Below, piece after piece: positions 1 to 64,000 of a stretch of 64,000 nt of DNA. The notes beneath the pieces are model-generated. The model saw only the letters and a program-made list of their open reading frames with translations, had not been told where the DNA came from and did no database searches. The stretch covers positions 1,580 through 65,579 of the forward strand of contig MHOA01000001.1 in assembly GCA_001821765.1 (NCBI GenBank), given 5' to 3'. The translations under genes were made by a program, and so were the position numbers. The DNA comes from Candidatus Ryanbacteria bacterium RIFCSPLOWO2_12_FULL_44_26. Lineage in GTDB: Bacteria; Patescibacteriota; Minisyncoccia; Ryanbacterales; HO2-45-13. The number at the start of each line of letters is the position of its first letter. The first letter of the stretch is position 1.

Positions 1-1277
1 CGCATTACAGTGAAGGATTTCAGACAGAGTTTTTCAAATTACTGCAAACGCTTGAGAATCCGGCGGTTCCCCGCGAGGAGCGCGATACCATAGTGGTAGA
101 TATGGTGAACCGGCTGATTCGATATGGCCATCAGAACAAAGCATCGGATATACACATTGAGCCGCTCGAAGATAACATAGGTGTGCGGATCAGGGTTGAC
201 GGTGTATTGCATGATGTGCTGACCATTCCAAAAAATCTGGGAGATCTGATCCTCTCTAGGATTAAAATATTAGCTAAGATGCGGACGGACGAACGCAGAG
301 CGGCGCAAGACGGAAGGTTTCGGTTTACAACAACACAGGAGACTGTTGATGTAAGAGTTTCGGTTGTTCCTATTACGCATGGTGAAAATGTCGTCATGAG
401 ACTTCTTTCGGCAAGGAACCGTCAATTCACAATCAGTGATTTGGGACTTTCTGAAAGCGATTTAAACAAGATAACACGCGCAATTGAACAGCCTCACGGC
501 ATGGTACTTGTGACAGGCCCCACCGGCAGCGGAAAAACAACGACTGTGTACGCTATTATGAAGATTATTAATAAAAGAAGTGTTCATATATCAACCATTG
601 AGGATCCTGTTGAATATGATATTGAGGGGATCAGCCAGATCCAGGTAAATCCGAAAACAAACCTTACCTTTGCAAGTGGGCTCCGGGCTATTGTGCGTCA
701 AGACCCCGATATTATTTTAGTTGGTGAAGTGCGAGATAAGGAAACAGCCGGTATTGCGATCAATTCTGCTATGACAGGACACCTCGTGCTTTCTACGCTT
801 CATGCCAATGATGCGGCAACGACGCTGCCCAGACTTTTGGATATGGACATTGAGCCGTTTTTAGTGGCTTCAACAGTAAATGTTGTTGTTGCACAGCGAT
901 TGGTAAGAAAAATTTGTGTTCGGTGCCGCGAATCGTATGCGTTAACACAGGAAGAAAAAAGAGCCATTCATGGCGAGCTGGCTGTTGAGACAGCTTTTAC
1001 AAAGAAGGGCATAAAGAAGCTTGATACACTGCGGCTGTATAGAGGAGCAGGATGCAAGGTATGCGGAAACACAGGGTATGCCGGACGTGTTGGCGTTTTT
1101 GAGGTTATGGAAATGAATAGCATGATTAAAAGTCTTATCATGACGCAATCATCAAGCGACACGATCCAACAAGCGGCGGTAAAAAGCGGCATGACAACAC
1201 TGCTTGAAGGCAGTATTGAAAAGATATTAAACGGCACCACAACACTTGAGGAAGTGTTAAGGGTAACAAAAGAGTGA
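1..1277 (+). CDS. pilB: Type IV pilus/T2SS assembly ATPase, GspE/PilB family (5' end lies upstream of window)
   Basis: Frame is open from nt 3 to the first ATG of the ORF (no stop), so the gene continues upstream; Walker A GPTGSGKTTT, Asp/His boxes, C-terminal CxxC...CxxC tetracysteine motif. Confidence 0.85.
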   Translation, partial: HYSEGFQTEFFKLLQTLENPAVPREERDTIVVDMVNRLIRYGHQNKASDIHIEPLEDNIGVRIRVDGVLHDVLTIPKNLGDLILSRIKILAKMRTDERRAAQDGRFRFTTTQETVDVRVSVVPITHGENVVMRLLSARNRQFTISDLGLSESDLNKITRAIEQPHGMVLVTGPTGSGKTTTVYAIMKIINKRSVHISTIEDPVEYDIEGISQIQVNPKTNLTFASGLRAIVRQDPDIILVGEVRDKETAGIAINSAMTGHLVLSTLHANDAATTLPRLLDMDIEPFLVASTVNVVVAQRLVRKICVRCRESYALTQEEKRAIHGELAVETAFTKKGIKKLDTLRLYRGAGCKVCGNTGYAGRVGVFEVMEMNSMIKSLIMTQSSSDTIQQAAVKSGMTTLLEGSIEKILNGTTTLEEVLRVTKE

Positions 1278-1278
1278 T

Positions 1279-1995
1279 ATGGCAAAGCATTCAAAACTAA
1301 AAGACAGAAAACATATTATTTCTGAAATTACCTCCATCATTTCTCATCAGTTAAAATCCCCTCTTTCCGGCATTAAGTCGTCTTTAGAGCTTATCCTTGC
1401 AGGTGAAGTGGGGCCTCTTGTAAAACAACAGCGCGAGTACTTAACCTTAACACTGAATCAGACGGAAAAGTTAATTACGTTAGTAAAGAATTTGCTTGAC
1501 GTCTCCCGAATTGATGAAAAGCGAATGGAGCTTACTATCAAATATGCCGATCTCGTCACGATAGTAACGAATGTCATAGACGAGCTTTTGCCATTGGCCC
1601 AGGCAAAAAACTCCGCAATTTCGTTTCGGGCGGGGGATCATATTCCCCACATTCATATCGATCCGATTAAAATCCACCAGGTTGTTTACAATATCATTGA
1701 TAACGCAATCCATTATAATAAAGGGAAGGGGTCAATTGATGTTCAGCTTGTCAAGAAGGGGAAGTATATTCTTTTTTCCTGCCGTGACCAAGGTATCGGC
1801 ATCTCCAAGAAAGAGGCTTCCAAAATTTTTACAAAGTATTTTCGCAGCAAACAGGTGATGGATATATTAACTGACGGGACGGGCCTGGGGTTATTTATCT
1901 CAAAAGCGATTATTAAAAAAAGCGGAGGAAATATATGGTTTGAGAGTAAATTAAACAAGGGGACGGTGTTTTATTTCACGCTACCGGTAAAGTAA
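1279..1995 (+). CDS. Sensor-less histidine kinase (HisKA + HATPase_c), embedded in pilus operon
   Basis: H-box SHQLKSPLSG, N/G boxes (NAIHYN, GTGLGLFISK); no TM or sensor domain; 1-nt gap after pilB stop. Confidence 0.75.
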   Translation: MAKHSKLKDRKHIISEITSIISHQLKSPLSGIKSSLELILAGEVGPLVKQQREYLTLTLNQTEKLITLVKNLLDVSRIDEKRMELTIKYADLVTIVTNVIDELLPLAQAKNSAISFRAGDHIPHIHIDPIKIHQVVYNIIDNAIHYNKGKGSIDVQLVKKGKYILFSCRDQGIGISKKEASKIFTKYFRSKQVMDILTDGTGLGLFISKAIIKKSGGNIWFESKLNKGTVFYFTLPVK

Positions 1996-1999
1996 TCAT

Positions 2000-2401
2000 A
2001 TGATGGCAAATACAGCAAAAAAAATTCTCATCATTGAAGACGATAAGTTTTTAATGAAATTATACAGCGATAAATTAAGGAGAGAAGGATTTGATGTGGC
2101 TATGTCTATTACCGGTGAGGAGGGGCTTTTACGGGCCCCTTCTTATGAGCCGGATTTGATATTTTTAGATATTGTCCTGCCGCGTGAAAACGGATTTGAC
2201 GTATTAAGCAAGTTAAAATTAGATCCGGCAACGAAACACATCCCAGTGATTATTCTCACTAACTTAGGACGGGAAAAAGACGTCAAGACTGGCATAGAAC
2301 TCGGAGCTGCGGATTATTTGATAAAAACAGATTTTTCAATAACCAAACTTGGCGAGGTTGCAAGAAAACATCTTGTAAACAAGCAACGGCGAAAGACATG
2401 A
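2000..2401 (+). CDS. Stand-alone response regulator receiver (CheY-like REC only)
   Basis: ILIIEDD...DLIFLDIVLP...KT motifs of REC domain; 133 aa, no output domain; overlaps pilC start. Confidence 0.8.
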   Translation: MMANTAKKILIIEDDKFLMKLYSDKLRREGFDVAMSITGEEGLLRAPSYEPDLIFLDIVLPRENGFDVLSKLKLDPATKHIPVIILTNLGREKDVKTGIELGAADYLIKTDFSITKLGEVARKHLVNKQRRKT

Positions 2402-3501
2402 CCGAGGAAAAAATACATAACAGCCGGCGGCAGCGTATCCTTCAATGGGACATTCCTATTGGCTCCGTGAGCCTTGAGCAAAAAGCACTTTTTGTAAAAC
2501 ATTTAGCAGTAATGATGAAATCCGGACTTACCATATCCGAGATATTGCATGTGGAAGAAGAAACAACAAGCGGGAGACTCAGGGGAGCGCTCCGAAAAGT
2601 AAGAAAATCAGTAGAGGCGGGGCATTCTCTTTCCGATGCTTTTAAACTGTTCCCAAAAATTTTTCCCCAGCTGCTTGTAAGCGCTGTATATACCGGCGAA
2701 TCTTCCGGCACGCTTTCAGACAATTTAGAACATGTTGCTTTGCAGCTGCAGAAGGAGAAAGAGTTGGTATCAAAAATTCGCGGAGCCATGCTGTATCCGG
2801 TAATCGTGCTTGCCGCGGCAGTTATTTTAGGGCTTGGGCTTGCGTTATTTGTGCTGCCAAAAATTACCACCATATTTAGCGGTTTGGATATAACACTACC
2901 TTTCACAACACGGATGCTTATCGCGTTTTCAAACTTTATGGAAAGCTATGGGTTGGAGTTTGTGGTTGCTTCGGTGGCGTTCGTTTTTTTTATCATATGG
3001 GTTTTGCGGTCGCGCATGATGCAGCCGATCACTCACTGGGTCCTGCTTCGGATGCCGGTTGTACAGCGTATCAGCAAAGGAGCGAACGCAGCGCGTTTCT
3101 GCAGGACGCTCGGAACATTGATCGGAAGCGGCGTTACGATTGAAGAATCGCTGGATATTATCGGAAAAACGATGAGTAATTATCATTACCGAAGATCCAT
3201 CGGCTCCGTCAATAAACGCGTGATCGGCGGAGCGCGGCTTTCGGTGAGTTTGGAGGATTTTCCCGGGCTTTATCCGAGGATTATTGTCAGCATGATACGC
3301 GTAGGAGAAGAATCGGGAAGACTTGATGAAGTGTGTTCATATCTCGGAGAGTTTTTTGAAGAAGAAGTGGATGCCGCGACGAAATCGCTTTCAGCAGTCA
3401 TAGAGCCCGTGCTTCTTATTATCATCGGCCTCGTTGTCGGGTTTCTCGCACTTTCCGTGATAACGCCAATCTATGAGATTACGGGAAGCATTGGGCGTTA
3501 A
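2398..3501 (+). CDS. pilC: Type IV pilus platform protein PilC/GspF family
   Basis: Two T2SS-F repeats with three TM segments, 367 aa, start overlaps upstream stop (ATGA). Confidence 0.85.
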   Translation: MTEEKIHNSRRQRILQWDIPIGSVSLEQKALFVKHLAVMMKSGLTISEILHVEEETTSGRLRGALRKVRKSVEAGHSLSDAFKLFPKIFPQLLVSAVYTGESSGTLSDNLEHVALQLQKEKELVSKIRGAMLYPVIVLAAAVILGLGLALFVLPKITTIFSGLDITLPFTTRMLIAFSNFMESYGLEFVVASVAFVFFIIWVLRSRMMQPITHWVLLRMPVVQRISKGANAARFCRTLGTLIGSGVTIEESLDIIGKTMSNYHYRRSIGSVNKRVIGGARLSVSLEDFPGLYPRIIVSMIRVGEESGRLDEVCSYLGEFFEEEVDAATKSLSAVIEPVLLIIIGLVVGFLALSVITPIYEITGSIGR

Positions 3502-3534
3502 GTGATAGTACGCCTTCCGCACATTTTTTGACTT

Positions 3535-3975
3535 ATGAGTAAAGGATTTTCCCTTTCAGAATTAATTATTGTCATAGGTATCTTGCTTATTGTCGGCGTG
3601 ACGGTGATCCCGGTTTATTCCAATATATTCGTCCTAAGTCAGCTTGACGAAAGCGCTGTTGCGGTATTGCAGGCATTACGCACCGCAAAAACGTATGCTA
3701 TATACAGAAAAAACAACGCCGCGTACGGAGTAAAATTTATCTCGCCTACCCTTACAATGTATCAGGGATTGTCATATCTAAGTAGAGATTCAACCAAGGA
3801 CCGCGTGATAGAGCTCGAGGATGTTATAGCGGTTACCACCACGTTCGCGGATGACGACGTGCATTTTGAAACGACCTCCGGGATGACGAGCGGCGGGATT
3901 ATCACCCTCCTGCATCAATCCGGCGCTTCACAAACGATTTCCGTAAGCGCGCAGGGTATCGCGCAAATTGAATAA
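3535..3975 (+). CDS. Pseudopilin/minor pilin-like protein (degenerate prepilin N-terminus)
   Basis: N-terminal KGFSLSELIIVIGILLIVG hydrophobic helix resembling class III signal, 146 aa. Confidence 0.55.
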   Translation: MSKGFSLSELIIVIGILLIVGVTVIPVYSNIFVLSQLDESAVAVLQALRTAKTYAIYRKNNAAYGVKFISPTLTMYQGLSYLSRDSTKDRVIELEDVIAVTTTFADDDVHFETTSGMTSGGIITLLHQSGASQTISVSAQGIAQIE

Positions 3976-4006
3976 CCGATAGGCGGTAGCCGGCGAGTGC
4001 GTAAAC

Positions 4007-7003
4007 ATGTGGAAGTATACGTCGGACAAAGGACAGAGTTTGCTGGAAGTGATTGTTGCCATGGCGATTTTTTCTATGATCGCGGTAGTGATGGTTTCCA
4101 TGGCAAGTGGAAGTTTTGTTTCTCTTATAAAAAGCAGAGAACATACTGAAGCGGCGGCGTTGGCGCAAGAAGGCATGGAGGCTGTCCGTTCCATCCGGGA
4201 TGGCGCGTGGAATGAATTGGAGTTTGATCAAAGCGGCGTTTCCGCAAACAGTGGGGAGTGGGCATTTATGGGCGAGGGAAGTGCTGAAACCATCGGGCAA
4301 TATACACGCACTATAACCTTTGACGATGTTTGCCGCGATGGAGTGGGGAATGTGGAAGATCCTTGCGCTGGTTCGCCTCCGGATGTGCACAGCAAAAAAG
4401 TGACGGCGCGTGTGGATTGGACAACCGGTTCAGACATTCCCAACACGGTAAAACGCACCGCATATATTACCAACTGGGATTCTCGTGACTGGACGCAGAC
4501 CGACTGGTCGGGCGGAGCAGGGCAGGCAATTTGGTCTGATCCGAGCAGGTTTGACAGCAGTGTAAACATTGATGTCAGCACTTTTGGAGAAGTGCAATTG
4601 ACAGAGGTGGAAAGCACATGGGTAAAAGGCGGAGGAGAAGAGGCGCTTGACGACACAGATGCTGATTTCGGCGCAGGTGTTTTGAACGACACGGTTATCG
4701 TAGGTAGCGGCGTTCCGGCAAGCGTTGTGCTTGATCAGGAGCTTGCTTGGTCGGGACATGCGGACAGCGGATCGGTTACCACGCGATCACTCCATGATTT
4801 ATACGCGCTTTCCGCGACAGATATTTGGGCTGTTGGCGATGCCGGAACGGTACTGCATTACGCGGGTTCGGGATGGGTTGTTGTTTCTTCGCCCACGACA
4901 GCGGCATTACATAGTATTTTTATGATATCGCCGTCAAACGGCTGGGCGGTGGGGGATAATGGGACGATCATCCGCTGGAATGGTGTAAACTGGTCATCGG
5001 TTGTGTCTCCGGTCAGTACCCATCTCTATAGCATCTTTATGGTTTCGGCAAACGATGGCTGGGCTGTTGGGAGAACTGGAAAGATTTTGCGTTGGAACGG
5101 TGTTTCTTGGAGCGAGTCTAGAGATACCGGAAGCCATACATGGAATGCTCTCTCCATGATTTCTTCCAATAACGGATGGCTTGCGGGAACAAGCGGCAAG
5201 ATCTATCGCTATAACGGTGTGGATTGGACAGAGTTTCAGGATACCGGCAATCAAACATGGAACTCTCTCTTTATGGTTTCGTTTACTAACGGCTGGGTTA
5301 TTGGGAATGGGGGAAATATCAGGCGTTTTAACGGTATTAGATGGGTGAGCGTATCTTCTCCTGTGGGGACGAATCTCCAGAGCGTTTTTATGGTCAATGC
5401 GAATGATGGTTGGGCGGTTGGAAATGCCGGTGAAATTCTTCGGTGGGATGGCATCTCTTGGCAACGATTCCATAATGTCGGATCCATCCAATTAAATTCA
5501 GTGTTTATGGCCTCGGCGTTTGAGGGATGGACTGTTGGCGCCGGAGGTACTATATTCCGCTACAAAGGATCAGGCACCTTTCATTCAAGAATTTTTGATA
5601 GCGGTGATGCCGGCACTGTCTGGAATGCGGTTTATTGGACAGAATCCTTACCCGTCGGATCCGATATCACCATTGCGACAAGGACCGGAAATACCCCTAT
5701 ACCAGACGGAACATGGTCGGCATTTAGCGGTGAACTTACTGACAGCGTTGTTTCCGATATTACTTCTCCAAACGGGCGCTACATTCAATACAGAGCTACT
5801 TTCACGCGCGGTACTGCGGGCGGCGAAACGCCGCAGCTCGCCGATATTACCATCGTGTACAATGCTCCGACGTCAAGGAATTTAAATGATATTTATCTAA
5901 TTTCTCAAAATGATGTTTGGGCAGTTGGAGATAACGGAACAATTATCCATTATGGAGGATCTGTATGGCTTCCTGTTGTTTCTCCCACGTCCCAGAATTT
6001 GCGCGGCGTGTTTTTTGTTGATCCAGGTGAAGGATGGGCGGTTGGTGATAACGGCACCATTATTCATTATGAAAGCGGTTCGTGGTTTTCTGTTCCTTCG
6101 CCAACAGCAAGAGATTTGCACGATATATATATGGTAAACGCTAGTGATGGATGGATTGTCGGGAATGTTGGTGAAATGCTCCGATGGAACGGTTCGCAGT
6201 GGTTGTCAGTTTCATCACCGACCACGAGCCGGCTATTAAGTGTTTATATGCTTTCAGCAAGTGAAGGATGGGCAGCGGGAGAAAATGGCGGGATTCTTTT
6301 CTGGAACGGTGTAAGCTGGATTGTGTTTCAAGGTACCGGAAGCCATATATGGGAATCTCTCTACACGGTTTCTTCCAGTGACGGCTGGCTGGTCGGTTCG
6401 GGCGGATGGATCTATCGTTTTAACGGTTCGGCATGGACAGCATTTGATAACAAAATAGTTTCTCCGCTCAATGCTGTTTTTATGACAGCGGCAGATCGCG
6501 GTTGGATTGTCGGAGCTGGCGGAAATATATTTAGATGGAATGGCGCTTTATGGGAAAGCGAATTATCTTCTACAGACAGGATATTAAACGCCGTCTCAAT
6601 GTTTTCTGCTGTAGAGGGATGGGCGGTAGGGGACAGAGGAACGATACTCCATTATACAAGAAACAGCACCTACGCCCCATTTGGCGTTCTTGTCTCGTCC
6701 GCGTTCCCTCTTGGCGATCCCTCTCCTCTACAGGTGATAGAATGGGACGAATCGGTGCCATTATGTTCACCATCCTGCGGGATGCTTTTTCAGATAAGAG
6801 CAGCTCCTGATAACGCCGGTACTCCGGGATTGTGGACAGCATGGTATGGTGTGACCGGTCCCGCGACGGTTTTTATAGAAACTAATGGTTCGCTTATTCC
6901 CAAAGAACTGAATGGTAATGAGTGGGCGCAATACAGGACGATACTGATCGGTGATGGATTAAACACTCCGATACTTTATGAGGTAAGAGTACATTACAAG
7001 TAA
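4007..7003 (+). CDS. Giant pilin-like protein: prepilin-type N-terminal helix fused to two 7-bladed beta-propellers (Ycf48/BNR-like repeats)
   Basis: N-term GQSLLEVIVAMAIF pilin-like helix; 14 tandem ~42-aa repeats of the form (D/E)GWAVGxxGTIxxWNGxxW in two blocks separated by a linker. Confidence 0.6.
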   Translation: MWKYTSDKGQSLLEVIVAMAIFSMIAVVMVSMASGSFVSLIKSREHTEAAALAQEGMEAVRSIRDGAWNELEFDQSGVSANSGEWAFMGEGSAETIGQYTRTITFDDVCRDGVGNVEDPCAGSPPDVHSKKVTARVDWTTGSDIPNTVKRTAYITNWDSRDWTQTDWSGGAGQAIWSDPSRFDSSVNIDVSTFGEVQLTEVESTWVKGGGEEALDDTDADFGAGVLNDTVIVGSGVPASVVLDQELAWSGHADSGSVTTRSLHDLYALSATDIWAVGDAGTVLHYAGSGWVVVSSPTTAALHSIFMISPSNGWAVGDNGTIIRWNGVNWSSVVSPVSTHLYSIFMVSANDGWAVGRTGKILRWNGVSWSESRDTGSHTWNALSMISSNNGWLAGTSGKIYRYNGVDWTEFQDTGNQTWNSLFMVSFTNGWVIGNGGNIRRFNGIRWVSVSSPVGTNLQSVFMVNANDGWAVGNAGEILRWDGISWQRFHNVGSIQLNSVFMASAFEGWTVGAGGTIFRYKGSGTFHSRIFDSGDAGTVWNAVYWTESLPVGSDITIATRTGNTPIPDGTWSAFSGELTDSVVSDITSPNGRYIQYRATFTRGTAGGETPQLADITIVYNAPTSRNLNDIYLISQNDVWAVGDNGTIIHYGGSVWLPVVSPTSQNLRGVFFVDPGEGWAVGDNGTIIHYESGSWFSVPSPTARDLHDIYMVNASDGWIVGNVGEMLRWNGSQWLSVSSPTTSRLLSVYMLSASEGWAAGENGGILFWNGVSWIVFQGTGSHIWESLYTVSSSDGWLVGSGGWIYRFNGSAWTAFDNKIVSPLNAVFMTAADRGWIVGAGGNIFRWNGALWESELSSTDRILNAVSMFSAVEGWAVGDRGTILHYTRNSTYAPFGVLVSSAFPLGDPSPLQVIEWDESVPLCSPSCGMLFQIRAAPDNAGTPGLWTAWYGVTGPATVFIETNGSLIPKELNGNEWAQYRTILIGDGLNTPILYEVRVHYK

Positions 7004-7007
7004 CTCC

Positions 7008-7586
7008 ATGATGAGTTTTAAGATGCCGCTTCAAGGAGTCAAAGGTGAAAGGTTCCCATTCTTGCCGGGCGAAGCGGTACGGGAAAAAATCAAAAATCAG
7101 CATGGCTTTACGCTGATTGAGATGATTATATACATCGCCATCATTGGCTTGGTGGTGAGCGGTTTTCTGTTTTTTAGTGTCAGTATCGGATCTTCCGGCG
7201 CAAAGACGCGGGTGGCGTCTGAAGTGCAGGAGAATGTCCGCACGGCCCTTGAGTTGATGGGCAAAAAGATACGTGCCGCCGAGAGTGTCGTTCAACCCGC
7301 GAAGGGAGCCTCCGGTTCATTGTTGGAGCTCAATATGCCTCCGGGAGTTCCCGATGTTGTCGTTCAGGTGGTGAACGGGGTGCTGTTGCTGGATGATACG
7401 GTAGATCAAATTGCTGTTACTACCGATGAGGTGCGCGTGGAAGATTTGCAATTTGTGAATATAGGAAAGAGTGGTGAACGCGATAGTATTCGTATTTTTA
7501 TAACCATTGCGTTTAACAATACTGGAAACGATGTGTTGCATACATTCTCACAGAGTGTTGAAACGGCAGTTGGTATTCGCAGATAA
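7008..7586 (+). CDS. Type IV (pseudo)pilin with canonical GFTLIEM class III signal; true start may be internal (long leader)
   Basis: Motif HGFTLIEMIIYIAIIGLVV; an in-frame alternative TTG start (LPGEAV...) would give a 15-aa leader. Confidence 0.65.
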   Translation: MMSFKMPLQGVKGERFPFLPGEAVREKIKNQHGFTLIEMIIYIAIIGLVVSGFLFFSVSIGSSGAKTRVASEVQENVRTALELMGKKIRAAESVVQPAKGASGSLLELNMPPGVPDVVVQVVNGVLLLDDTVDQIAVTTDEVRVEDLQFVNIGKSGERDSIRIFITIAFNNTGNDVLHTFSQSVETAVGIRR

Positions 7587-7587
7587 T

Positions 7588-8013
7588 ATGAACCCAAAAA
7601 AGATAAAAAGAAAAAATAGGAAAGAGGGTATAGCGGCTCTTCTCGTCGTTGTGGTGGTAAGCGCTGTTGTGCTGACTATGGCTTTTGGGGCCGCTATGAC
7701 CGGTATTGGCGAGCTCGATATGGGTTTTACCGTCAGTAAGGGAATGACAGCGTTTGCTTTTGCTGACGGTTGCATGGAAGAGGCGCTTCGAAGATTACGG
7801 ATTGACAAGAGTTGGCCATCGGCGTTGCTCTCCGTTGATGGCGGATCGTGTATAATGTTTAATGTTGACAATGCTGATATAAACCCGCCTAATGACAGAA
7901 GGACGATTTTGGTTGTTGGCAGTGACGGCACGTATTTTTCTTTCATAGAGGCGGTGGTTGACGTTTTAGATATCGGCAACGTGGTTACGATACAGACGTG
8001 GAAGGAAATATAA
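7588..8013 (+). CDS. Putative minor pilin/pseudopilin-like protein
   Basis: Internal Met (MNPKKIKRKNRKEG) directly after upstream stop; basic N-term then hydrophobic helix IAALLVVVVVSAVVLT; two Cys later. Confidence 0.45.
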   Translation: MNPKKIKRKNRKEGIAALLVVVVVSAVVLTMAFGAAMTGIGELDMGFTVSKGMTAFAFADGCMEEALRRLRIDKSWPSALLSVDGGSCIMFNVDNADINPPNDRRTILVVGSDGTYFSFIEAVVDVLDIGNVVTIQTWKEI

Positions 8014-8038
8014 ACATATTTTTCATCCGTGTTTCATT

Positions 8039-10048
8039 ATGTTTGTTTTTAGTAAGTCCTCGGTTGGAGTAGACATCGCCGACGGCAGCATCGAGGTGGT
8101 AGAGCTTTCAAGGCATCTCGGTCGCTTTTTGGTAAGTCGAAGAAACCGCGTGACGCTTCCTGCCGGTATCGTTGAGCGCGGAAGAATTGTGAAAAAGGTG
8201 GAGCTGGCGGGAGCGGTTCATGAAGCATTTCAAACGGCCAGCCCTTCGCCAATCACCAAAAAAGACATCATTTTCGGACTTCCGGAAGGCCATGTATACA
8301 CGCATGTTTTTAGATTTCCCTTGCCGCTTTCTAAAATAACCCGCGCTGTTGTTGTAAAAGAGACTCGTTGTTCAATTCCTCTTTCGGAAGATGATGTTGT
8401 TTTTGACTATATCATTCGCCGGTCAACGCCAGCAGAAACAGAAATACTCATCGTTGCATCGAGCAGGGCATTTATGACTGAGTGGAATCATTTTTTTGCT
8501 GAAAACGGTTTTACTGTCAAAACGTTTGACATCGAAACACTGGCAACGTTTCGCGGACTTTTCAAAGGGAATCCCGCTTCCCCTGTTTGTGTTGTTGATA
8601 TGGGGGCGGCAACATCCCTGATTGCTGTTTTTGACGCATCCGGCCTTATCTATGCGCACGCTGTTCCCATTGCCGGCAACGCAATAACTGACCAGATCGC
8701 AGCGTCTCTGAAGCTTTCTATCAAAGAGGCGGAGAAACAAAAAAAGGAAAAAGGATTAAGCGACAGCAAATCAAAGCTGTTTCTTGTTATAGTGAAAGCG
8801 CTTGAGCCGTTGCTTCAAAAGATAAAAATCTCTTTAGGATATATTGAGGGAAAAACCGGAAAGCCTGTTGCCCGCGTGATTTTCGTGGGTATGTCTTCAA
8901 AGATGAAGGGACTCTTGGATTATTTCGGGTCTAATCTTGAAGTATCTGTTGAAGAAGCTCCTTCCAGCATCGGCGGCAGTCATGTAGGAGCTTATATTGA
9001 AGCTCTGGGACTTGCGCTACGGGCATGGAAAGATACGGATCCAAAACTCACGTTGCCGGAGGTCCAGCGAACATCCATCATTGCTGCCACAAAAAAGTCT
9101 TTCGTCAACAAATTCTTTTCATTCAAAAGACCGGTTGCTCCCCAAAAACCTCCTACGCACATCGCTGAAGATATCAGGTTTCTAGAGCGCAAAAAAGATC
9201 CAATCCAGACCCAGCACAAAGGACTTTTTTGGTTATTAATAGTACTTGTTGTTTTTGTTATCGCTGGGGGCGGGCTGTGGTGGTTTTTAAACCGCCAACA
9301 GGCGCCGTCTCCTGTTGCAAGCGTAAAGACGGATATTCCGAATTTGAACATTCAGTTATTTTCCCTTACATTTCCTGTTGCAATCCATGAAAGTGAATAT
9401 GGCGAAGGACGTGTCAGCGGACGTGTTTTGAAAGAAATATACAGCACCATTGAAGATTATGCTGAAGCAGTTGCGCGTTCATGGAGTGTTGTTCGCGAAG
9501 AGCTCCAGCCCGGAGAAGCGCTCTTTTTTGAACCTATCAATAAACTGAACGAGAGCGCGGGGTCTATATCTCCATTCACATTGGAATGGCTGGCGTATTC
9601 TTTAGATGAATTGGATACTTTGATTCGTAAGGAAGTAGACAGGACAAACGAACTCCATATTCCATATGAGGTCGGACCAGTACATGGCATACGCGCATAT
9701 AAAACGGAAAACCCAGGTATTGTTATATTCGAGGTTTCAGTAACGCTTACACTGAATGAGTTAATTGCGGGTTTAGGCGAGAAAATAGAGGTTTATGGGG
9801 GTATAGCGGAAACAAAAAACGAACAAGCGCTGGATAACGAAGAGAAACAGTTTGTGCTCATAAAAAAAACAGAGATGGGATGGTTGAATGCGAGAACAGG
9901 TCCCGCAACGACCTACACAATTTTGAAAAAAGTGTATCCGGGTGAGCGTTATCCGTTGCTTGAAGAAAGACAAGACTGGGTTCGCATTGAGGTTGCTGAA
10001 GGGCAGGATGCATGGGTTGCCGTAAGATACATTGAGTTGTTGGAATGA
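8039..10048 (+). CDS. PilM-PilN fusion protein with C-terminal bacterial SH3 (SH3b) domain
   Basis: N-term actin-like PilM fold signature (GVDIADGSIEVVEL), central TM helix (LFWLLIVLVVFVIAGGGLWWFL) as in PilN, C-term GWLNARTGPATTYTILKKVYPGERYPLLEERQDWVRIEV SH3b motif. Confidence 0.7.
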   Translation: MFVFSKSSVGVDIADGSIEVVELSRHLGRFLVSRRNRVTLPAGIVERGRIVKKVELAGAVHEAFQTASPSPITKKDIIFGLPEGHVYTHVFRFPLPLSKITRAVVVKETRCSIPLSEDDVVFDYIIRRSTPAETEILIVASSRAFMTEWNHFFAENGFTVKTFDIETLATFRGLFKGNPASPVCVVDMGAATSLIAVFDASGLIYAHAVPIAGNAITDQIAASLKLSIKEAEKQKKEKGLSDSKSKLFLVIVKALEPLLQKIKISLGYIEGKTGKPVARVIFVGMSSKMKGLLDYFGSNLEVSVEEAPSSIGGSHVGAYIEALGLALRAWKDTDPKLTLPEVQRTSIIAATKKSFVNKFFSFKRPVAPQKPPTHIAEDIRFLERKKDPIQTQHKGLFWLLIVLVVFVIAGGGLWWFLNRQQAPSPVASVKTDIPNLNIQLFSLTFPVAIHESEYGEGRVSGRVLKEIYSTIEDYAEAVARSWSVVREELQPGEALFFEPINKLNESAGSISPFTLEWLAYSLDELDTLIRKEVDRTNELHIPYEVGPVHGIRAYKTENPGIVIFEVSVTLTLNELIAGLGEKIEVYGGIAETKNEQALDNEEKQFVLIKKTEMGWLNARTGPATTYTILKKVYPGERYPLLEERQDWVRIEVAEGQDAWVAVRYIELLE

Positions 10049-10178
10049 CTGACATGCATCGCGAGCGAAGAAGTCATCTGTGGATAACTTTTTCCTATTC
10101 AGAAAGGGCACTCTCACTTATAATGTAGATAAAGTATTGACGTCGAATTTTTAGCTCTTGAATTTGTTTGTAGTTCTT

Positions 10179-10691
10179 ATGCAAAAACAATCAGGATTTA
10201 CGTTGATTGAGCTTTTAATAGTAATTTCATTAATCGTTTTGCTCGCGTCAGTAGTATTCGTGGCGCTGAATCCTTTACAGCGCTTTCAGGACGCAAGAAA
10301 TGCCACGCGCATCACTGATGTAACATCAGTCGTGACCGCCCTTAAAGTGGATCAGGTTGATAACGGAGGAGCGTATCTTACAACAGTTGGCGTTTTAACC
10401 CCGGGAAGTACCTATATGATTTATGACAGCGTAGCTGGATCGGATTGTGCCGTAGCAATTCCGGCAGATTGCAACGTAAATTGTGCGGCTGTGACAAGCA
10501 CCACCCATAGTGTGGATTTAAGAGGACTGGTCACCGAGGGGTATCTGGGCAAAATGCCGATAAGTCCGAATGCGGTAGGAAGTTGGTCCGCCTCAAGAAC
10601 GGGATATGCCTTGACGTTAAACGCGAACAATTCCGTTTCAGTTGAAGCATGTGATGCGGAGGGCGGGGCGACGATTTTAGTAACGCAATAA
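10179..10691 (+). CDS. pilA: Type IV major pilin (PilA-like)
   Basis: Canonical MQKQSGFTLIELLIVISLIVLLASVV prepilin signal; C-terminal Cys pairs; followed by strong terminator. Confidence 0.8.
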   Translation: MQKQSGFTLIELLIVISLIVLLASVVFVALNPLQRFQDARNATRITDVTSVVTALKVDQVDNGGAYLTTVGVLTPGSTYMIYDSVAGSDCAVAIPADCNVNCAAVTSTTHSVDLRGLVTEGYLGKMPISPNAVGSWSASRTGYALTLNANNSVSVEACDAEGGATILVTQ

Positions 10692-10707
10692 TTCTTAGTA
10701 TAAAATT

Positions 10708-10746
10708 TTAAACAAACCCTGCATGTATGTGGGGTTTGTTTTTATA
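10708..10746 (+). terminator. Rho-independent terminator after pilin gene
   Basis: AACAAACCC / GGGTTTGTT stem followed by TTTT. Confidence 0.75.
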
Positions 10747-10977
10747 AAAAACTGTTTTTGTGAAAGGGTTGCGGTTGCTGGTGAATAGAAGGTTGTTTGT
10801 GACATCTGTCCAACGATGAGAGATAAAACATTTTACATGTGGGAGACAAGTTTATGCGCGAATATAAAAAAGTTTCCCCTATTATCCACCGTAATAAAAA
10901 AGCCCTGTCAGGCCCTTTGGATGGATTTTTGCTCAAACAGGGTATCAACGGCCCATGCGATTTGTTGCTTGCCGTTT

Positions 10978-11006
10978 CGGTGTCTTTGTTCTACAATATA
11001 TCCAGA
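10978..11006 (+). promoter_or_regulatory. Sigma70-like promoter (TTGCCG-17-TACAAT)
   Basis: Read from sequence; 14 nt upstream of GGAG RBS and ATG at 11020. Confidence 0.45.
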
Positions 11007-11019
11007 AAGGAGAAAAACC

Positions 11020-11223
11020 ATGCAACAGCGGGCATGTTTTGTGTGCGGAACTCCTATAAATAGCTGTTTTGGTTATGTGCTTGCCGGTGATTTCATTCAA
11101 GCACTGAATGGTCTGCTGGAATGGACAAAAGTTCGGGAGTTATGTGGGAAGTGTGTGGAAAAATATGAGTGGGAAAAAAGCGCAGGAAATATGAAAGGGA
11201 AAAAAGTGCAGGAGAAAGGATAG
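11020..11223 (+). CDS. Small Cys-rich zinc-ribbon-like protein (67 aa)
   Basis: GGAG RBS; CFVCG...CGKC two CxxC pairs; terminator hairpin directly after stop. Confidence 0.4.
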   Translation: MQQRACFVCGTPINSCFGYVLAGDFIQALNGLLEWTKVRELCGKCVEKYEWEKSAGNMKGKKVQEKG

Positions 11224-11253
11224 GTCATCTGTAAAAAAGATGACCTGTTTTTA
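11223..11253 (+). terminator. Rho-independent terminator
   Basis: GGTCATCT-loop-AGATGACC then TGTTTTT. Confidence 0.6.
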
Positions 11254-11398
11254 TATAAACCGTAAACCGAACTTTCTCTGTTAAAAAAAGGATCTCATTA
11301 AAATTTGTACACTTTCCTACGATCATAGTTTTTTGTGCAGATTTTTTAGCTGCACTTATATTCACCGGATGGTTTCGGCTTTTATACCAGACGTTTAC

Positions 11399-11611
11399 CT
11401 ATCCCTCTTTATTGTCTTCGTGCCAGTTTTTATGCCGTTCGCAACACCATGGATGCCAGCAACGTCCGCGCTTTTTTCCAAACAGCAGTGAAATTCCAAA
11501 AGCTATTAGAGCAATTGGCCAGAAAAAATCCCAGAAATCGCCAGGCATATATCCCAACGCCTGCAAAAGCCACAGAGCACCTATAATGATAAATAACAAT
11601 CCAGCAAACAT
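11399..11611 (-). CDS. Small membrane protein with LiaF/PspC-like transmembrane N-terminal region and Cys/His-rich tail
   Basis: LLFIIIGALWLLQALGYMPGDFWDFFWPIALIAFGISLLF then CWHPWCCERHKNWH. Confidence 0.45.
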   Translation of the reverse strand: MFAGLLFIIIGALWLLQALGYMPGDFWDFFWPIALIAFGISLLFGKKRGRCWHPWCCERHKNWHEDNKEG

Positions 11612-11776
11612 TATACTTATTGTATGTTCTTTTAATGGTTTTCGTCAACAAAAAGCGTGTAAGCTGTGTTGGTTATTCCATTATGCGGACAACTTTGATT
11701 GCGCGCTCGTTTCGTGATATAAGGGCAATGGAGTAATGTCTTTTGATGAAGAGAAAAACATGGAAGGAAAAAATCA

Positions 11777-12055
11777 ATGGAAATGATTCTTTCAGTGCCG
11801 ACAGAAAAGATTGAGCCGAGATATCCTGTCGAGGAACTCCCTACGCACTTTAATAAGAAGGTTGACTTGCCGTTTGTTCCGCATATTGGAGTGGAGTTTA
11901 TTTTAAGCTCCGGATATATCAAGGAAGTTGAGGGTATAGTGACCAAGCTGGAGTACTGGCTTGAAAGCGATGAACTGTATGTAACGATTGATGTGAATAA
12001 AGATAACTTTGAACCTTGTTACTTCTGGGAGACTGGTTGGAAGGATGTTGGTTAG
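11777..12055 (+). CDS. Hypothetical protein (92 aa)
   Basis: ORF with upstream purine-rich region, no recognisable domain. Confidence 0.35.
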   Translation: MEMILSVPTEKIEPRYPVEELPTHFNKKVDLPFVPHIGVEFILSSGYIKEVEGIVTKLEYWLESDELYVTIDVNKDNFEPCYFWETGWKDVG

Positions 12056-12292
12056 TACTTTCTCTCCAGCCCGTTTACTGGTTATAAGACTGGGGCGGGC
12101 TTTTTTATATATCATTACTCTTGTTTTTTGTTTTAAACCATAAATATATTGACAAATTCAACATAAAATTGATCAAAGAGCTGATCCCGTTAGCAATTCA
12201 TTTATGACTTTCTTTTCGTGATGTCTGCAAGGGAAACCGACTCCGTTTCCGTTTATTTCCATAGATACATAATAATAGTGGATTTTTTGCGG

Positions 12293-12321
12293 TTGACATC
12301 CTCGCCGTTCTCGTGTATAAA
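12293..12321 (+). promoter_or_regulatory. Sigma70-like promoter TTGACA-17-TATAAA
   Basis: Consensus -35, 17-nt spacer, followed by AGGAG RBS and ATG at 12348. Confidence 0.6.
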
Positions 12322-12347
12322 GGAGTGGAACTTTTAAGGAGAAGGCA

Positions 12348-12665
12348 ATGAGAGGAAAAGACAATGCGCTTTTGGAAGCGCTTGTGGCCAAGCACGGTCC
12401 GGATTCTGTTTTCGGCAAGATGCTTTTAGAGGAAAGAGAAGTGGATAGAAGAATGTCAAAGTGGCACCGATCACCTCAATGCTTCATCCCGTGGATTTTA
12501 TGTGGAATGACTTTCGTAGTGGCCCTGTTTCTTCTTTCATTTTTCGTGAGTACCGCAATACTTATCTTCATCGGTAACTTTCTTGCCATGGCATGGTTGT
12601 TGCAGCGAGAGGACGATATGTTCCAAAAAGCCTCAAAGGAGGTTTCCAGGGCACAACTTCACTGA
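12348..12665 (+). CDS. Small membrane protein (105 aa), hypothetical
   Basis: Strong promoter+RBS; two predicted TM helices; terminator downstream. Confidence 0.55.
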   Translation: MRGKDNALLEALVAKHGPDSVFGKMLLEEREVDRRMSKWHRSPQCFIPWILCGMTFVVALFLLSFFVSTAILIFIGNFLAMAWLLQREDDMFQKASKEVSRAQLH

Positions 12666-12745
12666 ACGAGAGCCGATTTCAGTAAAAGTCCTAAGCACGA
12701 CTATAAAAGGCTTTTATATATTTGACCGTCACCTTTTTGGCAAAC

Positions 12746-12775
12746 AAAAAGCGAGGGGTTGACTCGCTTTTTGTA
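12746..12775 (+). terminator. Rho-independent terminator
   Basis: AAAAAGCGAG-gggttgac-CTCGCTTTTT. Confidence 0.6.
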
Positions 12776-12789
12776 CTGTGATACGCTTG

Positions 12790-13062
12790 TTTCAGCGGTG
12801 GTGGTTCTGTGCCAAGAGACGGCGTTCGGAGGGGAACCCTCTCTCCCCACTTCCCTACGGGGAAACCCGTATTCCCCTCGGAGGTCTTTCTTTTTTGGCA
12901 CGGGGCCACCACCCACCAGCTCTCTGACGATTGAGAGTTTTGTGACAGGCGTGTCTCCTTTAAAGGACACATTGCCCGAAATGTCGAGGCCTGTTGCCTT
13001 GCCCTTGGTAATGTTTCTTAAAAAAGCGTGAAAACGCGGAAACCTCTTACCAAGGGCTTTTT
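12790..13062 (+). ncRNA. Candidate structured non-coding RNA (unassigned family), GC-rich with GNRA-capped hairpins
   Basis: No convincing ORF; nested pairings GGTGGTGG...CCACCACC, CGGG-GAAA-CCCG, GAGGG-GAA-CCCTC, CTCTC...GAGAG, GTGTC...GACAC; ends in CCCTTGGTAA...TTACCAAGGG + TTTTTT. Confidence 0.3.
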
Positions 13063-13380
13063 TATTTAATGTTTCCCTCATGCTTGTGTAAGATGAGCAT
13101 AGAACATTTGATTAAAATCAAAGAAGATACAAACCCAAAAGGTAAAGAACAAACAGCGCTAGAGAAAGTAAGAAAAAAATTTCCTGCTGTTGTTGAATTA
13201 GAACTTTACCGAATTACAGATGGACGGATTAGTTTTTTACCTTAAACTCTTTATATATCAAGGAATATAATATCTTTATCAAATTTATCCACAGAAATTT
13301 CTTGACATTTTTTCATATTTATTATCCTATGTAATATAATAAAAGTGTCCTAGAATTAGGATGCCCAAGTGGGCTTAAGA

Positions 13381-13421
13381 GCCCCCCGTGAGCGTTAAGC
13401 GGTCGCGGGGGGCATTTTTTT
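13381..13421 (+). terminator. Rho-independent terminator (GCCCCCCG...CGGGGGGC + T7)
   Basis: 8-bp GC stem followed by ATTTTTTT; lies ~75 nt downstream of a TTGACA box at 13303. Confidence 0.55.
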
Positions 13422-13477
13422 AAATTAAAAATCCCCAACACTTTTGTTGCCAGAAACATACTTGACGGCATTTGGAG

Positions 13478-13525
13478 TTTTAAATATAAAAGAGCCGCTT
13501 TCATGATCTTGCATGCAAGCGGCTC
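13478..13525 (-). terminator. Rho-independent terminator for the minus-strand nuclease gene
   Basis: GAGCCGCTT-loop-AAGCGGCTC; on minus strand followed by TTTTATATTT. Confidence 0.6.
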
Positions 13526-13550
13526 CAACCTTGGCTTTAAACGCCCTCTT

Positions 13551-14708
13551 TTAATCAAGGTGCATTGACAGTTTTGCTTTTCCTCTCTTGACCCGCCGTT
13601 TATGTTTTTCAAACGGCATGTCTCTTCTGTGTCTTTCCCTGTATTTCTTGTACTTGAATTGGATGTTCAGCGACAACTGTTCGCTTTGTGGTTCAGTTCT
13701 GTGTCGTGAAAGAAATTCGGAAACAACGTGTTCCCTAAAGGCGTCGGTGTCAGCATTTTGCGGCTGGCGAAAAGGGCATATTTGTTCAAACTTGCACGAT
13801 GAACAGTAAGGGCCGGGCCTTGGAACAAAGTGCCCTCTCTCCACGTCTTCCGGGTTTAGAAACCGAAACGGCAGTTCTCTCGCGCGCGGCGAATCTGGCG
13901 CGAGAATGTTTTGGACTTTGGCTCTGGCTTCGTCAAAAAGACATTCCAGGTTGTAGAAGTGGTATTTATTTCTCAGGGGCACTTCCACGATTTCTTGTCT
14001 GGCAAGCAGCAGCGCTCGCATTTTTTCCGGCACGATGCCAAATTTGTGCCAGAGGGCATATTGGATAACGGTAAACTGGAGGTCACGCACCGCTTTTTCT
14101 TCTGGAAAGGAGGCCATACCGGTTTTATAGTCGTCAACGATAAAACCGCCATGTTCGATCGGCTGTTTCCTGTCGATAATACACACCAGACGTATGCCTG
14201 TTGGGGTCTCAATTCTCACTTCTTCTTCAACGGTCGGGGCAAGAGGATGTGGCGGCAGAAGGTAACGATTCTCATCCCAGAATCTGGAAAGGATATGGTG
14301 TCCGCGGCCGAAATGTACTCCGGGCTCTTTTCCATTCCGTCCCTCGGGCATTCTCCAGCGTATCGGATCTTTTCCATCAGGCGATATCGGGTATTGGTAT
14401 GTAAGAATGCTTCCAAACCATTCACCTCTCCATTTTTTCAGAAAATCTTCTTTGCTCTTGCATGGTTTTGTAAAAAACAGCTCCAGTCTTTTATGAATGG
14501 CTCTTCCGGCTATCAGTTCAATGGGCTCCGGAACGGGCGGGTCGGGTGGGTCTATATACTCTAAGCGAAACTGTTCTCCGCACGGCTCCAATCTTCCAAG
14601 TTTCGTTACACTCCATTCTTCCCACATCCTTTTTTTCTGTGCAGGTGTTCGAAGCCGCCACGGCGTCTTCGGTCTAACCTTTTTCGGATCGGCGTTTTTA
14701 ATAGTCAT
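13551..14708 (-). CDS. Cas4-like PD-(D/E)XK nuclease with 4-Cys Fe-S cluster motif (stand-alone, no CRISPR context)
   Basis: N-terminal Cys (EPCGEQF), catalytic IVDDYKTG (D..D/ExK), C-terminal CSSCKFEQIC (Cx2Cx5C) as in Cas4/AddB nuclease domain; very basic C-terminal tail. Confidence 0.6.
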   Translation of the reverse strand: MTIKNADPKKVRPKTPWRLRTPAQKKRMWEEWSVTKLGRLEPCGEQFRLEYIDPPDPPVPEPIELIAGRAIHKRLELFFTKPCKSKEDFLKKWRGEWFGSILTYQYPISPDGKDPIRWRMPEGRNGKEPGVHFGRGHHILSRFWDENRYLLPPHPLAPTVEEEVRIETPTGIRLVCIIDRKQPIEHGGFIVDDYKTGMASFPEEKAVRDLQFTVIQYALWHKFGIVPEKMRALLLARQEIVEVPLRNKYHFYNLECLFDEARAKVQNILAPDSPRARELPFRFLNPEDVERGHFVPRPGPYCSSCKFEQICPFRQPQNADTDAFREHVVSEFLSRHRTEPQSEQLSLNIQFKYKKYRERHRRDMPFEKHKRRVKRGKAKLSMHLD

Positions 14709-14794
14709 GTTTCCGTCCTTTTAATTTGAAGGTTCGTCCTTTTAGAGAGTACGAAAAATAACCACGATATGCAAATAAAAACACCTCTGATATT

Positions 14795-15145
14795 TCACAG
14801 AGGTGATGTTTCAGCCAAGAAGGCATGTGTGTCAACTCTTTCAAGGGAACACAATATATCGTTTCCCATGACGCAGATACTGTTTTTAAGGGACTTTTTC
14901 TTTGCCAATGAGCATGTCTCGAGCCGTCCGTTTAATCGCGCCTCAAGCGTGTCAAGGTTGATAATAACCCCGTTCCGTTCCAGCGCTTTGTCGATCCCAA
15001 ACACGATCTCCTTATAATTTCTATACTTCTGTATATGTGTAAAACATATGTGTTCAAAGCAATCATATGGAAGTCGGTGTTGGTGTAGAATTCTTTCTAT
15101 GTCGTTTTGTATCCTTTCAAGAACGCGTTTGGAGGGTGTTTTCAT
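14795..15145 (-). CDS. Hypothetical protein co-oriented upstream of Cas4-like nuclease
   Basis: Internal Met (MKTPSKRVLERIQ) preceded by AAGGGGGAAA RBS; ~116 aa, no known domain. Confidence 0.4.
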   Translation of the reverse strand: MKTPSKRVLERIQNDIERILHQHRLPYDCFEHICFTHIQKYRNYKEIVFGIDKALERNGVIINLDTLEARLNGRLETCSLAKKKSLKNSICVMGNDILCSLERVDTHAFLAETSPL

Positions 15146-15243
15146 TGCTATTTCCCCCTTTCTTTTTATACGATAAAGCAAACAGGCCAACTGTCAATAG
15201 CACCGGGTAAAGTGCCAGCAGTGTTTGTGCATCGCCCCATCAG

Positions 15244-15272
15244 TTGACACATTAGTATAAATAATGTATAAT
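15244..15272 (+). promoter_or_regulatory. Near-consensus sigma70 promoter TTGACA-17-TATAAT, only 7 nt before the ATG (leaderless mRNA likely)
   Basis: Read from sequence. Confidence 0.55.
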
Positions 15273-15279
15273 TCCCGCT

Positions 15280-16995
15280 ATGCGTATCATACGATTACAT
15301 GGCTATATTCCGCTTTTATCGTTTGCTTTTTTGTGCATTTATAGTGTCTTCGACTTTGCATATGCCGCAAAAGCGGCTGATGAGCCGGCGGCTCTTACCA
15401 GACACGCGCTTTCGGTGGAAGAGAGATCTGCTGTCTTAAACGGGCTTGTTTTTCCAGGCGATGATTTAACGACATCAGCGTGGTTTGAATGGGGTAAAAC
15501 TGAAACCCTCGGGAGCACAACAGGCCGTCAATCATTTAAAGGAATAGCGGAGGTATCTGATAAGATCACTGGTTTAGATCGCGGTGTCACTTATTTTTTT
15601 AGGCTTATCGCGAGTAATAGTAATGGCACTGACAAAGGCACTATCTTTAAATTTAAAACCAGTATGGAAAGTTCACTGAATGACGAGAATGATGATGAAG
15701 ACAACGGAAGAGTCAGTGATGATGTAACTTCAGCGTTTTTACGTCCTGTCGTTCAAACGCGTTCAAGTGACCATATTTCGGAAACAAGTGTAGTGCTTCA
15801 CGGTCACGCAAAAAGCGGTCTGGAAGATGAAAAGACGACTGTATGGTTTCAATGGGGAGCACGGCCTGCACTCGGTAAAACAACCCCGCCGCAGACGTTT
15901 ACCGGAGACGTGTTTGATTTTAGTGTTCCGTTGCTGGAACTGAAACCGAACATCCAGTATTATTACCGCGCGGTTGCAGAAAATGAAGAGGGGATTTCGC
16001 TCGGGCAGGTTCTTACGTTTGTTACGGCATCTCCGCCAGTGCAGACTGCGGGCGATGCTGATTTTTTAACGGTAGCCACTAAAGGCGCTGAAAATATCAC
16101 AGAGCATAGTGTAACCCTTCAAGGGCTTGCGCTTCTTAGATCATCAAAGGCTGTTGGATGGTTTGAATGGGGAGAAACTACTGAGATGAAAAATAAAGCT
16201 CCAAAGACGCCGCTTGAAAAAATAAACACCGTCAATTCATTTTACTCATCTATATCAGGTTTACAGCCGGATACCACTTATTTCTATCGTGCCTTAGCAG
16301 ATGATGGTTTTGGCGTTAAAAAGGGAAGCCTTCTCAGTTTCAGAAGTAAACTAAAAACAATGGCACCGCCTGTTGGTCAGAAAATTCTTCCATCACCCCA
16401 AGCACAGGGCGTTGGAGGCACTGGAGGCACACTGACCATAGAATCAGACAGCAAAGAGATTCAAAAGGGAGATGCCGTACGCTACACGGTGAGGTACCAC
16501 AATAACGGCGATATGAACTTTTCAGAAGCTTCGATAAAAATTATTTTTCCCGCGGTTATTGCCTATAAAGGCAGTGATATTCAGAATGTAAGCGTGACAA
16601 ACGGAGATGTGGTAGTTTCCATTGGAACAGTTAAGGCAAATGACAGCGGGACATTTACAATTCATACTGATGTGCAGGGCGCTGTGTCTCATAAGGGCAG
16701 TTTAACCGTTGTCGCCGTTTTAAGTTTTACACATCCGCTGGTTGATGAAAAAGTGCACATACCAAGCTTTACCTCGCATGAAGTAAAGGCGGATTTGAAC
16801 GGCGTTGCAGATGTAGCCGGTTCGGGGTTCTGGCCGTCAACCATTACAGGATGGCTGATTTTGATGCTGCTGGTGCTTCTGATTTTCGTTGCTATTGTAA
16901 AACTGTACAAACGATCAGCTAGTAGGGAAAGAAACAAGGGCAATAAAGTGATGCCGGCGCCGGGTGATGTATTTCATCCTTCCGAGAATACATAA
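15280..16995 (+). CDS. Cell-surface protein: signal peptide, four FN3-like repeats, DUF11-like domain, C-terminal TM anchor
   Basis: Repeats of WFEWG...T..Y.YR..A.N..G...G....F.T pattern x4; C-terminal WLILMLLVLLIFVAIV + KLYKRS. Confidence 0.55.
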   Translation: MRIIRLHGYIPLLSFAFLCIYSVFDFAYAAKAADEPAALTRHALSVEERSAVLNGLVFPGDDLTTSAWFEWGKTETLGSTTGRQSFKGIAEVSDKITGLDRGVTYFFRLIASNSNGTDKGTIFKFKTSMESSLNDENDDEDNGRVSDDVTSAFLRPVVQTRSSDHISETSVVLHGHAKSGLEDEKTTVWFQWGARPALGKTTPPQTFTGDVFDFSVPLLELKPNIQYYYRAVAENEEGISLGQVLTFVTASPPVQTAGDADFLTVATKGAENITEHSVTLQGLALLRSSKAVGWFEWGETTEMKNKAPKTPLEKINTVNSFYSSISGLQPDTTYFYRALADDGFGVKKGSLLSFRSKLKTMAPPVGQKILPSPQAQGVGGTGGTLTIESDSKEIQKGDAVRYTVRYHNNGDMNFSEASIKIIFPAVIAYKGSDIQNVSVTNGDVVVSIGTVKANDSGTFTIHTDVQGAVSHKGSLTVVAVLSFTHPLVDEKVHIPSFTSHEVKADLNGVADVAGSGFWPSTITGWLILMLLVLLIFVAIVKLYKRSASRERNKGNKVMPAPGDVFHPSENT

Positions 16996-17144
16996 ACTCT
17001 TTATAAAACAAAGAAAGTATCCTGCATGGTTTTTTTTAGCCGCCGGGCTTTTTTGTGTGCGCGATTTTTTTACGGGGATTGGACTTTGAGCGGGATTTGT
17101 TTACTATGGAGTTATTTATCAAGCGAAGCTGAATCGGCAATACA

Positions 17145-18212
17145 ATGATTGAGCAAAAAAACATAGAAAGCCCTTCTTTTTTTATTGGCCTTGACGATAA
17201 AGATATTATTTCATTTGGAAGCGGCCAGCCGGATTTAAGCCCTCCAAAGGAGGTGTATAACATTCTTCCCACATACTCTGCGTTTCGATACGGCAGGATT
17301 GAAGGTGATAAGGAACTTCGTATCGCTCTTGCAGCGCAATATCCAAAAGCCGCTGCGGAGAATTTTGTTATCACGAACGGAGCTTCTGAAGCGCTTGATT
17401 TGTGTTTTAGGGTTCTTGCCGGAATGAAAGGAAAAAAGAAAATTCTTTTGCCGAGCCCTTATTATTATTCTTATCCTTTTATAGTAAAGTTTGCGGGACT
17501 TGAGTCGCTTTATACCAAACTGAAAGCAGGTAGGATTGATATAAATGATTTTAGTGCAAAAATTAAGAAATGCGCAGCGGTGTTGATCAATTCCCCGTCA
17601 AATCCGACAGGGAGAATTGAAGCTATTGGCACGCTTAAAGAAATTGAGCGGATTACAAAACAGCTTGGTATTTATGTGATTTCGGATGAAGTATACAAGG
17701 ATCTTATTTACGAGCGGGAAAATTATCTCATTAAAGGGCCTCGTGTTATAACGGTAAACTCGTTTTCAAAAACGTTTGCGATGTGCGGTTTGCGTGTGGG
17801 GTACCTGTATTCTTTGGATGCCGACTTTATTCGCCGTGTTATTGAAATGAAGACGCATGTCTCCATGAATACAAATATTTTAGCTCAGGCAATGGCGCTT
17901 GAAGCAACCAGAGTTCCGAGAAGTTACGTCGATTCGCAGATTGCTGTTTGGAGAGAGCGCCGTGATTTTATTTATGACGGGCTCAAATCAATTGGATTAG
18001 ATCTTTGGAAACCGGAAGGCGCGTTTTACGTTTTTCCGAAGGTAAAAAACGCAAGTAAAGCGGTAAGCGATCTTTTTTACAAGCAGAAAGTCATTGTGTA
18101 CGATGGGGCGTGGTTCGGGAGTCCCGGAAGGATTCGTTTAAGCTATGCGCTTGATAAGGAAAAAATCCGGGAAGGCATTAAGCGCATAAACTCGTATCTT
18201 ACCCGGCAGTAG
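17145..18212 (+). CDS. PLP-dependent aminotransferase class I/II
   Basis: SFSKTFAMCGLRVGY PLP-lysine motif; 355 aa. Confidence 0.8.
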   Translation: MIEQKNIESPSFFIGLDDKDIISFGSGQPDLSPPKEVYNILPTYSAFRYGRIEGDKELRIALAAQYPKAAAENFVITNGASEALDLCFRVLAGMKGKKKILLPSPYYYSYPFIVKFAGLESLYTKLKAGRIDINDFSAKIKKCAAVLINSPSNPTGRIEAIGTLKEIERITKQLGIYVISDEVYKDLIYERENYLIKGPRVITVNSFSKTFAMCGLRVGYLYSLDADFIRRVIEMKTHVSMNTNILAQAMALEATRVPRSYVDSQIAVWRERRDFIYDGLKSIGLDLWKPEGAFYVFPKVKNASKAVSDLFYKQKVIVYDGAWFGSPGRIRLSYALDKEKIREGIKRINSYLTRQ

Positions 18213-18219
18213 GTTTTGC

Positions 18220-19368
18220 ATGTTTCGATTTCGGGTTTTGAAAAAATCAAAACGAAGCAATGCGCGTGTTGGTCTATTGGAAACCAATCATGGCGCCATA
18301 GAGACGCCGTCTTTTGTTCCTGTCGCTACTCATGCGGCGGTAAAGTCGCTTGTAAGTGAACTGGTAGAGGAAACCGGGACGCAAGTTGTCATAGCAAACG
18401 CATTTCATTTACACCTAAAGCCTGGGGAAAAAACAATACGTTCATCCGGCGGGCTTCATGCATTTATGAACTGGTCAAGACCCATCATGACCGATTCAGG
18501 CGGATATCAAGTGTTCAGTCTCGGCTTTGGCAGGGACTTGCGGCTTAAAAAAGTGGCGAGGGGTAAAAATGCTCTGGCCCGTAACGATATTATTGAGCTG
18601 GGTGTCCAACCAAAATCGGTCACCATCACGCAGAAAGGCGTTTATTTCCGCTCTCCAATAAATGGGGATATGCTTTTTCTAGGACCAAGAGAATCCATCA
18701 TGATTCAGGAACGCCTTGGCGCGGATATCATGTTTGCATTTGATGAATGCACACCGCCGAATGCAAGTTATGAATATGTTGCCGTTTCAGTGGAGCGTAC
18801 TCACCGATGGGCCAAGACATCTTTAGAAACAAAAAAGAGCAGTCAAGCCCTCTTTGGCATCATGCATGGATCAACGTTTAGAGATCTTCGTGAAAAGAGC
18901 GCCGATTTTATCAATTCGCTCGGTTTTGATGGATTTGGAATCGGAGGAGATCTTGGAGCAAGCATGCGTTCAACACAGCAAATACTTAAATGGAGTTTCG
19001 ATCGAGTTGATGTCTTAAAACCGCGCCATCTTTTAGGTATCGGACATCTTACTGACATCATCCCAATAGTAAAATACGGCGTTGATTTGTTTGATTGTAC
19101 CGCTCCTACGCATTATGCGCGCCGCGGTATTGCGTTTGTCTCAAATAAAGCTCTTGATTTGAGAAAACGACGATTCCTAAAAGATCAACACTCGTTAAAC
19201 AGGTATTGTAACTGCTTTGTTTGTAAAAGCTATACAAGAAGCTACATCTCGCATCTTATAAGAGCAAATGAGATAACAGGTCTTCAGCTTCTTACGTTTC
19301 ATAATCTTTATTATTTCAATGAGTACGTTAAAAGAATTCGTGAGGATATTCGAAAAGGACGCGTGTAG
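18220..19368 (+). CDS. tgt: Queuine tRNA-ribosyltransferase (tRNA-guanine transglycosylase)
   Basis: GLLETNHGAIETPSFVPV, DSGGYQV, zinc site CNCFVCKSYTRSYISHL. Confidence 0.9.
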   Translation: MFRFRVLKKSKRSNARVGLLETNHGAIETPSFVPVATHAAVKSLVSELVEETGTQVVIANAFHLHLKPGEKTIRSSGGLHAFMNWSRPIMTDSGGYQVFSLGFGRDLRLKKVARGKNALARNDIIELGVQPKSVTITQKGVYFRSPINGDMLFLGPRESIMIQERLGADIMFAFDECTPPNASYEYVAVSVERTHRWAKTSLETKKSSQALFGIMHGSTFRDLREKSADFINSLGFDGFGIGGDLGASMRSTQQILKWSFDRVDVLKPRHLLGIGHLTDIIPIVKYGVDLFDCTAPTHYARRGIAFVSNKALDLRKRRFLKDQHSLNRYCNCFVCKSYTRSYISHLIRANEITGLQLLTFHNLYYFNEYVKRIREDIRKGRV

Positions 19369-19402
19369 TGTATGGTTAACGTCAAAGATATCCAAACGTC
19401 AA

Positions 19403-19430
19403 AAACCGCTGCTTATGTGCAACGGTTTTT
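19403..19430 (+). terminator. Putative rho-independent terminator after tgt
   Basis: AAACCG-15 nt loop-CGGTTT overlapping TTTTT. Confidence 0.4.
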
Positions 19431-20110
19431 GACTCGTTTCAGAGGCCGAGGAAGCAAGTCTTAGCTCTTTTAACACAATGAAAGTCTTGACATGTCCGGA
19501 GACATATCAAAAAGCTTTTTTTATGTTTGTGATAACTATTACTTGACCTAAGTGCTGTCGGCCTCTGAAAGAACTGGAAACACTCATCTATGTCTGAAGT
19601 CTACTTCCATTAAAATACATTGCAAAAAAAAATCAAGAGCTGGTTTTTTTGCATAATTCAGGATTTATCCACTGGAAACAGTGGTTTTTGTACCTCTTGT
19701 TAAAACGTTTTCCAGTGGATTTCCACATTTTGTATTCTTTATATATAACGTTGGAATCTATAAGTTTGATACGTCTTTTCACTGGGCGGGTTTATATATG
19801 GTTCGTTTTTTAAAAATACTGTTTTACTAAGCACATTTGCCAATTATGTGTTATTTGCATTCCGTGTAATGCGCCGTTTTTTTATATTATAAACTTCTTA
19901 TACCTTTACCTTTAAAAGTCAGATTGTCGGGTTTATTTGCTTCGTCATATATTCTGTATTTATAGTCGCATCTTTCCGATTACTGCTTAAGGGTAGCAGT
20001 TTTGTAAAGAAAGCCGTTTTACACTGTATGCTGGTATGTTGTCCGTTTTTAACATATTTGCATGCAATATGTGTTTTGCCTGCATGTATGCTACAGTTGG
20101 CATTGGTATT

Positions 20111-20965
20111 ATGAAGGTGTCAATCGGTATCGTTGGGTTGCCAAATGTAGGAAAATCAACGCTTTTTAAGCTTTTAACGGGGCGCAAGGTTCATATCGCG
20201 AATTATCCCTTTGCGACTGTGGATCCGAATGTCGGCGTCGTGCCTGTCCCCGATGAGCGTCTTAAAAAACTTGTGGATTTACTGAAAGTGGAGAACATAA
20301 CACCTGCGGTGGTGGAGTTTTACGATATTGCAGGGCTTGTAAAAGGCGCGAACAAGGGTGAAGGACTTGGAAATCAGTTTCTCTCTCATATTAGAAATGT
20401 TGCAGTTATTGTTGAGGTTGTCCGGTGTTTTCGCGATGATTCGGTAGCTCATATAGAAAGCGGGATTGATCCGATAAGAGATATGGATATTGTTGATTTG
20501 GAACTTCGGTTAAAAGATGAAGAGTCGGCAGAGAAGGAAAACCTGCTTTCCAAAAAACCAAAGATTATCTTGCTGAATGGCAGCGATCAGGATGTTTTAA
20601 AAGATGTAAAAGAACATATCCGTTCTATAAATACTCCATTTATCGTTGCTGATTTGGCAAAAGTTGACGGAGTGGAGCAGCTTATCAAGGAGGCTTTTCA
20701 AAGACTAAATCTTATAAACTTTTTTACTATAAATCCGACCGAAGTGCGTGCGTGGCCTATAAAGCGAGGAACAAAAGCGCCCCAGGCTGCTGGCGTCATT
20801 CACAGCGATTTCGAGAGGAGTTTCATAAAAGCTGAAGCGATACACTGGAAGGAGTTGATGAATGCCGGAGGATGGTCTCAGGCAAGAAAAACAGGGAAGA
20901 TACGCTTGGAAGGGAAGGAGTACATCGTAGAAGACGGCGATGTGTTATTTATTCGTCATGGATGA
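20111..20965 (+). CDS. ychF: Ribosome-binding ATPase YchF (Obg-family GTPase), short form
   Basis: IGIVGLPNVGKSTLF, ANYPFATVDPNVGVV, C-terminal TGS domain ...EYIVEDGDVLFIRHG; start taken at internal ATG after long upstream ORF extension. Confidence 0.85.
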   Translation: MKVSIGIVGLPNVGKSTLFKLLTGRKVHIANYPFATVDPNVGVVPVPDERLKKLVDLLKVENITPAVVEFYDIAGLVKGANKGEGLGNQFLSHIRNVAVIVEVVRCFRDDSVAHIESGIDPIRDMDIVDLELRLKDEESAEKENLLSKKPKIILLNGSDQDVLKDVKEHIRSINTPFIVADLAKVDGVEQLIKEAFQRLNLINFFTINPTEVRAWPIKRGTKAPQAAGVIHSDFERSFIKAEAIHWKELMNAGGWSQARKTGKIRLEGKEYIVEDGDVLFIRHG

Positions 20966-20977
20966 TAACATGTTTTC

Positions 20978-21283
20978 ATGAAACCGGTTGATGTTCGCAG
21001 TTTTAAGGGGATCTTTTTTCAAATGTTTCATCAGACGCCGCTTTCTCAGATCGGTGTTATGACCATAAAGCCCGGGGAAGATTCCGGGTCAGAGGAAATT
21101 CATAAAGGAGATCAAATTGTTTATATTATTGAAGGAACAGCAAAAGTCGAGATCGGAAAGGAAACATACCATCTCACCGAAGGTGTCATTGCCACAGTTC
21201 CTGCCGGAACCAAGCACCATATTTATAATGGCGGCGACAGCGGTCTTTTTTTTCTGACGATTTATACACCGCCCGCTTATTGA
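20978..21283 (+). CDS. Cupin-domain protein
   Basis: Two-motif cupin signature G(X)5HxH-like ...GTAKVEIG...PAGTKHHIYN. Confidence 0.55.
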   Translation: MKPVDVRSFKGIFFQMFHQTPLSQIGVMTIKPGEDSGSEEIHKGDQIVYIIEGTAKVEIGKETYHLTEGVIATVPAGTKHHIYNGGDSGLFFLTIYTPPAY

Positions 21284-21301
21284 TATTTTTTTTCGGAACC
21301 A

Positions 21302-22033
21302 TTGATGCCGGACTTGGCATTGGAAATTATTGATTTGATAAAAATGTACGGCTCAACTCCTGCCGTTCGCGGTGTTTCCTTTTCTATAAAGCGCGGTGAA
21401 TTCTTCGGCTTTCTAGGTCCTAATGGCGCGGGTAAAACAACAACGATCAATTGTATTACGGGCATTGCTACCCCGTCGGAAGGAACAGTAAGAGTGTTCG
21501 GGATTGACGCTGTAACCAACTATCGAGAAACACGCAGGCTGGTCGGTCTTTCCCCGCAGGAGTTTAATGTGGATATTTTTGCCACAACGCGCGAGATTCT
21601 TCATTATATTGCAGGGTTTTACGGAATCAGAAAGCGAGACAGGGAACCGAAAATTGAAGAGCTTTTAAAACGTTTTGAATTAACAAGCCATGCAGAAAAA
21701 CAGTTTCGCGCGCTTTCCGGAGGATTAAAGCGGCGGGTTATGCTTGCACGGGCAATGGTACATGATCCCGATCTTTTGATACTTGATGAGCCGACTGCCG
21801 GAGTGGATGTTCAATTGCGGCATGATCTGTGGCGTTTTTTAAGAGAGATCAATGCCGAAGGAAAAACGATTTTACTTACTTCACACTATCTCGAAGAGGT
21901 TGAAATGCTTTGCGGCCGCATCGCAATCATTCACGACGGGAAGATTATCGCAATAGGAGACAAATCGGCATTTATATCAGGCGGTAAAAAGCTTGAACAG
22001 CGATTTTTAGAGTTAACAGGAAGTGAACAATGA
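21302..22033 (+). CDS. ABC transporter ATP-binding protein
   Basis: Walker A GPNGAGKTT, signature LSGGLKRR, Walker B LLILDEPTAGVD. Confidence 0.85.
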   Translation: MMPDLALEIIDLIKMYGSTPAVRGVSFSIKRGEFFGFLGPNGAGKTTTINCITGIATPSEGTVRVFGIDAVTNYRETRRLVGLSPQEFNVDIFATTREILHYIAGFYGIRKRDREPKIEELLKRFELTSHAEKQFRALSGGLKRRVMLARAMVHDPDLLILDEPTAGVDVQLRHDLWRFLREINAEGKTILLTSHYLEEVEMLCGRIAIIHDGKIIAIGDKSAFISGGKKLEQRFLELTGSEQ

Positions 22034-22797
22034 ACGTAAACTGGATTGGTCTTGGGACGTTTGTGTTAAAAGAGATAAACAGGATGTTTCGCGTTGTTTT
22101 ACAGACGCTTATCAGTCCCTGGATTAGCGCGGTACTATATATATTGATATTCGGCAAAGTAATCGGCAGCAGAATTGACCTTATAGCGGGAGTGAAATAC
22201 ATAGACTTTGTGCTTCCCGGGATTTTAATGATGAATATTATTTCTTCATCTTTTACACAGGTTTCTTCATCTCTTTATTTTCAGCGTTTTGCGCGCCACA
22301 TAGAAGAAATACTGGTCGCTCCGTTTTCCTATCTTGAGATGATTGTTGCGTATGTGGTTGGAGGAGTTGTAAGGGGGCTGATTGTTGGGCTTGGGGTATA
22401 TATAATCGCTATATTTTTTACCGAAGCCAGCATAGAACATTTTTGGATATTTTTGTTTTATGCTTTTTCGGTTTCAATGGTATTCTCGCTTTTGGGACTG
22501 CTTGTTGGGCTTTGGGCCGATGGATTTGAACAACTCAACGTGCTTAATATATTTGTCATTTTGCCGCTCAGTTTCCTCGGCGGCGTGTTTAATTCCATCT
22601 ATATGCTGCCGGAAGGCGCGCAGACGTTTGCACGGTTAAATCCATTTTTTTATTTTATTGACGGGCTTCGGTACTCTATGGTTGGTATCAGCGAGGCGAA
22701 CACCATCATTGGGCTTTTCATCATATTTATCAGCATTGCGGGACTCGGCGCGCTTGGATGGTATTTGTTTAAGATTGGATATAAAATACGCTCGTGA
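22030..22797 (+). CDS. ABC-2 family transporter permease
   Basis: Six TM segments, overlaps ATPase stop. Confidence 0.7.
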   Translation: MNVNWIGLGTFVLKEINRMFRVVLQTLISPWISAVLYILIFGKVIGSRIDLIAGVKYIDFVLPGILMMNIISSSFTQVSSSLYFQRFARHIEEILVAPFSYLEMIVAYVVGGVVRGLIVGLGVYIIAIFFTEASIEHFWIFLFYAFSVSMVFSLLGLLVGLWADGFEQLNVLNIFVILPLSFLGGVFNSIYMLPEGAQTFARLNPFFYFIDGLRYSMVGISEANTIIGLFIIFISIAGLGALGWYLFKIGYKIRS

Positions 22798-23426
22798 ATA
22801 TCGGCGTTTCCAAGATAGTTTCCATTAGTGTTATAATTGTTCTTGTTGCTGGTGGTTTGTTTTTTGTCAAAAGTGTATTAAAAACGGATACGCCCGCCAG
22901 TGTAGAAGGCGAGTTGACAAAGAAAGAATCTTTAACAAAAAATCAGGCAATGAATCAAAAAATCAAAGATTCCATGCATATTTCAAGCCGTGCATTTGAA
23001 CATAATTCATCAATTCCATCCAAATATACCTGTGATGGGGAGAACATTAATCCGCCGTTCTCTGTTTCTGATGTTCCCGAAGGGACGGTCAGTTTGGTAT
23101 TCATCATGGATGATCCTGATGTGCCGACATATATCAGGAAAGATGGTATGTGGGATCATTGGGTGAAATTTAATATTCCTCCAATCCTAACAGTGATTGA
23201 AGAAGGCAAAGAACCGCCGGGTACTTCCGGAGCAGGCACTTCTGGTAACATAAAATATCACGGCCCGTGCCCTCCTGACAGAGAACACCGGTATTTCTTT
23301 AAAATATATGCGCTCAACGCAGAACTTGATCTTGAAGAAGGAGCGTCAAAAAAGGATGTTGAAACAGCTATGGCTGAGCACATTCTTGATAGCGCGGAAC
23401 TCATAGGACTTTATAGCAGGAAGTAA
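22794..23426 (+). CDS. YbhB/YbcL family phosphatidylethanolamine-binding protein (PEBP) with N-terminal TM/signal
   Basis: ...DPDVP...HWVKFNIP...YHGPCPP..HRYFFKIYAL motifs. Confidence 0.7.
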   Translation: MNIGVSKIVSISVIIVLVAGGLFFVKSVLKTDTPASVEGELTKKESLTKNQAMNQKIKDSMHISSRAFEHNSSIPSKYTCDGENINPPFSVSDVPEGTVSLVFIMDDPDVPTYIRKDGMWDHWVKFNIPPILTVIEEGKEPPGTSGAGTSGNIKYHGPCPPDREHRYFFKIYALNAELDLEEGASKKDVETAMAEHILDSAELIGLYSRK

Positions 23427-23441
23427 CACGCATATTAATGT

Positions 23442-23795
23442 ATGAATGGAAAGAGACAATTTTATATCGCTGCATTTTCTGTTCTGGGTGTTTTAGTCGG
23501 GTTTCTGTTCCACGCGGTTTTGGAGATTTGGTATATCGGGCTTTTACTTTCTAACTTCGGACAGTATGGCCTCGGACTTTCATGGGACCATTGGGAGGTT
23601 GTGCATCACGCCGGACTTGCGATATTGCTTATTGGCGGGGTATTGATTGGTTTTTGGCAGGGGAACGTGTGGTGGCATCGCTTGTATGAAACAGATTATT
23701 TACTTCCTCATCGTTTTTCTTTAAAAAAGAAACTGTTTATAGCAGCGATTGTTTTGATACTTTTTATCCTGGTTTTTTTAAACCGTGTTTCGTAA
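23442..23795 (+). CDS. Small membrane protein, hypothetical
   Basis: Three hydrophobic helices; no domain recognised. Confidence 0.4.
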   Translation: MNGKRQFYIAAFSVLGVLVGFLFHAVLEIWYIGLLLSNFGQYGLGLSWDHWEVVHHAGLAILLIGGVLIGFWQGNVWWHRLYETDYLLPHRFSLKKKLFIAAIVLILFILVFLNRVS

Positions 23796-24099
23796 AATTC
23801 CATATAAGGTGAAGAGTTTTAAAGCTAAGGTTTTAACCGTTGTTACGAAAATTCCAAAAGGGGAGACTGTAACATATAAAGAAGTTGCCTCGCGCGCCGG
23901 AAATAAAAATGCTTATAGGGCCGTTGGAAACATTTTAAGGAGTAACTATCATCCAAACATTCCCTGCCATCGCGTTGTTGGTTCAAATGGCCGCCTTGGC
24001 GGTTATAATCGCGGCGTTAAAAGGAAAATCATACTTCTTCAAAAAGAAGGGTGTTTGCTGAGCTGTTTATATCCGCGAGCTGGCGGAGCAGAAGGCTAG
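23785..24099 (+). CDS. ogt: Methylated-DNA-protein-cysteine methyltransferase, C-terminal domain only
   Basis: Active-site PCHRVV, YKEVA...AYRAVG motif; 104 aa. Confidence 0.75.
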   Translation: MFRKIPYKVKSFKAKVLTVVTKIPKGETVTYKEVASRAGNKNAYRAVGNILRSNYHPNIPCHRVVGSNGRLGGYNRGVKRKIILLQKEGCLLSCLYPRAGGAEG

Positions 24100-24143
24100 A
24101 GATGATCACTTGTCTTGATACACTTCGCGCGAATCCGGCATTG

Positions 24144-24182
24144 GGCAATTCGTTACGATGATGACGAATTGCCAAATTTTTA
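24144..24182 (+). terminator. Rho-independent terminator (10-bp perfect stem GGCAATTCGT/ACGAATTGCC + AAATTTTT)
   Basis: Read from sequence. Confidence 0.7.
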
Positions 24183-24444
24183 ACTACAGGGGAAGGTTCG
24201 GTTTGTTTTTCTGAAACGACGGAGGCTGTTTTCATTATCTGCTCGCTATAGAACCCCGACTCTTATCTATGATGACGAGCAAAAATTCCGTGATGCGTTG
24301 CCGCAAGTCAATAGAAACCCTCCATGACGGTCATTCTTCCCGAAATGCTCATATAGATATTATTATGCTATCAGTTGAATTTCTGCTCTGTTTTTTCGTT
24401 ATGAATTCAAATAATGTCAGCATGTATGGTAACATATAATATAT

Positions 24445-26232
24445 ATGATATCGGGCATTTCTGAACTTGCGGTTGTGATAACGATAGCGGCGTTTTTGGG
24501 TGTTCTTGCAAAACTGTTTCGTCAGCCACTTATCCTTGCATATCTGGCGACGGGCGCGCTGATCGGCGCCGGATCAAAGTTGGAAGTATTGAGCATTCCT
24601 CAACTTGGCGATGGAGAGATGTTTCAGCTTTTTGCTGATTTGGGCATTATGTTTTTGCTCTTTTTGGTTGGCTTGGAGGTGAATTACAAATCGGTGCGGC
24701 TTGTCGGCAAAGCTTCATTAGCGGTAGGGCTTTTGCAGATTCTTTTTACGTTTGTTATTGGGTACGGCATCGCATCGTTTCTAGGTTTTTCGGTGATAGA
24801 AGCTGTGTATATTTCTATAGCGCTTACGTTCTCAAGTACCATTATCGTCGTAAAACTGCTTTCCGAAAAAAAACAAATAAACAGCCTCTATGGGAGAATC
24901 AGCATCGGGCTTCTGCTGGTGCAGGATTTTGTCGCTATTTTTATTTTAATGGCGCTCGCCGGCATGCAGGCAGGAGGAGTATATGTGTTTTCGGGCGTGG
25001 TTTTAAAAATAGTTATCGGTGTTTTGCTTTTTGCAACAATGCTCTGGCTTGGAAGGAGCGTTTTTCCTTATTTATTTGATAAAGTTGCGCGTTCGCAGGA
25101 GCTGCTTTTTCTTATAAGTCTTGCATGGGTGTTTTTGGTTGTCGCAGTTGTGTACCGGTTTGGTTTTTCACTGGAGATAGGAGGGTTTTTGGCGGGCATC
25201 GCGCTTGCAAACGCATCGGAGCATTATCAAATAGCGAGCCGCGTGAGATCACTTCGGGATTTCTTTATTTTGATATTTTTTGCCATTTTAGGATCGTCTC
25301 TTCTTTTTTCAAATCTTTCAGGAGTTGTCCTGGCCGTTGTGGTTTTTTCTCTGTTTGTACTCATCGGCAATCCGCTTGTTGTTTTGGTTGTGATGGGCCT
25401 TATGGGATATAGGAAACATACCAGTTTTCTTACCGGTATTACCATTGCGCAGATTTCTGAATTCAGTCTGGTGCTTGCTGTGCTCGGCATGAAATTGGGG
25501 CACATCAATAACACGATTGTTTCTCTTATTACAGCGGTCGGTATTATTACCATAACCCTTTCTACGTATGCTGTCGTACACGCCAATTACCTTTACCGTG
25601 CCGGCAGAAGACTTCTTTCCGTTTTTGAAAGGCGGATAGCGGTTCGGGAGCTTAGTTTTGCCCGGGATGTCTCCAAACCGATTATCATTGTAGGATTTGG
25701 ACGGACTGGTCAAAGTGTCGCTATGCATCTTAAAAAAGAAGACCTTCTTGTGATTGATTTTGATCCGGAGATTATTCATGCACTCGGGAAAAGCGGGTAT
25801 GTATTTATGTTTGGAGATGCCGTTGATGATGGAATTTTTGAACAAGTTGATCTTTCTAAAACAAGGTTGCTTATTTCCACCAGTCCGACACTTGAAGATA
25901 ACATGTCGCTTCTTGAAATTGTGAAGCGTCATAATATTGAGTTTAGAAGTACAGACGCTCCGTTGTTAAAGGCGATTTTACGCGCCGAAGATGACACTAT
26001 TGCTGATTTGTTATATAAAGCGGGCGCCGATTACGTTCTTTTGCCGCATTTTACATCCGGACATTATTTGGGGTCCATCATTGCCGGTGACATTGAACTG
26101 AAAACCTTGGAAAGCGCAAGGCGACGAGAAATAATGATGCTTCGCAGGAAAGACACGGAATCCGTCTCTTTTGTCTTGGAAGGGCCGCTTCATACGAAAG
26201 GAGAGGTGAAAAATTTACAGAAATTTATGTGA
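24445..26232 (+). CDS. CPA2 cation:proton antiporter with C-terminal TrkA-N (RCK) domain
   Basis: 12-13 TM helices then IIIVGFGRTGQSVA Rossmann motif. Confidence 0.8.
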   Translation: MISGISELAVVITIAAFLGVLAKLFRQPLILAYLATGALIGAGSKLEVLSIPQLGDGEMFQLFADLGIMFLLFLVGLEVNYKSVRLVGKASLAVGLLQILFTFVIGYGIASFLGFSVIEAVYISIALTFSSTIIVVKLLSEKKQINSLYGRISIGLLLVQDFVAIFILMALAGMQAGGVYVFSGVVLKIVIGVLLFATMLWLGRSVFPYLFDKVARSQELLFLISLAWVFLVVAVVYRFGFSLEIGGFLAGIALANASEHYQIASRVRSLRDFFILIFFAILGSSLLFSNLSGVVLAVVVFSLFVLIGNPLVVLVVMGLMGYRKHTSFLTGITIAQISEFSLVLAVLGMKLGHINNTIVSLITAVGIITITLSTYAVVHANYLYRAGRRLLSVFERRIAVRELSFARDVSKPIIIVGFGRTGQSVAMHLKKEDLLVIDFDPEIIHALGKSGYVFMFGDAVDDGIFEQVDLSKTRLLISTSPTLEDNMSLLEIVKRHNIEFRSTDAPLLKAILRAEDDTIADLLYKAGADYVLLPHFTSGHYLGSIIAGDIELKTLESARRREIMMLRRKDTESVSFVLEGPLHTKGEVKNLQKFM

Positions 26233-26415
26233 GTGCCGCAAATGCCTGCAATGCCTCTTTGTGCTTTGGCATACTTGTTTCTTCACATAACCAATCACCA
26301 AGTAATCAATCATCACATGGGTTGAATATTGGTTATTGTAATTTGGAATTTGTTTGGTTGTTGTATCTTGGTTATTGCATCTTTTTGTTTAAGGGTAATG
26401 AGATGATGAGGAATT

Positions 26416-27195
26416 ATGAACACACGTACTCTTTTATCATGGAACGTAAACGGCATTCGGGCCATTGAGCGCAAGGGCTTTTTGGATTGGTTTTTGAACA
26501 GCGGAGGTGATATTGTTGCTCTTCAGGAAACGAAGGTATCTGATTTTTCATCACTGAGCGATACACTTCAGCATCCGGCTGGATTTCATGCGTATTGGAA
26601 TTCTTGCGTTGAAAAGAAAGGGTATAGCGGCGTTGTTGTTTATACCAAGATTGAGCCGCGGAGGGTGAAGACTGATTTCGGAGATAATTTTCTTTCTCAA
26701 GAAGGAAGGATGATTGAGTGTGATTTTGGGACGTTTGTTTTGCTTAATGCTTATTTCCCAAACGGCGGATCGGGAGAGAAACGACTGCAATATAAACTTA
26801 CGTTCTACAATCAGTTTCTTCCGTATGTGAAAGAACTGGCAAAGTCCGGCAGACACGTTATCTTTTGCGGAGATGTAAACACCGCGCATAAGGAAATTGA
26901 CCTCGCGCGCCCAAAAGAAAACAAAAATAATACAGGTTTTTTGCCGATAGAGCGGAAGTGGATAGACGATGTTATAAATGCCGGTTTTATTGATACTTTT
27001 AGAATGTTTAACAGTGAAGGGGGATATTACACGTACTGGGATCTCAAAACGTTCGCTCGTGATAGAAATGTCGGGTGGCGCATTGATTATTTTTTTGCCA
27101 GTGAATCGCTTAAGAGTCGGGTTAAGGATGCGTTTATTGCGGCGGATGTTTTGGGATCGGACCATTGCCCGATCGGCATTATAATCAACGTTTAA
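26416..27195 (+). CDS. xth: Exodeoxyribonuclease III (AP endonuclease, EEP family)
   Basis: LLSWNVNGIR, QETK, FCGDVNTAH, WRIDYFF, SDHCPI. Confidence 0.85.
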   Translation: MNTRTLLSWNVNGIRAIERKGFLDWFLNSGGDIVALQETKVSDFSSLSDTLQHPAGFHAYWNSCVEKKGYSGVVVYTKIEPRRVKTDFGDNFLSQEGRMIECDFGTFVLLNAYFPNGGSGEKRLQYKLTFYNQFLPYVKELAKSGRHVIFCGDVNTAHKEIDLARPKENKNNTGFLPIERKWIDDVINAGFIDTFRMFNSEGGYYTYWDLKTFARDRNVGWRIDYFFASESLKSRVKDAFIAADVLGSDHCPIGIIINV

Positions 27196-27288
27196 TGGTC
27201 TTTCTATGCTTTAGTGCCCTCTGTTCCGATTTTGGACTTTTAACTTCGGAGCTTTGGCTTTTTTGTAGATGTTTGATTTAAGACTATC

Positions 27289-28056
27289 ATGCACACACTG
27301 CGCACGCGTTTTAAAAAAGATATCGTTGCTGAATTCCTTCCCCCTTCGGGAAGCCAGGCTTCCCATTCCTACAAGGAGAGAGTGGTTATTTTTTGCGATG
27401 GTTTGCCAAGTGTTCCTTCAAAAAGATCACTGTTGGAGTTTTTTTCCAAGAAAGGATACTGGGTGTTTCATCCAAGATATCGTGGGACGTGGGAAAGCGG
27501 AGGAAGGTTTTTAAAAAAATCGCCTCATGAAGATATTTTGGACGTTATTTCTGCGTTGTCGGGCGGATTTCGCGATTTTTGGAGCAACAAAAAATATACA
27601 GTGAGGCCTGACCATCTCTATGTGATAGGGTCAAGTTTCGGCGGCACTGCCGCTATTTTAGCTTCCGGGGATCCTCGGGTGACAAAAGCAGTGGCAATTG
27701 CTCCTGTTGTTGACTGGACACGCAAAAGCAGAGCCGAACCGATTGATTGGCTCGCAAAGTTCACTAAAAGAGCATTTGGGCAGGGTTATCGTTTTTCACA
27801 TTCAGATTGGAGGAAACTTGAAGGCGGAAAATTTTATAACCCTTTTGGCATGATAGAACGTATCAACGGAACAAAACTTTTGATCATTCATGCCAATGAC
27901 GATGATGTTGTTTCTTTTAAACCCGTAAAGACGTTTGCGAAACATACGGGCTGTACATTCGTTCCGGTTAAAAAAGGAGGACATCTTTCCTCATCTATTC
28001 TTTTAAAAAAGCGTTTTTACAGGCGTTTCCAAGAATTTATAAAGAAAAAGATGTGA
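27289..28056 (+). CDS. Alpha/beta hydrolase (dienelactone hydrolase/peptidase S9-like)
   Basis: Nucleophile elbow GSSFGG, C-terminal Asp/His region. Confidence 0.65.
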   Translation: MHTLRTRFKKDIVAEFLPPSGSQASHSYKERVVIFCDGLPSVPSKRSLLEFFSKKGYWVFHPRYRGTWESGGRFLKKSPHEDILDVISALSGGFRDFWSNKKYTVRPDHLYVIGSSFGGTAAILASGDPRVTKAVAIAPVVDWTRKSRAEPIDWLAKFTKRAFGQGYRFSHSDWRKLEGGKFYNPFGMIERINGTKLLIIHANDDDVVSFKPVKTFAKHTGCTFVPVKKGGHLSSSILLKKRFYRRFQEFIKKKM

Positions 28057-28277
28057 GAATATTTATTGAGGCAAAGCCAAACGCCAAGCAAAACAAAGTG
28101 GAGAAAATTGATAAAGCGCATTTTAAAGTGTCGGTGACGTCTCCTCCTGTTAACGGAAAAGCAAATGAAGCGATTATTCGCGTGCTTGCTGAATATTTTA
28201 ATGTTTCACCGTCGCATATAAACATTGTCAGCGGACATACGAATCGGAGAAAAGTTGCAGAGATTAAAAATATTTGA
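28053..28277 (+). CDS. DUF167/YggU family protein
   Basis: 74 aa, ...VSVTSPPVNGKANEAIIRVLAEYFNV... typical of UPF0235. Confidence 0.55.
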   Translation: MRIFIEAKPNAKQNKVEKIDKAHFKVSVTSPPVNGKANEAIIRVLAEYFNVSPSHINIVSGHTNRRKVAEIKNI

Positions 28278-28305
28278 AATTGCGTTTTCATACCTGGCTC
28301 GGAAC

Positions 28306-29127
28306 ATGCACAGCGATAAGCGTAAGGGAAAAATAGGGATTTTTGATTCCGGACTTGGAGGTTTATTGATTATGCGCGGCATAGTGAAGAGCTTGGCGGA
28401 GTATGACTATGTGTATCTGGGTGATACTGCGCGTGTGCCGTACGGCAACAGATCCAAGCGCACCATTTATCAGTTTACCGAAGAAGCGGTTCGGTATCTT
28501 TCGGGTAAGGGATGTGAACTGATTATTGTCGCCTGCAACGCGGCGTCTGCTCAAGCACTCCGTAAAATTCAGCGTTCCTTTCTTCCGCGCTGGCACAGGA
28601 GTGTAAGAGTGTTGGGGGTAGTGGTTCCAACACTGGAAGAAGTTTTTGATATAAAAGGTTCGCGTATCGGTGTCCTCGCAACACAAGGGACTGTTGATTC
28701 TTCTGTTTTTACAAAAGAATTAAGGAAAATAAACCCCAAAGCGAAAATTTTCGAACAATCCGCGCCTCTTCTAGTGCCGCTTATTGAGCATGACGGTCTT
28801 CGGTGGTCAGGCCCGATACTCCGCTTTTACATTGATCCCCTTTTAAAAAAGCGCATAGATACGCTTGTTTTGGGGTGTACGCACTATCCGGTTCTAAAAC
28901 ATACTATACGGAACATGGTTGGTAAAGGCGTTCGCGTTATTTCACAAGATGAGATCATTCCAAAAAAACTGAATGAGTATCTTGTAAGGCATCCGGAAAT
29001 AGAAAAGAGACTTCACAGAAACCGCGGCAGAACGTTCATTGTTTCAGATATGACAGACCATTTTCGTAACAGAGCTCGTAAATGGTTTGGGAACCATGTT
29101 ACATTGAAGATGGTGAAATATTATTGA
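28306..29127 (+). CDS. murI: Glutamate racemase
   Basis: IGIFDSGLGGL, ACNAASA, GCTHYP; start set at internal Met after yggU stop. Confidence 0.85.
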   Translation: MHSDKRKGKIGIFDSGLGGLLIMRGIVKSLAEYDYVYLGDTARVPYGNRSKRTIYQFTEEAVRYLSGKGCELIIVACNAASAQALRKIQRSFLPRWHRSVRVLGVVVPTLEEVFDIKGSRIGVLATQGTVDSSVFTKELRKINPKAKIFEQSAPLLVPLIEHDGLRWSGPILRFYIDPLLKKRIDTLVLGCTHYPVLKHTIRNMVGKGVRVISQDEIIPKKLNEYLVRHPEIEKRLHRNRGRTFIVSDMTDHFRNRARKWFGNHVTLKMVKYY

Positions 29128-29193
29128 ATGAACGTATCGGCATGAAATCAATCGCGGCGGTTGCCGCATTTATAAGCGGTGTGTATTTTAACA

Positions 29194-29595
29194 ATGCGCT
29201 TTCAAATTGAAACAAAGGGCCATTACGATTTTATTGATATTACGGATCAGGTGGCGTCGTGTATCGCAAGATCAGGGAAAGCAGGCGGCACGGCGTTTGT
29301 GTTCGCTCCCGGCACGACATGCGCTCTTATAACCATGGAATACGAAGAGGGCATTATAAAAGATCTCACTGCGCTTTTAGAGAGGCTGGCTCCCCAAAAC
29401 ACAGAGTATGAGCACCATAAAAGATGGGGAGATCATAACGGCGCAGCACACATAAAATCAGCGCTGATGGGAACTGACGTTGCTCTTCCGGTACAGAACC
29501 GTGTATTACAAATCGGAACATGGCAGAGAATTGTGTTTATTGATTTTGATGAGCGTCCCCGAACGCGTGAGGTTATAATGGAAGTATTCGGTTGA
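29194..29595 (+). CDS. YjbQ/UPF0047 family protein (secondary thiamine-phosphate synthase-like)
   Basis: MRFQIETKG...FVFAPGTT...HIKSALMG... Confidence 0.65.
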   Translation: MRFQIETKGHYDFIDITDQVASCIARSGKAGGTAFVFAPGTTCALITMEYEEGIIKDLTALLERLAPQNTEYEHHKRWGDHNGAAHIKSALMGTDVALPVQNRVLQIGTWQRIVFIDFDERPRTREVIMEVFG

Positions 29596-29629
29596 GCGTC
29601 GTTTGATAAAGGCCGTTTGTTTATGAGGC

Positions 29630-30223
29630 ATGACGCCAGATAATATGAGATTTTCGGTAAAACATCGGTATATGCTGGTCATTGTTTTTTTTGTGGTCTT
29701 TTCTGTTCTTTTTTCACTATTTTTAAGGGAACAGTTTGAAATATTCAAAGATCGCGAATCCTTAATGTTGTTTGTACGACAGTTTGGCATTATCGCGCCG
29801 ATTGTCGTCGTTGCTATTGTTATCGTTGAGACGGTGATAGCGCCGCTTCCCGGAGGCATTATGCCGATTATTGCGGGAGCAGTGTTCGGACCGGTGCTCG
29901 GCACCCTGTATTCATGGATTGGTAATGTCTTTGGTTCTCTTATAGCGTTTTCCCTCTCACGAATTTTCGGAGAGAGCGTCATCCGTGTCTTTTCTCCCCA
30001 TTTTGACAAACAGCGATATAGCGAAACGATCCGTAGGTACAAAAATTTCTTTTGGTTTCTTTACGCGACTCCATTTGTTGCTGTTGATGTGTTAAGCTTC
30101 GCGCTCGGCGCTTCCACCATGAAGTTACAACGCTTTGCTCTTGCCATTATGTTTGCATTTTTCGTGCGCATGGCAATTCTTAATATGTTTGGCGATGCCA
30201 TCGCACGGCTTGTCTTTGAGTGA
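29630..30223 (+). CDS. DedA/SNARE-associated family membrane protein
   Basis: ETVIAPLPGG...GNVFGSLIAFSLSRIFG motif. Confidence 0.7.
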   Translation: MTPDNMRFSVKHRYMLVIVFFVVFSVLFSLFLREQFEIFKDRESLMLFVRQFGIIAPIVVVAIVIVETVIAPLPGGIMPIIAGAVFGPVLGTLYSWIGNVFGSLIAFSLSRIFGESVIRVFSPHFDKQRYSETIRRYKNFFWFLYATPFVAVDVLSFALGASTMKLQRFALAIMFAFFVRMAILNMFGDAIARLVFE

Positions 30224-30247
30224 TTTTTCTATAGACTGTATGATACT

Positions 30248-31030
30248 ATGTCGCATTTGCGTCATTTGATGCGTGTTGATGCAGATATTTATATGCGAAA
30301 AGGAAACCTTTTTGATCCATTGTCCAATAAGTCTTATCGGTTAAGCAGAACCAAGCTCGAACTGTTTATGAATTGCCCGCGCTGTTTTTATCTTGACAGG
30401 CGTTTCGGCATTAAACAGCCTGCCGGGTATCCATTCAATCTCAATGCCGCAGTTGATTTTTTGTTAAAGAAAGAATTTGACATTCATCGCGCCAAGGGCA
30501 AGGTGCATCCATTATTGAAAGAGAGGGGGATTGAAGCAATCCCTTTTTCCCATGATGAACTTGACGAATGGAGGGAAAATTTTAAAGGTGTACGGTATCT
30601 GCATACCCCGACGAATTTTCTTGTAACAGGAGCAGTGGATGATGTATGGTATGATGTAAACAAGGAACTCATCGTTGTTGATTATAAAGCCACGAGCAAG
30701 AATGCAAAAGTTACAATTGATGAACCGTGGCAGGATAGCTATAAGCGCCAGATGGAGGTATATCAGTGGCTTTTAAGAAGAAAGGGTTTTCGGGTGTCGG
30801 ATGTCGGCTATTTTGTATATTGCAATGCAAAGAGAAATAAAAGAACATTCGGAGGAAAATTGGAATTTGATATCGACATTATTCCGTATCAGGGACGTGA
30901 TAACTGGGTTGAGGGTATTCTTTATGAAATCCGGCAATGTCTTACAGGCGGTCTTCCGTCGTATAACGAGCTGTGTCCGCATTGTAATTATAGGAGGGCG
31001 TCTCAACAGGTTGAAGCTTATGAGGAATAG
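30248..31030 (+). CDS. Cas4-like/RecB-family PD-(D/E)XK nuclease with Cys pairs at both ends (second copy in window)
   Basis: N-term CPRC, core LIVVDYKAT (D-x-K), C-term CPHC; 260 aa. Confidence 0.5.
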   Translation: MSHLRHLMRVDADIYMRKGNLFDPLSNKSYRLSRTKLELFMNCPRCFYLDRRFGIKQPAGYPFNLNAAVDFLLKKEFDIHRAKGKVHPLLKERGIEAIPFSHDELDEWRENFKGVRYLHTPTNFLVTGAVDDVWYDVNKELIVVDYKATSKNAKVTIDEPWQDSYKRQMEVYQWLLRRKGFRVSDVGYFVYCNAKRNKRTFGGKLEFDIDIIPYQGRDNWVEGILYEIRQCLTGGLPSYNELCPHCNYRRASQQVEAYEE

Positions 31031-31060
31031 ATTTTTTTATTATGGTAGAATGAAAAGCGT

Positions 31061-31279
31061 ATGTGGAGAAGTTTAACCATCGGAGTTCTCGGCGTTTTTG
31101 TGATTGCCGTTCCTTTTGTCTTTCTGCCCGGCACAACGCGGGTTGTAGTGTTCGTATTTGTAGGATCTATGATCACTTTTCTTGCTTTATGGAAACTTGC
31201 TTCTGAAGGGAGGGAAAGCATTGAAAAAGGAACACACAGTGACAAGACAGATGCCGATGATCCAGAGCTTTCTAAATGA
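31061..31279 (+). CDS. Small membrane protein, hypothetical
   Basis: Two TM helices; weak. Confidence 0.3.
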   Translation: MWRSLTIGVLGVFVIAVPFVFLPGTTRVVVFVFVGSMITFLALWKLASEGRESIEKGTHSDKTDADDPELSK

Positions 31280-32520
31280 GCAGAAATACTTTTTATGATT
31301 ACATCATTGTTGGAGGAGGTATTGCTGGTGTCAGTGCCGCTGAGGCCATTCGTGCGAATGACAAGTACGCGAGTATCTCAATACTTTCCGAAGAACCGGA
31401 GCTTTTGTATTCACGGGTCATGCTCCCGCTTTATGTGCGTGGAAAGATAAAGCGCGAGCAGCTTTTTTTAAGAGCTGCGAATGATTATGAGCGACATAAT
31501 ATAGCGCTTTGGCTTGATGAGCGTGTGGTTGAAATAAACAGAAAAAAAAGAGAAATTGCAACGGACAGAAAACGGGTTTTGAATTATAAAAAACTGCTCA
31601 TAGCAACCGGAGGTGTGCCGTCTCAGTGGAAAGAGTCCGGCGCCCAGACAGTAAAGATGCTTCAGTTTCAGAGCATCAATGATGCTGATGAATTACGAGC
31701 ATTGCTTGCTTTAGGCAGTAAAGGCGGCGCCGTTGTCGTTGGCAGTGGTTTTATCGGGTTTGAGTTTATAGAATTCTTTGTGTCAGCCGGGTTTCACACA
31801 GCAGTCGTTTCTCCAGATCCGTGGTATTTTCATCATTTCTTTGACAGCGAAGGCGCTGAAATTATCAAAGAAAGTTTCATACGGCATAATGTTGAGGTGT
31901 ATAACGATGCTCATATTGTGTCTATTGCAGAATCTCCGGAAGGGATACATGTGAAAACGAAAGAAAACTTGGATATTGTTGCTGACGCAATAGGTGCGGG
32001 GGTTGGACTTAAGAGGAAAGTGGAAATGTTTGAGAAGGCGGGACTTGTTGTATCACGAGGCGTGTACACCAACGAATATCTTAAAACGAATGACGATAAC
32101 ATTTATGCGGCCGGGGATATTGCTGAGTATTATGATGTTGTTTTTCGTAAGCGCATGCTTTTAGGGACTTGGAACAATGCTTTTTTGCAGGGAAAAACAG
32201 CCGGTGAAAATATGACAGGTAAAGAAATTGTGTTTCGCAATGTTCCAAACTACTCTATTAGGCATTTTGGACTTTATATCAGTATGGTTGGCGATTGTGC
32301 GAGGTCGGAAGCAGATTCCGTTATCAAGCTTCGATGGCCGTATACAGACCAATACAGAGAATTACACTTACGAGAGGGAATTTTAAACGGAGCGTTGTTG
32401 ATCAATCGTCCCCAGGATCGCAATATTTTGGAACAATTGATTAAAAAAAGAGTTGATGTGCGTTCTCATGTGAATGACCTGCAATCAGCACATTTTGATA
32501 TACATCAGCTAACGGCATGA
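31276..32520 (+). CDS. FAD-dependent pyridine nucleotide-disulfide oxidoreductase family protein (no redox Cys; ferredoxin/rubredoxin reductase-like)
   Basis: YDYIIVGGGIAGVSAA FAD motif, second Rossmann VVVGSGFIG, AAGDIAE. Confidence 0.75.
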   Translation: MSRNTFYDYIIVGGGIAGVSAAEAIRANDKYASISILSEEPELLYSRVMLPLYVRGKIKREQLFLRAANDYERHNIALWLDERVVEINRKKREIATDRKRVLNYKKLLIATGGVPSQWKESGAQTVKMLQFQSINDADELRALLALGSKGGAVVVGSGFIGFEFIEFFVSAGFHTAVVSPDPWYFHHFFDSEGAEIIKESFIRHNVEVYNDAHIVSIAESPEGIHVKTKENLDIVADAIGAGVGLKRKVEMFEKAGLVVSRGVYTNEYLKTNDDNIYAAGDIAEYYDVVFRKRMLLGTWNNAFLQGKTAGENMTGKEIVFRNVPNYSIRHFGLYISMVGDCARSEADSVIKLRWPYTDQYRELHLREGILNGALLINRPQDRNILEQLIKKRVDVRSHVNDLQSAHFDIHQLTA

Positions 32521-33662
32521 TGCATTATCTTTTTTCCATACTGGTGGTGCTGTTTATCGGAGGTTTGTTTTATTATGTTTTTTTTCTTGATGGGGTTGTT
32601 ATATCTTATGACCGTTACGATCAGGCGGATACGGAGGCAGCGGCAGAAACTAATGAGGTTGCTTTGCCGAAGCATGTGGTTCCCCCAACCCCCGTAAGGG
32701 CGATTTATATGACGTCATGGGTTGGAGGAACGAAAGATTGGAGGGCGGAATTGGTCCAGTTTGTTGAGCGCACAGAACTCAACGCCATTGTTATTGATAT
32801 AAAGGATTACAGCGGCATGGTTTCGTTCATTACCGGCGATGAGGTTATTAAGCGGATCGGATCGGAGGAGGAACGCATATCTGATATGCAAGCATTTATT
32901 CATGAATTGCACAGCAAAAACATTTACGTCATCGCACGAATAACCGCGTTTCAGGATCCTCACTATTCAAAGCTGTTTCCGGATGACGCTATAAAAGATT
33001 CGCGCGGGGGTTTATGGAAAGATAAAAATGGTCTTACGTATGTGGATCCGCTTGCCAGAGATTTTTGGGATTATTTGGTGCGTGTTGCGCGTGCTGCCGA
33101 GGCGGTCGGATTTGACGAACTCAATTTCGATTATATTCGCTACCCGTCCGACGGGCCCATTCAATATGCTGTCTACCCTTATACAAAAAACGGCATTGCA
33201 AAGGCGGATGTCATAGAGGAATTTTTCCAGTATATAAACCATGAACTTGACAGCGTCCCGGTTCCGCTTTCGGCTGACCTTTTTGGCTTTACAACCTATT
33301 ACGAGAACGATTTAAACATCGGCCAGATCTTGGAACGCGCTGATCCGTATTTTGATTATCTCTCTCCCATGGTGTATCCCTCGCATTATCCGGACGGCTT
33401 TAATGGATATGCAAATCCGGCGAAGCACCCATATGATATCATTCGCCTCTCAATGACCAGAGGTATGGAGCGTCTTATGAACGCGAGTTCTACCCCGGAA
33501 AAACTTCGTCCATGGATTCAGGACTTTGATCTTGGCGCAACATATGATGAATATATGGTAAGAGAAGAAAAACGCGCGGTGTATGATGTCGGGTTGGATT
33601 CGTGGATGGCATGGGATCCCGCAAACCGGTATACCCGCTCGGCATATGATCCAGCGAATTAA
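32517..33662 (+). CDS. Putative glycoside-hydrolase-like TIM-barrel protein (DUF4015/GHL-type) with N-terminal TM
   Basis: RAIYMTSWVGG...NAIVIDIKDY...DELNFDYIRYP pattern. Confidence 0.45.
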   Translation: MMHYLFSILVVLFIGGLFYYVFFLDGVVISYDRYDQADTEAAAETNEVALPKHVVPPTPVRAIYMTSWVGGTKDWRAELVQFVERTELNAIVIDIKDYSGMVSFITGDEVIKRIGSEEERISDMQAFIHELHSKNIYVIARITAFQDPHYSKLFPDDAIKDSRGGLWKDKNGLTYVDPLARDFWDYLVRVARAAEAVGFDELNFDYIRYPSDGPIQYAVYPYTKNGIAKADVIEEFFQYINHELDSVPVPLSADLFGFTTYYENDLNIGQILERADPYFDYLSPMVYPSHYPDGFNGYANPAKHPYDIIRLSMTRGMERLMNASSTPEKLRPWIQDFDLGATYDEYMVREEKRAVYDVGLDSWMAWDPANRYTRSAYDPAN

Positions 33663-33710
33663 CTTCATCCACTGGACAGTAAATGTGCTTCATTGATACC
33701 ATGTTTTTAT

Positions 33711-34673
33711 ATGGTATTTGATCTTATTATTCTTGGAGGTGGTCCTGCCGGCGTTGCGGCGGGCGTGTATGCTGCCAGAAAAAGACTTACGACGCTGTTA
33801 ATTACCGAATCCATCGGCGGACAGTCAGAAGTTTCTGCTAATGTGCAAAACTGGATTGGCATGGCGAGCGTGTCCGGTTTTGAGCTCGCACAGATGTTTG
33901 AAAAGCACCTCCGTGCTCAGGAATCAATAGATATTCAAATGCCCGAGAAAGCAAAAAAGGTGTTAAAAAGCGGCAATGAATTTATTGTTGAGACAGAGTC
34001 TGGCGCCACATATAAAAGCAGGGGTTTGATTATTGCAACGGGAGCACGCCGCAGAAAACTCAATATACCCGGTGAGGAAGAGTTTAACGGCAAAGGGATT
34101 GCGTATTGTTCAACGTGTGATGCGCCGATATTTAAAGGGAAAGATGTTGTTGTTGTCGGTGGTGGAAATGCCGGGCTTGAGGCAGTCGTTGATCTGCTTC
34201 CGTATGCGACAAAAATTTACGTGCTTGAGTTTTCTGATGCCTTGCGAGGGGATACTGTAACGCTGGAGCGCATCAAGCAGGATGAAAAGGTGGAAATTAT
34301 TACCAGTGCCCAAGCGCTTCGCATTGAAGGGAACAAGTTTTTAGAGAAAATTGTGTATAAAGACAGAGTAACGGAAAAAGAAAAACAACTGGACGTTGGC
34401 GGCGTGTTTGTAGAAATTGGCTCCGTTCCGAATTCAGAGCTTGTAAAGGATTTGGTTAGTATAAATAAACATGGCGAAATCATTATTGATCATAAAACTG
34501 CCGCTACAAGCGCTGAAGGAATCTGGGCGGCTGGCGATGTCACTGATGAAATATTTAAACAGAACAATATTTCCGCCGGCGACGCAGTGAAGGCGGCGCT
34601 CTCGGCGTATAGTTACTTGTCGGAGCTTAAACGAGAAAGCCCGGCTTCTGTTCAGGTTGGGGCGGCTGAATAG
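33711..34673 (+). CDS. trxB: Thioredoxin-disulfide reductase
   Basis: DLIILGGGPAG, redox CSTCDAPIF, VVVGGGNAG. Confidence 0.85.
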   Translation: MVFDLIILGGGPAGVAAGVYAARKRLTTLLITESIGGQSEVSANVQNWIGMASVSGFELAQMFEKHLRAQESIDIQMPEKAKKVLKSGNEFIVETESGATYKSRGLIIATGARRRKLNIPGEEEFNGKGIAYCSTCDAPIFKGKDVVVVGGGNAGLEAVVDLLPYATKIYVLEFSDALRGDTVTLERIKQDEKVEIITSAQALRIEGNKFLEKIVYKDRVTEKEKQLDVGGVFVEIGSVPNSELVKDLVSINKHGEIIIDHKTAATSAEGIWAAGDVTDEIFKQNNISAGDAVKAALSAYSYLSELKRESPASVQVGAAE

Positions 34674-34784
34674 AAATGCTGATCATCCGGTACCAATATC
34701 CGAATGGATGCTAAAATGATGCTAACAAAAAAGAAACTATATGCGCATCATTAGTATGAATGAGCATATGAGCATTAATATATT

Positions 34785-35786
34785 ATGAAAATAGCGATAA
34801 ATGGTTTTGGCAGGATAGGACGGACGTTTTTTCGTCAGGCATTTGGGCAAAAGAATATTGATATTGTTGCTATCAATGATCTTGGCAGTGCCGGGAATCT
34901 TGCATATCTTTTACAATATGATTCTGTCTATGGGAGATATAGCAAACCCGTTCAGCTGGCCGGTGAGGATTTAACGGTAGACGGAAAGAAAATTTATTTT
35001 CTACAAATAAAAGATCCCTTAGAGCTTCCATGGAAAAAGCTGGACATTGATATAGTGATAGAATCAACAGGCGTCTTCGCCACTTCGGAAAAATCAAAAG
35101 CACACATCAATGCCGGTGCGAGGCGCGTCGTGATCACCGCTCCCGCAGAAGATGACGAAACCATCACTGTTACTCCGCATGTTGGAGAAAAAAAAATAAA
35201 GGACGTGCGTATAACGTCTAATGCTTCCTGCACCACTAATGCTACAACTCCTGTGGTGACTATTTTAATGCAGAACCCCGGCATTGAGAAAGCGATTCTC
35301 AGCACTGTGCACGGATATACCGCTACCCAAGCAATTGTGGATGGTCCCGATAAAAAGGATTGGACCCGCGGCCGCGCAGCTGCTGTCAACATTGTGCCTT
35401 CCACTACCGGCGCTGCTATTGCTACTGAAAAGGCAGTGCCGGATATAAAAGGTAAGTTTGACGGCATTGCAATAAGAGTGCCTGTTATCACCGGCTCGGT
35501 TATAGATTTTACTTTTATTGCGAGCAGAAACACCTCTCGGGATGAAATTAATGATATTTTCAGGCAAGCCGCACAAGATGACTTCTGGAAAGGAATCTTT
35601 TCAGTTTCAGAACAGCCTCTTGTTTCAACAGACATCATAGGCAATGCGCACGGCTCCATCGCGGATCTGCACTTTACGAAAGTTGTTGATGGGAATCTCG
35701 TGAAAGTGCTTGCGTGGTATGACAACGAGTGGGGATATTGTTCCATGCTTGTAAAACACGTTTTGTCGCTTAAACCTTTCCTATAA
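34785..35786 (+). CDS. gap: Glyceraldehyde-3-phosphate dehydrogenase
   Basis: MKIAINGFGRIGR, active-site SNASCTTN. Confidence 0.9.
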   Translation: MKIAINGFGRIGRTFFRQAFGQKNIDIVAINDLGSAGNLAYLLQYDSVYGRYSKPVQLAGEDLTVDGKKIYFLQIKDPLELPWKKLDIDIVIESTGVFATSEKSKAHINAGARRVVITAPAEDDETITVTPHVGEKKIKDVRITSNASCTTNATTPVVTILMQNPGIEKAILSTVHGYTATQAIVDGPDKKDWTRGRAAAVNIVPSTTGAAIATEKAVPDIKGKFDGIAIRVPVITGSVIDFTFIASRNTSRDEINDIFRQAAQDDFWKGIFSVSEQPLVSTDIIGNAHGSIADLHFTKVVDGNLVKVLAWYDNEWGYCSMLVKHVLSLKPFL

Positions 35787-36005
35787 ACAACCTTCTTGAA
35801 ACAAAATCTGCACAAAAAACAACGATCGTAGGAAAATGTGTACTTTTAGAAAAGTATGTACTTTTTAGTTTCTACAGGGAGCATGACGGCTACCAGCAAG
35901 ATGTATATATAGTATGATGTAATGATTTATGCTTCAAACATGCCGTTTCATGTCCGCGTGCTTTTTTTTTGTCTTTCTAGTTAGTGATATAATGAAACGT
36001 GATTT

Positions 36006-36473
36006 ATGAGAGTATTTTTGGGAGCTGACCATGCTGGGTATGAGTTGAAAGAAACGCTAAAGTCATATCTTCGTGATGTAGGATACATTATTGAAGACTG
36101 CGGTGCGTTTAGGCTGAATGCAGATGATGATTATCCGGATTTTATAGGGGAAGCGATAAAAAAATTGAAAAAAAGTTTAGAGAAAGACGCAGATGCTGTT
36201 GCAATTGTAATGGGCGGATCAGGGCAAGGTGAGGCTATGGTAGCTAATAGATTTCATGGAATAAGGGCTGCGGTGTATTACGGGGGCAATGCGGATATCA
36301 TTAAACTCTCAAAAGAACATAACGATGCAAATGTCCTTTCATTAGGCGCCCGATTCATATCAGCACAGGAAGCAAAAGAGGCAGTTTCATTATGGTTGAA
36401 AACGGTTTTTTCCGGAGAAGAGCGGCACAAACGAAGGCTAAAGAAAATCCATGCCTTATACAAAGGCATTTAA
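36006..36473 (+). CDS. rpiB: Ribose-5-phosphate isomerase B
   Basis: MRVFLGADHAGYELK...GSGQGEAMVANRFHGIRAAV. Confidence 0.85.
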   Translation: MRVFLGADHAGYELKETLKSYLRDVGYIIEDCGAFRLNADDDYPDFIGEAIKKLKKSLEKDADAVAIVMGGSGQGEAMVANRFHGIRAAVYYGGNADIIKLSKEHNDANVLSLGARFISAQEAKEAVSLWLKTVFSGEERHKRRLKKIHALYKGI

Positions 36474-36480
36474 AAGATAT

Positions 36481-37146
36481 ATGGGATCTGTTGAGATTAT
36501 ACCGGCGATCAACGTTAATACATTTGAGGAGCTTGTAAAAAGAATAAAAATTATAGAAGCATATCTCATGCCGCTCGCAGACGGGCCGCAATGGGTGCAC
36601 ATTGATGTTGCAGACGGGTCTTTTACTGAAAATACCATTTGGCATAATTTTATTGATTTGAAAAATTTTCAAACAACTCTCAACGTGGAAATGCACTTAA
36701 TGATAAACAATATAGACTCAGATATTTTTAATTGGTTGTTTCCAGTTATAAAAAGAAATATATTTCATTTAGAGGCCGCCGAAAATGCATTAAATGTAAT
36801 TGATATTTGCCATGAAGCTGGCATTAAGGCCGGCGTTGCAATTAACCCGGAAACGCCGTGGGAGAGTCTTGAATCTATCTTCGGCGAAGCAGATCTTATT
36901 CAAACGCTTGCGGTGCACCCCGGCGTTGCCGGACAGGAATTTGATGAATATATATTTACGAAAATCAGCGATATACGCCGCTCGTGCCCCGGATGTATGT
37001 TGGAGGTTGATGGCGGGGTGAAAGTCGGCATTGCGCGCAAATGTGTCGGGATGGGCGCGAATATTATTGTTGCCGCATCAGCGATTTTTAATAACCCCGA
37101 TGTAACAGAAGCGTATCGCGCATTGAAAGACGATGCACGGCTGTAA
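36481..37146 (+). CDS. rpe: Ribulose-phosphate 3-epimerase-like
   Basis: IIPAINV...HIDVADGSF...HLM...GVAINPETP; start after rpiB stop. Confidence 0.7.
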   Translation: MGSVEIIPAINVNTFEELVKRIKIIEAYLMPLADGPQWVHIDVADGSFTENTIWHNFIDLKNFQTTLNVEMHLMINNIDSDIFNWLFPVIKRNIFHLEAAENALNVIDICHEAGIKAGVAINPETPWESLESIFGEADLIQTLAVHPGVAGQEFDEYIFTKISDIRRSCPGCMLEVDGGVKVGIARKCVGMGANIIVAASAIFNNPDVTEAYRALKDDARL

Positions 37147-37277
37147 TGTCATGCCGGTTTATGTTGTTGAATCGCTTGAAGTATTATAATGATATTATTA
37201 CGGCAGATAGAAAATATATGTAAAGTGGAAAGTGTATGGTCCGTAGACGATACTATAAGGTTATAGTTCCTTAATTC

Positions 37278-38138
37278 ATGAACCATCTTCACGACAAAAA
37301 GATAAAATTTCTTGAAGAAAAGGCAAACGCGATTCGTCAATCTATCATTGAGGAGTTGGTAGAAGCGGGTTCGGGGCATACTGCGGGGCCTCTCGGCATG
37401 GCCGATGTTTTCACTGCTTTTTATTTCCACATCTTAAATCATAATCCTAAAAAACCTTTCTGGGAGGATCGTGATCGTCTTATTTTATCAAACGGGCATA
37501 TTTGTCCTGTGCAATACGCAACCCTTGCTCATGCAGGATACTTTCCGCTTAAAGAACTGAAGACGTTAAGAAAATTCGGCACACGACTTCAGGGTCATCC
37601 CCACAAAGACACATTGCCGGGCGTGGAGACGACATCCGGTCCTTTGGGTTCTGGTCTCGGTCAGGCAGCCGGCATGGCGTATGGTGCGCGTATGGATAAT
37701 AAATCGTTCCGTGTGTATTGTTTGATGTCAGACGGAGAACACGACGCGGGAAATCTGTGGGAGGGTGTTATGTTTACCGGAAAGAATAAGCTGCATAATC
37801 TAACGGGACTCATTGACAGAAACAATATTCAGATTGACGGTATGACTGAAAATATTATGCCGCTTGAACCTCTTAGGGAAAAATATGAGGCGTTTAACTG
37901 GCACGTTATTGACATCAATGGTCATGATTTTGAGGCAATTGTTGGCGCTGTTGAGGAAGCGAAGGCAATTTATGAAAAGCCGACTGTAATTATTGCGCAC
38001 ACCATCCCCGGCAAAGGCATAAAGGAAATTGAATTTGATTATACGTGGCATGGAAAACCTCCGAAGTCCGACGAGGCAAGAAAATTTTTACATGAGCTGA
38101 GAACGCTTGGAGGAAAAATTAAAAGTGAACATGAGTAA
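37278..38138 (+). CDS. Transketolase, N-terminal subunit (split tkt)
   Basis: SGHTAGPLGMADV, GHPH, TPP-binding GDG. Confidence 0.85.
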   Translation: MNHLHDKKIKFLEEKANAIRQSIIEELVEAGSGHTAGPLGMADVFTAFYFHILNHNPKKPFWEDRDRLILSNGHICPVQYATLAHAGYFPLKELKTLRKFGTRLQGHPHKDTLPGVETTSGPLGSGLGQAAGMAYGARMDNKSFRVYCLMSDGEHDAGNLWEGVMFTGKNKLHNLTGLIDRNNIQIDGMTENIMPLEPLREKYEAFNWHVIDINGHDFEAIVGAVEEAKAIYEKPTVIIAHTIPGKGIKEIEFDYTWHGKPPKSDEARKFLHELRTLGGKIKSEHE

Positions 38139-38292
38139 TTCAATAAACAAAAGCAGGCTTCATATGCTCATATTTTGCATTGTTGCTCTTGGGATGACGT
38201 TATTGGTGCTTCAGCAGTGGTATGTGACGGTCAGTGCAATAGATGCGCTTTATGCGAACAGTTACTATTACGATATAAAGCTAAGGGATTTA

Positions 38293-39305
38293 TGATTCGT
38301 TCCGGGGCAAAACTCGTTGAAAATATATTTGATGCCGAATCTATTGAGCAAATCCCAACCCGTAATGGCTATGGGGAGGGTCTTGTAGAGGTTGGTGAAA
38401 AGGATTCAAGGGTGGTTGCGTTGTGCGCTGATCTTACCGAATCAACGAGAACACAAGAGTTTGCTGATAAATTCCCAGAGAGATTTATTCAGATTGGGGT
38501 CGCTGAACAGAATCTTGCCACTGTTGCTTCTGGGCTTGCGAGTTACGGGAAAATTCCTTTTATTGCAAGTTATGCTATGTTCAGCCCCGGAAGAAACTGG
38601 GAACAGATCAGAACGACGGTTTGCTATAATAATGTTCCTGTTAAAATTATCGGCGCTCATGCAGGGGTGTCGGTTGGACCTGACGGCGCAACGCATCAGG
38701 CAATTGAAGACATGGCTATTATGCGGCCAATTGCCAATATGACTGTTATAGCTCCTTGTGATGTCCACGAGGCGAGAAAGGCGGTTATTGCTTCTGTTGC
38801 TGTTAATGGCCCGGTGTACATGCGGTTTGCACGCGAAAAGACACCGGTTTTTACCACCGCTGCATCACCTTTTAAAATAGGGAAAGCAGAGGTGTTTTTT
38901 GACTCTTCAAGTAGTTCAGGACGAAGCGCCCGACTTGATGTCGCTATTGTTGCATGCGGTCCGTTGGTTTATAACTCATTATTGGCAGCTGGTAGACTTC
39001 TTAAGGACGGCATACGGGTGCGTGTTGTGAATAATCATACCGTCAAGCCGATGGACGAAAAAACCATTATAAAGGCCGCGAGGGATGCTGGCGCAGTAGT
39101 AACAGTGGAAGAACATCAGGTGATGGGTGGCATGGGATCTGCGGTTGCGGAAGTTCTTGCAAAAAATTATCCTGTTCCTATGGAGTTTATAGGGGTTCAA
39201 AACCGCTTTGGAGAATCCGGTTCACCGGATGACTTGATTGAAGCATTCGGCATGGGAGTGAAGGCAATTACTGGCGCCGTAAAAAAGGTGTTGAAGCGAA
39301 AGTAA
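38293..39305 (+). CDS. Transketolase, C-terminal subunit (split tkt)
   Basis: Pyrimidine-binding and C-terminal domains; start at MIRSGAKLVENIF. Confidence 0.85.
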
Positions 39306-39411
39306 TGCGGTGCAGCCCATTTTTGTATGAGTGATCTATCGCCATGACTATAAAAGATGACATATGTGGGATGAAAAATAAAAAGGTCTCCATTATTGTT
39401 TCATTGTTCTA

Positions 39412-39609
39412 TTGAATATGAAAGAAAACATAAAAAAATTTGGAATAGTACTCTGGTTGGCAGCTTTCTTTACCTATGTAGGCGGCTTTGCGGCGCTTTC
39501 CTATGGCAGAGATTTTCTGGGAATCGGCTGGCAGGTTTGGTTCTGGAATTCTTTACTGCTCGGCGTGCTGGCCATTGGCGTGAAGCTTGGAGTTTTAATA
39601 GAAGAGTAG
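39412..39609 (+). CDS. Small membrane protein, hypothetical
   Basis: Two TM helices; weak RBS. Confidence 0.3.
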   Translation: MNMKENIKKFGIVLWLAAFFTYVGGFAALSYGRDFLGIGWQVWFWNSLLLGVLAIGVKLGVLIEE

Positions 39610-39782
39610 CGGCGGATATCTGAAGCAATATTCCATAAAGCCTTTCGACAACACAGGCGGCCCCAGCCAGCAGATTAGTTGTGTTGGTTATGGTCGCCCT
39701 AAATGAGGAGTTTGTTTGTTTTATATCCTTTCAATACCTTCGCTATCCAGCGGTATAGAAAAAGTTTTTTGGTTGTTTAGTT

Positions 39783-40769
39783 TTAGAGAATTTTCGTGGG
39801 CGTATAAAAATCCGGCGCTTCTTTCATGAACTGTTCCAGTTGGTCACGGGTCAGCAGTCCCTTTTGTGCGCCTGTATATTGCACAACGGACATGGAGTTT
39901 GTCGGTCCCCAAGCAAGTGCTTCGGGGATGGATTTTCCAAGCGCAAGCGCCACTGTAAATGTGGATGAGTAACTGTCTCCCGCTCCGGTTCGGTCGTACG
40001 GCGGTTTTGGATCCGGATACATTGGCATTTTCCATGCGTTTTTTCCGTCGTATGCATATGCTCCGTTGGGACCGTCTGTTATAGAGACAATACGCGGACC
40101 TCGTTCGTGCATCAACTGCAGCAGTTTTATCAAATCTTCTTCTTTTGTGTTTAAAATCCTTTGAGCCTCCTGAAGATTACAGAAAAAAAGATCAGAAATC
40201 TCGTATACATCTTTTAAGATTTCGTAACCCAGCTTTATTTGAAAGGTTCCCGGCTGGTAGGCGAGTTTAATACCGGGATGCTTTTTTATATATTGGACTA
40301 TTTCATGATGAAAAGGGACGGAGTTTTCACCAAGGGAGCTTAAATACATCCAGCGCGGCTTTCCGACATCAGGCATTTTGTAATCGTATTCTTCGTGCTT
40401 AATAAGAATGGTACGCTCTGCTTTAAACCAAAGGACATAGTGGTAGTTTGTGGGTTTTCCCTTATGGATTGAAACAAAATCAATTGCAACTCCGTTGTTT
40501 TGAAGCGACTCCAGGCACTCTTTCCCGTTTTGATCGTCTCCCAGATTTGTAATAACCGCTGATTTCAAACCCAATCGTGCGGCGCTGACCGCAGCGTTTG
40601 GGCTATTCCCGACAGCGCGAACAACTTCAACGCGCTCGTAAGGAATTTTATCTCCAAACCGGACGCAGAGTTCTTTTGTATGATGATTCATGTGCACATC
40701 CGCGTCCTTTAAACGTATGAATGCGTCCGTTGTAATATCGCCGAGCGCAATAAAATCAAATGTATTCAT
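39783..40769 (-). CDS. PfkB-family carbohydrate/nucleoside kinase
   Basis: N-terminal GG motif region, C-terminal TGAGDSY. Confidence 0.8.
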   Translation of the reverse strand: MNTFDFIALGDITTDAFIRLKDADVHMNHHTKELCVRFGDKIPYERVEVVRAVGNSPNAAVSAARLGLKSAVITNLGDDQNGKECLESLQNNGVAIDFVSIHKGKPTNYHYVLWFKAERTILIKHEEYDYKMPDVGKPRWMYLSSLGENSVPFHHEIVQYIKKHPGIKLAYQPGTFQIKLGYEILKDVYEISDLFFCNLQEAQRILNTKEEDLIKLLQLMHERGPRIVSITDGPNGAYAYDGKNAWKMPMYPDPKPPYDRTGAGDSYSSTFTVALALGKSIPEALAWGPTNSMSVVQYTGAQKGLLTRDQLEQFMKEAPDFYTPTKIL

Positions 40770-40912
40770 TTAAAGAATATTAGTTGGTAATGGTGCTGTT
40801 TGAGTTTTGCAGGCAATGTTTCCTAAGGAGCGCATATGTCAGGTATCTCTATCAACAGTGTACGCACTATATAATCTACATAATATCATAAGCATGTGTT
40901 AAACTAAAAACG

Positions 40913-41788
40913 ATGATGACGCTTTCAGAAGTTTTAGATGTGGCGAGAAGCGGAAGATGGGCTGTACCTCATTTTAACATTTCTAATTTCGTTCAGTTAA
41001 AAGGCATTATTGCGGCTTGTGCGGAACTGCGCTCGCCGGTGATGATCGGAACCTCCGAGGGTGAAGTCGAGTTTATTGGGTTCAAGGTGGCCCGCGCGAT
41101 GGTTGATGCGCTGAAAGCCGAAACAGGACTCCCTCTGTTTCTCAATGCCGACCATTTTCATAGTTTCGCGATGTGCAAAAAAGCCATTGACGAAGGGTAT
41201 GATGGAGTGCATATTGATATGTCAAAAAAACCTTATAAAGAGAATATCAATGAGACCAAGCAAGTTGTGCGATATGCACGAGCAGCAGAAAAAGATATCA
41301 GTGTTGAAGGAGAACTTGGTTATATTGTGACTGACTCGTCAAAGATTTATAAAAAAATTGTGGCAATACCGCAAGAAAGTCTTACTAAGCCGGGAGAAGC
41401 GATCTCGTACATAGAGGAAACCGGCGTGGATCGTTTTGCGGCTGCAGTGGGGAGCTTGCACGGCATCGCCGCAAACAAGCCGATATTGGATTTTTACCGC
41501 ATTGAAAGACTGCGTGAGATTATTCCAAAAAATACCACTTTGGTACTCCACGGCGGTTCTGGGCTCCTTGATAATGACTTTAAGCGTGCCATCGAATTGG
41601 GTATAAATAATATTCACATCTCAACAACGATACGAGCTGCCTATATAAAGGCTTTAAAAAAGGCTCTGAAAGAAAAGAAAGATGAAACCACACCGTATAA
41701 ACTATATGACCCTGTTGTTCGCGCAGTTGCTGAAACGGTAAAAGAACACATAAAGCTCTTTGGGTCGCAAAATAAATCAATGGAATAA
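40913..41788 (+). CDS. fba: Class II fructose/tagatose-bisphosphate aldolase
   Basis: VPHFNISN, ...NADHF..., LHGGSG. Confidence 0.85.
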   Translation: MMTLSEVLDVARSGRWAVPHFNISNFVQLKGIIAACAELRSPVMIGTSEGEVEFIGFKVARAMVDALKAETGLPLFLNADHFHSFAMCKKAIDEGYDGVHIDMSKKPYKENINETKQVVRYARAAEKDISVEGELGYIVTDSSKIYKKIVAIPQESLTKPGEAISYIEETGVDRFAAAVGSLHGIAANKPILDFYRIERLREIIPKNTTLVLHGGSGLLDNDFKRAIELGINNIHISTTIRAAYIKALKKALKEKKDETTPYKLYDPVVRAVAETVKEHIKLFGSQNKSME

Positions 41789-41860
41789 ACAGTTTGCTTT
41801 TAGCCGATAGGTTTGCATACATCGTCATTTCAGTTATTATTCGCTCATTAATTAAAATTT

Positions 41861-42838
41861 ATGCCGAAGGTATATGTAACACGCATGATCCCTCAAGCAG
41901 GGATTGAGAAATTAAAAGAGAAAGGATATGACGTTACCATAAATCCAGATGACCAGGCGCTGGATACATCGGAACTGATAGACGCCCTTAAGGGGAAAGG
42001 GTATGATGCAGTGCTTTGTCTTTTAACTGATCATGTGAACGCTGAAGTATTGGATGCTGCTGGCAGTAATTGCAGGATCTTTGCGAATTATGCCGTCGGG
42101 TATGATAACATAGACGTCAAAGCCGCATCAGAGCGCAACATTGTGATAACAAATACACCCGGCATTCTTACCGAAAGCGTAGCAGAACATACGTTTGCGC
42201 TGATGCTTGCAATCAGCCGCCGCATAGCAGAAGCAGACAGGTTTGTAAGAGCAGGAAAGTATAAGGGTTGGGCGCCGAAATTGCTTTTAGGAAACGACGT
42301 TTCTGGTAAAATCATCGGGATTGTGGGGCTTGGACGTATCGGAAGCCGCGTTGCTCATCATGCCGCAGGAGGATTTGACGCGCGTATCATATATCACGAC
42401 CTTACAAGAAATGAAGAATTTGAAAAAAGTGTCGGCGCCGTTTATAGAGAAACACTTGAAGAACTCTTGGGAGAAGCGGATTATGTATCTTTGCACGTCC
42501 CGCTTCTTCCTCAGACAAAGCATCTTATCAACGCCGAGAAACTGAAGCTCATGAAACATTCTGCGTATCTTATAAATACGTCGCGCGGTCCGGTCATTGA
42601 TGAAGCGGCACTTGTGCATGCCCTTAAAAAGAAAGAAATCAAAGGTGCTGCTTTGGATGTTTTTGAGGATGAGCCGGAATTAAAACCCGGACTTGCTGAA
42701 TTGGACAACGTTATTCTTACCCCCCACATTGCTTCCGGAACTGAAGAAACAAGAAATAAAATGGCAGAAATGGCCGCCGAGAACATTATCGCTGTTTTTG
42801 AGGGCCGTACACCGCCGCAGCTTGTAAAACCAAGCTGA
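41861..42838 (+). CDS. D-isomer-specific 2-hydroxyacid dehydrogenase (glyoxylate/hydroxypyruvate reductase-like)
   Basis: GIVGLGRIGSRVA, NTSRGPVIDEAAL, catalytic His region. Confidence 0.8.
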   Translation: MPKVYVTRMIPQAGIEKLKEKGYDVTINPDDQALDTSELIDALKGKGYDAVLCLLTDHVNAEVLDAAGSNCRIFANYAVGYDNIDVKAASERNIVITNTPGILTESVAEHTFALMLAISRRIAEADRFVRAGKYKGWAPKLLLGNDVSGKIIGIVGLGRIGSRVAHHAAGGFDARIIYHDLTRNEEFEKSVGAVYRETLEELLGEADYVSLHVPLLPQTKHLINAEKLKLMKHSAYLINTSRGPVIDEAALVHALKKKEIKGAALDVFEDEPELKPGLAELDNVILTPHIASGTEETRNKMAEMAAENIIAVFEGRTPPQLVKPS

Positions 42839-42905
42839 TATACATAAACATGCGCCATCTTACTATGCCTGTTGATTTTTGTGTTTTTTTCGCTAAGATA
42901 GTGTC

Positions 42906-43604
42906 ATGCCCATATTAAAAGCACAAACACGGGATCTGTTTAAAAAAAAGGTAAAACAACTTCGGGAAAAAGGAGATATTCCCGCGGTGCTTTATGGTTC
43001 AAAAATCAAAAAAGCTGAACATATTACCGTTTCGTGTCGTGAGTTTGAGCTCTTATGGAAAAAGGCCGGAAGTTCAAGCATAATTGATCTGGCAATAGAA
43101 AATCAAAAGCCGCGAAAAGTGCTCATCCATGATGTCGCAGTGGATCCTTTAAAAGATCGTCCAATACACGTTGATTTTTATGCTGTTGATGTTTCAAAAT
43201 CGGTTCGCGTCCACATTCCATTTATATTTTCTGGCGAAGCTCCTGCTGTAAAATCAGAGGGAGGGATTTTACTCAAGTTAATCCATGAGGTAGAAATTGA
43301 GGCATTACCGCAAGATCTGCCGCACGACATCATGGTTGATGTTGGGGTACTAAAAACATTTGAAGACCACATCACGCTTAAAGATATTACTTTCCCGAAG
43401 GGAACAAAGATGATTGGAGAGGATGATATGGTTGTTGCGCTTGTTGAACCTCCGAGGAAAGAGGAGGTTGAGGAAGCTGGTCCGGCAGAGATTGATTTCG
43501 AGAAGATAGAAAATACTGGAAAGAAAGGCCTTAAAGAAAAGGAGCTATCAGGAGAAAAAACAGAAGCGCAAACATCTGAAAGCAGGTCTTCAGATGAAAA
43601 ATAA
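42906..43604 (+). CDS. rplY: 50S ribosomal protein L25/Ctc
   Basis: N-terminal L25 domain (RDLFKKKVKQLREKGDIPAVLYG), acidic C-term extension. Confidence 0.8.
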   Translation: MPILKAQTRDLFKKKVKQLREKGDIPAVLYGSKIKKAEHITVSCREFELLWKKAGSSSIIDLAIENQKPRKVLIHDVAVDPLKDRPIHVDFYAVDVSKSVRVHIPFIFSGEAPAVKSEGGILLKLIHEVEIEALPQDLPHDIMVDVGVLKTFEDHITLKDITFPKGTKMIGEDDMVVALVEPPRKEEVEEAGPAEIDFEKIENTGKKGLKEKELSGEKTEAQTSESRSSDEK

Positions 43605-44926
43605 TGAAACAATCATTTTATTCTATCGCGGTTTTTTTACTGTTTTTCGGCGCGAATGCCTTTGGGCAGGGTCTTTCTGATGCAGTTGTTGAACAGCGAA
43701 AGCATCTGGAGGAAGAATTAGGGAAGATCGAGCTTGAGATTGGAAAGTTTCAAGATGTCATCTTGAAAAAACAGCAGGAGTCTTCCTCATTGGAGCGCGA
43801 TATTGCCATACTGGATGCACAGATTAGAAAAACACGTCTGGAGATTAAAAGCCTTGAGCTTGAAATTTTGCGCCTTTCCGGGCGAATAGAGGAAAAAGAG
43901 GATTCTATTGACGATATAAATACAGTGATAAATCGTCAGAAAGAATCGCTCGCGGAATCGTTAAAAAAACTTCGGGAGTATGACGATTATGCTCTTATTG
44001 AAATTCTTCTTTCCCACGAACATCTCTCTGATTTTTTTGGAGATGTTGATACTATTGATGTTATCCAGTCTGCTCTCAAGGAGCAGTTTCATGAACTCCG
44101 TTCAACAAAAAATCAGGAGGAAGAACTGAGAGATAATTTCATTGAGCAAAAAAAGAGTCAAATTGAAGCCCGTGCGCTGCTTGATATAGAAAAACGGACT
44201 CTTGAAGCGCAAGAAGTTGAAAGAAAGAAAATATTACAGGAAACGCGCGGAGAAGAAGCTGCCTATCAAAGGATGCTTGGGGCAAGGAGAAGCAACGCCG
44301 CCTCAATACGCTCTCAGCTGTTTTTACTTGAAGGTTCTCCCGCTATACCGTTCGAAAAAGCCGTGTTGTTCGCGGAACGAGCTTCTGTGAAAACAGGCGT
44401 TCGGGTGGCATTTATTCTTGGTATTATCGCGCAGGAATCTGAATTGGGACGTAATATAGGACAGTGTAATCTTCCAGACGATCCCCCTCAATACAAGTGG
44501 CGGGCAATCATGAAACCGACTCGCGATCACAAACCCTATTTGGAGATCACTGCTCGGCTTGGTCTTGACCCGAATCTCATGCCTCTTTCATGTCCGCTTG
44601 GAGGAGGATGGGGCGGAGCAATGGGACCCGCACAGTTTATCCCCTCTACATGGCTTATGTTTGAGGATCGCATAGCCCGTGCAACCGGACACAACCCCCC
44701 TAATCCATGGGAACCGGAGGACGCTTTTATGGCTTCAGGACTTTTTCTTTCAGACCTTGGCGCAACAAGTATTTCAGGGGAACAGGAAGCCGCCGGCCGG
44801 TATTTTGCGGGAAGCAGATGGAATACATCTCTTGGCCGCAGGTATGCAAGTCAAGTGCTTGCAAAGGTAACGGTATATCAAGAACAGATAAACCTTCTCA
44901 AAGGTCTTGCGGTTGATTCACAATAG
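43604..44926 (+). CDS. Secreted coiled-coil protein with C-terminal MltB-type lytic transglycosylase domain
   Basis: Signal peptide, heptad-rich region, then IAQESELGRN (catalytic Glu) and GPAQFIPSTW. Confidence 0.6.
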   Translation: MKQSFYSIAVFLLFFGANAFGQGLSDAVVEQRKHLEEELGKIELEIGKFQDVILKKQQESSSLERDIAILDAQIRKTRLEIKSLELEILRLSGRIEEKEDSIDDINTVINRQKESLAESLKKLREYDDYALIEILLSHEHLSDFFGDVDTIDVIQSALKEQFHELRSTKNQEEELRDNFIEQKKSQIEARALLDIEKRTLEAQEVERKKILQETRGEEAAYQRMLGARRSNAASIRSQLFLLEGSPAIPFEKAVLFAERASVKTGVRVAFILGIIAQESELGRNIGQCNLPDDPPQYKWRAIMKPTRDHKPYLEITARLGLDPNLMPLSCPLGGGWGGAMGPAQFIPSTWLMFEDRIARATGHNPPNPWEPEDAFMASGLFLSDLGATSISGEQEAAGRYFAGSRWNTSLGRRYASQVLAKVTVYQEQINLLKGLAVDSQ

Positions 44927-44974
44927 GGTTTTTTAGGGACGAGCAAAATGTTGCGATAAGCTCTGCTGTTTGGA

Positions 44975-45724
44975 TTAGTTGCCAGTTTTTATTGATTGCT
45001 CTTTTTTGCTTTTTTTAAAAGTTTCTATGATCGTCTCAAGGTTGCCATTCAGTATTTTCTCAATATGGCGCCATGATTTTTTTATACGGTGATCAGTAAT
45101 ACGGTCTTGCAGATAGTTATAGGTTCTCATTTTTTCTGAACGTTCTTGGAATCCGATTTGTATTCGGCGTTCGCTTGCGGTTTTACTTATGACACCTCCA
45201 TGCTCTCGATCGTACAGCTTTGCTCTTAAAATTGACATGGCGCGCTCACGGTTTTGTTGTTGGGAGCGTTCTGTTTGTGCTCTTACAACAATGCCGGTTG
45301 GCTTGTGTAATATACGTACAGCTGTTTCAACTTTATTTACATTTTGTCCTCCCGCGCCTCCTGATCGGGCGAATGTTATCTCAAGGTCCTGTGGTTTTAT
45401 TTCAATATCTGTCGGTGGAACCTGTTTTAAGATGGCGACTGACGCCGTCGAGGTGTGTATGCGGCCGGACTTCTCTGTTTTCGGTATGCGTTGTACTCTG
45501 TGTACTCCGCTTTCTTGAGACAATTCTTCGTATATGTTTTCTCCTTTCAGTTCGAAGATACCTTCTTTTAAACCACCCAGATCATTTTTTGATTCGCTGA
45601 TACAGTGCATCGTCCATCCTCGTTTTGCTGCGTACATTGCATACATATTGCTCAGCGTATCAGCAAAAAGCGCTGCTTCATCTCCGCCGGCCCCCGCTCG
45701 TATCTCTAAAAGAATGCTGTTCAT
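44975..45724 (-). CDS. prfA: Peptide chain release factor 1, N-terminally short (domains 2-4 only, 249 aa)
   Basis: RF1-type [17 protein letters not shown] (PxT) tripeptide, GGQ motif; start ATG overlaps rpmE stop (ATGA); in-frame stop 45 nt upstream excludes a longer N-terminus. Confidence 0.8.
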
Positions 45725-45984
45725 AAAACCTTTGTAGACTTTTTTTCCGATTTTTTGCGGGATTTTTTAGCGGGAGTTTTTAAACGGCGTTCAATTTTTT
45801 TCTGAAATTTTTCAATTCGTCCGGCAGTGTCAATAAGTTTTTCTTTTCCAGTATAGAATGGATGGCATTTGTAGCAAATTTCAACTTCAAGTTTTTCTTT
45901 TGTGGACCCCACGATAAAACTGTTTCCGCATGCACAGGTTACTTTAGCGTTCTGGTGATATGTTGGATGTAAGCCTTTTTTCAT
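45721..45984 (-). CDS. rpmE: 50S ribosomal protein L31
   Basis: [21 protein letters not shown]...[11 protein letters not shown]. Confidence 0.85.
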
Positions 45985-46243
45985 AATGTGTTGTATAGAT
46001 CTCAAATCAATTTTGAATATTAGAGAAAAGTTTCTGATTAATTAGTGATGATTATAACCGCACTGTACCATATTATATCGGGTCTTGCAATGGTTGTGAT
46101 TTTTTATTACAATGTTTCTACCCCTTCAAAGGAGGACCTGTTGGTTGTTATGAACCTTACGGCATTTCCCTCACGGATGAGGTTTGAAGAGATTCATGCA
46201 GCATCAGGCAGTAAAACTTTTTTATTTATCTTCTAAGAGACGT

Positions 46244-47050
46244 ATGGAGGAAACAAATATAATAACACAACCCCCTATAAAACCGGAAATAGAAGCATTA
46301 TTTAATGCAGGGGTTCATTTCGCGTACAAAAAAACGAGGCGTCATCCAAAAATGCGGGAGTATATCGCCGGTGTGCGCAGTAATGTCGAAGTATTTCATC
46401 TTGAACGTGTATATGAAAGACTAGTTGATGCGATGGCCTTTATGGAGAAACTCGGAACCGAGTCGGCGGTAATTCTATGGATTGGAACAAAACCCGCCGC
46501 TTGCTCTATTATTACCGACACGGCGACAGCGCTACAGCACCCATATGTTGCGAAACGCTGGATAGGAGGAACGCTGACGAATTTTAAAATCATTCGCGGA
46601 AGGGTTGAATATCTGAAAACCTTGGAAGAAGCTATACAAAATCCAGACTTTTTAAAATATCCAAAGCACGAACGCATGAAGACGAAAAAGGAAGTAGAAA
46701 AACTTCAAGAAGAGTTTGGAAACCTTCGTCTCCTTAAAAGCATTCCGAATGCAATGGTGATTGTTGACGCGAATGAAGAATTGACAGCGGTGACAGAGGG
46801 GCGAAAAGTGGGCGTGAAAACAATTGCCATTATGAATTCGGATTGCGACCCCGACGCTGTGACTTGTCCGATACCGGGGAATGACAATGCCGTTCAAAGC
46901 ATCAAATACTTAATTGGTAAATTAAAAGAAGCATATCTGAAGGGTAAAGCCTCAGCCCCCAAAAAAGACGAAGTGAGGGAAAAAGAGGTAAAAGACGAAG
47001 CATTGCAGAACCCTGTAAAAAACCACCAAGTGCCGGCAAATAGTTCTTGA
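46244..47050 (+). CDS. rpsB: 30S ribosomal protein S2
   Basis: FNAGVHFAYKKTRRHPKM..., conserved S2 core; internal Met start after GGAGG-like RBS. Confidence 0.9.
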   Translation: MEETNIITQPPIKPEIEALFNAGVHFAYKKTRRHPKMREYIAGVRSNVEVFHLERVYERLVDAMAFMEKLGTESAVILWIGTKPAACSIITDTATALQHPYVAKRWIGGTLTNFKIIRGRVEYLKTLEEAIQNPDFLKYPKHERMKTKKEVEKLQEEFGNLRLLKSIPNAMVIVDANEELTAVTEGRKVGVKTIAIMNSDCDPDAVTCPIPGNDNAVQSIKYLIGKLKEAYLKGKASAPKKDEVREKEVKDEALQNPVKNHQVPANSS

Positions 47051-47140
47051 TGAGCATCCAAACAATAATTAATGATCTACTGATAACAGAATCCTCCGGA
47101 CTTATAGGTTATAGATTATACACTATAAGCTATATATCAT

Positions 47141-47596
47141 ATGGATATATCAACTGAACAAATAAAAGCGCTTCGTGAGAAGACTGGTGTTTCAGTCATG
47201 CTGGTAAGAAAAGCTTTAATTGAAGCTGGTGGAGATGAAAAAGAAGCAATGAAGAAACTTGAAAAACTTGAAAGTCATCTGGCAGACAAGAAAGCGCAGC
47301 GCAATGCTTCTATGGGTGTTGTGGAATCATATATTCATCATGATGGTCGTGTTGGAGTGCTTTTGGCGCTTAAGTGTGAAACCGATTTTGTTGCCAGGAA
47401 CGAAGAGTTTAAAAAGGAAGCACACAATATTGCAATGCACATCGCCGCTATGGATCCGGCTGACAAGGAAGCGCTTCTAGGGGAACCATATGCGCTGGAT
47501 CAGTCCAGGACAGTATCCCAGGTGCTTGCCGCCATAACGACGAAGTTTGGTGAGCACATCACGATTGAAAAATTTGTTCGTTACTCCATTTCATGA
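47141..47596 (+). CDS. tsf: Elongation factor Ts (short form)
   Basis: N-terminal UBA-like LREKTGVSVMLVRKALIEAGGD; 151 aa. Confidence 0.8.
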   Translation: MDISTEQIKALREKTGVSVMLVRKALIEAGGDEKEAMKKLEKLESHLADKKAQRNASMGVVESYIHHDGRVGVLLALKCETDFVARNEEFKKEAHNIAMHIAAMDPADKEALLGEPYALDQSRTVSQVLAAITTKFGEHITIEKFVRYSIS

Positions 47597-48045
47597 TTCT
47601 GGTATTTCTTACAATATTTGTTATCAGTTTTCTTTGGATTGTGGTGATTATGTGGTGGCATACGCCAAATATGTTAAGAGCAAATAATGCTGTTTTTCTT
47701 AAGAGTCAAAGCTTTCACTTAAAAACTGACAGAATATTATCCTTCACCATTATTGTCGGTTTTGTAGAACATATTGTGAAAGTTCGTGTCATACCTCAAG
47801 TGCTTCGTTTTCTGGGTTTTTGTTTTTTTATTATTGAGCGCGGAGCGACTATTGTTTCTATAAAAGCGAGGCGTGTCCGCGCTTTTTTACAAAGCAAATC
47901 AGCGGTAACAGCTCATCAGTCTTCATATTGGGATGAAATTCGCCAATGGAAGAAGAAAAACGGGCTGGAAAATGGAAAAGCGCCTGAAAAAATAAATTTT
48001 GCGGTAGCAGATCATGATATTTCCAACCATCGTATCGATGATTAA
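47593..48045 (+). CDS. Hypothetical membrane protein
   Basis: ATGA overlap with tsf; two N-terminal TM helices. Confidence 0.35.
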   Translation: MILVFLTIFVISFLWIVVIMWWHTPNMLRANNAVFLKSQSFHLKTDRILSFTIIVGFVEHIVKVRVIPQVLRFLGFCFFIIERGATIVSIKARRVRAFLQSKSAVTAHQSSYWDEIRQWKKKNGLENGKAPEKINFAVADHDISNHRIDD

Positions 48046-48425
48046 TTTAAACTCGGATGGAGGCCGTTTTTTGAATCTTGGTATAAAAAACATTCCATAA
48101 TCTTGTGAAATGTTGCTGGCATGGTCCCGACGCGCTTTTTTATACTAAGATAGTGAAATTAGGATCTCGGCGTTTGCGAATTTTGTCGCTTTAGCCCCGA
48201 CGCACTATGATTGTATTGGATAGTGCAGTTGGAATTCTGCTTTCTTGCAAGTGACACATAGAGCGACGAAACTCTATGGCACTTTGCAGAACAGTGGAGT
48301 TGTATGTAAGACAGGGGAACAACGGTGGTGCTTATCCCGAATGAAATGTACAGATTTAGTTTTGCTGTAGAGCGGCTGTTTTGCGTCAGTCCCGCGCCAA
48401 GGTTATTATTAAAAATAAGGAACAT

Positions 48426-48663
48426 GCCGATGTAGCTTAATAGCAGAGCAACGGTTTTGCTCCGATATTCTCAAAAACAAAGGTTTTGTTAGAATATCGA
48501 GAGTCCCCGATTTTGTAAAAAAATTGCCGGCGTAGCTCAGTGGCAGAGCAGCTGTTTTGTAAACAGCAGGTCGTCAGTTCAAATCTGACCGCCGGCTCTA
48601 CAAAATTTTTACAAAATCTGGATAAACCGTAAGTTGTCGGCTTGAGTCCGACCATCGGCTCCA
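48426..48663 (+). other. Interrupted tRNA-like gene: 5' half (acceptor, D-arm, anticodon-stem 5' strand) and 3' half (anticodon-stem 3' strand, variable loop, T-arm, acceptor, CCA) separated by a 163-nt structured insert that contains tRNA-Thr(UGU)
   Basis: GCCGATG (48426-32) pairs CATCGGC (48653-59), discriminator T and CCA at 48660-63; ACGGT (48451-55) pairs ACCGT (48626-30); T-stem GTCGG/CCGAC; D-loop lacks GG and T-loop lacks C56. Confidence 0.4.
48526..48597 (+). tRNA. tRNA-Thr (anticodon UGU)
   Basis: Cloverleaf: GCCGGCG/CGCCGGC acceptor, GCTC..GAGC D-arm, GCTGT-TTTGTAA-ACAGC anticodon arm, GTCAG-TTCAAAT-CTGAC T-arm; flanked by 13-nt inverted repeats 48509-21/48606-18. Confidence 0.8.
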
Positions 48664-48738
48664 TAGTTAAAACAAACTTTTGAATGACTTGACAAGTTAT
48701 TTATTTTATGATTTATTATTAGTTGAAAGGGAGTGTAT

Positions 48739-48963
48739 ATGATAAACAAAATCGGAAAGATAGTTGTAGATAGAGATCTTTGTATCGGGGCGGCATCCTG
48801 TATCGCAATAGCTCCGGAGGTTTTTCAACTTGATGAAGAAAATAAAGCGATTGTAGTAAATCCTAAGAGAGCTGATGACGAAACGATTTTGCTTGCCGCC
48901 AAATCCTGCCCCACAAAAGCCATTATAGTATTTGATGAAGAGGGAAATCAGCTTTATCCATAA
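48739..48963 (+). CDS. Small ferredoxin (single Fe-S cluster, CxxxxC...C type)
   Basis: AAGGGAG RBS 5 nt before ATG; DRDLCIGAASC...KSCP motif. Confidence 0.65.
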   Translation: MINKIGKIVVDRDLCIGAASCIAIAPEVFQLDEENKAIVVNPKRADDETILLAAKSCPTKAIIVFDEEGNQLYP

Positions 48964-49241
48964 AAGGTTGATAAACGCTGTTTCGTTTTTTAAACAAAAA
49001 ATGAAATACGTAGCTTGCATAGCATCACTGCGGTATCGTATTTTTTACTCGATTCGTTATTATAATCATATAGCGTGGTATAATTATAATGCAGATATGT
49101 ATAGAAATACGAAATCCTAAACACAATGCTTGAAACACTATTTACATTCATATGTTCAAAGCTCTGGACGTTTTATTCATTTGAATGTAGTGTCGGAATT
49201 TGTTTTGGATTTCGAAATAAAAGGAGTTCGCATTTTGGTTT

Positions 49242-50507
49242 ATGGAAGAATTAACAAAAACACAACTTGTCTTGTTGGTGCTTTTGGTTAGTTTTATGAC
49301 GTCGGTTGTAACAGGCATTGTTACGGTTACGCTGATTGATCAGGCGCCAAAGCCGGTTACACAGACGATTAACCGAGTTGTTGAAAAAATTGTTGGCACT
49401 GGAGAAGGAAGCAAAAATAACAACGATCCTTTTGTAGTGAATGAAAAAACTGTTGTTGTAACGCAAGAGGAAAAGATTACATCAATAGTTGCTAGTGTTG
49501 CGCCGGCGGTGGTAAGCGTTGTTGCGACAAAAGATGTTCCTCTTTTAACTGAATGTTTTTTTAGCCCTTTTGGCGATAATGACATGTTTGGACGGTTCTT
49601 CCCTGGACTGAAGGTTCCAAGCGTTTGCGAGGAAGGAACGGAACGTCGGCAAGTTTCAGCCGGGAGCGGTTTTTTTGTGAGTGAGTCTGGTTTTGTTGCG
49701 ACAAACCGACACGTGGTTGCTGACGAGACTGCTGACTATAGCGTTATATTAAATAATGGCGACAGCTTGCCAGCACAGGTGCTTGCACGCGATCCTTTTC
49801 AGGACATTGCCATCTTAAAGATTGACGGAGAAGGTTTTACCAGTCTCGCTCTTGGAGATTCCAATACTCTCCAGATAGGGCGCACGGTTATTGCAATCGG
49901 CAATGCATTGGGTGAGTTTCAAAATACGGTTTCCGTAGGAGTTGTTTCCGGTCTTCGGCGGACGGTGAATACCATTGGCGCCGGAACCGTAGAAGAACTT
50001 CGTTCGCTTATCCAAACCGATGCGGCAATCAACCCGGGAAACTCCGGCGGGCCTCTTATTACGCTGGACGGGAAGGCAGTGGGAATCAACACAGCAGTTG
50101 CCAGAGGAGCAGAAAATGTCGGGTTTGCACTGCCAGTCAATATTTTAAAAAAAGATCTGAAAGACATTGAAAAATATGGAAGAATCGTGTACCCTTTTAT
50201 AGGTATTCGATACGTGCTTGTAACCAAGGACGTAGCTGCTGAAAATAACTTGTCTATTAGCTCTGGAGCGCTTATTTTAGGGGATGCTGATCGTCCGGGC
50301 GTTGTTTCCGGTTCTCCAGCTGACAAGGTTGGCCTTACAGTCGGAGATGTTATACTGGAGATAGGAGGGGAAAAAGTCGGGTCTGAAAATCCGATCTCCG
50401 TAGTTATTGAAAAATACAAGCCCGGGGATACGGTATTGTTTAAGGTATTCAAGTCTTCCGGCAAGGAAGTTGACGTGGAGATAACATTCACGGAGTTTAA
50501 ACCGTAA
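49242..50507 (+). CDS. htrA: HtrA/DegP-family serine protease with PDZ domain, N-terminal TM anchor
   Basis: Catalytic His (NRHVV), Asp, GNSGGPL; C-terminal PDZ. Confidence 0.85.
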   Translation: MEELTKTQLVLLVLLVSFMTSVVTGIVTVTLIDQAPKPVTQTINRVVEKIVGTGEGSKNNNDPFVVNEKTVVVTQEEKITSIVASVAPAVVSVVATKDVPLLTECFFSPFGDNDMFGRFFPGLKVPSVCEEGTERRQVSAGSGFFVSESGFVATNRHVVADETADYSVILNNGDSLPAQVLARDPFQDIAILKIDGEGFTSLALGDSNTLQIGRTVIAIGNALGEFQNTVSVGVVSGLRRTVNTIGAGTVEELRSLIQTDAAINPGNSGGPLITLDGKAVGINTAVARGAENVGFALPVNILKKDLKDIEKYGRIVYPFIGIRYVLVTKDVAAENNLSISSGALILGDADRPGVVSGSPADKVGLTVGDVILEIGGEKVGSENPISVVIEKYKPGDTVLFKVFKSSGKEVDVEITFTEFKP

Positions 50508-50741
50508 AGGAATAGATCAAATCTTGTTTGGCAGACACTATAGTGAAGATAATCCCAGCCCATTTTTTATAAAAGTAAACATGATAGCAGAAAGAATAAT
50601 TATTCATAAAAAAAGCGGCGCAAAGCGCTTCGCCCACCAAAGAGTGGGCTGTTTGGCCGCGCACTTTACAAGGAATATAAGCGATAAAAAATGGGCGGGG
50701 CGCTTAAAGTGTAGCCTTCGCTTCGTTTAGTAAATTTTAAT

Positions 50742-53441
50742 ATGTTACCCTTTTCGAATTTTACAATAAAAGCGCAGGAAGCTCTTAAAAAAGCTCATGA
50801 GCTTGCTGTTGAGCGCGGGCAGGGATCGCTGGATGCCATGTATCTGCTTGCAGCTCTTTTACTGCAGGAAGAAGGTGTTATTATTTCACTGGTAGAGAAG
50901 CTCGGGATTGATTATCAATCATTTGCGGACTACGTCCTTGATGCGCTTGATGCGAGGAAGAGTCAACAACTCCTCACGCCCCCGTCGCAGTTTTATATCA
51001 CTCCGGAACTAGCCCGTGTGCTGGAAGAAGCGCATAGAGCCGCTATTTCCTTAAAAGATGAATATATTTCAACGGAACATCTGTTTCTCGCGTTTCTTGA
51101 GACTCCCTCAAAGGCGCGTGACATTCTTGATCGGTTTCATATTGATAAAGAGTCGGTTTTGCAGGTTCTTGCAAGTATCCGGGGCGCTCAGCGTGTAACC
51201 GACGTTGAGCCGGAAAGCAAATATCAGGTTCTTGAAAAATATGCCAGAAATCTGACGCGTCTTGCGCGCGAAGATAAACTTGACCCTGTTATTGGCAGAG
51301 ATACGGAAATTCGCCGTGTCATGCAGGTGCTTTCGCGACGGACAAAAAACAACCCCGTTCTTATAGGAGAAGCAGGGGTCGGGAAAACAGCCATTGTGGA
51401 AGGGCTTGCCCAGCGCGTTGTGTCAGGAAGCGTTCCGGAGAGTCTTCGCGATCATGAGCTTGTTGCTCTGGATCTTGGTGCGCTTGTTGCGGGCACGAAG
51501 TATCGCGGAGAATTTGAAGAACGATTGAAAGCTGTTCTTAGAGAAATTCATCGTGAAGGCAGCAGGATATTATTGTTTATTGACGAGCTGCACACGCTGG
51601 TAGGCGCAGGGTCGGCGGAAGGCGCTATGGACGCTTCTAACATGCTCAAACCCGCGCTTGGAAGGGGAGAACTTCATGCGATCGGCGCCACGACGATAAA
51701 AGAATATCAAAGACACATTGAAAAAGATCCTGCTCTTGCGCGCCGCTTTCAGCCCGTATATGTGGATGAGCCCTCTCCTGAAGATACCGTTGCTATCCTT
51801 TTGGGGTTGAAAGAAAAATACGAGGTGTTTCATGGAATTAAGATAACCAATGAAGCCATTCAAAAAGCGGTGGAGTTGTCTCGGAGATATATTACTGACA
51901 GATTTCTTCCGGATAAAGCCATTGATCTTATTGATGAAGCCGCATCAGCGCTTCGGCTTGAGATTGACAGTGTACCGCGTGATTTGGATGATGTTCGCCA
52001 AGAAATCATGAAATTGGAGATTGAACGGGAGGCGATGAAGCGCGATGAGGGAAGCAAAAACAGCCGCCGGCTGCGTGTTATTGTGCGGCAGCTTGCTGAA
52101 CTGCATGAGAAAAACAAATCCATTGAACTAAAGTGGAAAAACGAGAAAGACACAATTGTCCACATTAGAGAACTCAAGAAAGATTTCGAGAAGTTGCGGA
52201 TGGAGTCTGAAAGTGCGGAGCGCGCTTCAGATTTTACGAAAGTGGCGGAGATTCGTTATTCACGAATGCCGGAGCTTTCAAAACAGCTCAGAGAAGGAGA
52301 GAAACGCCTCAGAAGATTACAAGCATACAGAAAGATTTTAAAAGAGGAAATTGGAGAGGAGGAAATTGCCGAGGTTGTTTCCCGATGGACGGGCGTACCG
52401 GTAAAACGCATGCTTGAAGAAGAAGCAAAAAAACTGCTTAAAATGGAGGACGCGCTTAAGAAACGTATTGTAGGGCAGGATGAAGCTATAAAAGAAATTT
52501 CACATGCGGTAAGGCGGAGCCGCGCCGGCATTAATGAAGAGGATCATCCGATCGGTTCTTTTATATTTCTTGGAGCAAGTGGTGTGGGGAAAACTGAACT
52601 GGGCCGCGCGCTTGCCGAATTTATGTTTAATGATGGAAAAGCGCTTATCCGAGTTGATATGTCCGAGTACATGGAACGGCATACGGTTTCAAAGTTTATC
52701 GGTTCTCCTCCGGGTTATGTCGGGCATGAAGAGGGAGGTCAGTTAACAGAACTTATTCGTCATAGGCCCTATGCTGTTGTGCTTTTTGACGAGATTGAAA
52801 AAGCACACCCGGAAGTGTTTAACATTATGCTTCAAATTCTGGATAACGGCCGCTTAACGGACGCAAAAGGAAGACATGTCAACTTTAAAAATACCATCAT
52901 TATCATGACTTCTAATATTGGCTCCGAGCTTGTAAGAGAAGCCGGATCTATCGGGTTTGATTTGTCTACTGGGGAGAAGGAAGCGAGGCAGTTAAAATCA
53001 AAAGAAGAGGAACTGAAGTCAAAGATTCACAAGCAGCTTGAATCGCATTTCAGGCCGGAGTTCTTAAATCGCCTTGATTCGATAATCATATTTAACAACC
53101 TTTCCAAGGAACATATTCTTGCAATTGTTGATATTCAGCTTGCGCATGTACAGAAACGCCTTGACCAAAAAGAAATAATGTTGGTTGTTGAAAAGAATGT
53201 AAAAGAATTTTTGGCTCGCGAGGGATATAACCCTCAATATGGTGCAAGGCCGCTGAAAAGATTTATTCAAAACAAAATTCTCAATCCTCTTGCCGAAAAA
53301 ATGGTTTCAAAGGAAATACAGGAGGGAGACAGGGTACGCCTGACTGTTAAAGATGAGAGTATTGTATTTGAATATACGCATCGCGTAAGCACTGATAAGA
53401 AGAAAGGAAAGCGAAAAACCGCAACCTCTACCATAAGGTAA
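50742..53441 (+). CDS. clpB: Chaperone ClpB (two AAA+ modules with coiled-coil M-domain)
   Basis: Clp_N repeats, [15 protein letters not shown], long middle domain, second Walker [12 protein letters not shown]. Confidence 0.9.
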
Positions 53442-53503
53442 ATACATAAGGTATAATACACTCTATAGTTTGCTTTGCGTTAGTTCGCATTTATAGCATA
53501 CAT

Positions 53504-53532
53504 GCGTCGGTGGCGGAGTGGACAATCGCACC
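53504..53532 (+). repeat. 29-nt exact copy of the 5' end of the downstream tRNA-Tyr gene (acceptor 5' strand + D-arm)
   Basis: Identical to 53797-53825; immediately followed by hairpin CCCCGC-TATAA-GCGGGG. Confidence 0.7.
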
Positions 53533-53558
53533 CCGCTATAAGCGGGGCGGCCTTATAT

Positions 53559-53834
53559 ATGTGGTATGTTTATATTCTTAAGAGTAAAAAGGATAATAAA
53601 TATTATATTGGATGTACATCAGATTTAGATAAACGTCTTGTTCGTCATAATAAAGGAGGCAATAAATCTACTAAAAACAGGAAACCGCTTGAGCTTATTC
53701 ACCGTGAGTTATATGATGATAAACATCAAGCTCTAGCCAGAGAACGAAAGATAAAAAGTTATAAGGGTGGTGATGAGTTTAAGAGGTTAATATCAGGCGT
53801 CGGTGGCGGAGTGGACAATCGCACCAGACTGTAA
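53559..53834 (+). CDS. Small GIY-YIG nuclease-domain protein (COG2827/YhbQ-like); stop codon lies in the tRNA-Tyr anticodon loop
   Basis: WYVYIL...YYIGCT...R..H...ERKIKSYKG GIY-YIG motifs; ORF runs into tRNA-Tyr. Confidence 0.6.
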   Translation: MWYVYILKSKKDNKYYIGCTSDLDKRLVRHNKGGNKSTKNRKPLELIHRELYDDKHQALARERKIKSYKGGDEFKRLISGVGGGVDNRTRL

Positions 53835-53883
53835 ATCTGGCGGCCTCAGGCCTACGCAGGTTCGAATCCTGCCCGGCGCACCA
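53797..53883 (+). tRNA. tRNA-Tyr (anticodon GUA), long variable arm, CCA encoded
   Basis: GCGTCGG/CCGGCGC acceptor, CCAGA-CTGTAAA-TCTGG anticodon arm, GCAGG-TTCGAAT-CCTGC T-arm. Confidence 0.85.
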
Positions 53884-53922
53884 AGACACAACTCAATTCA
53901 GTTTCAGAGATTTTTTAATCAT

Positions 53923-54429
53923 ATGAATCCAGAAAAACCAAATTTCAATCCAGAACCTCCAAAAGAGGAAAATAAAGAAATCAAGGGTGATGGTTTTGTA
54001 ATGGGCGGTAAGGATAGAAAACCGTCTCGGTTTTCTAGTTTTTCCCATGATACTTCCGTAGAATTTCGACCAGGCGAAACCAACGAAGGAAAGATAAAAG
54101 CGAAAGAAGAAGCAATGAAAAAAGAAATTGAGCGCACTAAAAATTTCACTGACGCTGACTATGCCGAAGATTTGTTGAGTGGTATGCTCGAGACGAATAA
54201 TCCTTATTCGGAAACCTTTAAAATTAAACCTGATGGAAAATTTGATAAAATTTTGAGAGCAGATGGCGCTCCTGTTTATTTGGTGGCATATGGTGATACA
54301 CCGGCTGAACTTTACAAAATTGCAGCAGAGATAGAGAAGAAGCATCCGGAGTATTATTTTGCTTTCGAAACCGATCCGCAAGGACAGTGGATGAAATATA
54401 CGGTTTCGAAATCCGAAACTGAAAAATAA
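53923..54429 (+). CDS. Hypothetical protein (168 aa, Lys/Glu-rich)
   Basis: Internal Met after tRNA; no domain recognised. Confidence 0.4.
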   Translation: MNPEKPNFNPEPPKEENKEIKGDGFVMGGKDRKPSRFSSFSHDTSVEFRPGETNEGKIKAKEEAMKKEIERTKNFTDADYAEDLLSGMLETNNPYSETFKIKPDGKFDKILRADGAPVYLVAYGDTPAELYKIAAEIEKKHPEYYFAFETDPQGQWMKYTVSKSETEK

Positions 54430-54434
54430 ATTTG

Positions 54435-54616
54435 TATAATTTCATAATTAAATTGCCGCCAAAGAAAAACTTGTCCTTCGGCAGTGCTCAGGACAATCCT
54501 GAGTTTATCGAAGGATTGAAATTGTCGCCTCGTTTTGCGAGGCGAAAACCGCCAAAGAGCCCCGAGAAAAACATCGGCGCGAACCATATTTTAATTTTGG
54601 GGGAAGAAAATTTTTT
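54435..54616 (+). promoter_or_regulatory. Extended -10 promoter (TGTATAAT) plus ~150-nt structured leader, copy A of a duplicated element
   Basis: Shares ATAATTAAATTGCCGCC...AAAGAAAAACTTGT..TTCGGCAG...ATCCTGAGTTTATCGAAGGA..AATTGTC with 55580-55682. Confidence 0.5.
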
Positions 54617-55138
54617 ATGAATCCTACGCATACGCTTGATGAATTTTTAGACCTTGTTGATGAAAACGATAACGTCGTTGGTAAAAAAAAGCGGTCAGAA
54701 GTTTACGCAGAAAATCTTTCAAATTTCCGGGTAGTGAACGCTTTTGTTGTAAACTCTAAAGGAGAAGTTTGGATACCGAGGCGAGTCGCGAACAAGCGGA
54801 TATTTCCTTTGTGTTTGGATATGAGTATGGGCGGCCACGTTGAAAGCGGCGAGACATACGAGCAAACGCTGAAACGCGAGACACAGGAGGAATTGAATAT
54901 TGATACCGATAAAGCAGAAGTGCGTTTACTCGGCCATTTAACCCCGCAGAAAGACGGCGTTTCAGCGTATATGAACGTTTACGAGATAAAGATGGATGAA
55001 ACACCAAATTACAACAAAAGCGATTTTGTCGAGTATTTTTGGCTGACGCCAAAAGCACTTTTTGAACGAATTGCCAACGGCGAAAAGACAAAAGGTGATT
55101 TACCAAAACTTGTAAAGATTTTTTATGGAGACAAGTAG
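54617..55138 (+). CDS. NUDIX hydrolase
   Basis: Nudix box GGHVESGETYEQTLKRETQEELNI. Confidence 0.75.
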   Translation: MNPTHTLDEFLDLVDENDNVVGKKKRSEVYAENLSNFRVVNAFVVNSKGEVWIPRRVANKRIFPLCLDMSMGGHVESGETYEQTLKRETQEELNIDTDKAEVRLLGHLTPQKDGVSAYMNVYEIKMDETPNYNKSDFVEYFWLTPKALFERIANGEKTKGDLPKLVKIFYGDK

Positions 55139-55574
55139 TCAACCAACAAAAAGAGCATATGCGATTTACCATGTCGGTTTGAAAGTTCTTCTCAAAAAAG
55201 GAGATGAGTTTTTGTTTTTGACGGACGCCGTTGGCAAACATTTTGATTTGCCTGGAGGCCGCATAGACGATGTAGAGCATACTACTCCGCTTACCGAAGT
55301 TATCGCGCGAGAAGTCGGAGAAGAACTTGGCGAAGAAGTAAAATACAAGCTCGGCAAACCAGTTTTTCAATTTCGCCGACATTTTGAAAGTAAAGGGTTG
55401 CATATTTTTCTCACAGTTTACGAAGCAGAATATTTGTCCGGCGAAATCAAACTGTCTGCCGAGCATAGCGACCTCCAATGGGTAGATCCGAAAAAAGTTG
55501 ATTTGAAGGATGAACAATTTTTTCATAAGGAAGAATATCTTGCTTTCAAAAAGTATTTTGAAAATTTGGTTTGA
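55125..55574 (+). CDS. NUDIX hydrolase (second, tandem)
   Basis: Nudix box GGRIDDVEHTTPLTEVIAREVGEELG. Confidence 0.7.
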   Translation: METSSQPTKRAYAIYHVGLKVLLKKGDEFLFLTDAVGKHFDLPGGRIDDVEHTTPLTEVIAREVGEELGEEVKYKLGKPVFQFRRHFESKGLHIFLTVYEAEYLSGEIKLSAEHSDLQWVDPKKVDLKDEQFFHKEEYLAFKKYFENLV

Positions 55575-55579
55575 TTGCA

Positions 55580-55682
55580 TATAATTAAATGCCGCCACTT
55601 CGATAAACTCAGTGCAAGCAAAGAAAAACTTGTGGTTCGGCAGACTTACCATCCTGAGTTTATCGGAGGAAAATTGTCAGCG
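55580..55682 (+). promoter_or_regulatory. Copy B of duplicated TATAAT + structured leader element
   Basis: Same conserved blocks as copy A with a 23-nt insertion and compensatory stem changes (GTCCT/AGGAC vs GTGGT/ACCAT). Confidence 0.5.
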
Positions 55683-56127
55683 GTGCTGCTCCCCGCCTGC
55701 GCCGAGGCTTGGTTCGGCTTTACTCACCATAAGTCGCTCAGTGCAGGCCGCCGCATTTCTGAATTTTCGCGGGGGGATTTCCTCGCCCTTCGATTGACTC
55801 AGGGCGAAATGCCGAAGGTACTGAGGAACGAAGTATGTTCGGATTTTGTCAAACAAGCGCATATCAAAATGAATACCCAGATTTTTACTGGATATTCATT
55901 TTGATAAGTTTTCAGAAGGAAAGCCGTTTTCTACTCAAGTCCTCTTCGGCGGGGTAAAGAAGGCGGCCTCATAACAAACCGCGAGCTTTGTTATGGGATT
56001 TGCCGTATAAAAAGGTTTTTTTAACCTATGTTTAGGCACAATCTGCCATAGTCCTTTTTGAAAAGTTTTAGTATGCTAATAATAGCGTCGTTATCTATTT
56101 TTTATGGAACGTAGACAATAAAATAAA

Positions 56128-57258
56128 ATGTTTAGGGAAAAGAAAGGTAAGGGCAAGACGAAAATTAAAAAACTGTCAAAGCAGAAAAAACGGCCCCCAA
56201 AAAGAGCTCCCAAGAGCATTAAAAGAAAGACAGAAAAGAAAAAACAACCTGGCACGCCGGCTCTTGTAAGAGCAGTAGAAAATCCGATTATTCTGCCAAA
56301 ACCCGAACATCACTGGGAGGCATGGCAGACGTTTAACCCCGGAGTTATCTTGCTTGAAGATAAAATACATTTTCTCTATCGAGCAATCGGGGAAGACGGT
56401 ATCTCGCGTTTCGGATATGCTGTTTCCAGTGATGGATTTGCGATTGATGAGCGATTACCAAACCCAGTTTTCGAGCACCGCTTCACAAAGCCGGTGTTTA
56501 ATTTTTATTCTTTTGTTTCAGGAGGAAGTTTCGGGGGGAGCGAAGATCCGCGCATTGTTCAGGTAAACGGAGAAGATACATTATATATGACTTATACTGC
56601 TTGCGATGAAGGATTGAGAATGGCCTTGTCATCAATAAAAGTTAAGGACTTTTTACGGAAAAAGTGGACATGGGAATTGCCGGTTTTGATCTCGCCGCCC
56701 GGAGAACTTCATAAAAACTGGGTTATTTTCCCGGAAAAAATAAATGGGAAGTATGCTGTCTTGCACAGCATCAGCCCTGAAATATCCATCGCTTATCGCG
56801 ACAGTTTGGAATTTCAAGAAGGCGAATACATTTACAGTTTTTATAACGGCAATAATAGCCAAAGAAAAAATTGCTGGGATAGTTGGGTGCGGGGCGTTGG
56901 GGCGCCGCCGATTAAAACAAATAAAGGCTGGCTGTTGTTTTATCATGCCATCGATGAAAGCGACCCCGGCAAGTACAAGGTTGGCGCCATGCTTCTGGAT
57001 ATACATAATCCGGCTAAAATACTTTGCCGCTCTCAAGAACCAGTTCTGGAGCCGGAAAAAGATTATGAAAGCAACGGTTTTAAAGCGGGTGTTATATATG
57101 TATCCGGAGCGGCGGTGAAAAACGGAGAACTTTTGGTGTATTATGGCGCTTCGGATAGCTATATCAGTGTGGCCCACGCACCAGTAGAGGAATTTTTGAA
57201 CAGATTAATAAGTCAGGCCAAACCGAAACTCAAGGCAAAAACTCTAAAGGGAACATAA
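56128..57258 (+). CDS. GH130/DUF377-like beta-propeller glycosidase/phosphorylase-family protein with highly basic N-terminal tail
   Basis: ...EDPRIV...YMTYTA... pattern; N-terminal 45 aa K/R-rich. Confidence 0.5.
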   Translation: MFREKKGKGKTKIKKLSKQKKRPPKRAPKSIKRKTEKKKQPGTPALVRAVENPIILPKPEHHWEAWQTFNPGVILLEDKIHFLYRAIGEDGISRFGYAVSSDGFAIDERLPNPVFEHRFTKPVFNFYSFVSGGSFGGSEDPRIVQVNGEDTLYMTYTACDEGLRMALSSIKVKDFLRKKWTWELPVLISPPGELHKNWVIFPEKINGKYAVLHSISPEISIAYRDSLEFQEGEYIYSFYNGNNSQRKNCWDSWVRGVGAPPIKTNKGWLLFYHAIDESDPGKYKVGAMLLDIHNPAKILCRSQEPVLEPEKDYESNGFKAGVIYVSGAAVKNGELLVYYGASDSYISVAHAPVEEFLNRLISQAKPKLKAKTLKGT

Positions 57259-57259
57259 G

Positions 57260-59182
57260 ATGATTATTGAGCGCTTTAAGAAAAATCCGATACTCACGCC
57301 GGATAAAAATCAGTCTTGGGAAGCTGAGGCTGTTTTTAATGGTTGTCCTGTTCGGAAAGGAAATAATGTTTTTCTCCTTTATCGTGCCGTTTCTCTGATC
57401 CATTATCACACGTTGGCAAAAGCAAAACTCATGGTGTCTGATATCGGTATTGCCGAAAGCAAAGACGGGCTCAATTTTTATGACCGAAAACGGTTTATTT
57501 TTCCAGAGCACGAGTGGGAAAGGTTCGGTTGTGAAGATCCGCGAATAACAAAACTGGACAACAAATACTATATCTTTTATACCGCGCTTTCAAGCTGGCC
57601 TCCCCGAACGGAGCATATAAAAGTAGGACTTGCCATAAGCAAAGATTTAAAAACGATTGAAAAAAAACATCTTATAACCCCCTTCAACGCTAAAGCAATG
57701 GCTCTTTTTCCGGAAAAAATCAATGGCAAAATCTGGGCGGTTTTGACGGTGCACACTGATCGGCCGCCGGCAAAAATATGCCTTGTTTCTTTTCAAAGAG
57801 AAGAAGATATCTGGAATGAATCATATTGGAATAAATGGTATCAAAATTTTGATAAGTATTCTTTGCCGCTTCAACGCCGGCCGCAGGACCATATCGAAGT
57901 CGGCTCTCCGCCGATAAAAACAAAACATGGCTGGCTTTTATTTTATTCCTATATTTGGGATTATATTTCTCCCCGAAGGTCTTTTAGTATTGAAAGTGTA
58001 CTGCTGGATTTAAAAAATCCTTTTAAGATTATCGGAAAAACCGATTTCCCACTTCTTTCTCCTGAAGATTATTATGAAAAACACGGTATAGTGCCGAATG
58101 TCGTTTTTCCTTCCGGAGCGTTACTGAATAAAAATACGATCTCATTATATTATGGAGCCGCAGATACTACCTGTGCGGTTGCTTTTATTGATCTCCCCTC
58201 GCTTATTGATAAGTTTATAAAAAAACAAATCGTTCTGATAAAGCTTCGTCGAGCCAACATAAATCCAATCATCACGCCAAACAAAAATCATCCTTGGGAA
58301 GCAAAAGCGACATTCAACCCGGCGGCCATGTATCTTAAAGGAAAAGTTCACCTGCTTTATCGGGCAATGTCGGAAGATAACACTTCAGTGCTTGGTTATG
58401 CGACAAGTCGGGACGGCATTCACATAGATTATCGTTCTCCGGAGCCGGTTTATATTCCTCGGGAACAATTTGAACAAAAGCTTGAAAGGGGAGGAAATTC
58501 AGGCACGGAAGATCCGAGACTCGTAAAAATTGGGAGCAGAATTTATATGTTCTATACCGCCTTTGATGGGAAAAATCCGCCGCGAGTGGCTTTCACTTGG
58601 ATTAAAGAGCAGGATTTTTTAAACAAGAAGTGGGATTGGTCGCGTGCCATGCTTATCTCCGCTCCTGATTTGGATGATAAAGATGCAGCTATGTTTCCGG
58701 AAAAAATAAAAGGGCGGTACCTTATTATTCATCGCGTCGGCGACGATATTGATTTCTCTCATCATAAAACACTGGATTTTAACGGGACGAATTGGCTTGA
58801 AGAGTATCGCTGGATAATGCCGAGGAAAGGACGGTGGGATTCGAGAAAGGTTGGTGTTGCCGCTCCGCCGATAAAAACAAAGGCAGGCTGGCTTCTGCTC
58901 TATCACGGAATTTCAGAAGAAGACCAGTTTTATCGCGTAGGAGCGATATTAGTTGGTTTGCGTGATCCTGCAAAAATTATCTGTCGCACGGATTATCCGA
59001 TTTTTGAACCGGAAACTTCTTATGAAAAAGAAGGAGAGGTTTCAAATGTGGTATTTCCTTGTGGGGCGGCACTTATTGGCAAAAAACTTTTCGTATATTA
59101 CGGAGGAGCGGATAAAGTGGTTGGAGTGGCTACGGTGAATATTGATGAGCTTCTCGGTGTGCTTAAGGTATGTAAATGTTAG
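57260..59182 (+). CDS. Tandem double GH130/DUF377-like domain protein
   Basis: Two repeats of the same fold (EDPRIT..., EDPRLV...), 640 aa. Confidence 0.5.
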   Translation: MIIERFKKNPILTPDKNQSWEAEAVFNGCPVRKGNNVFLLYRAVSLIHYHTLAKAKLMVSDIGIAESKDGLNFYDRKRFIFPEHEWERFGCEDPRITKLDNKYYIFYTALSSWPPRTEHIKVGLAISKDLKTIEKKHLITPFNAKAMALFPEKINGKIWAVLTVHTDRPPAKICLVSFQREEDIWNESYWNKWYQNFDKYSLPLQRRPQDHIEVGSPPIKTKHGWLLFYSYIWDYISPRRSFSIESVLLDLKNPFKIIGKTDFPLLSPEDYYEKHGIVPNVVFPSGALLNKNTISLYYGAADTTCAVAFIDLPSLIDKFIKKQIVLIKLRRANINPIITPNKNHPWEAKATFNPAAMYLKGKVHLLYRAMSEDNTSVLGYATSRDGIHIDYRSPEPVYIPREQFEQKLERGGNSGTEDPRLVKIGSRIYMFYTAFDGKNPPRVAFTWIKEQDFLNKKWDWSRAMLISAPDLDDKDAAMFPEKIKGRYLIIHRVGDDIDFSHHKTLDFNGTNWLEEYRWIMPRKGRWDSRKVGVAAPPIKTKAGWLLLYHGISEEDQFYRVGAILVGLRDPAKIICRTDYPIFEPETSYEKEGEVSNVVFPCGAALIGKKLFVYYGGADKVVGVATVNIDELLGVLKVCKC

Positions 59183-59392
59183 CAGGCCTTAAAAAAGCAA
59201 TTGGAAAGTAAGTGGCGCGTAGAAACAAAAAGACCCGATTTGTTTCGACGGATCGATTCTTTTATTTTCACCTGTCAAAATATTTGACAAGCAAGATTAC
59301 TTGATATATACTTGAAGCAGATCATCTAGAATGAGAATACGGTATTCTCATTCTATTGCGCAATAAAACCGGGAACTTTAAGGAGTCCAAAG

Positions 59393-59698
59393 ATGGATGT
59401 ATGTACATATGGAAATGCAACTCGGGAAGGGACGTTGCTCTGTATCTTTCATACCTTGAACCTGAAGTTCTATCATGTGAAGATGAATTGGAACGGCGCT
59501 CCTTTTCAAGATAGCGTGTCTGTGTGCGGTCGCTTCTCCAATCTTGCGGAGTGCGATGGGAGTTGCACTGAATATGCCCGGCGCGAGTTTACGCTCGACG
59601 AAGCGGATGCGGAGGAACTCAAGAGAATGCTCGAGGATTACGAAGAAGATAAGCTTGACGCGCAGCTTCTCGCAACTGAGATTAAGGATGAGTTTTAG
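59393..59698 (+). CDS. Hypothetical acidic protein (101 aa), locally GC-rich
   Basis: AAGGAG RBS 7 nt upstream of ATG; followed by GCCCAA..TTGGGC hairpin. Confidence 0.45.
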   Translation: MDVCTYGNATREGTLLCIFHTLNLKFYHVKMNWNGAPFQDSVSVCGRFSNLAECDGSCTEYARREFTLDEADAEELKRMLEDYEEDKLDAQLLATEIKDEF

Positions 59699-59868
59699 TA
59701 CATTGTTAAAGTGGGGCCGAAATAGGCGGCTCAACAGGAAAAGTCTCCGATATTGGTTTGATCCCATATGGGAGATTTTGTCTTAAGCCCAAGTCTGATT
59801 TGGGCTTCTGCCAAAGCATTCAATACTCATTGAGCATTTTGGTAGAACTGGCATATTGAAACAAACAC

Positions 59869-59897
59869 TTGCAATCTTGCACGTATTGTGCTATGCT
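59869..59897 (+). promoter_or_regulatory. Sigma70-like promoter TTGCAA-17-TATGCT
   Basis: Read from sequence. Confidence 0.45.
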
Positions 59898-59903
59898 CAA
59901 CCT

Positions 59904-60171
59904 TGTCCGATGCTGGGAAGCTTACCGAGCCGGCAAAACTCAGCGCTTGAGGACAACAGATGCGCTCGGACCCTAGGGAAAATGGCGTTTCCCGGCCACT
60001 CTCGGGTAATGACAGGGATAGGTTCCGCAAGGAAAGCTGGCCCGAACGGAACCGAAAAGAAGAACAGCGGCCAATACACATGACCCCAGTGTGTAGGCGT
60101 CAAAAAAGCCGTGAAGGTATGGGGCCGCCCCCTCCGAACGCTAATGCTAGTAGGAGGGGGTTTTTCTTTTT
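59904..60171 (+). ncRNA. Candidate small RNA (~267 nt) from promoter to intrinsic terminator; contains an SRP-RNA domain-IV-like GNRA hairpin (possible long-form ffs)
   Basis: No plausible ORF; AGGUUCC-GCAA-GGAAAGCUGGCC at 60021-60043 resembles the SRP RNA AGGUCC-GGAA-GGAAGCAGCC; terminator CCCCCTCC...GGAGGGGG+T run at 60128-60171. Confidence 0.4.
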
Positions 60172-60262
60172 AATAAAGAGTTAAAAATTGTCGTTGGATG
60201 AAAAATTTGTTACTATGCTTATAGTTTTTTAGCGGGAGTAGTTCAGTTGCACCGCCACATTT

Positions 60263-60338
60263 GCCCAAGTAGCTCAGCTGGTAGAGCAACTCCATGGTAA
60301 GGAGTAGGTCAGCGGTTCAAGTCCGCTCTTGGGCTCCA
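60263..60338 (+). tRNA. tRNA-Thr (anticodon GGU), CCA encoded
   Basis: GCCCAAG/CTTGGGC acceptor, ACTCC-ATGGTAA-GGAGT anticodon arm, AGCGG-TTCAAGT-CCGCT T-arm. Confidence 0.85.
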
Positions 60339-60521
60339 GTTTTGTAGAAAAAGATACAGAAGCACCCAGAGCGTGGGACGCGCTTCGCGCGTCCCACCAA
60401 AAAATCGGTCTTTTGTCTGAAAATCGGATTCTGGAGTATATTTACGACCTCGCTAGAACCTATTTTATCAAAAATGCCTGACCAAAGGAAGCCGCCCCGC
60501 CGCCGCTCGCTAACGCTCGCC

Positions 60522-60605
60522 GCCAAGCAAAATACTCTTTACGATTTCGGATTTGCGCGCGCCACCAAAAAATTCTTCTAAAAAGAAAAGAGTATTTTGC
60601 TTGGC
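60522..60605. repeat. 19-bp perfect inverted repeat (GCCAAGCAAAATACTCTTT / AAAGAGTATTTTGCTTGGC) with 46-nt loop
   Basis: Read from sequence; lies in a GC-rich hairpin-dense region. Confidence 0.7.
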
Positions 60606-60727
60606 TCTGCTCTGAACGAGCAGGCGACGGGGCTGGCCTCTATTTTTGCTCGCGGGGGCAAGGCGTTTCCTCCCCCTCGCCCCCTCCACGCCTTGCCCGC
60701 TCGCCAAAAAAGTTGGGTGGGTTGGGA

Positions 60728-61198
60728 TCAAAACTGTTGCACGGCGGTTTTGAGAACCGCTTTGGTGGCGTCAGAGATGTTGGGCGTGTTGAACGCTTCA
60801 TCCGAGAGTGCTACCAAGTAATACGCTTGGTGTTCGCTGGGTTCCAGTTTGACCTCGTCGTCGGGAGCGGTTTCGACGAGAAAGTTAAACTGTCTCGTCT
60901 TTTTGCCGGAACCGGACGTATAGTCGAATGGACCGAGATACGCGAGGACCGTCGTGATGACAAGCCCTGTTTCTTCTTGAACTTCCCGAGCAAGCGCCGT
61001 GAGCAAGTCTTCACCTGCATCTACGGTACCGCTCGGAAGTTCGACGAGTCCGCCCATGAAGTCGGACGGAATGCGCTCGAGAAGAAGAAACTTGCCTTCC
61101 TTGCGGATTACCGCTCCAATGACCAGCTTTTGAATACCATCCTTTTGGGAATCGGTAACCAGTTGCTCGAGGGTGTTATGATCAACGTTTGACTGCAT
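60728..61198 (-). CDS. NUDIX hydrolase
   Basis: Nudix box GGLVELPSGTVDAGEDLLTALAREVQEETGL. Confidence 0.75.
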   Translation of the reverse strand: MQSNVDHNTLEQLVTDSQKDGIQKLVIGAVIRKEGKFLLLERIPSDFMGGLVELPSGTVDAGEDLLTALAREVQEETGLVITTVLAYLGPFDYTSGSGKKTRQFNFLVETAPDDEVKLEPSEHQAYYLVALSDEAFNTPNISDATKAVLKTAVQQF

Positions 61199-61224
61199 AG
61201 TTTTCCTTATTTAACAAAAGAGTT

Positions 61225-61824
61225 TTAAAAATCTTTAACCACTTTTTTCTTTACAAGCGTTTGATAGTGGTTTGGTTTTGCTCGTTTTAAGTATTCAATA
61301 ATTTTCCCTCGCGCTGGAGTTATTGTAAGATTCTGCGATTTTGCAAAATCCATTATCATTTCAATCGCGCTTTCAATTTCAGATTTATCGCTCACCAGCA
61401 ACTCAATCTCTGCAATGTTGTAGGTAAAGTCTTGAAAATCAACAATATCGAGGTCAATGATAAATAGTCCCTTTTTATATTTTCTTCGCGTAGTTTTACA
61501 AGTGCAAAACGGAAAATACCCCGCTTTTATTAAATCGTCCGCAAGGTTTTTATTTGGAAGCAGATTTAGGGCTCGTCTAATTTTCTGTTCATCTTCCAGC
61601 TCATCATATTGGTCAGCTAACCTTTCTACTCCATTGTGCAGAGGAAGTTTTAGCTCAAACACCCTATCACGAGAACGGAGCCATTTGTCTTGCGAAGTTA
61701 GTAGAAATTTTTCGGTATCATAGTAAATATCGCTAAAAACTCGCTCGCTCAAAAACTCAGCATCTTTTGTGAGCTGTTTTTTATCTTGTTCACTAAGAAT
61801 AAATTTTTTTTCCACTTCAATCAT
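61225..61824 (-). CDS. CYTH-domain protein (triphosphate tunnel metalloenzyme; CyaB/ThTPase-like)
   Basis: N-terminal IEVEKKF (ExExK) signature. Confidence 0.6.
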   Translation of the reverse strand: MIEVEKKFILSEQDKKQLTKDAEFLSERVFSDIYYDTEKFLLTSQDKWLRSRDRVFELKLPLHNGVERLADQYDELEDEQKIRRALNLLPNKNLADDLIKAGYFPFCTCKTTRRKYKKGLFIIDLDIVDFQDFTYNIAEIELLVSDKSEIESAIEMIMDFAKSQNLTITPARGKIIEYLKRAKPNHYQTLVKKKVVKDF

Positions 61825-62564
61825 AAACTTAATTGAGTAATAAGCGCGGAGTGGTCGCTTAGCTTTTGTAATCTTGGTTCATGAAGGTAAACCGAATTTT
61901 TTGTAGCGGGCAATAAGGCATTTGAAACAAAACAATGGTCATAACGGTATCCATCGCCCGTTTTTCCTACCCAGCTATATTCTTGCTTGGATGGATGCAG
62001 AAAACGCCACGCGTCGCTTAATTGATATTGCAGTAATTGAATATAAAAATTGTATTCCCAATTCTTGAAGAATGGGTAGCGTGGCCTATGATTGGGTTCA
62101 AGTACATTAAAATCTCCGCAAACAACGCGCATATTGTTTGAGTTTAATTTCTGGAGAGCACTCAAAAGAGCTTGTAAAAAAAGCTTCTTTCTTTTTATTT
62201 TTTCGTTGCTTACATCGCGAGAGGGGACATAAATACCCACAACTTCTATATTTTTACCAAAAAATGAAAATTTCCCGCACATAACCCGCGACGGGATAAA
62301 ATTCATATATTTAAGAGTCCCTCCCGATATAGGAATTTTGCTCACAATCATTGACCCATATTCTTTATGCTCAATATCAGGAAAGAGCACATGATACCCG
62401 TATGCCTCAAAATATTTTTTCAAAAACAAACATCCACGACTTGTTTTTATCTCGGTTAAAACAAAAATATCTTCTTTTCTTTTGCGAATCCATTCCGCTT
62501 GTTTGGCGGCGCGCTCAGGCGATGGGTTAGCTATATTCCAAGTAAAAATAGATAGGTTTTGCAT
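61821..62564 (-). CDS. Endonuclease/exonuclease/phosphatase (ExoIII-like) family protein
   Basis: WNIAN..., VLTEIK, CGDFN, SDHSAL motifs. Confidence 0.7.
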   Translation of the reverse strand: MQNLSIFTWNIANPSPERAAKQAEWIRKRKEDIFVLTEIKTSRGCLFLKKYFEAYGYHVLFPDIEHKEYGSMIVSKIPISGGTLKYMNFIPSRVMCGKFSFFGKNIEVVGIYVPSRDVSNEKIKRKKLFLQALLSALQKLNSNNMRVVCGDFNVLEPNHRPRYPFFKNWEYNFYIQLLQYQLSDAWRFLHPSKQEYSWVGKTGDGYRYDHCFVSNALLPATKNSVYLHEPRLQKLSDHSALITQLSL

Positions 62565-62584
62565 ATTACTTTAATCAATTTTAC

Positions 62585-62625
62585 CACAAAAAATCCCGCA
62601 GCAGAATACTTAAATCCTACTGCGG
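62585..62625 (-). terminator. Rho-independent terminator downstream of radical SAM gene
   Basis: CCCGCAG...CTGCGGG stem followed by ATTTTTTG on minus strand. Confidence 0.55.
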
Positions 62626-62632
62626 GTGCGTT

Positions 62633-63703
62633 TTACGGATTAACGATTGGGCATACCTCCGCGTCCACTTCCTCAATGCGTTTGCCCGAAGAAATGACTG
62701 CTGCGGGACACCCTTTGCCACACTCCGCGTTAAGACGACATCCTTCGCAAGTCGGATTGCCACCGAGACGATATCGCTCATGGAGCTTGTATTCATCAAG
62801 ACGGGTAGCAATATCGGCATCACGGAAGATGTTGCCAACAATGAACTCTTCCGCCTTGTGCTGGCTTTGCGGAGTCCGCGCCGCAAACACGAGATAGGGA
62901 CACACCGTGAGTTCGCCGAGAGTAAAGACATAGATGATGTTGCCCGCTTCGCATCCTGCGAGCGGCAACTTCTTTTCGTTCGGGAATCGGATGTAGACCA
63001 TTTCAACTTTGTCCGCAAACTGCAAAGTTGTGTTGGCGATCTGACGCATCACTTCATCGGGAGCTCCGAGCTTTCCCGTCGTCCTTACGCCCCTTCCCAT
63101 GGAGGAAAGCGGATTCATCAACATGTATGTCGCGCCGTTTTCCACCGCGAACTCGCAGAGCTTAGTGTATTCCTCAGCCTCAGCGAGGTTGTTGGGAGTC
63201 ACCAAAAGCCCTTGCAGCAAACCATATTTAGCCAATGCCTCAATGGTCGCGATGGTAGTTGCGAACGACGTTTTGTCGCCGCGAAACCTACCATGGCTTT
63301 CAGGAGAAAAGCCATCCAAGCTGACGTTGCAGTGCGCACCCAATTCCACGAGTTGTTTCATCTGATCTTCGCTAATGCGGGTTGCGTTTGTGCAGATGCC
63401 AACTTTCATACCAACATTTTTGTAGAGCGATACGATCTCGATGATATCCTGGTATGCGAATGGTTCGCCGCCGGTAAGCGTAACACTCACCACGCGGCAC
63501 TCTTTGAGACGCGGTACGAGGATGTCGCGGATACTCTCCAGCGACATGGTATCGCCGTATTGTCCAGCCGAGACGAAGCAATGCGCGCAATGTAGATTGC
63601 ACCATTCGGTAATCTGCACGAGCGCTTTCCGGTGCGGCGGCTGAACTGATGTGCGGAAGTAGCAGGACGCCATCTGGTTGGCGGAAATGATGGATTTTTT
63701 CAT
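62633..63703 (-). CDS. Radical SAM enzyme with C-terminal SPASM/twitch auxiliary cluster domain
   Basis: CNLHCAHCF (Cx3Cx2C) and C-terminal CEGCRLNAECGKGC...C cluster; GGAGG RBS; ATGA overlap with upstream kinase-like gene. Confidence 0.75.
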   Translation of the reverse strand: MKKSIISANQMASCYFRTSVQPPHRKALVQITEWCNLHCAHCFVSAGQYGDTMSLESIRDILVPRLKECRVVSVTLTGGEPFAYQDIIEIVSLYKNVGMKVGICTNATRISEDQMKQLVELGAHCNVSLDGFSPESHGRFRGDKTSFATTIATIEALAKYGLLQGLLVTPNNLAEAEEYTKLCEFAVENGATYMLMNPLSSMGRGVRTTGKLGAPDEVMRQIANTTLQFADKVEMVYIRFPNEKKLPLAGCEAGNIIYVFTLGELTVCPYLVFAARTPQSQHKAEEFIVGNIFRDADIATRLDEYKLHERYRLGGNPTCEGCRLNAECGKGCPAAVISSGKRIEEVDAEVCPIVNP

Positions 63704-64000
63704 GACACTTCCTCCTTCATGTTGAGTAGCTTTTGAATTTCAATCACAATGCATTCAGAAGTATCGCCAACAGGTTGTTTGTCATTCTCCAACAAGAGAA
63801 CATTAAACCCTTTTTGGACGATGAATTCTGCCGCTTCGCGGTAGAAACGCATCTCTTGTTCTCTCGTTTCTTCGCGTTCAAATCGACTTAGTTTTGTTCG
63901 CTCGATTGCGAGCCGTTGTCCGAGAATAGTGGGATCAGCGACGAGGATAACGCTTAAATCAGGAGCGAGAACTTGCGAGTTAATGCTCCAGATGAATTCA
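63701..64000 (-). CDS. P-loop nucleoside/nucleotide kinase-like protein (dTMP-kinase-like C-terminal region), 5' end beyond window
   Basis: Minus-strand frame open to window edge; C-term ...DPTILGQRLAIERTKLSRFEREETREQEMRFYREAAEF... typical of the lid/C-terminal helices of Tmk/dNK-type kinases. Confidence 0.4.

Follow-up and report, generated by a model that had tools for sequence, protein, structure and literature searches.

The 64,000 nucleotides of Candidatus Ryanbacteria DNA analysed here (the window) encode a release factor 1 (RF1) whose chain opens with the first beta-strand of domain 2, the whole of domain 1 being absent. Its gene, prfA, occupies positions 44975..45724 of the minus strand, stop codon included, and the 249-aa product is made up of RF1 domains 2, 3 and 4 only. 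Very probably, this is an ordinary, functional RF1, orthologous to prfA of other bacteria, whose domain 1 has been deleted and whose shortened gene has been kept by purifying selection.

The gene, its reading frame and the missing domain

The ATG of prfA (45722-45724) and the TGA of rpmE (45721-45723) overlap in an ATGA (45721..45724 (-), in the context ttttATGAac), as the preliminary description of this DNA had noted. The rpmE gene, directly upstream (45721..45984 (-)), encodes the 87-aa ribosomal protein L31 (Pfam Ribosomal_L31, E = 2.5e-29). It had also been claimed that an in-frame stop 45 nt upstream bars any longer product, and translation confirms this: the stop lies at 45767..45769 (-), and none of the 14 codons of the RF1 frame on the 5' side of the ATG is an ATG, GTG or TTG, so that no start codon is available in between. 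In total, six stops fall in this frame within 180 nt upstream of the ATG, that one being the nearest. Moving upstream from prfA, the intact L31 gene (264 nt, in another frame) is followed by a spacer of 199 nt and then by rpsB of the rpsB-tsf pair, which is divergent from rpmE-prfA (46184..47596 (+); Pfam Ribosomal_S2, with EF_TS in the gene tables), and because these elements occupy the upstream DNA there is no room left for the ~100 codons of domain 1. On the downstream side, prfA is neighboured by a convergent SLT-domain gene.

A lone truncated ORF in a single MAG is normally suspicious, and the NCBI deposit of the 249-aa protein, from a Candidatus Ryanbacteria MAG of the Rifle aquifer (GCA_001819935.1), carries the label 'hypothetical protein'. 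Both facts could speak for a sequencing or assembly indel, or for a mis-called start, with a full-length gene hidden by a frameshift, which the preliminary description had left standing beside the idea of a real minimal factor. Nonetheless, the chance of such an error is practically negligible, since the place where domain 1 would have to be encoded is filled by rpmE, the spacer and rpsB, the RF1 frame is repeatedly closed there, exactly this protein recurs in 56 assembly blocks of the public collection, from several independent assemblies, and the N-terminus is the same in more than 100 diverged homologues. Furthermore, neither tblastn nor HMM searches found anything domain-1-like in any frame of the 64-kb window, which leaves an indel no upstream domain-1 frame to restore.

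The same searches bear on a different explanation, namely that the gene is split and that domain 1 is made as a separate small protein elsewhere, joining the 249-aa protein on the ribosome. This arrangement is conceivable for a flexibly attached, autonomous helical bundle, and the part of this genome that was searched spans ~84 kb only. However, tblastn with the N-domains of seven full-length or partial relatives, and a search with an HMM derived from these N-domains, both run on the six frames, brought up no ORF resembling domain 1 either in the window or in 12 short-prfA loci. The best values (E 0.4 with the HMM and 0.27 with tblastn) were noise, in a search whose sensitivity is limited by the low identity of domain 1 between relatives (13-28%). 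Domain 1 is also rich in E/K coiled coil, so that a word-seeded search of whole databases would have hardly any power to find it. In addition, two relatives that keep 61 and 77 N-terminal residues (P0039 and P0099, see below) resemble a progressive erosion and not a clean split. A separately made domain 1 is thus regarded as very unlikely, and the simple deletion of domain 1 from a working RF1 is preferred.

The family assignment agrees with this deletion. The Pfam PCRF profile is matched at positions 100-194 of 194 only, its N-terminal part being left without a counterpart, as had been suspected, and the Pfam RF-1 (GGQ) domain is complete (E = 1.2e-37). Of the curated NCBIfam models for RF1, NF001859 is matched at positions 105-345 of 347 (341.1 bits, below the cut-off of 400) and TIGR00019 at positions 113-356 of 361 (333.4 bits, below the cut-off of 423.25), both scores falling short due to the missing domain 1. 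Within NCBIfam the protein is clearly closer to RF1 than to RF2 (341 vs 219 bits), and the comparison with PDB sequences yields the same order, with 250 bits for RF1, 150 for RF2 and 50 for PrfH. The PrfH profile TIGR03072 is matched with 78.8 bits, not reaching its cut-off of 166.65, and the match to the ArfB profile is confined to residues 106-139 (51.9 bits, cut-off 100). In the alignments, residue 4 corresponds to E. coli RF1 residue 111 and to T. maritima RF1 residue 88, and residue 5 to T. thermophilus RF1 residue 108. Profiles and structure alignments therefore bear out the earlier reading of a product that starts at domain 2 and keeps both the PKT, i.e., the PxT 'anticodon' tripeptide of RF1 (residues 81-83, 45476..45484 (-)), and the GGQ motif for peptidyl-tRNA hydrolysis (residues 125-127, 45344..45352 (-)). 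In RF2, the place of PxT is taken by SPF. In sum, PxT, GGQ, the fold of the domain 2/4 superdomain and of domain 3, a higher score for RF1 than for RF2 and the position next to rpmE are all found, and what is not found is the N-terminal helical domain 1 (PCRF ~1-100) and a score above the curated equivalog cut-off.

An AlphaFold2 model, calculated on an alignment of 37 homologues of the short RF1 (A1), has the expected layout of beta-sheets and helices (mean pLDDT 83.6, pTM 0.80). Low confidence is restricted to the GGQ loop (124-128) and to residues 179-195, which in the model are taken as the linker before the switch-loop region. Foldseek places RF1 first, with query-normalised TM values of 0.78-0.84 to free or compact structures (1rq0, 1zbt, 2b3t_B and 6orl_A) and of ~0.6 to open, ribosome-bound forms, a lower value that is to be expected from the outward swing of domain 3 in the bound state.

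Conservation, synteny and number of losses

The best 120 clusters of relatives at 90% identity were taken as the set to be classified, and a motif test could place 119 of them. No more than ~12 real residues precede the I-L-E-I-R-A-G strand in 112 of these 119, a result that answers the earlier suggestion to compare prfA lengths with related genomes, as nearly all of the closest clusters start at the same point. The short forms, all from Patescibacteria of the Parcubacteria type, are of 237-258 aa and 60-76% identical to the query, and come, where a source is named, from Ryanbacteria, 'Pacebacteria', Parcubacteria and unclassified Patescibacteria. All four of the Ryanbacteria-labelled matches among the best 120 are of the short type (one of them, P0013, has a few extra N-terminal residues and is probably mis-called), and no full-length Ryanbacteria RF1 is present among those best 120 matches. 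With more than 100 independent protein clusters sharing the architecture, the truncation is a trait of the lineage and not a product of chance.

The remaining seven classified clusters keep the N-domain wholly or partly. Five of them (P0089, P0102, P0108, P0111 and P0112; 337-350 aa) retain domain 1 in full and share 62-65% identity with the query in domains 2-4, an identity that marks the short proteins as RF1 minus a piece, and not as a separate family of paralogues. The other two, P0039 (299 aa) and P0099 (310 aa), have internal deletions in domain 1 and look, in their sequences, like partial deletions, as if the erosion of the domain had gone only part of the way; each is encoded on a short contig (1.0-1.6 kb).

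In the alignment of 37 homologues, 64 columns are invariant. Among them are E7, R9, G11, G13, G14 and E16 of the helix-5 tip, which in canonical RF1 reads U1, as established from the termination complexes of T. thermophilus. Also invariant are P81 and T83 of PxT, then R88, H90, T91 and S92, further G125, G126 and Q127 of GGQ, and finally R200, T201, Y202 and N203 in the switch-loop region. This bears on whether the gene could be a decaying, non-functional pseudogene, for instance in a genome where UAG is no longer a stop, a reading to which the gene remnants that arise from genome reduction in Patescibacteria might lend some credit. However, all catalytic and decoding motifs are held invariant in spite of identities of 60-76%, more than 100 lineages have an intact ORF, and TAG does end ORFs in this DNA (the 66 ORFs of the window stop with TAA in 33 cases, TGA in 23 and TAG in 10). 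Decay is accordingly judged to be extremely improbable. With TAG and TAA in use as stops, RF1 function is required, and with TGA ending 23 of the 66 ORFs, an RF2 must exist elsewhere in the genome.

A scan of loci with one genome per GTDB species resulted in 80 loci, and in most of them, including those of cyanobacteria, Vampirovibrionales and Elusimicrobia, the L31 gene lies directly upstream of prfA. The rpmE-prfA order is an old and widely shared arrangement, and the window gene sits in it. As this synteny is common to cyanobacteria and other phyla, the window gene can be identified as the ancestral housekeeping prfA. The short form was found in 11 of the 80 loci (L001, L003, L004, L005, L006, L011, L016, L018, L024, L025 and L043), those with a label belonging to Liptonbacteria, Jorgensenbacteria and Nomurabacteria. 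Many other Parcubacteria have a domain 1 of ~80-87 residues, close in length to that of Thermotoga, and cyanobacterial RF1 has ~118 residues ahead of the same motif. Another Ryanbacteria genome (CG10, L084) has the same neighbourhood of rpsB-tsf and rpmE-prfA(short), with a gap of 50 nt between rpmE and prfA, and a 'Pacebacteria' genome has the rpmE-prfA(short) pair with a gap of 134 nt and different genes upstream of rpmE. Due to these gaps of 50-134 nt in relatives, the ATGA overlap of the window is incidental, and translational coupling does not belong to a conserved design.

Synteny also weighs on the proposal of an accessory or rescue role for the 249-aa protein, as a paralogue akin to PrfH or ArfB, with a normal full-length RF1 encoded elsewhere. 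In its favour, PrfH too lacks domain 1 and keeps a decoding domain (PMC1586002, PMC6514570), and the examined part of the genome amounts to ~84 kb. Against it, the PrfH scores are far below those of RF1 both with profiles and with PDB sequences, the RF1-specific PxT is conserved, an RtcB neighbour is absent, the gene occupies the rpmE-prfA slot that in other phyla holds a full-length prfA, and the Ryanbacteria-labelled proteins among the best 120 matches are short in every case. Such a paralogue is very improbable, and the housekeeping RF1 without domain 1 remains the preferred identity. A real minimal release factor in a member of the CPR, which the preliminary description had offered as one of two options, is hence the one that has held up for this Candidatus Ryanbacteria gene, on account of the conserved short form, the invariant decoding and catalytic residues and the rpmE-prfA position.

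How many times was domain 1 lost? In a neighbour-joining tree of the shared RF1 core (194 sequences, 236 columns and 100 bootstraps; a simple method, with short internal branches), most short forms belong to one large clade, whose sister group is made up of full-length Patescibacteria RF1s. The short Nomurabacteria protein L024 is placed within another clade, a full-length one: 93 of 100 bootstraps make it the sister of L046, L027 and L026, and all 100 put it inside that full-length group. Conversely, the full-length P0089 is nested among short forms in 90 of 100 bootstraps. Since the regain of a domain is unlikely and short and full-length forms interleave in the tree, recurrent loss is indicated, and on these sequences domain 1 appears to have been lost independently at least twice, and probably more often than that. 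A single origin of the deletion is opposed by the same tree and its 100 bootstraps, within the limits of a simple method applied to 236 columns.

Candidates for a short RF1 beyond Patescibacteria were also considered, as several representatives at 50% identity start at domain 2. The five that were examined (P0147, P0150, P0181, P0228 and P0236) have been taken as artefacts of assembly or gene calling: three have frameshifted C-termini rich in Arg, Pro and Gly, one has a garbled N-terminus and an unrelated tail, and one has a non-Met start.

Proposed function and comparison with other release factors

In the mechanism proposed for the short RF1, the N-terminal three-helix domain 1 would have been removed by deletion, and the shortened prfA retained under purifying selection. 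UAA and UAG would be read in the A site by the domain 2/4 superdomain, by means of PxT, the G-x-x-E helix tip, RxHTS and the switch loop, and the peptidyl-tRNA bond would be cut by the GGQ loop of domain 3. With domain 1, the short RF1 would have lost the contact to the L11 stalk region and the coupling to the recycling GTPase RF3 that this domain provides in E. coli; termination would not depend on RF3, and the short RF1 would come off the ribosome by itself or be pushed out by the recycling factors that act next. We infer the catalytic activity, the UAA/UAG specificity and the RF3-independence of the short RF1 from work on the deletion of domain 1 in E. coli. Domain 1 is described as the part that interacts with the GTPase RF3 and that decoding and hydrolysis can do without (PMC1586002, PMC6514570), and E. 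coli RF1 without it is stated to release peptides in vitro and to work in vivo, but no longer to stimulate RF3 (Mora et al. 2003 and Vestergaard et al. 2005, as cited in PMC1586002).

Neither RF2, a second RF1, RF3 nor PrmC was found near the gene, in the 64-kb window or within 10 kb past either end, and the same four were not found in the 80 genome loci or around two other short prfA genes. The RF1s of Bacillus, Mycobacterium, Mycoplasma and Chlamydia are, as far as is known, full length although these genera are RF3-less, and because of this the loss of RF3 alone is inadequate to explain the deletion. RF3 is missing in 72 of 191 bacterial genomes, those four genera included (PMC1780047).

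The mean net charge of the RF1 core is +6.0 in the short forms, +4.0 in full-length Patescibacteria RF1s and -2.4 in those of other phyla. Only one column separates short from full-length proteins: residue 216 (K216, 45077-45079 (-)) is Lys in 99% of the short forms and Glu or Gln in most of the full-length ones. The basic core and K216 may represent a compensation for lost ribosome contacts, or else phylogeny and composition, two causes that are confounded here, making the observation a lead only.

With slightly more doubt than conviction, the result can be extended to propose that translation in a large part of the Parcubacteria is terminated by a minimal RF1 touching neither the L11 / L7-L12 stalk nor RF3, and that this state had several independent origins. 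If this were true, domain 1 would be truly dispensable on reduced ribosomes, its loss might have been enabled by some lineage-wide change (for instance a missing RF3, a changed stalk or a more basic core of the release factor with tighter binding to rRNA), and RF2 might have lost its domain 1 likewise. A natural, widespread and apparently recurrent deletion offers a ready-made test system for the role of domain 1 beyond RF3 coupling, both for its share in binding kinetics, accuracy and recycling and for the property of the Patescibacteria ribosome that makes it dispensable.

Nearly every housekeeping RF1 and RF2 described so far has a domain 1, and as far as is known this includes those of RF3-less bacteria. 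The canonical RF1 (NF001859 / TIGR00019), represented by the T. maritima protein (1RQ0), the E. coli protein (2B3T chain B) and the T. thermophilus protein bound to the 70S ribosome, shares with the window protein domains 2-4, PxT, GGQ, the switch loop, the fold and the rpmE-prfA position, and the solved canonical RF1s are 42-50% identical to it over the shared part. The difference lies in domain 1, a helical bundle of ~85-118 residues that contacts the L11 stalk region and RF3 in the canonical protein and that the window protein does not have. The likely function of the window protein is that of canonical RF1, and in architecture it resembles PrfH and the engineered E. coli RF1 without domain 1, a laboratory protein whose deletion ends near the same residue and which retains codon-specific peptide release in vitro (PMC1586002). 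Nevertheless, the E. coli protein is an artificial construct in a host that contains RF3, and the stimulation of RF3 is lost in it, whereas the deletion in the window arose in nature, has become fixed in many lineages and seems to have recurred.

Among natural proteins, PrfH (RFH, TIGR03072) is a class-I release factor homologue that, like the window protein, lacks domain 1 and combines a decoding-type domain with GGQ. Unlike it, PrfH has an altered decoding region, occurs sporadically, serves in ribosome rescue and is in all cases encoded beside an RtcB-family gene; in the window protein the decoding motifs are those of canonical RF1, the synteny is that of a housekeeping gene, and the score with the PrfH profile is only 79 bits. 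ArfB (YaeJ), ICT1 and C12orf65 are reduced class-I relatives that also act without domain 1, but they consist only of the GGQ domain and a basic C-terminal tail and are codon-independent, whereas the window protein keeps the whole codon-reading superdomain. A broad survey of release-factor evolution with CPR in its phyletic table gives as reduced forms PrfH, ArfB-type proteins and MRPS35 only (PMC6514570). No description of a housekeeping RF1 without domain 1 in CPR/Patescibacteria was found in the full-text literature, subscription literature lying outside the scope of the search. A natural and apparently recurrent loss of domain 1 in a housekeeping RF1 should be of note, and of experimental use, to specialists in termination, even if the earlier deletion experiments make its viability unsurprising.

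There is also a practical side to it. Short RF1s are deposited under the names 'hypothetical protein' or 'PCRF domain-containing protein', and pipelines that rely on trusted cut-offs would score prfA as missing in the genomes that encode them. Consequently, estimates of completeness, as well as claims of a reduced translation machinery or of stop-codon reassignment, are affected by such false absences.

Other features of the locus and the window

Some further observations concern the genes around prfA. L31 carries a Lys-rich C-terminal tail of ~20 residues (45721-45800 (-)) past its Pfam domain (residues 1-63). EF-Ts, in the region 47141-48045 (+), is short (151 aa), and its end overlaps an ORF of 150 aa (47593-48045) for which no match was found in Pfam or PDB. 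An unannotated ORF of 154 aa occupies the equivalent position in the Ryanbacteria locus L084 (7770-8234). The 150-aa ORF might encode a partner protein peculiar to the lineage, or else the C-terminal half of EF-Ts in diverged form.

At one end of the window, positions 93-10048 (+) hold a type IV pilus-like cluster with a PilB-type T2SSE ATPase, a HisKA/HATPase kinase, a response regulator and a T2SSF platform protein, together with a BNR-repeat protein of 998 aa, an N-methyl pilin-like gene and a PilM/FtsA protein of 669 aa with an SH3 domain. Past the prfA locus, an ORF with a GIY-YIG domain (53502-53834 (+)) runs into tRNA-Tyr (53797-53883), which is also overlapped by an ORF of 208 aa (53803-54429) whose GTG start is probably wrong. 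Two neighbouring genes of the GH130 (mannoside phosphorylase) family lie at 56128-59182 (+), and the second GH130 protein (640 aa) has an N-terminal extension of ~340 residues with no match in Pfam. Finally, a compact sugar-phosphate block (34785-42838) encodes GAPDH, RpiB, ribulose-phosphate 3-epimerase, a PfkB kinase, a class II FBP aldolase and a 2-hydroxyacid dehydrogenase, and the transketolase of this block is split into separate genes for its N and C parts (37278-38138 and 38175-39305).

What the first reader, a model, noticed from the sequence alone, without database searches (positions are those of the whole stretch)
48426..48663. tRNA-like gene split around a structured insert that itself carries a complete tRNA-Thr(UGU)
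**Outer halves reconstitute a cloverleaf.**
- The 5' half (48426-48460) supplies the acceptor 5' strand GCCGATG, the D-arm and the anticodon-stem 5' strand ACGGT.
- The 3' half (48624-48663) supplies the loop residues AA, the anticodon-stem 3' strand ACCGT, a 5-nt variable loop, the T-arm GTCGG-CTTGAGT-CCGAC, the acceptor 3' strand CATCGGC and discriminator-CCA.
- Every stem is complementary between the two halves. If joined, the anticodon loop reads TT-TGC-AA.

**The 163-nt insert (48461-48623) is highly structured.**
- It has a 9-bp hairpin (CGATATTCT/AGAATATCG).
- It has a 13-nt inverted repeat (GATTTTGTAAAAA/TTTTTACAAAATC).
- That inverted repeat would place a canonical tRNA-Thr(UGU) at the tip of a long stem.

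**The outer tRNA is atypical.** It lacks D-loop G18G19 and T-loop C56 (a covarying pair).

Bacteria lack BHB splicing, and 163 nt is far too short for a group I intron. Possible readings: a new kind of nested or processed tRNA, a tRNA-like structural element, or a tRNA gene disrupted by insertion of another tRNA. None of these is standard.
Basis: seen in the sequence. Interest (0 to 1): 0.8.

Follow-up and report, generated by a model that had tools for sequence, protein, structure and literature searches.

The report
Dead tRNA gene hosting its replacement
A threonine tRNA gene of a tiny groundwater bacterium (Candidatus Ryanbacteria) has been split in its anticodon by a 163-base hairpin-rich insert that carries a complete working copy of the same tRNA, and similar tRNA-inside-tRNA arrangements turn up in several related uncultured bacteria, which I did not find described in the papers I searched.

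Summary
Bases 48426-48459 and 48623-48663 are the two halves of one tRNA gene. They enclose a 163-nt insert (48460-48622) that contains a canonical tRNA-Thr(UGU) at 48526-48597 (Rfam 72.7 bits).

The outer gene is tRNA-Thr(UGU), not Ala(UGC). It is 86% identical to an intact, covarying tRNA-Thr family with D-loop AAUAGCA and T-loop UGCAANU. It sits at the conserved rpsB-tsf-small ORF-tRNA-Thr(UGU) position. At least 13 related contigs carry an uninterrupted tRNA-Thr(UGU) there.

The outer copy has also lost four family-invariant T-loop bases.

No group I core and no bulge-helix-bulge motif is present.

The arrangement recurs. Eight further nested tRNAs were found in six other Parcubacteria contigs. 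In each, an inverted-repeat stem closes the inner tRNA. Outer and inner always share the amino acid. The insertion is at 35/36 in five cases. Several outers are visibly decayed.

Best reading (0.68): a dead resident gene hosts an inverted-repeat-bounded cassette that carries its live replacement, which RNase P and RNase Z release. How the cassette inserts is unresolved.

The parts
48426..48459 (+). Outer tRNA-Thr(UGU) 5' half, positions 1-35: acceptor GCCGATG, D arm GCTT-AATAGCA-GAGC, anticodon stem ACGGT, loop UUUG up to G35.
   Evidence: sequence. (ARAGORN on joined halves). (family model, 22.9 bits). (62/72 identity to intact L155, L163 and L141).
48460..48503 (+). Palindromic hairpin element 1 (CTCCGATATTCT...AGAATATCG-A-GAG). 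It contains a promoter-like TTCTCA-16-TGtTAGAAT at 48468-48495.
   Evidence: I21. for the promoter-like site, which is a consensus match only.
48505..48521 (+). Left arm of the inverted repeat that closes the inner tRNA (CCCC-GATTTTGTAAAAA). AATT (48522-48525) stays unpaired as the 5' leader.
   Evidence: (only these two exact copies in 64 kb). (flank-IR score 13 against a background of at most 7.5). (I4).
48526..48597 (+). Inner canonical tRNA-Thr(UGU) including discriminator U. No CCA is encoded; it is followed by CUA.
   Evidence: ARAGORN. (Rfam RF00005, 72.7 bits, E 6e-14). (97% identical to a Saccharibacteria tRNA-Thr, L062).
48606..48621 (+). Right arm of the inverted repeat (TTTTTACAAAATC-T-GG). 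48598-48605 is the unpaired 3' trailer.
48623..48663 (+). Outer tRNA-Thr(UGU) 3' half: U36 A37 A38, stem ACCGT, variable loop AAGTT, T arm GTCGG-CTTGAGT-CCGAC, acceptor CATCGGC, discriminator U, encoded CCA.
   Evidence: The T-loop differs at 4 of the 5 T-loop bases that are invariant in the family.
47593..48425 (+). Context: a small membrane-protein ORF (47593-48045) that keeps the synteny, followed by 380 nt of lineage-specific, hairpin-rich non-coding DNA. In relatives the tRNA lies within about 35 nt of this ORF, or directly after it.

Best explanation
The locus holds the resident tRNA-Thr(UGU) gene of this lineage and a replacement nested inside it.

**What it is**
- The resident gene is a family variant with D-loop AAUAGCA and T-loop UGCAANU. 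It sits at its conserved place after rpsB-tsf-small ORF.
- It has been inactivated by a 163-bp insertion between G35 and U36.
- The insertion consists of a small palindromic hairpin plus an inverted-repeat-bounded cassette. The cargo of the cassette is a complete canonical tRNA-Thr(UGU).

**What is shown**
- The insertion itself, and the intact orthologues in relatives.
- Membership of the outer copy in the intact family, and its loss of invariant T-loop bases.
- Recurrence of same-amino-acid nests elsewhere.

**What is inferred**
- The inner copy is now the working gene.
- It is transcribed either from the resident promoter or from a promoter-like site inside the hairpin.
- RNase P cuts at 48525/48526. 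Because no CCA is encoded and the trailer is held in a stem, an endonuclease of the RNase Z type cuts after U48597, and CCA is then added.
- The outer halves are a by-product that is slowly decaying.

**What is hypothesised**
- The cassette is a mobile (MITE-like) or recombination-borne unit.
- It survives insertion into an essential single-copy tRNA gene only because it brings a copy of that same tRNA.
- This would give serial in-place replacement of tRNA genes in these reduced genomes.
For: **The resident gene and its relatives**
- The outer copy spliced at 35/36 is 62/72 identical to intact tRNA-Thr(UGU) of L155, L163 and L141, with the same acceptor stem.
- That family has 18 distinct aligned sequences with 98.9% of cells paired, and 10 of 21 pairs change on both sides.
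- Synteny rpsB-tsf-small ORF-tRNA-Thr(UGU) holds in 13 metagenome contigs. Ten of these carry an uninterrupted tRNA; so do L168, L170 and L174.
- The outer T-loop CUUGAGU replaces four invariant bases of the family, and the variable loop carries G45A.

**The inner tRNA**
- It is canonical at 72.7 bits.
- It lacks CCA, whereas the outer copy and the two other tRNAs of the window encode it.

**Recurrence of nesting**
- Other nests are L136, L148 (two), L149 (two), L161, L162 and L172.
- Flanking inverted repeats score 9-13 for nested tRNAs, against at most 7.5 for nearly all of about 225 other tRNAs (one unexamined non-CPR tRNA, L089, scored 9.5).
- Outer and inner share the amino acid in all nine: Thr/Thr seven times, Gly(CCC)/Gly(CCC), and Gln/Gln.
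- In L149 the outer tRNA-Thr is the orthologue of intact genes that lie directly upstream of prfB in L144, L151, L153 and L167.
- Outers range from untouched (L149) to riddled with further hairpin inserts or truncated (L161, L162, L172, L136, L148-Gln). That is the pattern expected of relics.

**Hairpin elements**
- Hairpin elements of 60-150 nt with CCCC...GGGG ends are common in these contigs. One (L157, 578-657) is absent from the same site in L143.
- L169 and L071 show a 10-11-nt tRNA 5' remnant, then a hairpin, then a full tRNA.

**Processing**
- L149 encodes a class A RNase P RNA.
Against: - All 21 outer stem pairs are intact. In six nests with both halves present, the outer acceptor stem (6-7 of 7 pairs) and T stem (5 of 5) are preserved. 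This could reflect selection on the outer fold. It could also reflect young age and my way of recognising halves.
- With only about three independent substitution events in the outer copy, stem preservation is not statistically informative.
- No target-site duplication was seen. No transposase or integrase was identified. There is no second copy of these particular arms in the 64-kb window or in any fetched locus. Mobility is therefore not shown.
- In L161, L162, L136 and L148 the tRNA type that is standalone in relatives is the inner one. The direction of replacement differs between lineages and has to be explained by repeated events.
- Expression, processing, and the absence of another tRNA-Thr(UGU) elsewhere in the genome were not testable here.
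Confidence: 0.68

Rival explanations
1. Functional composite. The outer acceptor and T-arm 'top half' is kept by selection as a natural tRNA scaffold. It would give the precursor defined ends through RNase P and the encoded CCA, protect it from exonucleases, or time the release of the inner tRNA. On this view the outer part is not a relic.
For: - The outer acceptor stem keeps 6-7 of 7 pairs and the T stem 5 of 5 in six nests, even where the D and anticodon regions carry up to four inserts (L172, L162).
- The whole 238-nt fold is far more stable than shuffles, z = -6.9.
- In L149 the outer anticodon arm is replaced cleanly by an 11-bp stem that bears the inner tRNA.
Against: - The window's outer T-loop has lost four bases that are invariant in its family.
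- Other nests have truncated or broken outers: L136 lacks the 5' anticodon strand, L161 has an insert in the T-loop, and L148-Gln keeps only 19 nt.
- Most relatives do without any outer shell.
- The halves were recognised through intact stems, which biases the count.
Confidence: 0.12
2. A new kind of bacterial tRNA intron. The insert is removed and the outer halves are ligated, so the locus yields two tRNA-Thr(UGU) molecules. Removal might start with RNase P and RNase Z cuts at the embedded tRNA, or depend on an unknown endonuclease and ligase.
For: - The insertion site 35/36 is the position reported for self-splicing group I introns in Patescibacteria tRNA-Asn and tRNA-Asp (PMC13011429).
- Position 35/36 recurs in the window, L161, L162, L149-B and L172.
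- The ends of the insert pair with each other next to the anticodon loop.
Against: - No Rfam family, including the group I intron, matches at E up to 10. No group I intron reaches the gathering threshold in the other nest loci.
- Only about 90 nt of the insert are not tRNA. Reported bacterial tRNA group I introns are 184-894 nt.
- The base before the junction is G35, not the U that group I splicing needs.
- The junction folds as a three-way junction, not as a bulge-helix-bulge (and reading of the sequence).
- Cutting out the inner tRNA alone would leave a 13-bp stem, not a 7-nt anticodon loop.
- Outer and inner would be redundant, since they have the same anticodon.
- Some outers have no anticodon loop at all (L149-D, L148).
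Confidence: 0.05
3. Not a small mobile cassette. The nest would be the residue of a larger event: an integrative element or foreign DNA that entered at the anticodon loop of the tRNA gene bringing its own tRNA-Thr and was later deleted down to 163 bp, or a local recombination or template switch between tRNA-Thr copies. The inverted repeat would then be incidental.
For: - Anticodon-loop-like motifs are repeated in the insert: GGTTTTG at 48453, GGTTTTGTTA at 48482, and GATTTTGTAA at 48509 with its inverted copy at 48606-48618. This is as expected for repeated crossovers at one core site.
- In L162 and L136 the downstream fragment starts exactly in the anticodon loop (TAAACAGT...) and does not match the upstream fragment, like a displaced att-type half.
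- From established knowledge (Williams 2002, Nucleic Acids Res 30:866, recalled, not read here): one integrase class uses the anticodon loop of tRNA genes.
Against: - In the window both outer halves belong to one gene: 7 of 7 acceptor pairs, and both halves are of the AAUAGCA family type. There is no duplicated tRNA segment.
- No integrase or element-sized DNA lies nearby.
- Inverted-repeat closure is shared by all nine nests. Arm families are shared between nests with different cargo: CCCCGCCCTTT in L148 and L149, and CCC(T)CCCACCTT in L136-Thr and L149-Gly.
Confidence: 0.12
4. Assembly chimera or sequencing artefact.
For: None beyond the general risk with metagenome-assembled genomes.
Against: - The same 693-nt region occurs in contigs recorded under three different sources or samples (JGI 3300009031, JGI 3300002105, ENA ERZ28563641).
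- Comparable nests occur in unrelated samples.
Confidence: 0.01

Closest known systems
Group I introns at position 35/36 of Patescibacteria tRNA genes (Nakagawa et al. 2026, PMC13011429)
   Same: - Same phylum.
- Same kind of target: a tRNA anticodon loop at 35/36.
- Also missed or mis-assigned by standard tRNA finders, including junction-dependent false Ala(UGC) and Thr(UGU) calls.
   Different: - There is no catalytic core (no Rfam match).
- The insert is 163 nt, of which 72 are a tRNA.
- G rather than U precedes the junction.
- The interrupted gene has lost invariant bases and is redundant with its cargo.
Disruption of archaeal tRNA genes by mobile elements, giving fragments, introns and split tRNAs (Sugahara et al. 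2012, PMC3293823)
   Same: - A tRNA-Thr locus with fragments of one tRNA copy next to another.
- Population or lineage heterogeneity.
- A mobile element proposed as the cause.
   Different: - That case is archaeal, involves a 1.8-kb element with a recombinase, and its products are rescued by BHB splicing.
- Here the organism is a bacterium, the insert is 163 bp with no protein gene, and rescue comes from a complete tRNA carried inside the insert.
Small palindromic or MITE-like elements that insert into genes for structural RNAs and proteins, such as Rickettsia palindromic elements and Correia elements (own knowledge, not checked here)
   Same: - Short size and no ORF.
- Ends pair into a long stem.
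- Found inside RNA genes. One such hairpin lies within the 16S rRNA match of L162.
- Termini are shared while the interiors are unrelated.
   Different: - I know of no such element that carries a tRNA gene as cargo or sits in the cognate tRNA gene.
- No target-site duplication or transposase was found here.
Genomic islands and prophages that integrate into tRNA genes and restore the gene with their own copy of the displaced segment (own knowledge)
   Same: The logic is the same: insertion into an essential tRNA gene is tolerated because the incoming DNA supplies what it destroys.
   Different: - Those elements are kb-sized, use an integrase, and replace only the 3' segment, leaving a direct repeat.
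- Here a whole tRNA lies inside the broken gene and both native halves remain.
Engineered 'tRNA scaffolds', in which an RNA of interest replaces the anticodon arm of a tRNA (Ponchon and Dardel 2007, own knowledge)
   Same: The architecture is the same: acceptor stem, D arm and T arm kept, with a long stem plus a structured RNA in place of the anticodon loop.
   Different: - The scaffold is man-made and serves to stabilise the passenger RNA.
- There is no evidence that the natural outer shell has this role.

Membership tests
tRNA (Rfam RF00005): inner gene 48526-48597 | Covariance-model score above the gathering threshold (29 bits), with a full cloverleaf. | tested here: met
   72.7 bits, model positions 1-71. 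ARAGORN calls Thr(tgt).
tRNA-Thr family with D-loop AAUAGCA and T-loop UGCAANU: outer gene | Thr-type acceptor stem (G1-C72, C2-G71, C3-G70, G4-C69) with U73, and D arm GCUY-AAUAGCA-GAGC. | tested here: met
   The D arm was the search pattern, so its invariance is partly due to ascertainment.
tRNA-Thr family with D-loop AAUAGCA and T-loop UGCAANU: outer gene | Invariant T-loop bases U54 G55 C56 A57 A58 and variable loop AGGUU. | tested here: not met
   The outer copy has C54 U55 U56 G57 A58 and AAGUU. All 19 aligned intact members keep the consensus T-loop.
tRNA-Thr family with D-loop AAUAGCA and T-loop UGCAANU: outer gene | A continuous 7-nt anticodon loop UU-UGU-AA. | tested here: not met
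   163 nt lie between G35 (48459) and U36 (48623).
tRNA-Thr family with D-loop AAUAGCA and T-loop UGCAANU: outer gene | Orthologous genomic position, downstream of rpsB-tsf-small ORF. | tested here: met
   tblastn synteny in 13 contigs, plus L168, L170 and L174.
Group I intron | Conserved catalytic core detectable by RF00028. | tested here: not met
   No hit at E up to 10 over 48150-48800. None at the gathering threshold in the window or in the nest loci.
Group I intron | U as the last exon base and G as the last intron base, at a junction that restores the anticodon. | tested here: not met
   The UGU-restoring junction has G35 before it and A48622 as the last insert base. The only U...G junction (U34 | ...G48621) would give anticodon UAU (read from the sequence).
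Group I intron | Length compatible with a core (184-894 nt in bacterial tRNA genes, PMC13011429). | tested here: not met
   163 nt, 72 of them the inner tRNA.
Archaeal/eukaryal BHB intron | Two 3-nt bulges separated by a 4-bp helix at the exon-intron junctions. | tested here: not met
   The MFE and centroid structures give a 7-bp stem opening into a three-way junction. A hand check of the window and L161 finds no staggered bulges.
Archaeal/eukaryal BHB intron | A splicing endonuclease (EndA) and a ligase in the genome. | not tested
   Only 8 of the window's proteins were scanned. The rest of the genome was not available.
MITE / palindromic insertion element | Terminal inverted repeats, small size, no ORF. 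| tested here: met
   Arms 48505-48521 and 48606-48621 pair at 15 positions around one C.U mismatch.
MITE / palindromic insertion element | Target-site duplication. | tested here: not met
   No direct repeat flanks the insert or either sub-element. None is seen at the L157 versus L143 filled and empty sites.
MITE / palindromic insertion element | Several copies with the same termini in one genome. | tested here: inconclusive
   - Against: no other copy of these arms in 64 kb or in the fetched loci.
- For: elements of like design exist at 50554-50700 and in related contigs, with termini families shared between contigs.
MITE / palindromic insertion element | An empty site in relatives. | tested here: met
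   Uninterrupted orthologous tRNA-Thr(UGU) in 13 related loci.

The most novel reading that the evidence does not exclude
Parcubacteria would harbour a previously undescribed class of selfish or semi-selfish element: an inverted-repeat-bounded cassette whose cargo is a complete tRNA gene.

- It inserts into the anticodon loop, preferentially at 35/36, of the resident gene for the same tRNA.
- It destroys the resident gene and replaces it in one step.
- This would drive serial in-place turnover of tRNA genes, and exchange between a canonical and a G18A/U55G variant architecture of tRNA-Thr, in genomes that hold one copy of each tRNA.
Probability: 0.3. Interest if true: 0.85.

Novelty: new variant of a known kind. 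Interest (0 to 1): 0.68.

Why it matters
- **Genome annotation.** Nested or fragmented tRNAs can produce false tRNA calls such as 'Ala(UGC)'. They can also hide dead genes, which distorts tRNA-based estimates of completeness in candidate-phyla-radiation genomes.
- **A possible route of tRNA gene turnover.** If the recurrent pattern reflects a real mechanism, it shows how an essential single-copy tRNA gene can be exchanged without a lethal intermediate. The pattern is: same amino acid inside and outside, inverted-repeat closure, and a 35/36 hotspot.
- **A variant tRNA-Thr architecture.** The A18/G55 variant and the canonical form appear to replace one another at one locus.
- **A testable processing question.** The locus offers a natural case for asking how RNase P and RNase Z handle a tRNA held at the tip of a long stem inside another tRNA fold.

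Tried and rejected
1. **Wasted genome scan.** I spent the genome-contig scan on a pattern from the inner tRNA T arm and acceptor stem. It was far too general: 120 rows from many phyla, and no outer-like sequence among them. It did provide a control set of tRNAs and the L071 case.
2. **Ferredoxin neighbours.** These showed a different upstream synteny in other Ryanbacteria (iscS-nifU-fdx), so they gave no orthologous site.
3. **The 150-aa upstream ORF.** It has no database relative apart from itself. Only a short C-terminal motif, read by eye, and its position link it to the small ORF in relatives.
4. **ARAGORN with introns allowed.** It reports only the inner tRNA.
5. **Covariance model of the intact family.** It cannot span the insert.
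6. **Restoring an anticodon loop by excising the inner tRNA exactly.** This works only in L149-D (UUUGUUU). It does not work in the window, L136 or L148, so I judged the L149-D case a coincidence (by reading).
7. **Target-site duplications and a shared target motif for the hairpin elements.** None was found.
8. **Homologues of the window's hairpin, arms or the 380-nt upstream stretch in other loci.** None was found.
9. **Enrichment of CCCCGA(C/T) in the window.** It is weak and was noticed after the fact, so I dropped it.
10. **Viral contigs.** They contain a couple of similar hairpins but no nested tRNA.
11. **Literature searches for nested tRNA genes in bacteria.** They found nothing.
Full report
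**Where the window comes from.** The window is from a candidate-phyla-radiation bacterium. Its ferredoxin (48739-48963) is 100% identical to a protein named in NCBI as Candidatus Ryanbacteria bacterium RIFCSPHIGHO2_02_FULL. The local gene order is SLT-like gene, prfB (minus strand), rpsB 46184-47050, a short tsf 47141-47596, a 150-aa ORF 47593-48045, a 693-nt gap, ferredoxin, htrA and clpB.

- 48426-48663 folds at -88.8 kcal/mol (z = -6.9; none of 200 shuffles does as well). The fold has an outer acceptor stem, D arm and T arm. It has a 7-bp anticodon stem that opens into a hairpin and a second long stem, and that stem carries a complete cloverleaf.
- The inner gene is a canonical tRNA-Thr(UGU): ARAGORN, Rfam 72.7 bits.
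- When the outer halves are joined, ARAGORN accepts them as a tRNA.
- The 693-nt intergenic region is identical in contigs from three sources, so it is not an assembly accident.

**Identity of the outer gene.**
- The anticodon ARAGORN reports depends entirely on where the halves are joined. Identity therefore has to come from homology.
- A metagenome scan with the outer D-arm motif returned 32 contigs. Twenty-seven hold an intact tRNA-Thr (UGU or CGU) starting at the match; most share D-loop AAUAGCA (A18 in place of G18) and T-loop UGCAANU (G55 in place of U55).
- Nineteen of them (18 distinct) align without gaps in the stems. 98.9% of cells are paired and 10 of 21 pairs change on both sides, so these are real tRNAs under selection.
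- The D-loop was part of the search pattern. The invariance of the T-loop and the variable loop is independent of it.
- Joined at G35 (48459) | U36 (48623), the window's outer gene is 62/72 identical to the intact genes of L155, L163 and L141 and has the same acceptor stem, GCCGAUG/CAUCGGC.
- The ten differences are C13U (still a G.U pair), two compensated pairs in the anticodon stem, G45A, and four consecutive T-loop bases that are invariant in the family.
- The outer gene is thus a tRNA-Thr(UGU) of this family. It is interrupted by 48460-48622 and damaged in its T-loop.

**It is the resident gene.**
- tblastn of ORFs from the fished contigs against the window shows the same rpsB-tsf order upstream of the tRNA-Thr(UGU) in L136, L137, L138, L140, L143, L145, L146, L150, L154, L157, L158, L161 and L162. 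A further small ORF ends next to the tRNA, as in the window.
- Ten of those thirteen carry an uninterrupted tRNA; L136, L161 and L162 are themselves nests.
- The closest tsf relatives available are at most 61% identical, so this lineage is isolated. They show:
  - an intact canonical tRNA-Thr(UGU) at that place in L168, L170 and L174;
  - a 10-nt tRNA remnant plus a hairpin plus a full tRNA in L169;
  - another nest in L172.

**What the insert is not.**
- No Rfam family matches it at E up to 10.
- It is shorter than any bacterial tRNA group I intron in the recent Patescibacteria survey (184-894 nt; PMC13011429), and only about 90 nt of it are not tRNA.
- The base before the junction is G, not U.
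- The junction is a three-way junction, not a bulge-helix-bulge.

**What the insert is.**
- First comes a 44-nt hairpin (48460-48503).
- Then comes a unit bounded by CCCC-GATTTTGTAAAAA and TTTTTACAAAATC-T-GG (48505-48521 and 48606-48621). This unit holds the tRNA, with a 4-nt free leader and an 8-nt free trailer.

**Nested tRNAs recur.**
- For about 240 tRNAs in all fetched loci I scored inverted repeats that flank the gene. The background stays at or below 7.5. The window (13) and eight other tRNAs score 9-13, as does one unexamined tRNA in a non-CPR contig (L089, 9.5).
- Reading and folding them gives these nests:

| Locus | Outer gene | Inner gene | Notes |
|---|---|---|---|
| L149 (first) | tRNA-Gly(CCC) | tRNA-Gly(CCC) | Outer interrupted at 35/36; typed |
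| L149 (second) | AAUAGCA-type tRNA-Thr | Canonical tRNA-Thr(CGU) | Outer anticodon arm replaced by an 11-bp stem |
| L148 (first) | tRNA-Thr shell | AAUAGCA-type tRNA-Thr(CGU) | |
| L148 (second) | tRNA-Gln 5' remnant | tRNA-Gln(CUG) | |
| L136 | Decayed tRNA-Thr(UGU) shell | AAUAGCA-type tRNA-Thr(UGU) | |
| L161 | Decayed tRNA-Thr(UGU) shell | AAUAGCA-type tRNA-Thr(UGU) | Insertion at UUUUG\|...\|UAAAC |
| L162 | Decayed tRNA-Thr(UGU) shell | AAUAGCA-type tRNA-Thr(UGU) | Insertion at UUUUG\|...\|UAAAC |
| L172 | tRNA-Thr(UGU), 7/7 acceptor pairs, intact T arm | IR-flanked tRNA-Thr(UGU) | Outer also holds three further hairpin inserts |

- The outer tRNA-Thr of the second L149 nest is the orthologue of intact genes lying directly before prfB in L144, L151, L153 and L167.
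- In all nine nests the outer and inner belong to the same amino acid.
- None of the nine inner tRNAs encodes CCA.
- Arm sequences are shared between nests with different cargo: CCCCGCCCTTT in L148 and L149, and CCC(T)CCCACCTT in the L136 Thr nest and the L149 Gly nest.

**Hairpin elements in these contigs.**
- Hairpins of 60-150 nt with CCCC...GGGG ends are common in these contigs.
- One is present in L157 and absent from the same site in L143.
- One family of termini (CCCCGTTAGAAA) occurs with unrelated interiors in L157, L131, L155 and a viral contig. It also occurs as a left arm directly before the tRNA of L169.
- The window has one such element between htrA and clpB (50554-50700). Those two genes are 5 nt apart in another Ryanbacterium.

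**Interpretation.**
- Shown: the resident tRNA-Thr(UGU) gene was broken at 35/36 by an insert that carries a second, intact tRNA-Thr(UGU). The broken copy has lost family-invariant bases. The same design recurs, with outers at every stage of decay.
- Inferred: the inner gene is the working one.
  - It may be expressed from the old promoter or from the promoter-like TTCTCA-16-TGtTAGAAT inside the hairpin. That is a weak consensus match: 5 promoter-like sites were found in this region against 3.0 expected by chance.
  - It would be released by RNase P and by an RNase Z-type cut. This fits its lack of an encoded CCA in a genome whose other tRNAs, and the outer copy, encode CCA.
  - L149 encodes a class A RNase P RNA.
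- Hypothesis: the inverted-repeat unit is a mobile or recombination-borne cassette. Only cassettes that bring the same tRNA can survive insertion into a single-copy tRNA gene, which would explain the amino-acid match.
- The order of types differs between lineages. The AAUAGCA type is outside in the window and in the L149 Thr nest, and inside in L136, L148, L161 and L162. This suggests repeated replacement in both directions.

**Weak points.**
- No target-site duplication, no transposase, and no second copy of these arms was found.
- The outer stems are all intact. With about three independent mutation events this says nothing either way.
- Preservation of the acceptor stem and T arm in six nests leaves room for a scaffold function.
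- There are no RNA data.
- My searches of the held library found no description of nested tRNA genes in bacteria. That is not proof of absence.

Noticed in passing
window 50554-50700: A 147-nt element lies between htrA and clpB. It is bounded by CCCAGCCCATTTTTTAT and ATAAAAAATGGGCGGGG (16 of 17 positions pair). It has no tRNA and no Rfam match. In another Ryanbacterium (L002) the two genes are 5 nt apart. The arms resemble the CCCCGCCCTTT/AAAGGGCGGGG arms that close nested tRNAs in L148 and L149.
   Followed up: partly
window 60231-60262: An 18-nt 5' fragment of a tRNA-Gly-like gene (GCGGGAGTAGTTCAGTTG) plus CACCGCCACATTT lies directly before tRNA-Thr(GGU) at 60263-60338. L155 has an intact tRNA-Gly(CCC) followed by an AAUAGCA-type tRNA-Thr(UGU), with the same downstream sequence as window 60339-60397. 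tRNA genes therefore seem to have been exchanged at that site too.
   Followed up: partly
L136-L167 (19 aligned intact genes, alignment A2): A tRNA-Thr family (UGU and CGU isoacceptors) has G18 replaced by A and U55 replaced by G (D-loop AAUAGCA, T-loop UGCAANU). This is an apparent covariation of the 18:55 tertiary pair. Members score 57-69 bits with the general tRNA model.
   Followed up: partly
window 48046-48425: A 380-nt non-coding, hairpin-rich stretch lies between the small ORF and the outer tRNA (inverted repeat 48075-48151; fold z = -2.3). It has no Rfam match and no similar sequence in any fetched locus. In relatives the tRNA lies within about 35 nt of the ORF, or directly after it.
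   Followed up: partly
L162 1-1916 (minus strand) and 1216-1328: The 16S rRNA match covers model positions 9-1316 in 1,916 nt, about 600 nt extra. A 113-nt CCCC...GGGG hairpin element lies inside it. Related hairpins with CCCC(C/T)ACACCAA ends occur in L136 and L161.
   Followed up: no
L149 1822-2215: Two nested tRNAs lie in tandem (Gly in Gly, then Thr in Thr). They are preceded by a lone tRNA-Gly-like 5' fragment that carries the left arm CCCCGCCCTTTC. An RNase P RNA gene lies 500 nt upstream (930-1297).
   Followed up: partly
window 48526, 53797, 60263; L170 5194-5498; L174; L091: The order tRNA-Thr(UGU), tRNA-Tyr, tRNA-Thr(GGU) forms a tight cluster in L170 and L091 (looser in L174, where a 200-aa ORF lies between the first two). 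In the window the same order is spread over 12 kb, with ferredoxin-htrA-clpB and other genes in between.
   Followed up: no
window 44975-46005 (minus strand): The release-factor gene is split into two overlapping ORFs (94 aa and 249 aa). The prfB genes in related loci carry the CTTTGA motif. This is as expected for the programmed +1 frameshift of prfB.
   Followed up: no
L071 7551-7716; L169 4281-4384: A 10-11-nt copy of the first bases of tRNA-Thr (GCCGGGCGTAG in L071, GCCGAGGTAG in L169) is followed by a 39-78-nt CCCC...GGGG hairpin and then a complete tRNA-Thr. This may be the end state of a nest after loss of most of the outer gene.
   Followed up: partly
L131 450-544; L175 3245-3324: The hairpin termini CCCCGTTAGAAA...TTTCTAACGGGG, seen in Parcubacteria contigs, also occur in a contig binned as Deltaproteobacteria (RBG_16_49_23) and in a predicted viral contig.
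   Followed up: no

What the first reader, a model, noticed from the sequence alone, without database searches (positions are those of the whole stretch)
53504..53883. 29-nt direct repeat of the tRNA-Tyr 5' end flanking a GIY-YIG nuclease ORF
The first 29 nt of tRNA-Tyr (acceptor 5' strand plus D-arm, GCGTCGGTGGCGGAGTGGACAATCGCACC) occur twice, at 53504-53532 and again as the true 5' end of the intact tRNA-Tyr at 53797.

The 264 nt between the copies hold a perfect hairpin (CCCCGC-TATAA-GCGGGG) and a 92-aa GIY-YIG domain ORF. The ORF reads into the tRNA and stops at the TAA in its anticodon loop.

This layout is what site-specific insertion of a minimal ~290-bp element into the 5' part of a tRNA gene would leave, with the target core duplicated at both junctions. 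If so, it would be a GIY-YIG-only mobile cassette using a tRNA 5' end as its att site.

A similar 5' tRNA-like fragment (GCGGGAGTAGTTCAGTTGCACCGCC, 60232-60256) sits just upstream of tRNA-Thr(GGU), so this may be a recurring pattern.
Basis: partly seen in the sequence, partly recalled or inferred. Interest (0 to 1): 0.75.

Follow-up and report, generated by a model that had tools for sequence, protein, structure and literature searches.

The report
tRNA-nested GIY-YIG nuclease cassette
A tiny nuclease gene sits inside the tRNA-Tyr gene region between a crippled, hairpin-bearing spare copy of the tRNA's front half and a complete working tRNA, and the same layout recurs next to tRNA genes in hundreds of other bacterial genomes, apparently without having been described.

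Summary
The 29-nt repeat is part of a 53-nt repeat. The upstream copy (53504-53553) is tRNA-Tyr positions 1-50, with all 8 differences in the anticodon arm, which is rebuilt as the hairpin CCCCGC-TATAA-GCGGGG. A 91-aa GIY-YIG ORF (53559-53834) starts 5 nt later and stops at the TAA in the anticodon loop of the intact tRNA-Tyr (53797-83).

Three independent assemblies carry the same layout. The closest relative found has ClpB followed directly by an intact tRNA-Tyr, with no ORF and no fragment (an empty site).

The pattern is general. In 76 of 80 loci from other species, a homologous ~80-aa Slx1/UPF0213-like nuclease gene abuts a same-strand tRNA (Tyr, Ser, Pro, Gln, Glu, Lys, Gly, Asp). A second copy of that tRNA has arms replaced or interrupted by CCCGCC-N-GGCGGG hairpins, which are 30-fold enriched locally. 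Bacteroidota carry tandem arrays.

The ORFs are under strong purifying selection. The pseudo-copies track their own tRNA.

Best reading: a long-lived selfish nuclease cassette nested in tRNA transcription units, created and maintained by homologous recombination rather than by att-site integration or a fixed target-site duplication. The hairpin's role and the mode of spread are inferred, not shown. I found no description of it in the literature.

The parts
53470..53497 (+). Promoter-like hexamers upstream of the pseudo-copy: TTGCTT, 16-nt spacer, TATAGC, ending 6 nt before 53504. A perfect TATAAT also lies at 53452-53457. This is a weak inference.
   Evidence: Read directly. It falls below the consensus scanner's threshold. 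The empty-site relative L081 has TTGATA and an AT-rich -10-like stretch at the equivalent place before its intact tRNA-Tyr.
53504..53553 (+). Pseudo-tRNA-Tyr: a 5' copy covering tRNA positions 1-50. The acceptor 5' strand and D arm are identical to the live tRNA, the anticodon arm is replaced by the hairpin, and the first 6 nt of the variable arm are identical. It occupies the position of the original tRNA start.
   Evidence: 42 of 50 positions identical, all mismatches in the anticodon arm. Position relative to ClpB compared with the empty site in L081.
53531..53547 (+). Signature GC hairpin (H), CCCCGC-TATAA-GCGGGG. It replaces the 17-nt anticodon arm with 17 nt, and the loop still resembles the anticodon loop (CTATAAG against CTGTAAA).
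   Evidence: It is the only such hairpin in the 64-kb window. The same motif is present within 170 nt of the ORF in 70 of 80 related loci, at 1.23 per kb near the ORF against 0.041 per kb elsewhere.
53559..53834 (+). A 91-aa stand-alone GIY-YIG nuclease ORF. The domain is residues 1-78. The last 13 residues are a translation of the tRNA 5' end, and the stop codon is the TAA of the anticodon loop.
   Evidence: Pfam PF01541, E 8e-18. The catalytic residues Tyr5, Tyr16, Arg26, His30 and Glu62 are invariant in homologues. AlphaFold2 mean pLDDT is 92.5. The nearest folds are UPF0213 protein BH0048, the Slx1 nuclease domain and the I-TevI catalytic domain. dN/dS between homologue pairs is 0.06-0.17. 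GC content is 31.5%, in the lowest 0.6% of equal-sized windows.
53797..53883 (+). Intact tRNA-Tyr(GTA) with an encoded CCA end. Its first 38 nt overlap the end of the ORF.
   Evidence: ARAGORN; Rfam RF00005, 59.9 bits.

Best explanation
This is a selfish nuclease cassette nested in a tRNA transcription unit. It belongs to a large, apparently undescribed family.

Shown:
- An ~80-aa single-domain GIY-YIG nuclease gene of the Slx1/UPF0213 type lies between two copies of tRNA-Tyr sequence.
- The upstream copy sits where the original tRNA started in an uninterrupted relative. It keeps positions 1-50 and has its anticodon arm converted into the family's GC hairpin.
- The ORF begins 5 nt later and runs into a complete tRNA-Tyr.
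- Homologues in other phyla have the same three parts: ORF, live tRNA and hairpin-modified pseudo-tRNA.

Inferred:
1. The cassette entered, and is maintained, by homologous recombination or gene conversion, using the tRNA sequence itself as a portable homology arm, probably stimulated by nicks or breaks made by the nuclease. One crossover, or one repair event, yields tRNA copy / ORF / tRNA copy. That explains why the 'duplication' varies in length and keeps matching the resident tRNA.
2. The ORF has no room for its own control region and is read from the tRNA promoter as part of the tRNA precursor. RNase P then releases the tRNA. Because the stop codon lies inside the tRNA, processed transcripts lack a stop codon, which would keep nuclease levels low.
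3. The hairpin disables the spare tRNA copy and breaks up the direct repeat. Because its stem sequence is conserved across phyla, it is probably also bound by the nuclease, as a single-stranded DNA or RNA stem-loop.

I consider the hairpin's role and the route of spread between genomes the least secure steps.
For: - Anatomy of the window.
- Empty orthologous site in L081.
- A second lineage (L144, same species as L018) has the same ClpB / tRNA-Tyr site occupied. Its hairpin is in a different position and the copy ends at a different point. Its ClpB is only 60% identical to the window's, against 76% for the empty L081.
- Recurrence: 514 confirmed relatives in one-genome-per-species contigs. Of the 80 fetched, 76 have a same-strand tRNA abutting the ORF.
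- The upstream copy always starts at tRNA position 1, and the ATG follows its end within about 10 nt in most candidate phyla radiation (CPR)-type loci.
- Hairpins sit at the acceptor/D junction, D arm, anticodon arm and T arm of the pseudo-copies.
- Bacteroidota carry tandem arrays of ORF plus pseudo-tRNA units, with identical units within an array.
- 14 of 80 contigs end within 200 nt of the ORF.
- The ORF is AT-rich relative to the host in 72 of 80 loci.
- The catalytic residues are intact, and the fold is that of a structure-specific nuclease with no DNA-binding domain.
- Nuclease lineages track the tRNA type, with rare switches.
- Pseudo-copies track their own tRNA in 37 of 37 loci.
- No integrase, no group I intron and no other Rfam family is present in the region.
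Against: - I found no direct sign of recent movement. Identical proteins P0010 and P0018 (22 and at least 24 contigs) always lie in one genomic context.
- The family is absent from the plasmid collection. Phage and viral collections hold only remote relatives (36-43% identity), and the one context checked is not next to a tRNA.
- The closest ORF pairs are already near or beyond saturation at synonymous sites, with dN/dS of 0.06-0.17. That fits a long-resident gene with a selected function as well as, or better than, a purely parasitic one.
- An 80-aa domain has no obvious means of recognising a tRNA gene.
- In loci where hairpins lie at tRNA positions 7-16, a single crossover 5' of the hairpin is implausible, so hairpins must also be gained after insertion by an unknown process.
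- The window hairpin sequence on its own is common among ordinary terminators.
- Transcription from the tRNA promoter is not demonstrated. Weak promoter-like matches also exist inside the ORF.
Confidence: 0.5

Rival explanations
1. A stable two-part module in which the hairpin acts as RNA. The hairpin-bearing pseudo-tRNA would be a structured RNA, carried in a tRNA-like scaffold on the same transcript, that binds and restrains or regulates the nuclease. This is comparable to a type III toxin-antitoxin pair or an autoregulatory operator. The module would persist by addiction or by a host benefit such as processing branched DNA at heavily transcribed tRNA genes, rather than by moving.
For: - Strong purifying selection and long residence.
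- One fixed context per population.
- The hairpin stem sequence is conserved from the candidate phyla radiation (CPR) to Bacteroidota, while the loop varies.
- The hairpin always lies on the ORF's transcript side: 5' in CPR-type loci, 3' in Bacteroidota.
- Hairpins replace tRNA arms at equal length, which preserves a cloverleaf outline.
- One hairpin variant has a conserved bulged A, so it is asymmetric.
- Just outside the GC core there are 73 G-T wobble pairs against 13 A-C on the sense strand.
- There are arrays of hairpin units upstream of an ORF cluster (L041).
- The fold is that of a stem-loop/branch-specific nuclease.
Against: - This does not by itself explain the tRNA duplications, the tandem ORF arrays, the empty site or the contig breaks.
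- CPR-type pseudo-copies lack the 3' half, so they are not complete scaffolds.
- The wobble-pair count is inflated by shared ancestry.
- No RNA data are available.
- GIY-YIG domains are not known RNA binders; this rests on my own knowledge and was not tested.
Confidence: 0.22
2. A nucleic-acid-guided minimal nuclease. The pseudo-tRNA would act as a guide, with the hairpin as the protein handle and the tRNA-identical segments as the targeting sequence, directing the nuclease to cognate tRNA genes for homing.
For: - The non-hairpin segments of the pseudo-copy are kept identical to the live tRNA of the same genome despite old ORF divergence.
- The hairpin sequence is conserved.
- The protein has no DNA-binding domain of its own.
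Against: - Identity is equally well explained by gene conversion between adjacent repeats.
- The only perfect target in the same genome is the essential tRNA next door, which would be self-destructive.
- The 'guide' varies widely in length and composition, from as little as about 15 nt up to a whole tRNA.
- I know of no precedent for a guided GIY-YIG enzyme.
Confidence: 0.07
3. One reading: a classical site-specific insertion of a ~290-bp element into an att site at the tRNA 5' end, leaving a duplicated target core at both junctions.
For: - A direct repeat flanks the ORF.
- An empty site exists in a relative.
Against: - No integrase or transposase is present; the 264 nt between the repeats are filled by the nuclease ORF.
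- The repeat length is not fixed across the family.
- The repeats are not identical, because of the hairpin substitution.
- In Bacteroidota the whole tRNA is repeated in arrays.
- GIY-YIG enzymes cut DNA but do not rejoin it (established knowledge of the family).
Confidence: 0.05
4. A chance leftover of a local tandem duplication of tRNA-Tyr that happens to enclose an unrelated small ORF, or an assembly artefact.
For: Tandem tRNA duplications are common. The hairpin sequence alone resembles ordinary terminators.
Against: - The same architecture is recovered in three independent assemblies.
- The same three-part layout appears in 76 of 80 homologous loci across phyla.
- The hairpin is 30-fold enriched locally.
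Confidence: 0.01

Closest known systems
Free-standing GIY-YIG homing endonucleases of phage T4, especially SegB in the T4 tRNA gene cluster (PMC2330249, seen)
   Same: Both are GIY-YIG nuclease genes lodged among tRNA genes. Both are selfish in logic, with inheritance promoted by DNA breaks and recombinational repair that co-converts the flanking tRNA sequence.
   Different: SegB and its relatives are two-domain proteins of about 200 aa or more with a C-terminal DNA-binding module, and they live in phages. They do not create hairpin-modified pseudo-tRNAs. The window protein is the catalytic domain alone (78 aa), is chromosomal, and has only remote phage relatives that are not next to a tRNA in the one context checked.
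UPF0213 / YhbQ-type stand-alone GIY-YIG proteins (BH0048, PDB 1zg2; EF2693, PDB 1ywl) and the Slx1 nuclease domain
   Same: They have the same size and fold. phmmer gives E 5.5e-8 and 2e-5 for the two UPF0213 proteins. Foldseek gives query-normalised TM-scores of 0.66-0.70 and rmsd of 1.7-3.5 A to Slx1. The catalytic residues are conserved.
   Different: To my knowledge (not tested here), the characterised members are housekeeping or structural-genomics proteins that are not linked to tRNA genes, pseudo-tRNAs or hairpins. Slx1 additionally needs a RING domain and its partner Slx4.
Mobile endonuclease ORFs in fungal mitochondria that leave partial gene duplications, and mobile GC clusters / double-hairpin elements of mitochondrial DNA (for example PMC4478555, seen; the Allomyces cases are from memory)
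   Same: A small endonuclease ORF is inserted into an essential gene, with a regenerated functional copy and a leftover fragment. Short GC-rich palindromic hairpins are scattered in an AT-richer background and associated with such ORFs.
   Different: The setting is organellar and the targets are protein or rRNA genes. The hairpins are dispersed across the genome. Here they occur only inside pseudo-tRNA copies next to the ORF: one in the 64-kb window.
tRNA-targeting integrative elements (phages and genomic islands with tyrosine integrases)
   Same: The target is a tRNA gene. The element restores a functional tRNA and leaves a partial tRNA repeat at its other end.
   Different: Those elements use the tRNA 3' end, a fixed att core and an integrase, and they are kilobases long. 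Here the repeat covers the 5' end, has variable length, involves no recombinase, and the cassette is about 290 bp.
Group I introns in tRNA genes of Patescibacteria (PMC13011429, seen)
   Same: The host phylum is the same. Both are selfish insertions in tRNA genes of reduced genomes.
   Different: No intron is present here. An uninterrupted tRNA follows the ORF, and Rfam finds no intron model in the region. The search listing showed no occurrence of 'GIY-YIG' in that paper.

Membership tests
GIY-YIG nuclease superfamily (Pfam PF01541) | GIY-YIG catalytic domain with the conserved Tyr, Tyr, Arg, His and Glu residues | tested here: met
   PF01541 at E 8e-18, 64.9 bits against a cut-off of 22.6. 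Tyr5, Tyr16, Arg26, His30 and Glu62 are invariant in 19 homologues. AlphaFold2 mean pLDDT 92.5, with the expected strand-strand-helix-strand-helix-helix order.
GIY-YIG homing endonucleases (I-TevI / Seg type) | A C-terminal DNA-binding module joined to the catalytic domain by a linker | tested here: not met
   The ORF is 78 aa of domain plus 13 aa of translated tRNA. There is no other non-overlapping Pfam domain, and the homologues are 79-90 aa.
GIY-YIG homing endonucleases (I-TevI / Seg type) | Cleaves the allele that lacks the endonuclease gene near the insertion point, which drives copying of the gene | not testable with these tools
   Only indirect evidence is available: an empty site in relative L081, and nuclease lineages that are specific to a tRNA type.
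UPF0213 / YhbQ / Slx1-like stand-alone GIY-YIG | A single-domain protein of about 80-100 aa with sequence and fold similarity to BH0048, EF2693 and the Slx1 nuclease domain | tested here: met
   phmmer E 5.5e-8 (1zg2) and 2e-5 (1ywl). In Foldseek, 1zg2 ranks first and Slx1 entries have query-normalised TM-scores of 0.66-0.70.
Integrase-mediated tRNA-att integrative elements | A tyrosine or serine recombinase gene inside the element | tested here: not met
   Only the GIY-YIG ORF lies between the repeats. The neighbouring genes are ClpB, a 168-aa protein of unknown function and NUDIX genes.
Integrase-mediated tRNA-att integrative elements | An identical att core of fixed position, usually at the tRNA 3' end, at both junctions | tested here: not met
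   The repeat covers the tRNA 5' end, is 83% identical over 53 nt, and its end point varies from about position 15 to 77 across the family.
Group I intron in a tRNA gene | A tRNA interrupted by a self-splicing intron RNA structure | tested here: not met
   A contiguous tRNA is present. A permissive Rfam scan of 53400-53950 finds only the tRNA and two chance-level hits.
Hairpin-dependent single-strand transposons and repeats (IS200/IS605; REP elements with their RAYT transposases) | A HUH/Y1 transposase together with subterminal hairpins at both ends | tested here: not met
   The only protein is GIY-YIG. Hairpins lie on one side of the ORF, inside a tRNA copy. The resemblance is to the logic only.

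The most novel reading that the evidence does not exclude
The hairpin-bearing pseudo-tRNA may be an obligate nucleic-acid partner of the 80-aa nuclease rather than debris. The conserved CCCGCC/GGCGGG stem-loop would be the protein's handle. The tRNA-like body would act either as a stabilising scaffold for an RNA that restrains the enzyme (an antitoxin-like role) or as a guide that points it at cognate tRNA genes. Either way, this would be one of the smallest protein-plus-structured-nucleic-acid nuclease systems known, and it would be widespread in the candidate phyla radiation (CPR) and Bacteroidota.
Probability: 0.15. Interest if true: 0.9.

Novelty: new variant of a known kind. Interest (0 to 1): 0.75.

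Why it matters
- It would establish a large, overlooked class of gene-sized selfish elements. A profile search finds about 8,300 protein clusters (50% identity) at E <= 1e-10, and 514 hits among species-representative genomes. These elements live inside tRNA transcription units of bacteria with very small genomes (CPR) and of Bacteroidota.
- It explains three annotation and assembly nuisances: tRNA fragments and 'odd' tRNAs (pseudo-tRNAs whose D or T arm is a GC hairpin are still called as tRNA-Pro by ARAGORN), N-terminally over-extended GIY-YIG gene calls, and contig breaks at tRNA loci.
- It offers a natural test case for how a nuclease with no DNA-binding domain finds a target.
- It shows how essential single-copy tRNA genes can tolerate an insertion.
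- The conserved hairpin plus an 80-aa nuclease is a compact system that would be simple to reconstitute.

Tried and rejected
- **Metagenome scan with the window's 27-nt tRNA 5' sequence:** no hit, so I found no same-species empty or occupied pairs that way.
- **Metagenome scan with the window hairpin sequence:** 36 hits, nearly all ordinary A/T-flanked terminators. The hairpin sequence alone is therefore not diagnostic, and this search added little.
- **Viral contigs, phage and plasmid collections:** only remote relatives or none. The one phage context checked is not next to a tRNA, so a phage or plasmid vehicle is not supported.
- **Identical-protein look-ups for signs of recent jumps:** one genomic context per protein, so no evidence of recent movement.
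- **Consensus promoter and terminator scan:** inconclusive.
- **RNA folding of the leader alone:** not more stable than shuffled sequence (z = -0.48). The whole co-transcript can pair the pseudo 5' strand with the real tRNA's 3' strand. That is an expected consequence of the duplication and is not evidence of function.
- **Group I intron, integrase and transposase readings:** rejected.
- **The tRNA-Thr upstream fragment (60232-60256):** no source tRNA could be identified and it has no relation to the adjacent tRNA-Thr. Left unassigned.
- **First alignment for locus retrieval:** too divergent for the tool, so it was replaced with a 6-sequence alignment.
- **Literature searches:** none of the six returned a description of this arrangement. 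I also read the tRNA passages of one GIY-YIG superfamily paper.
Full report

Yes. The 29-mer GCGTCGGTGGCGGAGTGGACAATCGCACC occurs exactly twice in the window, at 53504-53532 and 53797-53825. A short-word blastn of the tRNA against the whole window finds only these two copies (E 1.7e-11). The second copy is the 5' end of tRNA-Tyr(GTA), 53797-53883 (ARAGORN; Rfam tRNA 59.9 bits).

The repeat finder shows that the repeat is really 53 nt long: 53501-53553 against 53794-53846, 83% identical. All eight differences lie in the anticodon arm. The live tRNA has CCAGA-CTGTAAA-TCTGG. The upstream copy has CCCCG-CTATAAG-CGGGG. Both stem strands changed in a compensatory way while the loop stayed nearly the same. 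After the arm, the first six bases of the variable arm (CGGCCT) match again.

The ORF starts at ATG 53559, five bases after that copy. It encodes 91 aa, matches Pfam GIY-YIG at E 8e-18, and ends at the TAA of the anticodon loop (53832-53834).

Three independent ENA assemblies of the same organism carry the same sequence over about 530 nt. L097 and L098 are identical. L099 differs only by a 22-nt deletion within the T arm. The duplication is therefore not an assembly artefact.

**2. What organism and what neighbourhood?**

The window has 43% GC. The upstream gene is ClpB (50742-53441). Its closest homologues are from Patescibacteria / candidate phyla radiation (CPR), of the Paceibacteria type, with a maximum of 76% identity.

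Between the repeats there is room only for the nuclease ORF. No recombinase is present. A permissive Rfam scan of 53400-53950 finds only the tRNA, so this is not an intron.

**3. Is there an empty site?**

Yes. The closest relative available is L081 (GCA_042568045.1). Its ClpB is 76% identical to the window's, and it has the same NifU / ferredoxin / NifU / HtrA / ClpB order upstream. It has an uninterrupted tRNA-Tyr 55 nt after the ClpB stop codon. There is no GIY-YIG gene, no fragment and no hairpin.

In the window the pseudo-copy begins 62 nt after the ClpB stop codon. That is where the original tRNA began.

Three further relatives (L082-L084) also lack the ORF.

A more distant lineage, L144 (the same species as L018; ClpB only 60% identical to the window's), has the same ClpB / tRNA-Tyr site occupied by a 57%-identical nuclease. 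There the hairpin lies in the D loop and the copy ends at position 35. The presence/absence pattern therefore needs either two gains or a loss.

**4. The pattern is general**

A scan of one genome per species (GTDB) found 514 confirmed relatives. I fetched 80 loci.

- In 76 of the 80, the ORF abuts a same-strand tRNA gene. The other four lie at contig starts.
- In Patescibacteria-type loci the live tRNA is immediately downstream. The types are Tyr-GTA, Ser-GGA/TGA/GCT, Gln, Glu, Lys, Gly and Pro. The ORF stop codon lies from 37 nt inside the tRNA to about 22 nt before it. It is often a tRNA-internal triplet: the TAA of the Tyr anticodon loop, a TAG in the Ser D arm, or U8-A9-G10 of Pro.
- Upstream lies a copy of the same tRNA. 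It always starts at position 1 and ends at a variable position (about 15-66), and the ATG follows within about 10 nt in most loci.
- In Bacteroidota and several other phyla the order is mirrored. A normal tRNA (mostly Pro) comes first. It is followed by one to several units, each made of a spacer with a terminator-like hairpin, the ORF, and a full-length pseudo-tRNA.

**5. The hairpin is the family's signature**

The pseudo-copies carry GC hairpins of the form CCCGCC, 2-5 variable bases, GGCGGG.

- The hairpins are inserted at the acceptor/D junction, in the D loop or in the anticodon loop. Alternatively they replace a whole arm at equal length.
- Equal-length replacements include the anticodon arm in the window, L001, L002 and L136; the D arm in Bacteroidota; and both the D and T arms in L041.
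- Of 91 mapped hairpins, 51 lie in the D arm, 18 in the anticodon arm, 14 in the variable/T region and 8 at the acceptor/D junction.
- The motif is present within 170 nt of the ORF in 70 of 80 loci. Its density is 1.23 per kb within 600 nt of an ORF and 0.041 per kb elsewhere, a 30-fold difference.
- The window has exactly one such hairpin in 64 kb.
- The stem sequence is nearly invariant across phyla, and the centre varies. The innermost pair changes in a compensatory way: C-G 63 times, T-A 7 times, A-T 7 times.
- A frequent variant has a bulged A (CCACCGCC / GGCGGGG). That makes it asymmetric and favours a folded single strand over a double-stranded palindrome.
- Just outside the GC core, sense-strand G-T wobble pairs outnumber A-C pairs 73 to 13. 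This hints at pairing in the sense strand, possibly as RNA, but the loci are not independent.

One caution applies. The window's hairpin sequence by itself is common among ordinary terminators in metagenomes. The context is diagnostic, not the sequence.

**6. The protein**

- The core is a single GIY-YIG domain. Tyr5, Tyr16, Arg26, His30 and Glu62 are invariant.
- The AlphaFold2 model is confident (mean pLDDT 92.5).
- The closest solved relatives by sequence are the UPF0213 proteins BH0048 and EF2693.
- The closest by fold are BH0048, the Slx1 nuclease domain (query-normalised TM-score 0.66-0.70) and the I-TevI catalytic domain.
- There is no DNA-binding module.
- NCBIfam and PADLOC give nothing specific.
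- ORF pairs from different species have dN/dS of 0.06-0.17, with synonymous sites near or beyond saturation. The protein has therefore been kept functional for a long time.
- The ORF is AT-rich: 31.5% GC, the lowest 0.6% of equal-sized windows here. It is below the locus GC in 72 of 80 loci, although it correlates with host GC (r = 0.74).
- A profile search finds 8,326 clusters (50% identity) at E <= 1e-10. Many gene calls have N-terminal extensions that are translated pseudo-tRNA or hairpin leader.

**7. Dynamics**

- Nuclease lineages follow tRNA type and broad taxon. There is a Bacteroidota-Pro cluster of 26 loci, a CPR-Tyr cluster of 13, and two CPR Ser-GGA clusters. The window groups with L001, L002 and L020, all at Tyr.
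- Switches are occasional: a Ser-GCT locus sits inside the Tyr cluster, and there are single Lys, Gln and CPR-Pro cases.
- The non-hairpin parts of each pseudo-copy match the live tRNA of their own genome better than the same tRNA elsewhere: 94-96% against 79-82%, in 37 of 37 loci. This comparison is biased in favour of the own tRNA, because the alignment was made against it.
- Given the old ORF divergence, this means concerted evolution (gene conversion) or constraint, not passive decay.
- Arrays with identical units (L054, L041, L026, L016) show local recombinational amplification, as do 14 of 80 contigs that end at the element.
- Against recent long-range movement: identical proteins are always found in one context, and the family is absent from plasmids. 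Phages and viral contigs hold only remote relatives, and the one context checked is not next to a tRNA.

**8. How it most likely works**

Shown: the three-part anatomy, the empty site, the recurrence, the conserved active nuclease, and the hairpin enrichment.

Inferred:

(a) The cassette arises and persists by homologous recombination or gene conversion, with tRNA sequence as the homology. A single exchange between a tRNA-bearing cassette and a resident tRNA gives copy / ORF / copy. Which copy ends up carrying the hairpin depends on where the exchange falls relative to it. That accounts for the CPR and Bacteroidota orientations and for the variable repeat length. It does not explain hairpins at positions 7-16, which must be acquired afterwards.

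(b) The ORF is expressed from the tRNA promoter. Promoter-like hexamers lie at 53470-53497 and a TATAAT at 53452-53457, in the same place as in L081 (the scanner was inconclusive). RNase P processing at 53797 would strip the stop codon from the message and so limit expression.

(c) The hairpin inactivates the redundant copy and interrupts the direct repeat. Because its sequence is conserved, it is probably also a binding or cleavage structure for this Slx1-like, structure-specific nuclease.

I put about 0.5 on this overall picture. I put about 0.2 on a mainly RNA-level regulator or antitoxin role for the hairpin within a stable module. The guide model and the att-site model get much less.

**9. 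Comparison with what is known**

The logic is closest to free-standing GIY-YIG homing endonucleases such as T4 SegB in the phage tRNA cluster (PMC2330249). It also resembles mitochondrial endonuclease ORFs that leave partial gene duplicates and travel with GC hairpins (PMC4478555; the Allomyces cases are from memory).

Membership of the homing-endonuclease family fails on the DNA-binding domain. Membership of the UPF0213/Slx1-like stand-alone group is met.

It is not an integrase-type tRNA island, not a tRNA group I intron (PMC13011429 concerns those), and not an IS200-type or REP/RAYT-type element.

None of the six literature searches returned a description of a GIY-YIG / pseudo-tRNA / hairpin arrangement, and a GIY-YIG superfamily paper I checked does not mention it. 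That library is incomplete, so prior description cannot be excluded.

**10. Verdict**

The att-site / target-duplication mechanism and the tRNA-Thr 'second case' are not supported.

I rate this a new variant of a known kind: a free-standing selfish GIY-YIG gene with an unexpected, conserved, hairpin-modified pseudo-tRNA partner. It is of high interest because it is widespread, compact and directly testable.

Noticed in passing
window 60232-60256: GCGGGAGTAGTTCAGTTGCACCGCC resembles a tRNA acceptor strand plus D arm. It is preceded by TATAGT 8 nt upstream and ends 6 nt before tRNA-Thr(GGT). Only 13 of 18 positions match that tRNA. No source tRNA was found and there is no ORF. CACCGCC equals the 5' arm of one hairpin variant, but the 3' arm is missing. 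It may be a decayed relic of a tRNA or of an old cassette.
   Followed up: partly
window 59183-60230: About 1 kb with no convincing ORF (only overlapping 101-129-aa ORFs on both strands). GC rises to 0.59 at 59900-60050, and the stretch ends in a strong terminator near 60125-60170. Rfam gives only a sub-threshold RAGATH-9 hit (18.9 bits against a gathering score of 75.2). This may be an unannotated structured RNA.
   Followed up: partly
L099:566-1080 (ENA ERZ28563808), equivalent to window 53855-53876: One of the three independent assemblies of the same locus has a 22-nt deletion between two CGCA repeats. The deletion removes the T arm of tRNA-Tyr. It is either a population variant or an assembly error.
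   Followed up: no
window 53883-60263, compared with L081:5232-5408: In the empty-site relative, tRNA-Tyr and tRNA-Thr(GGT) are 18 nt apart and are followed by L33 and tRNA-Trp. In the window they are 6.4 kb apart, with NUDIX, HTH and other genes between them. The tRNA cluster has been split by a second, larger rearrangement.
   Followed up: no
L041:2430-2890: Seven tandem 66-nt units lie directly upstream of a normal tRNA-Pro. Each unit consists of the tRNA 5' flank, tRNA-Pro positions 1-11, a hairpin and 6 nt. Downstream are three identical units of ORF plus pseudo-tRNA. This is an ORF-less array of hairpin-bearing tRNA starts.
   Followed up: partly
L054:2878-2954, L016:52-128, L026:2146-2222 and others: ARAGORN calls pseudo-tRNA-Pro copies as ordinary tRNA genes even though their D arm is replaced by CCCCGCC-NNN-GGCGGGG. 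Such pseudo-tRNAs are probably counted as real tRNAs in genome annotations.
   Followed up: partly
L084:5302-6084: In another ClpB relative, a LAGLIDADG endonuclease ORF is called at 5302-6084 on the minus strand, overlapping the start of the minus-strand tRNA-Tyr (5228-5311). About 110 nt upstream of that relative's tRNA-Thr there is a tRNA-like start (GTAGCTCAGTCGG) followed by long hairpins. These tRNA loci seem to attract several kinds of endonuclease genes.
   Followed up: no
L108, L112, L115 (metagenome contigs): A more distant GIY-YIG ORF (41% identity) lies on the strand opposite to the matched hairpin, next to what appears to be a tRNA 3' end on that same (opposite) strand, with a CCCCGCTATAAGCGGGG hairpin between them. 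The habit may therefore extend to a wider GIY-YIG clade.
   Followed up: no
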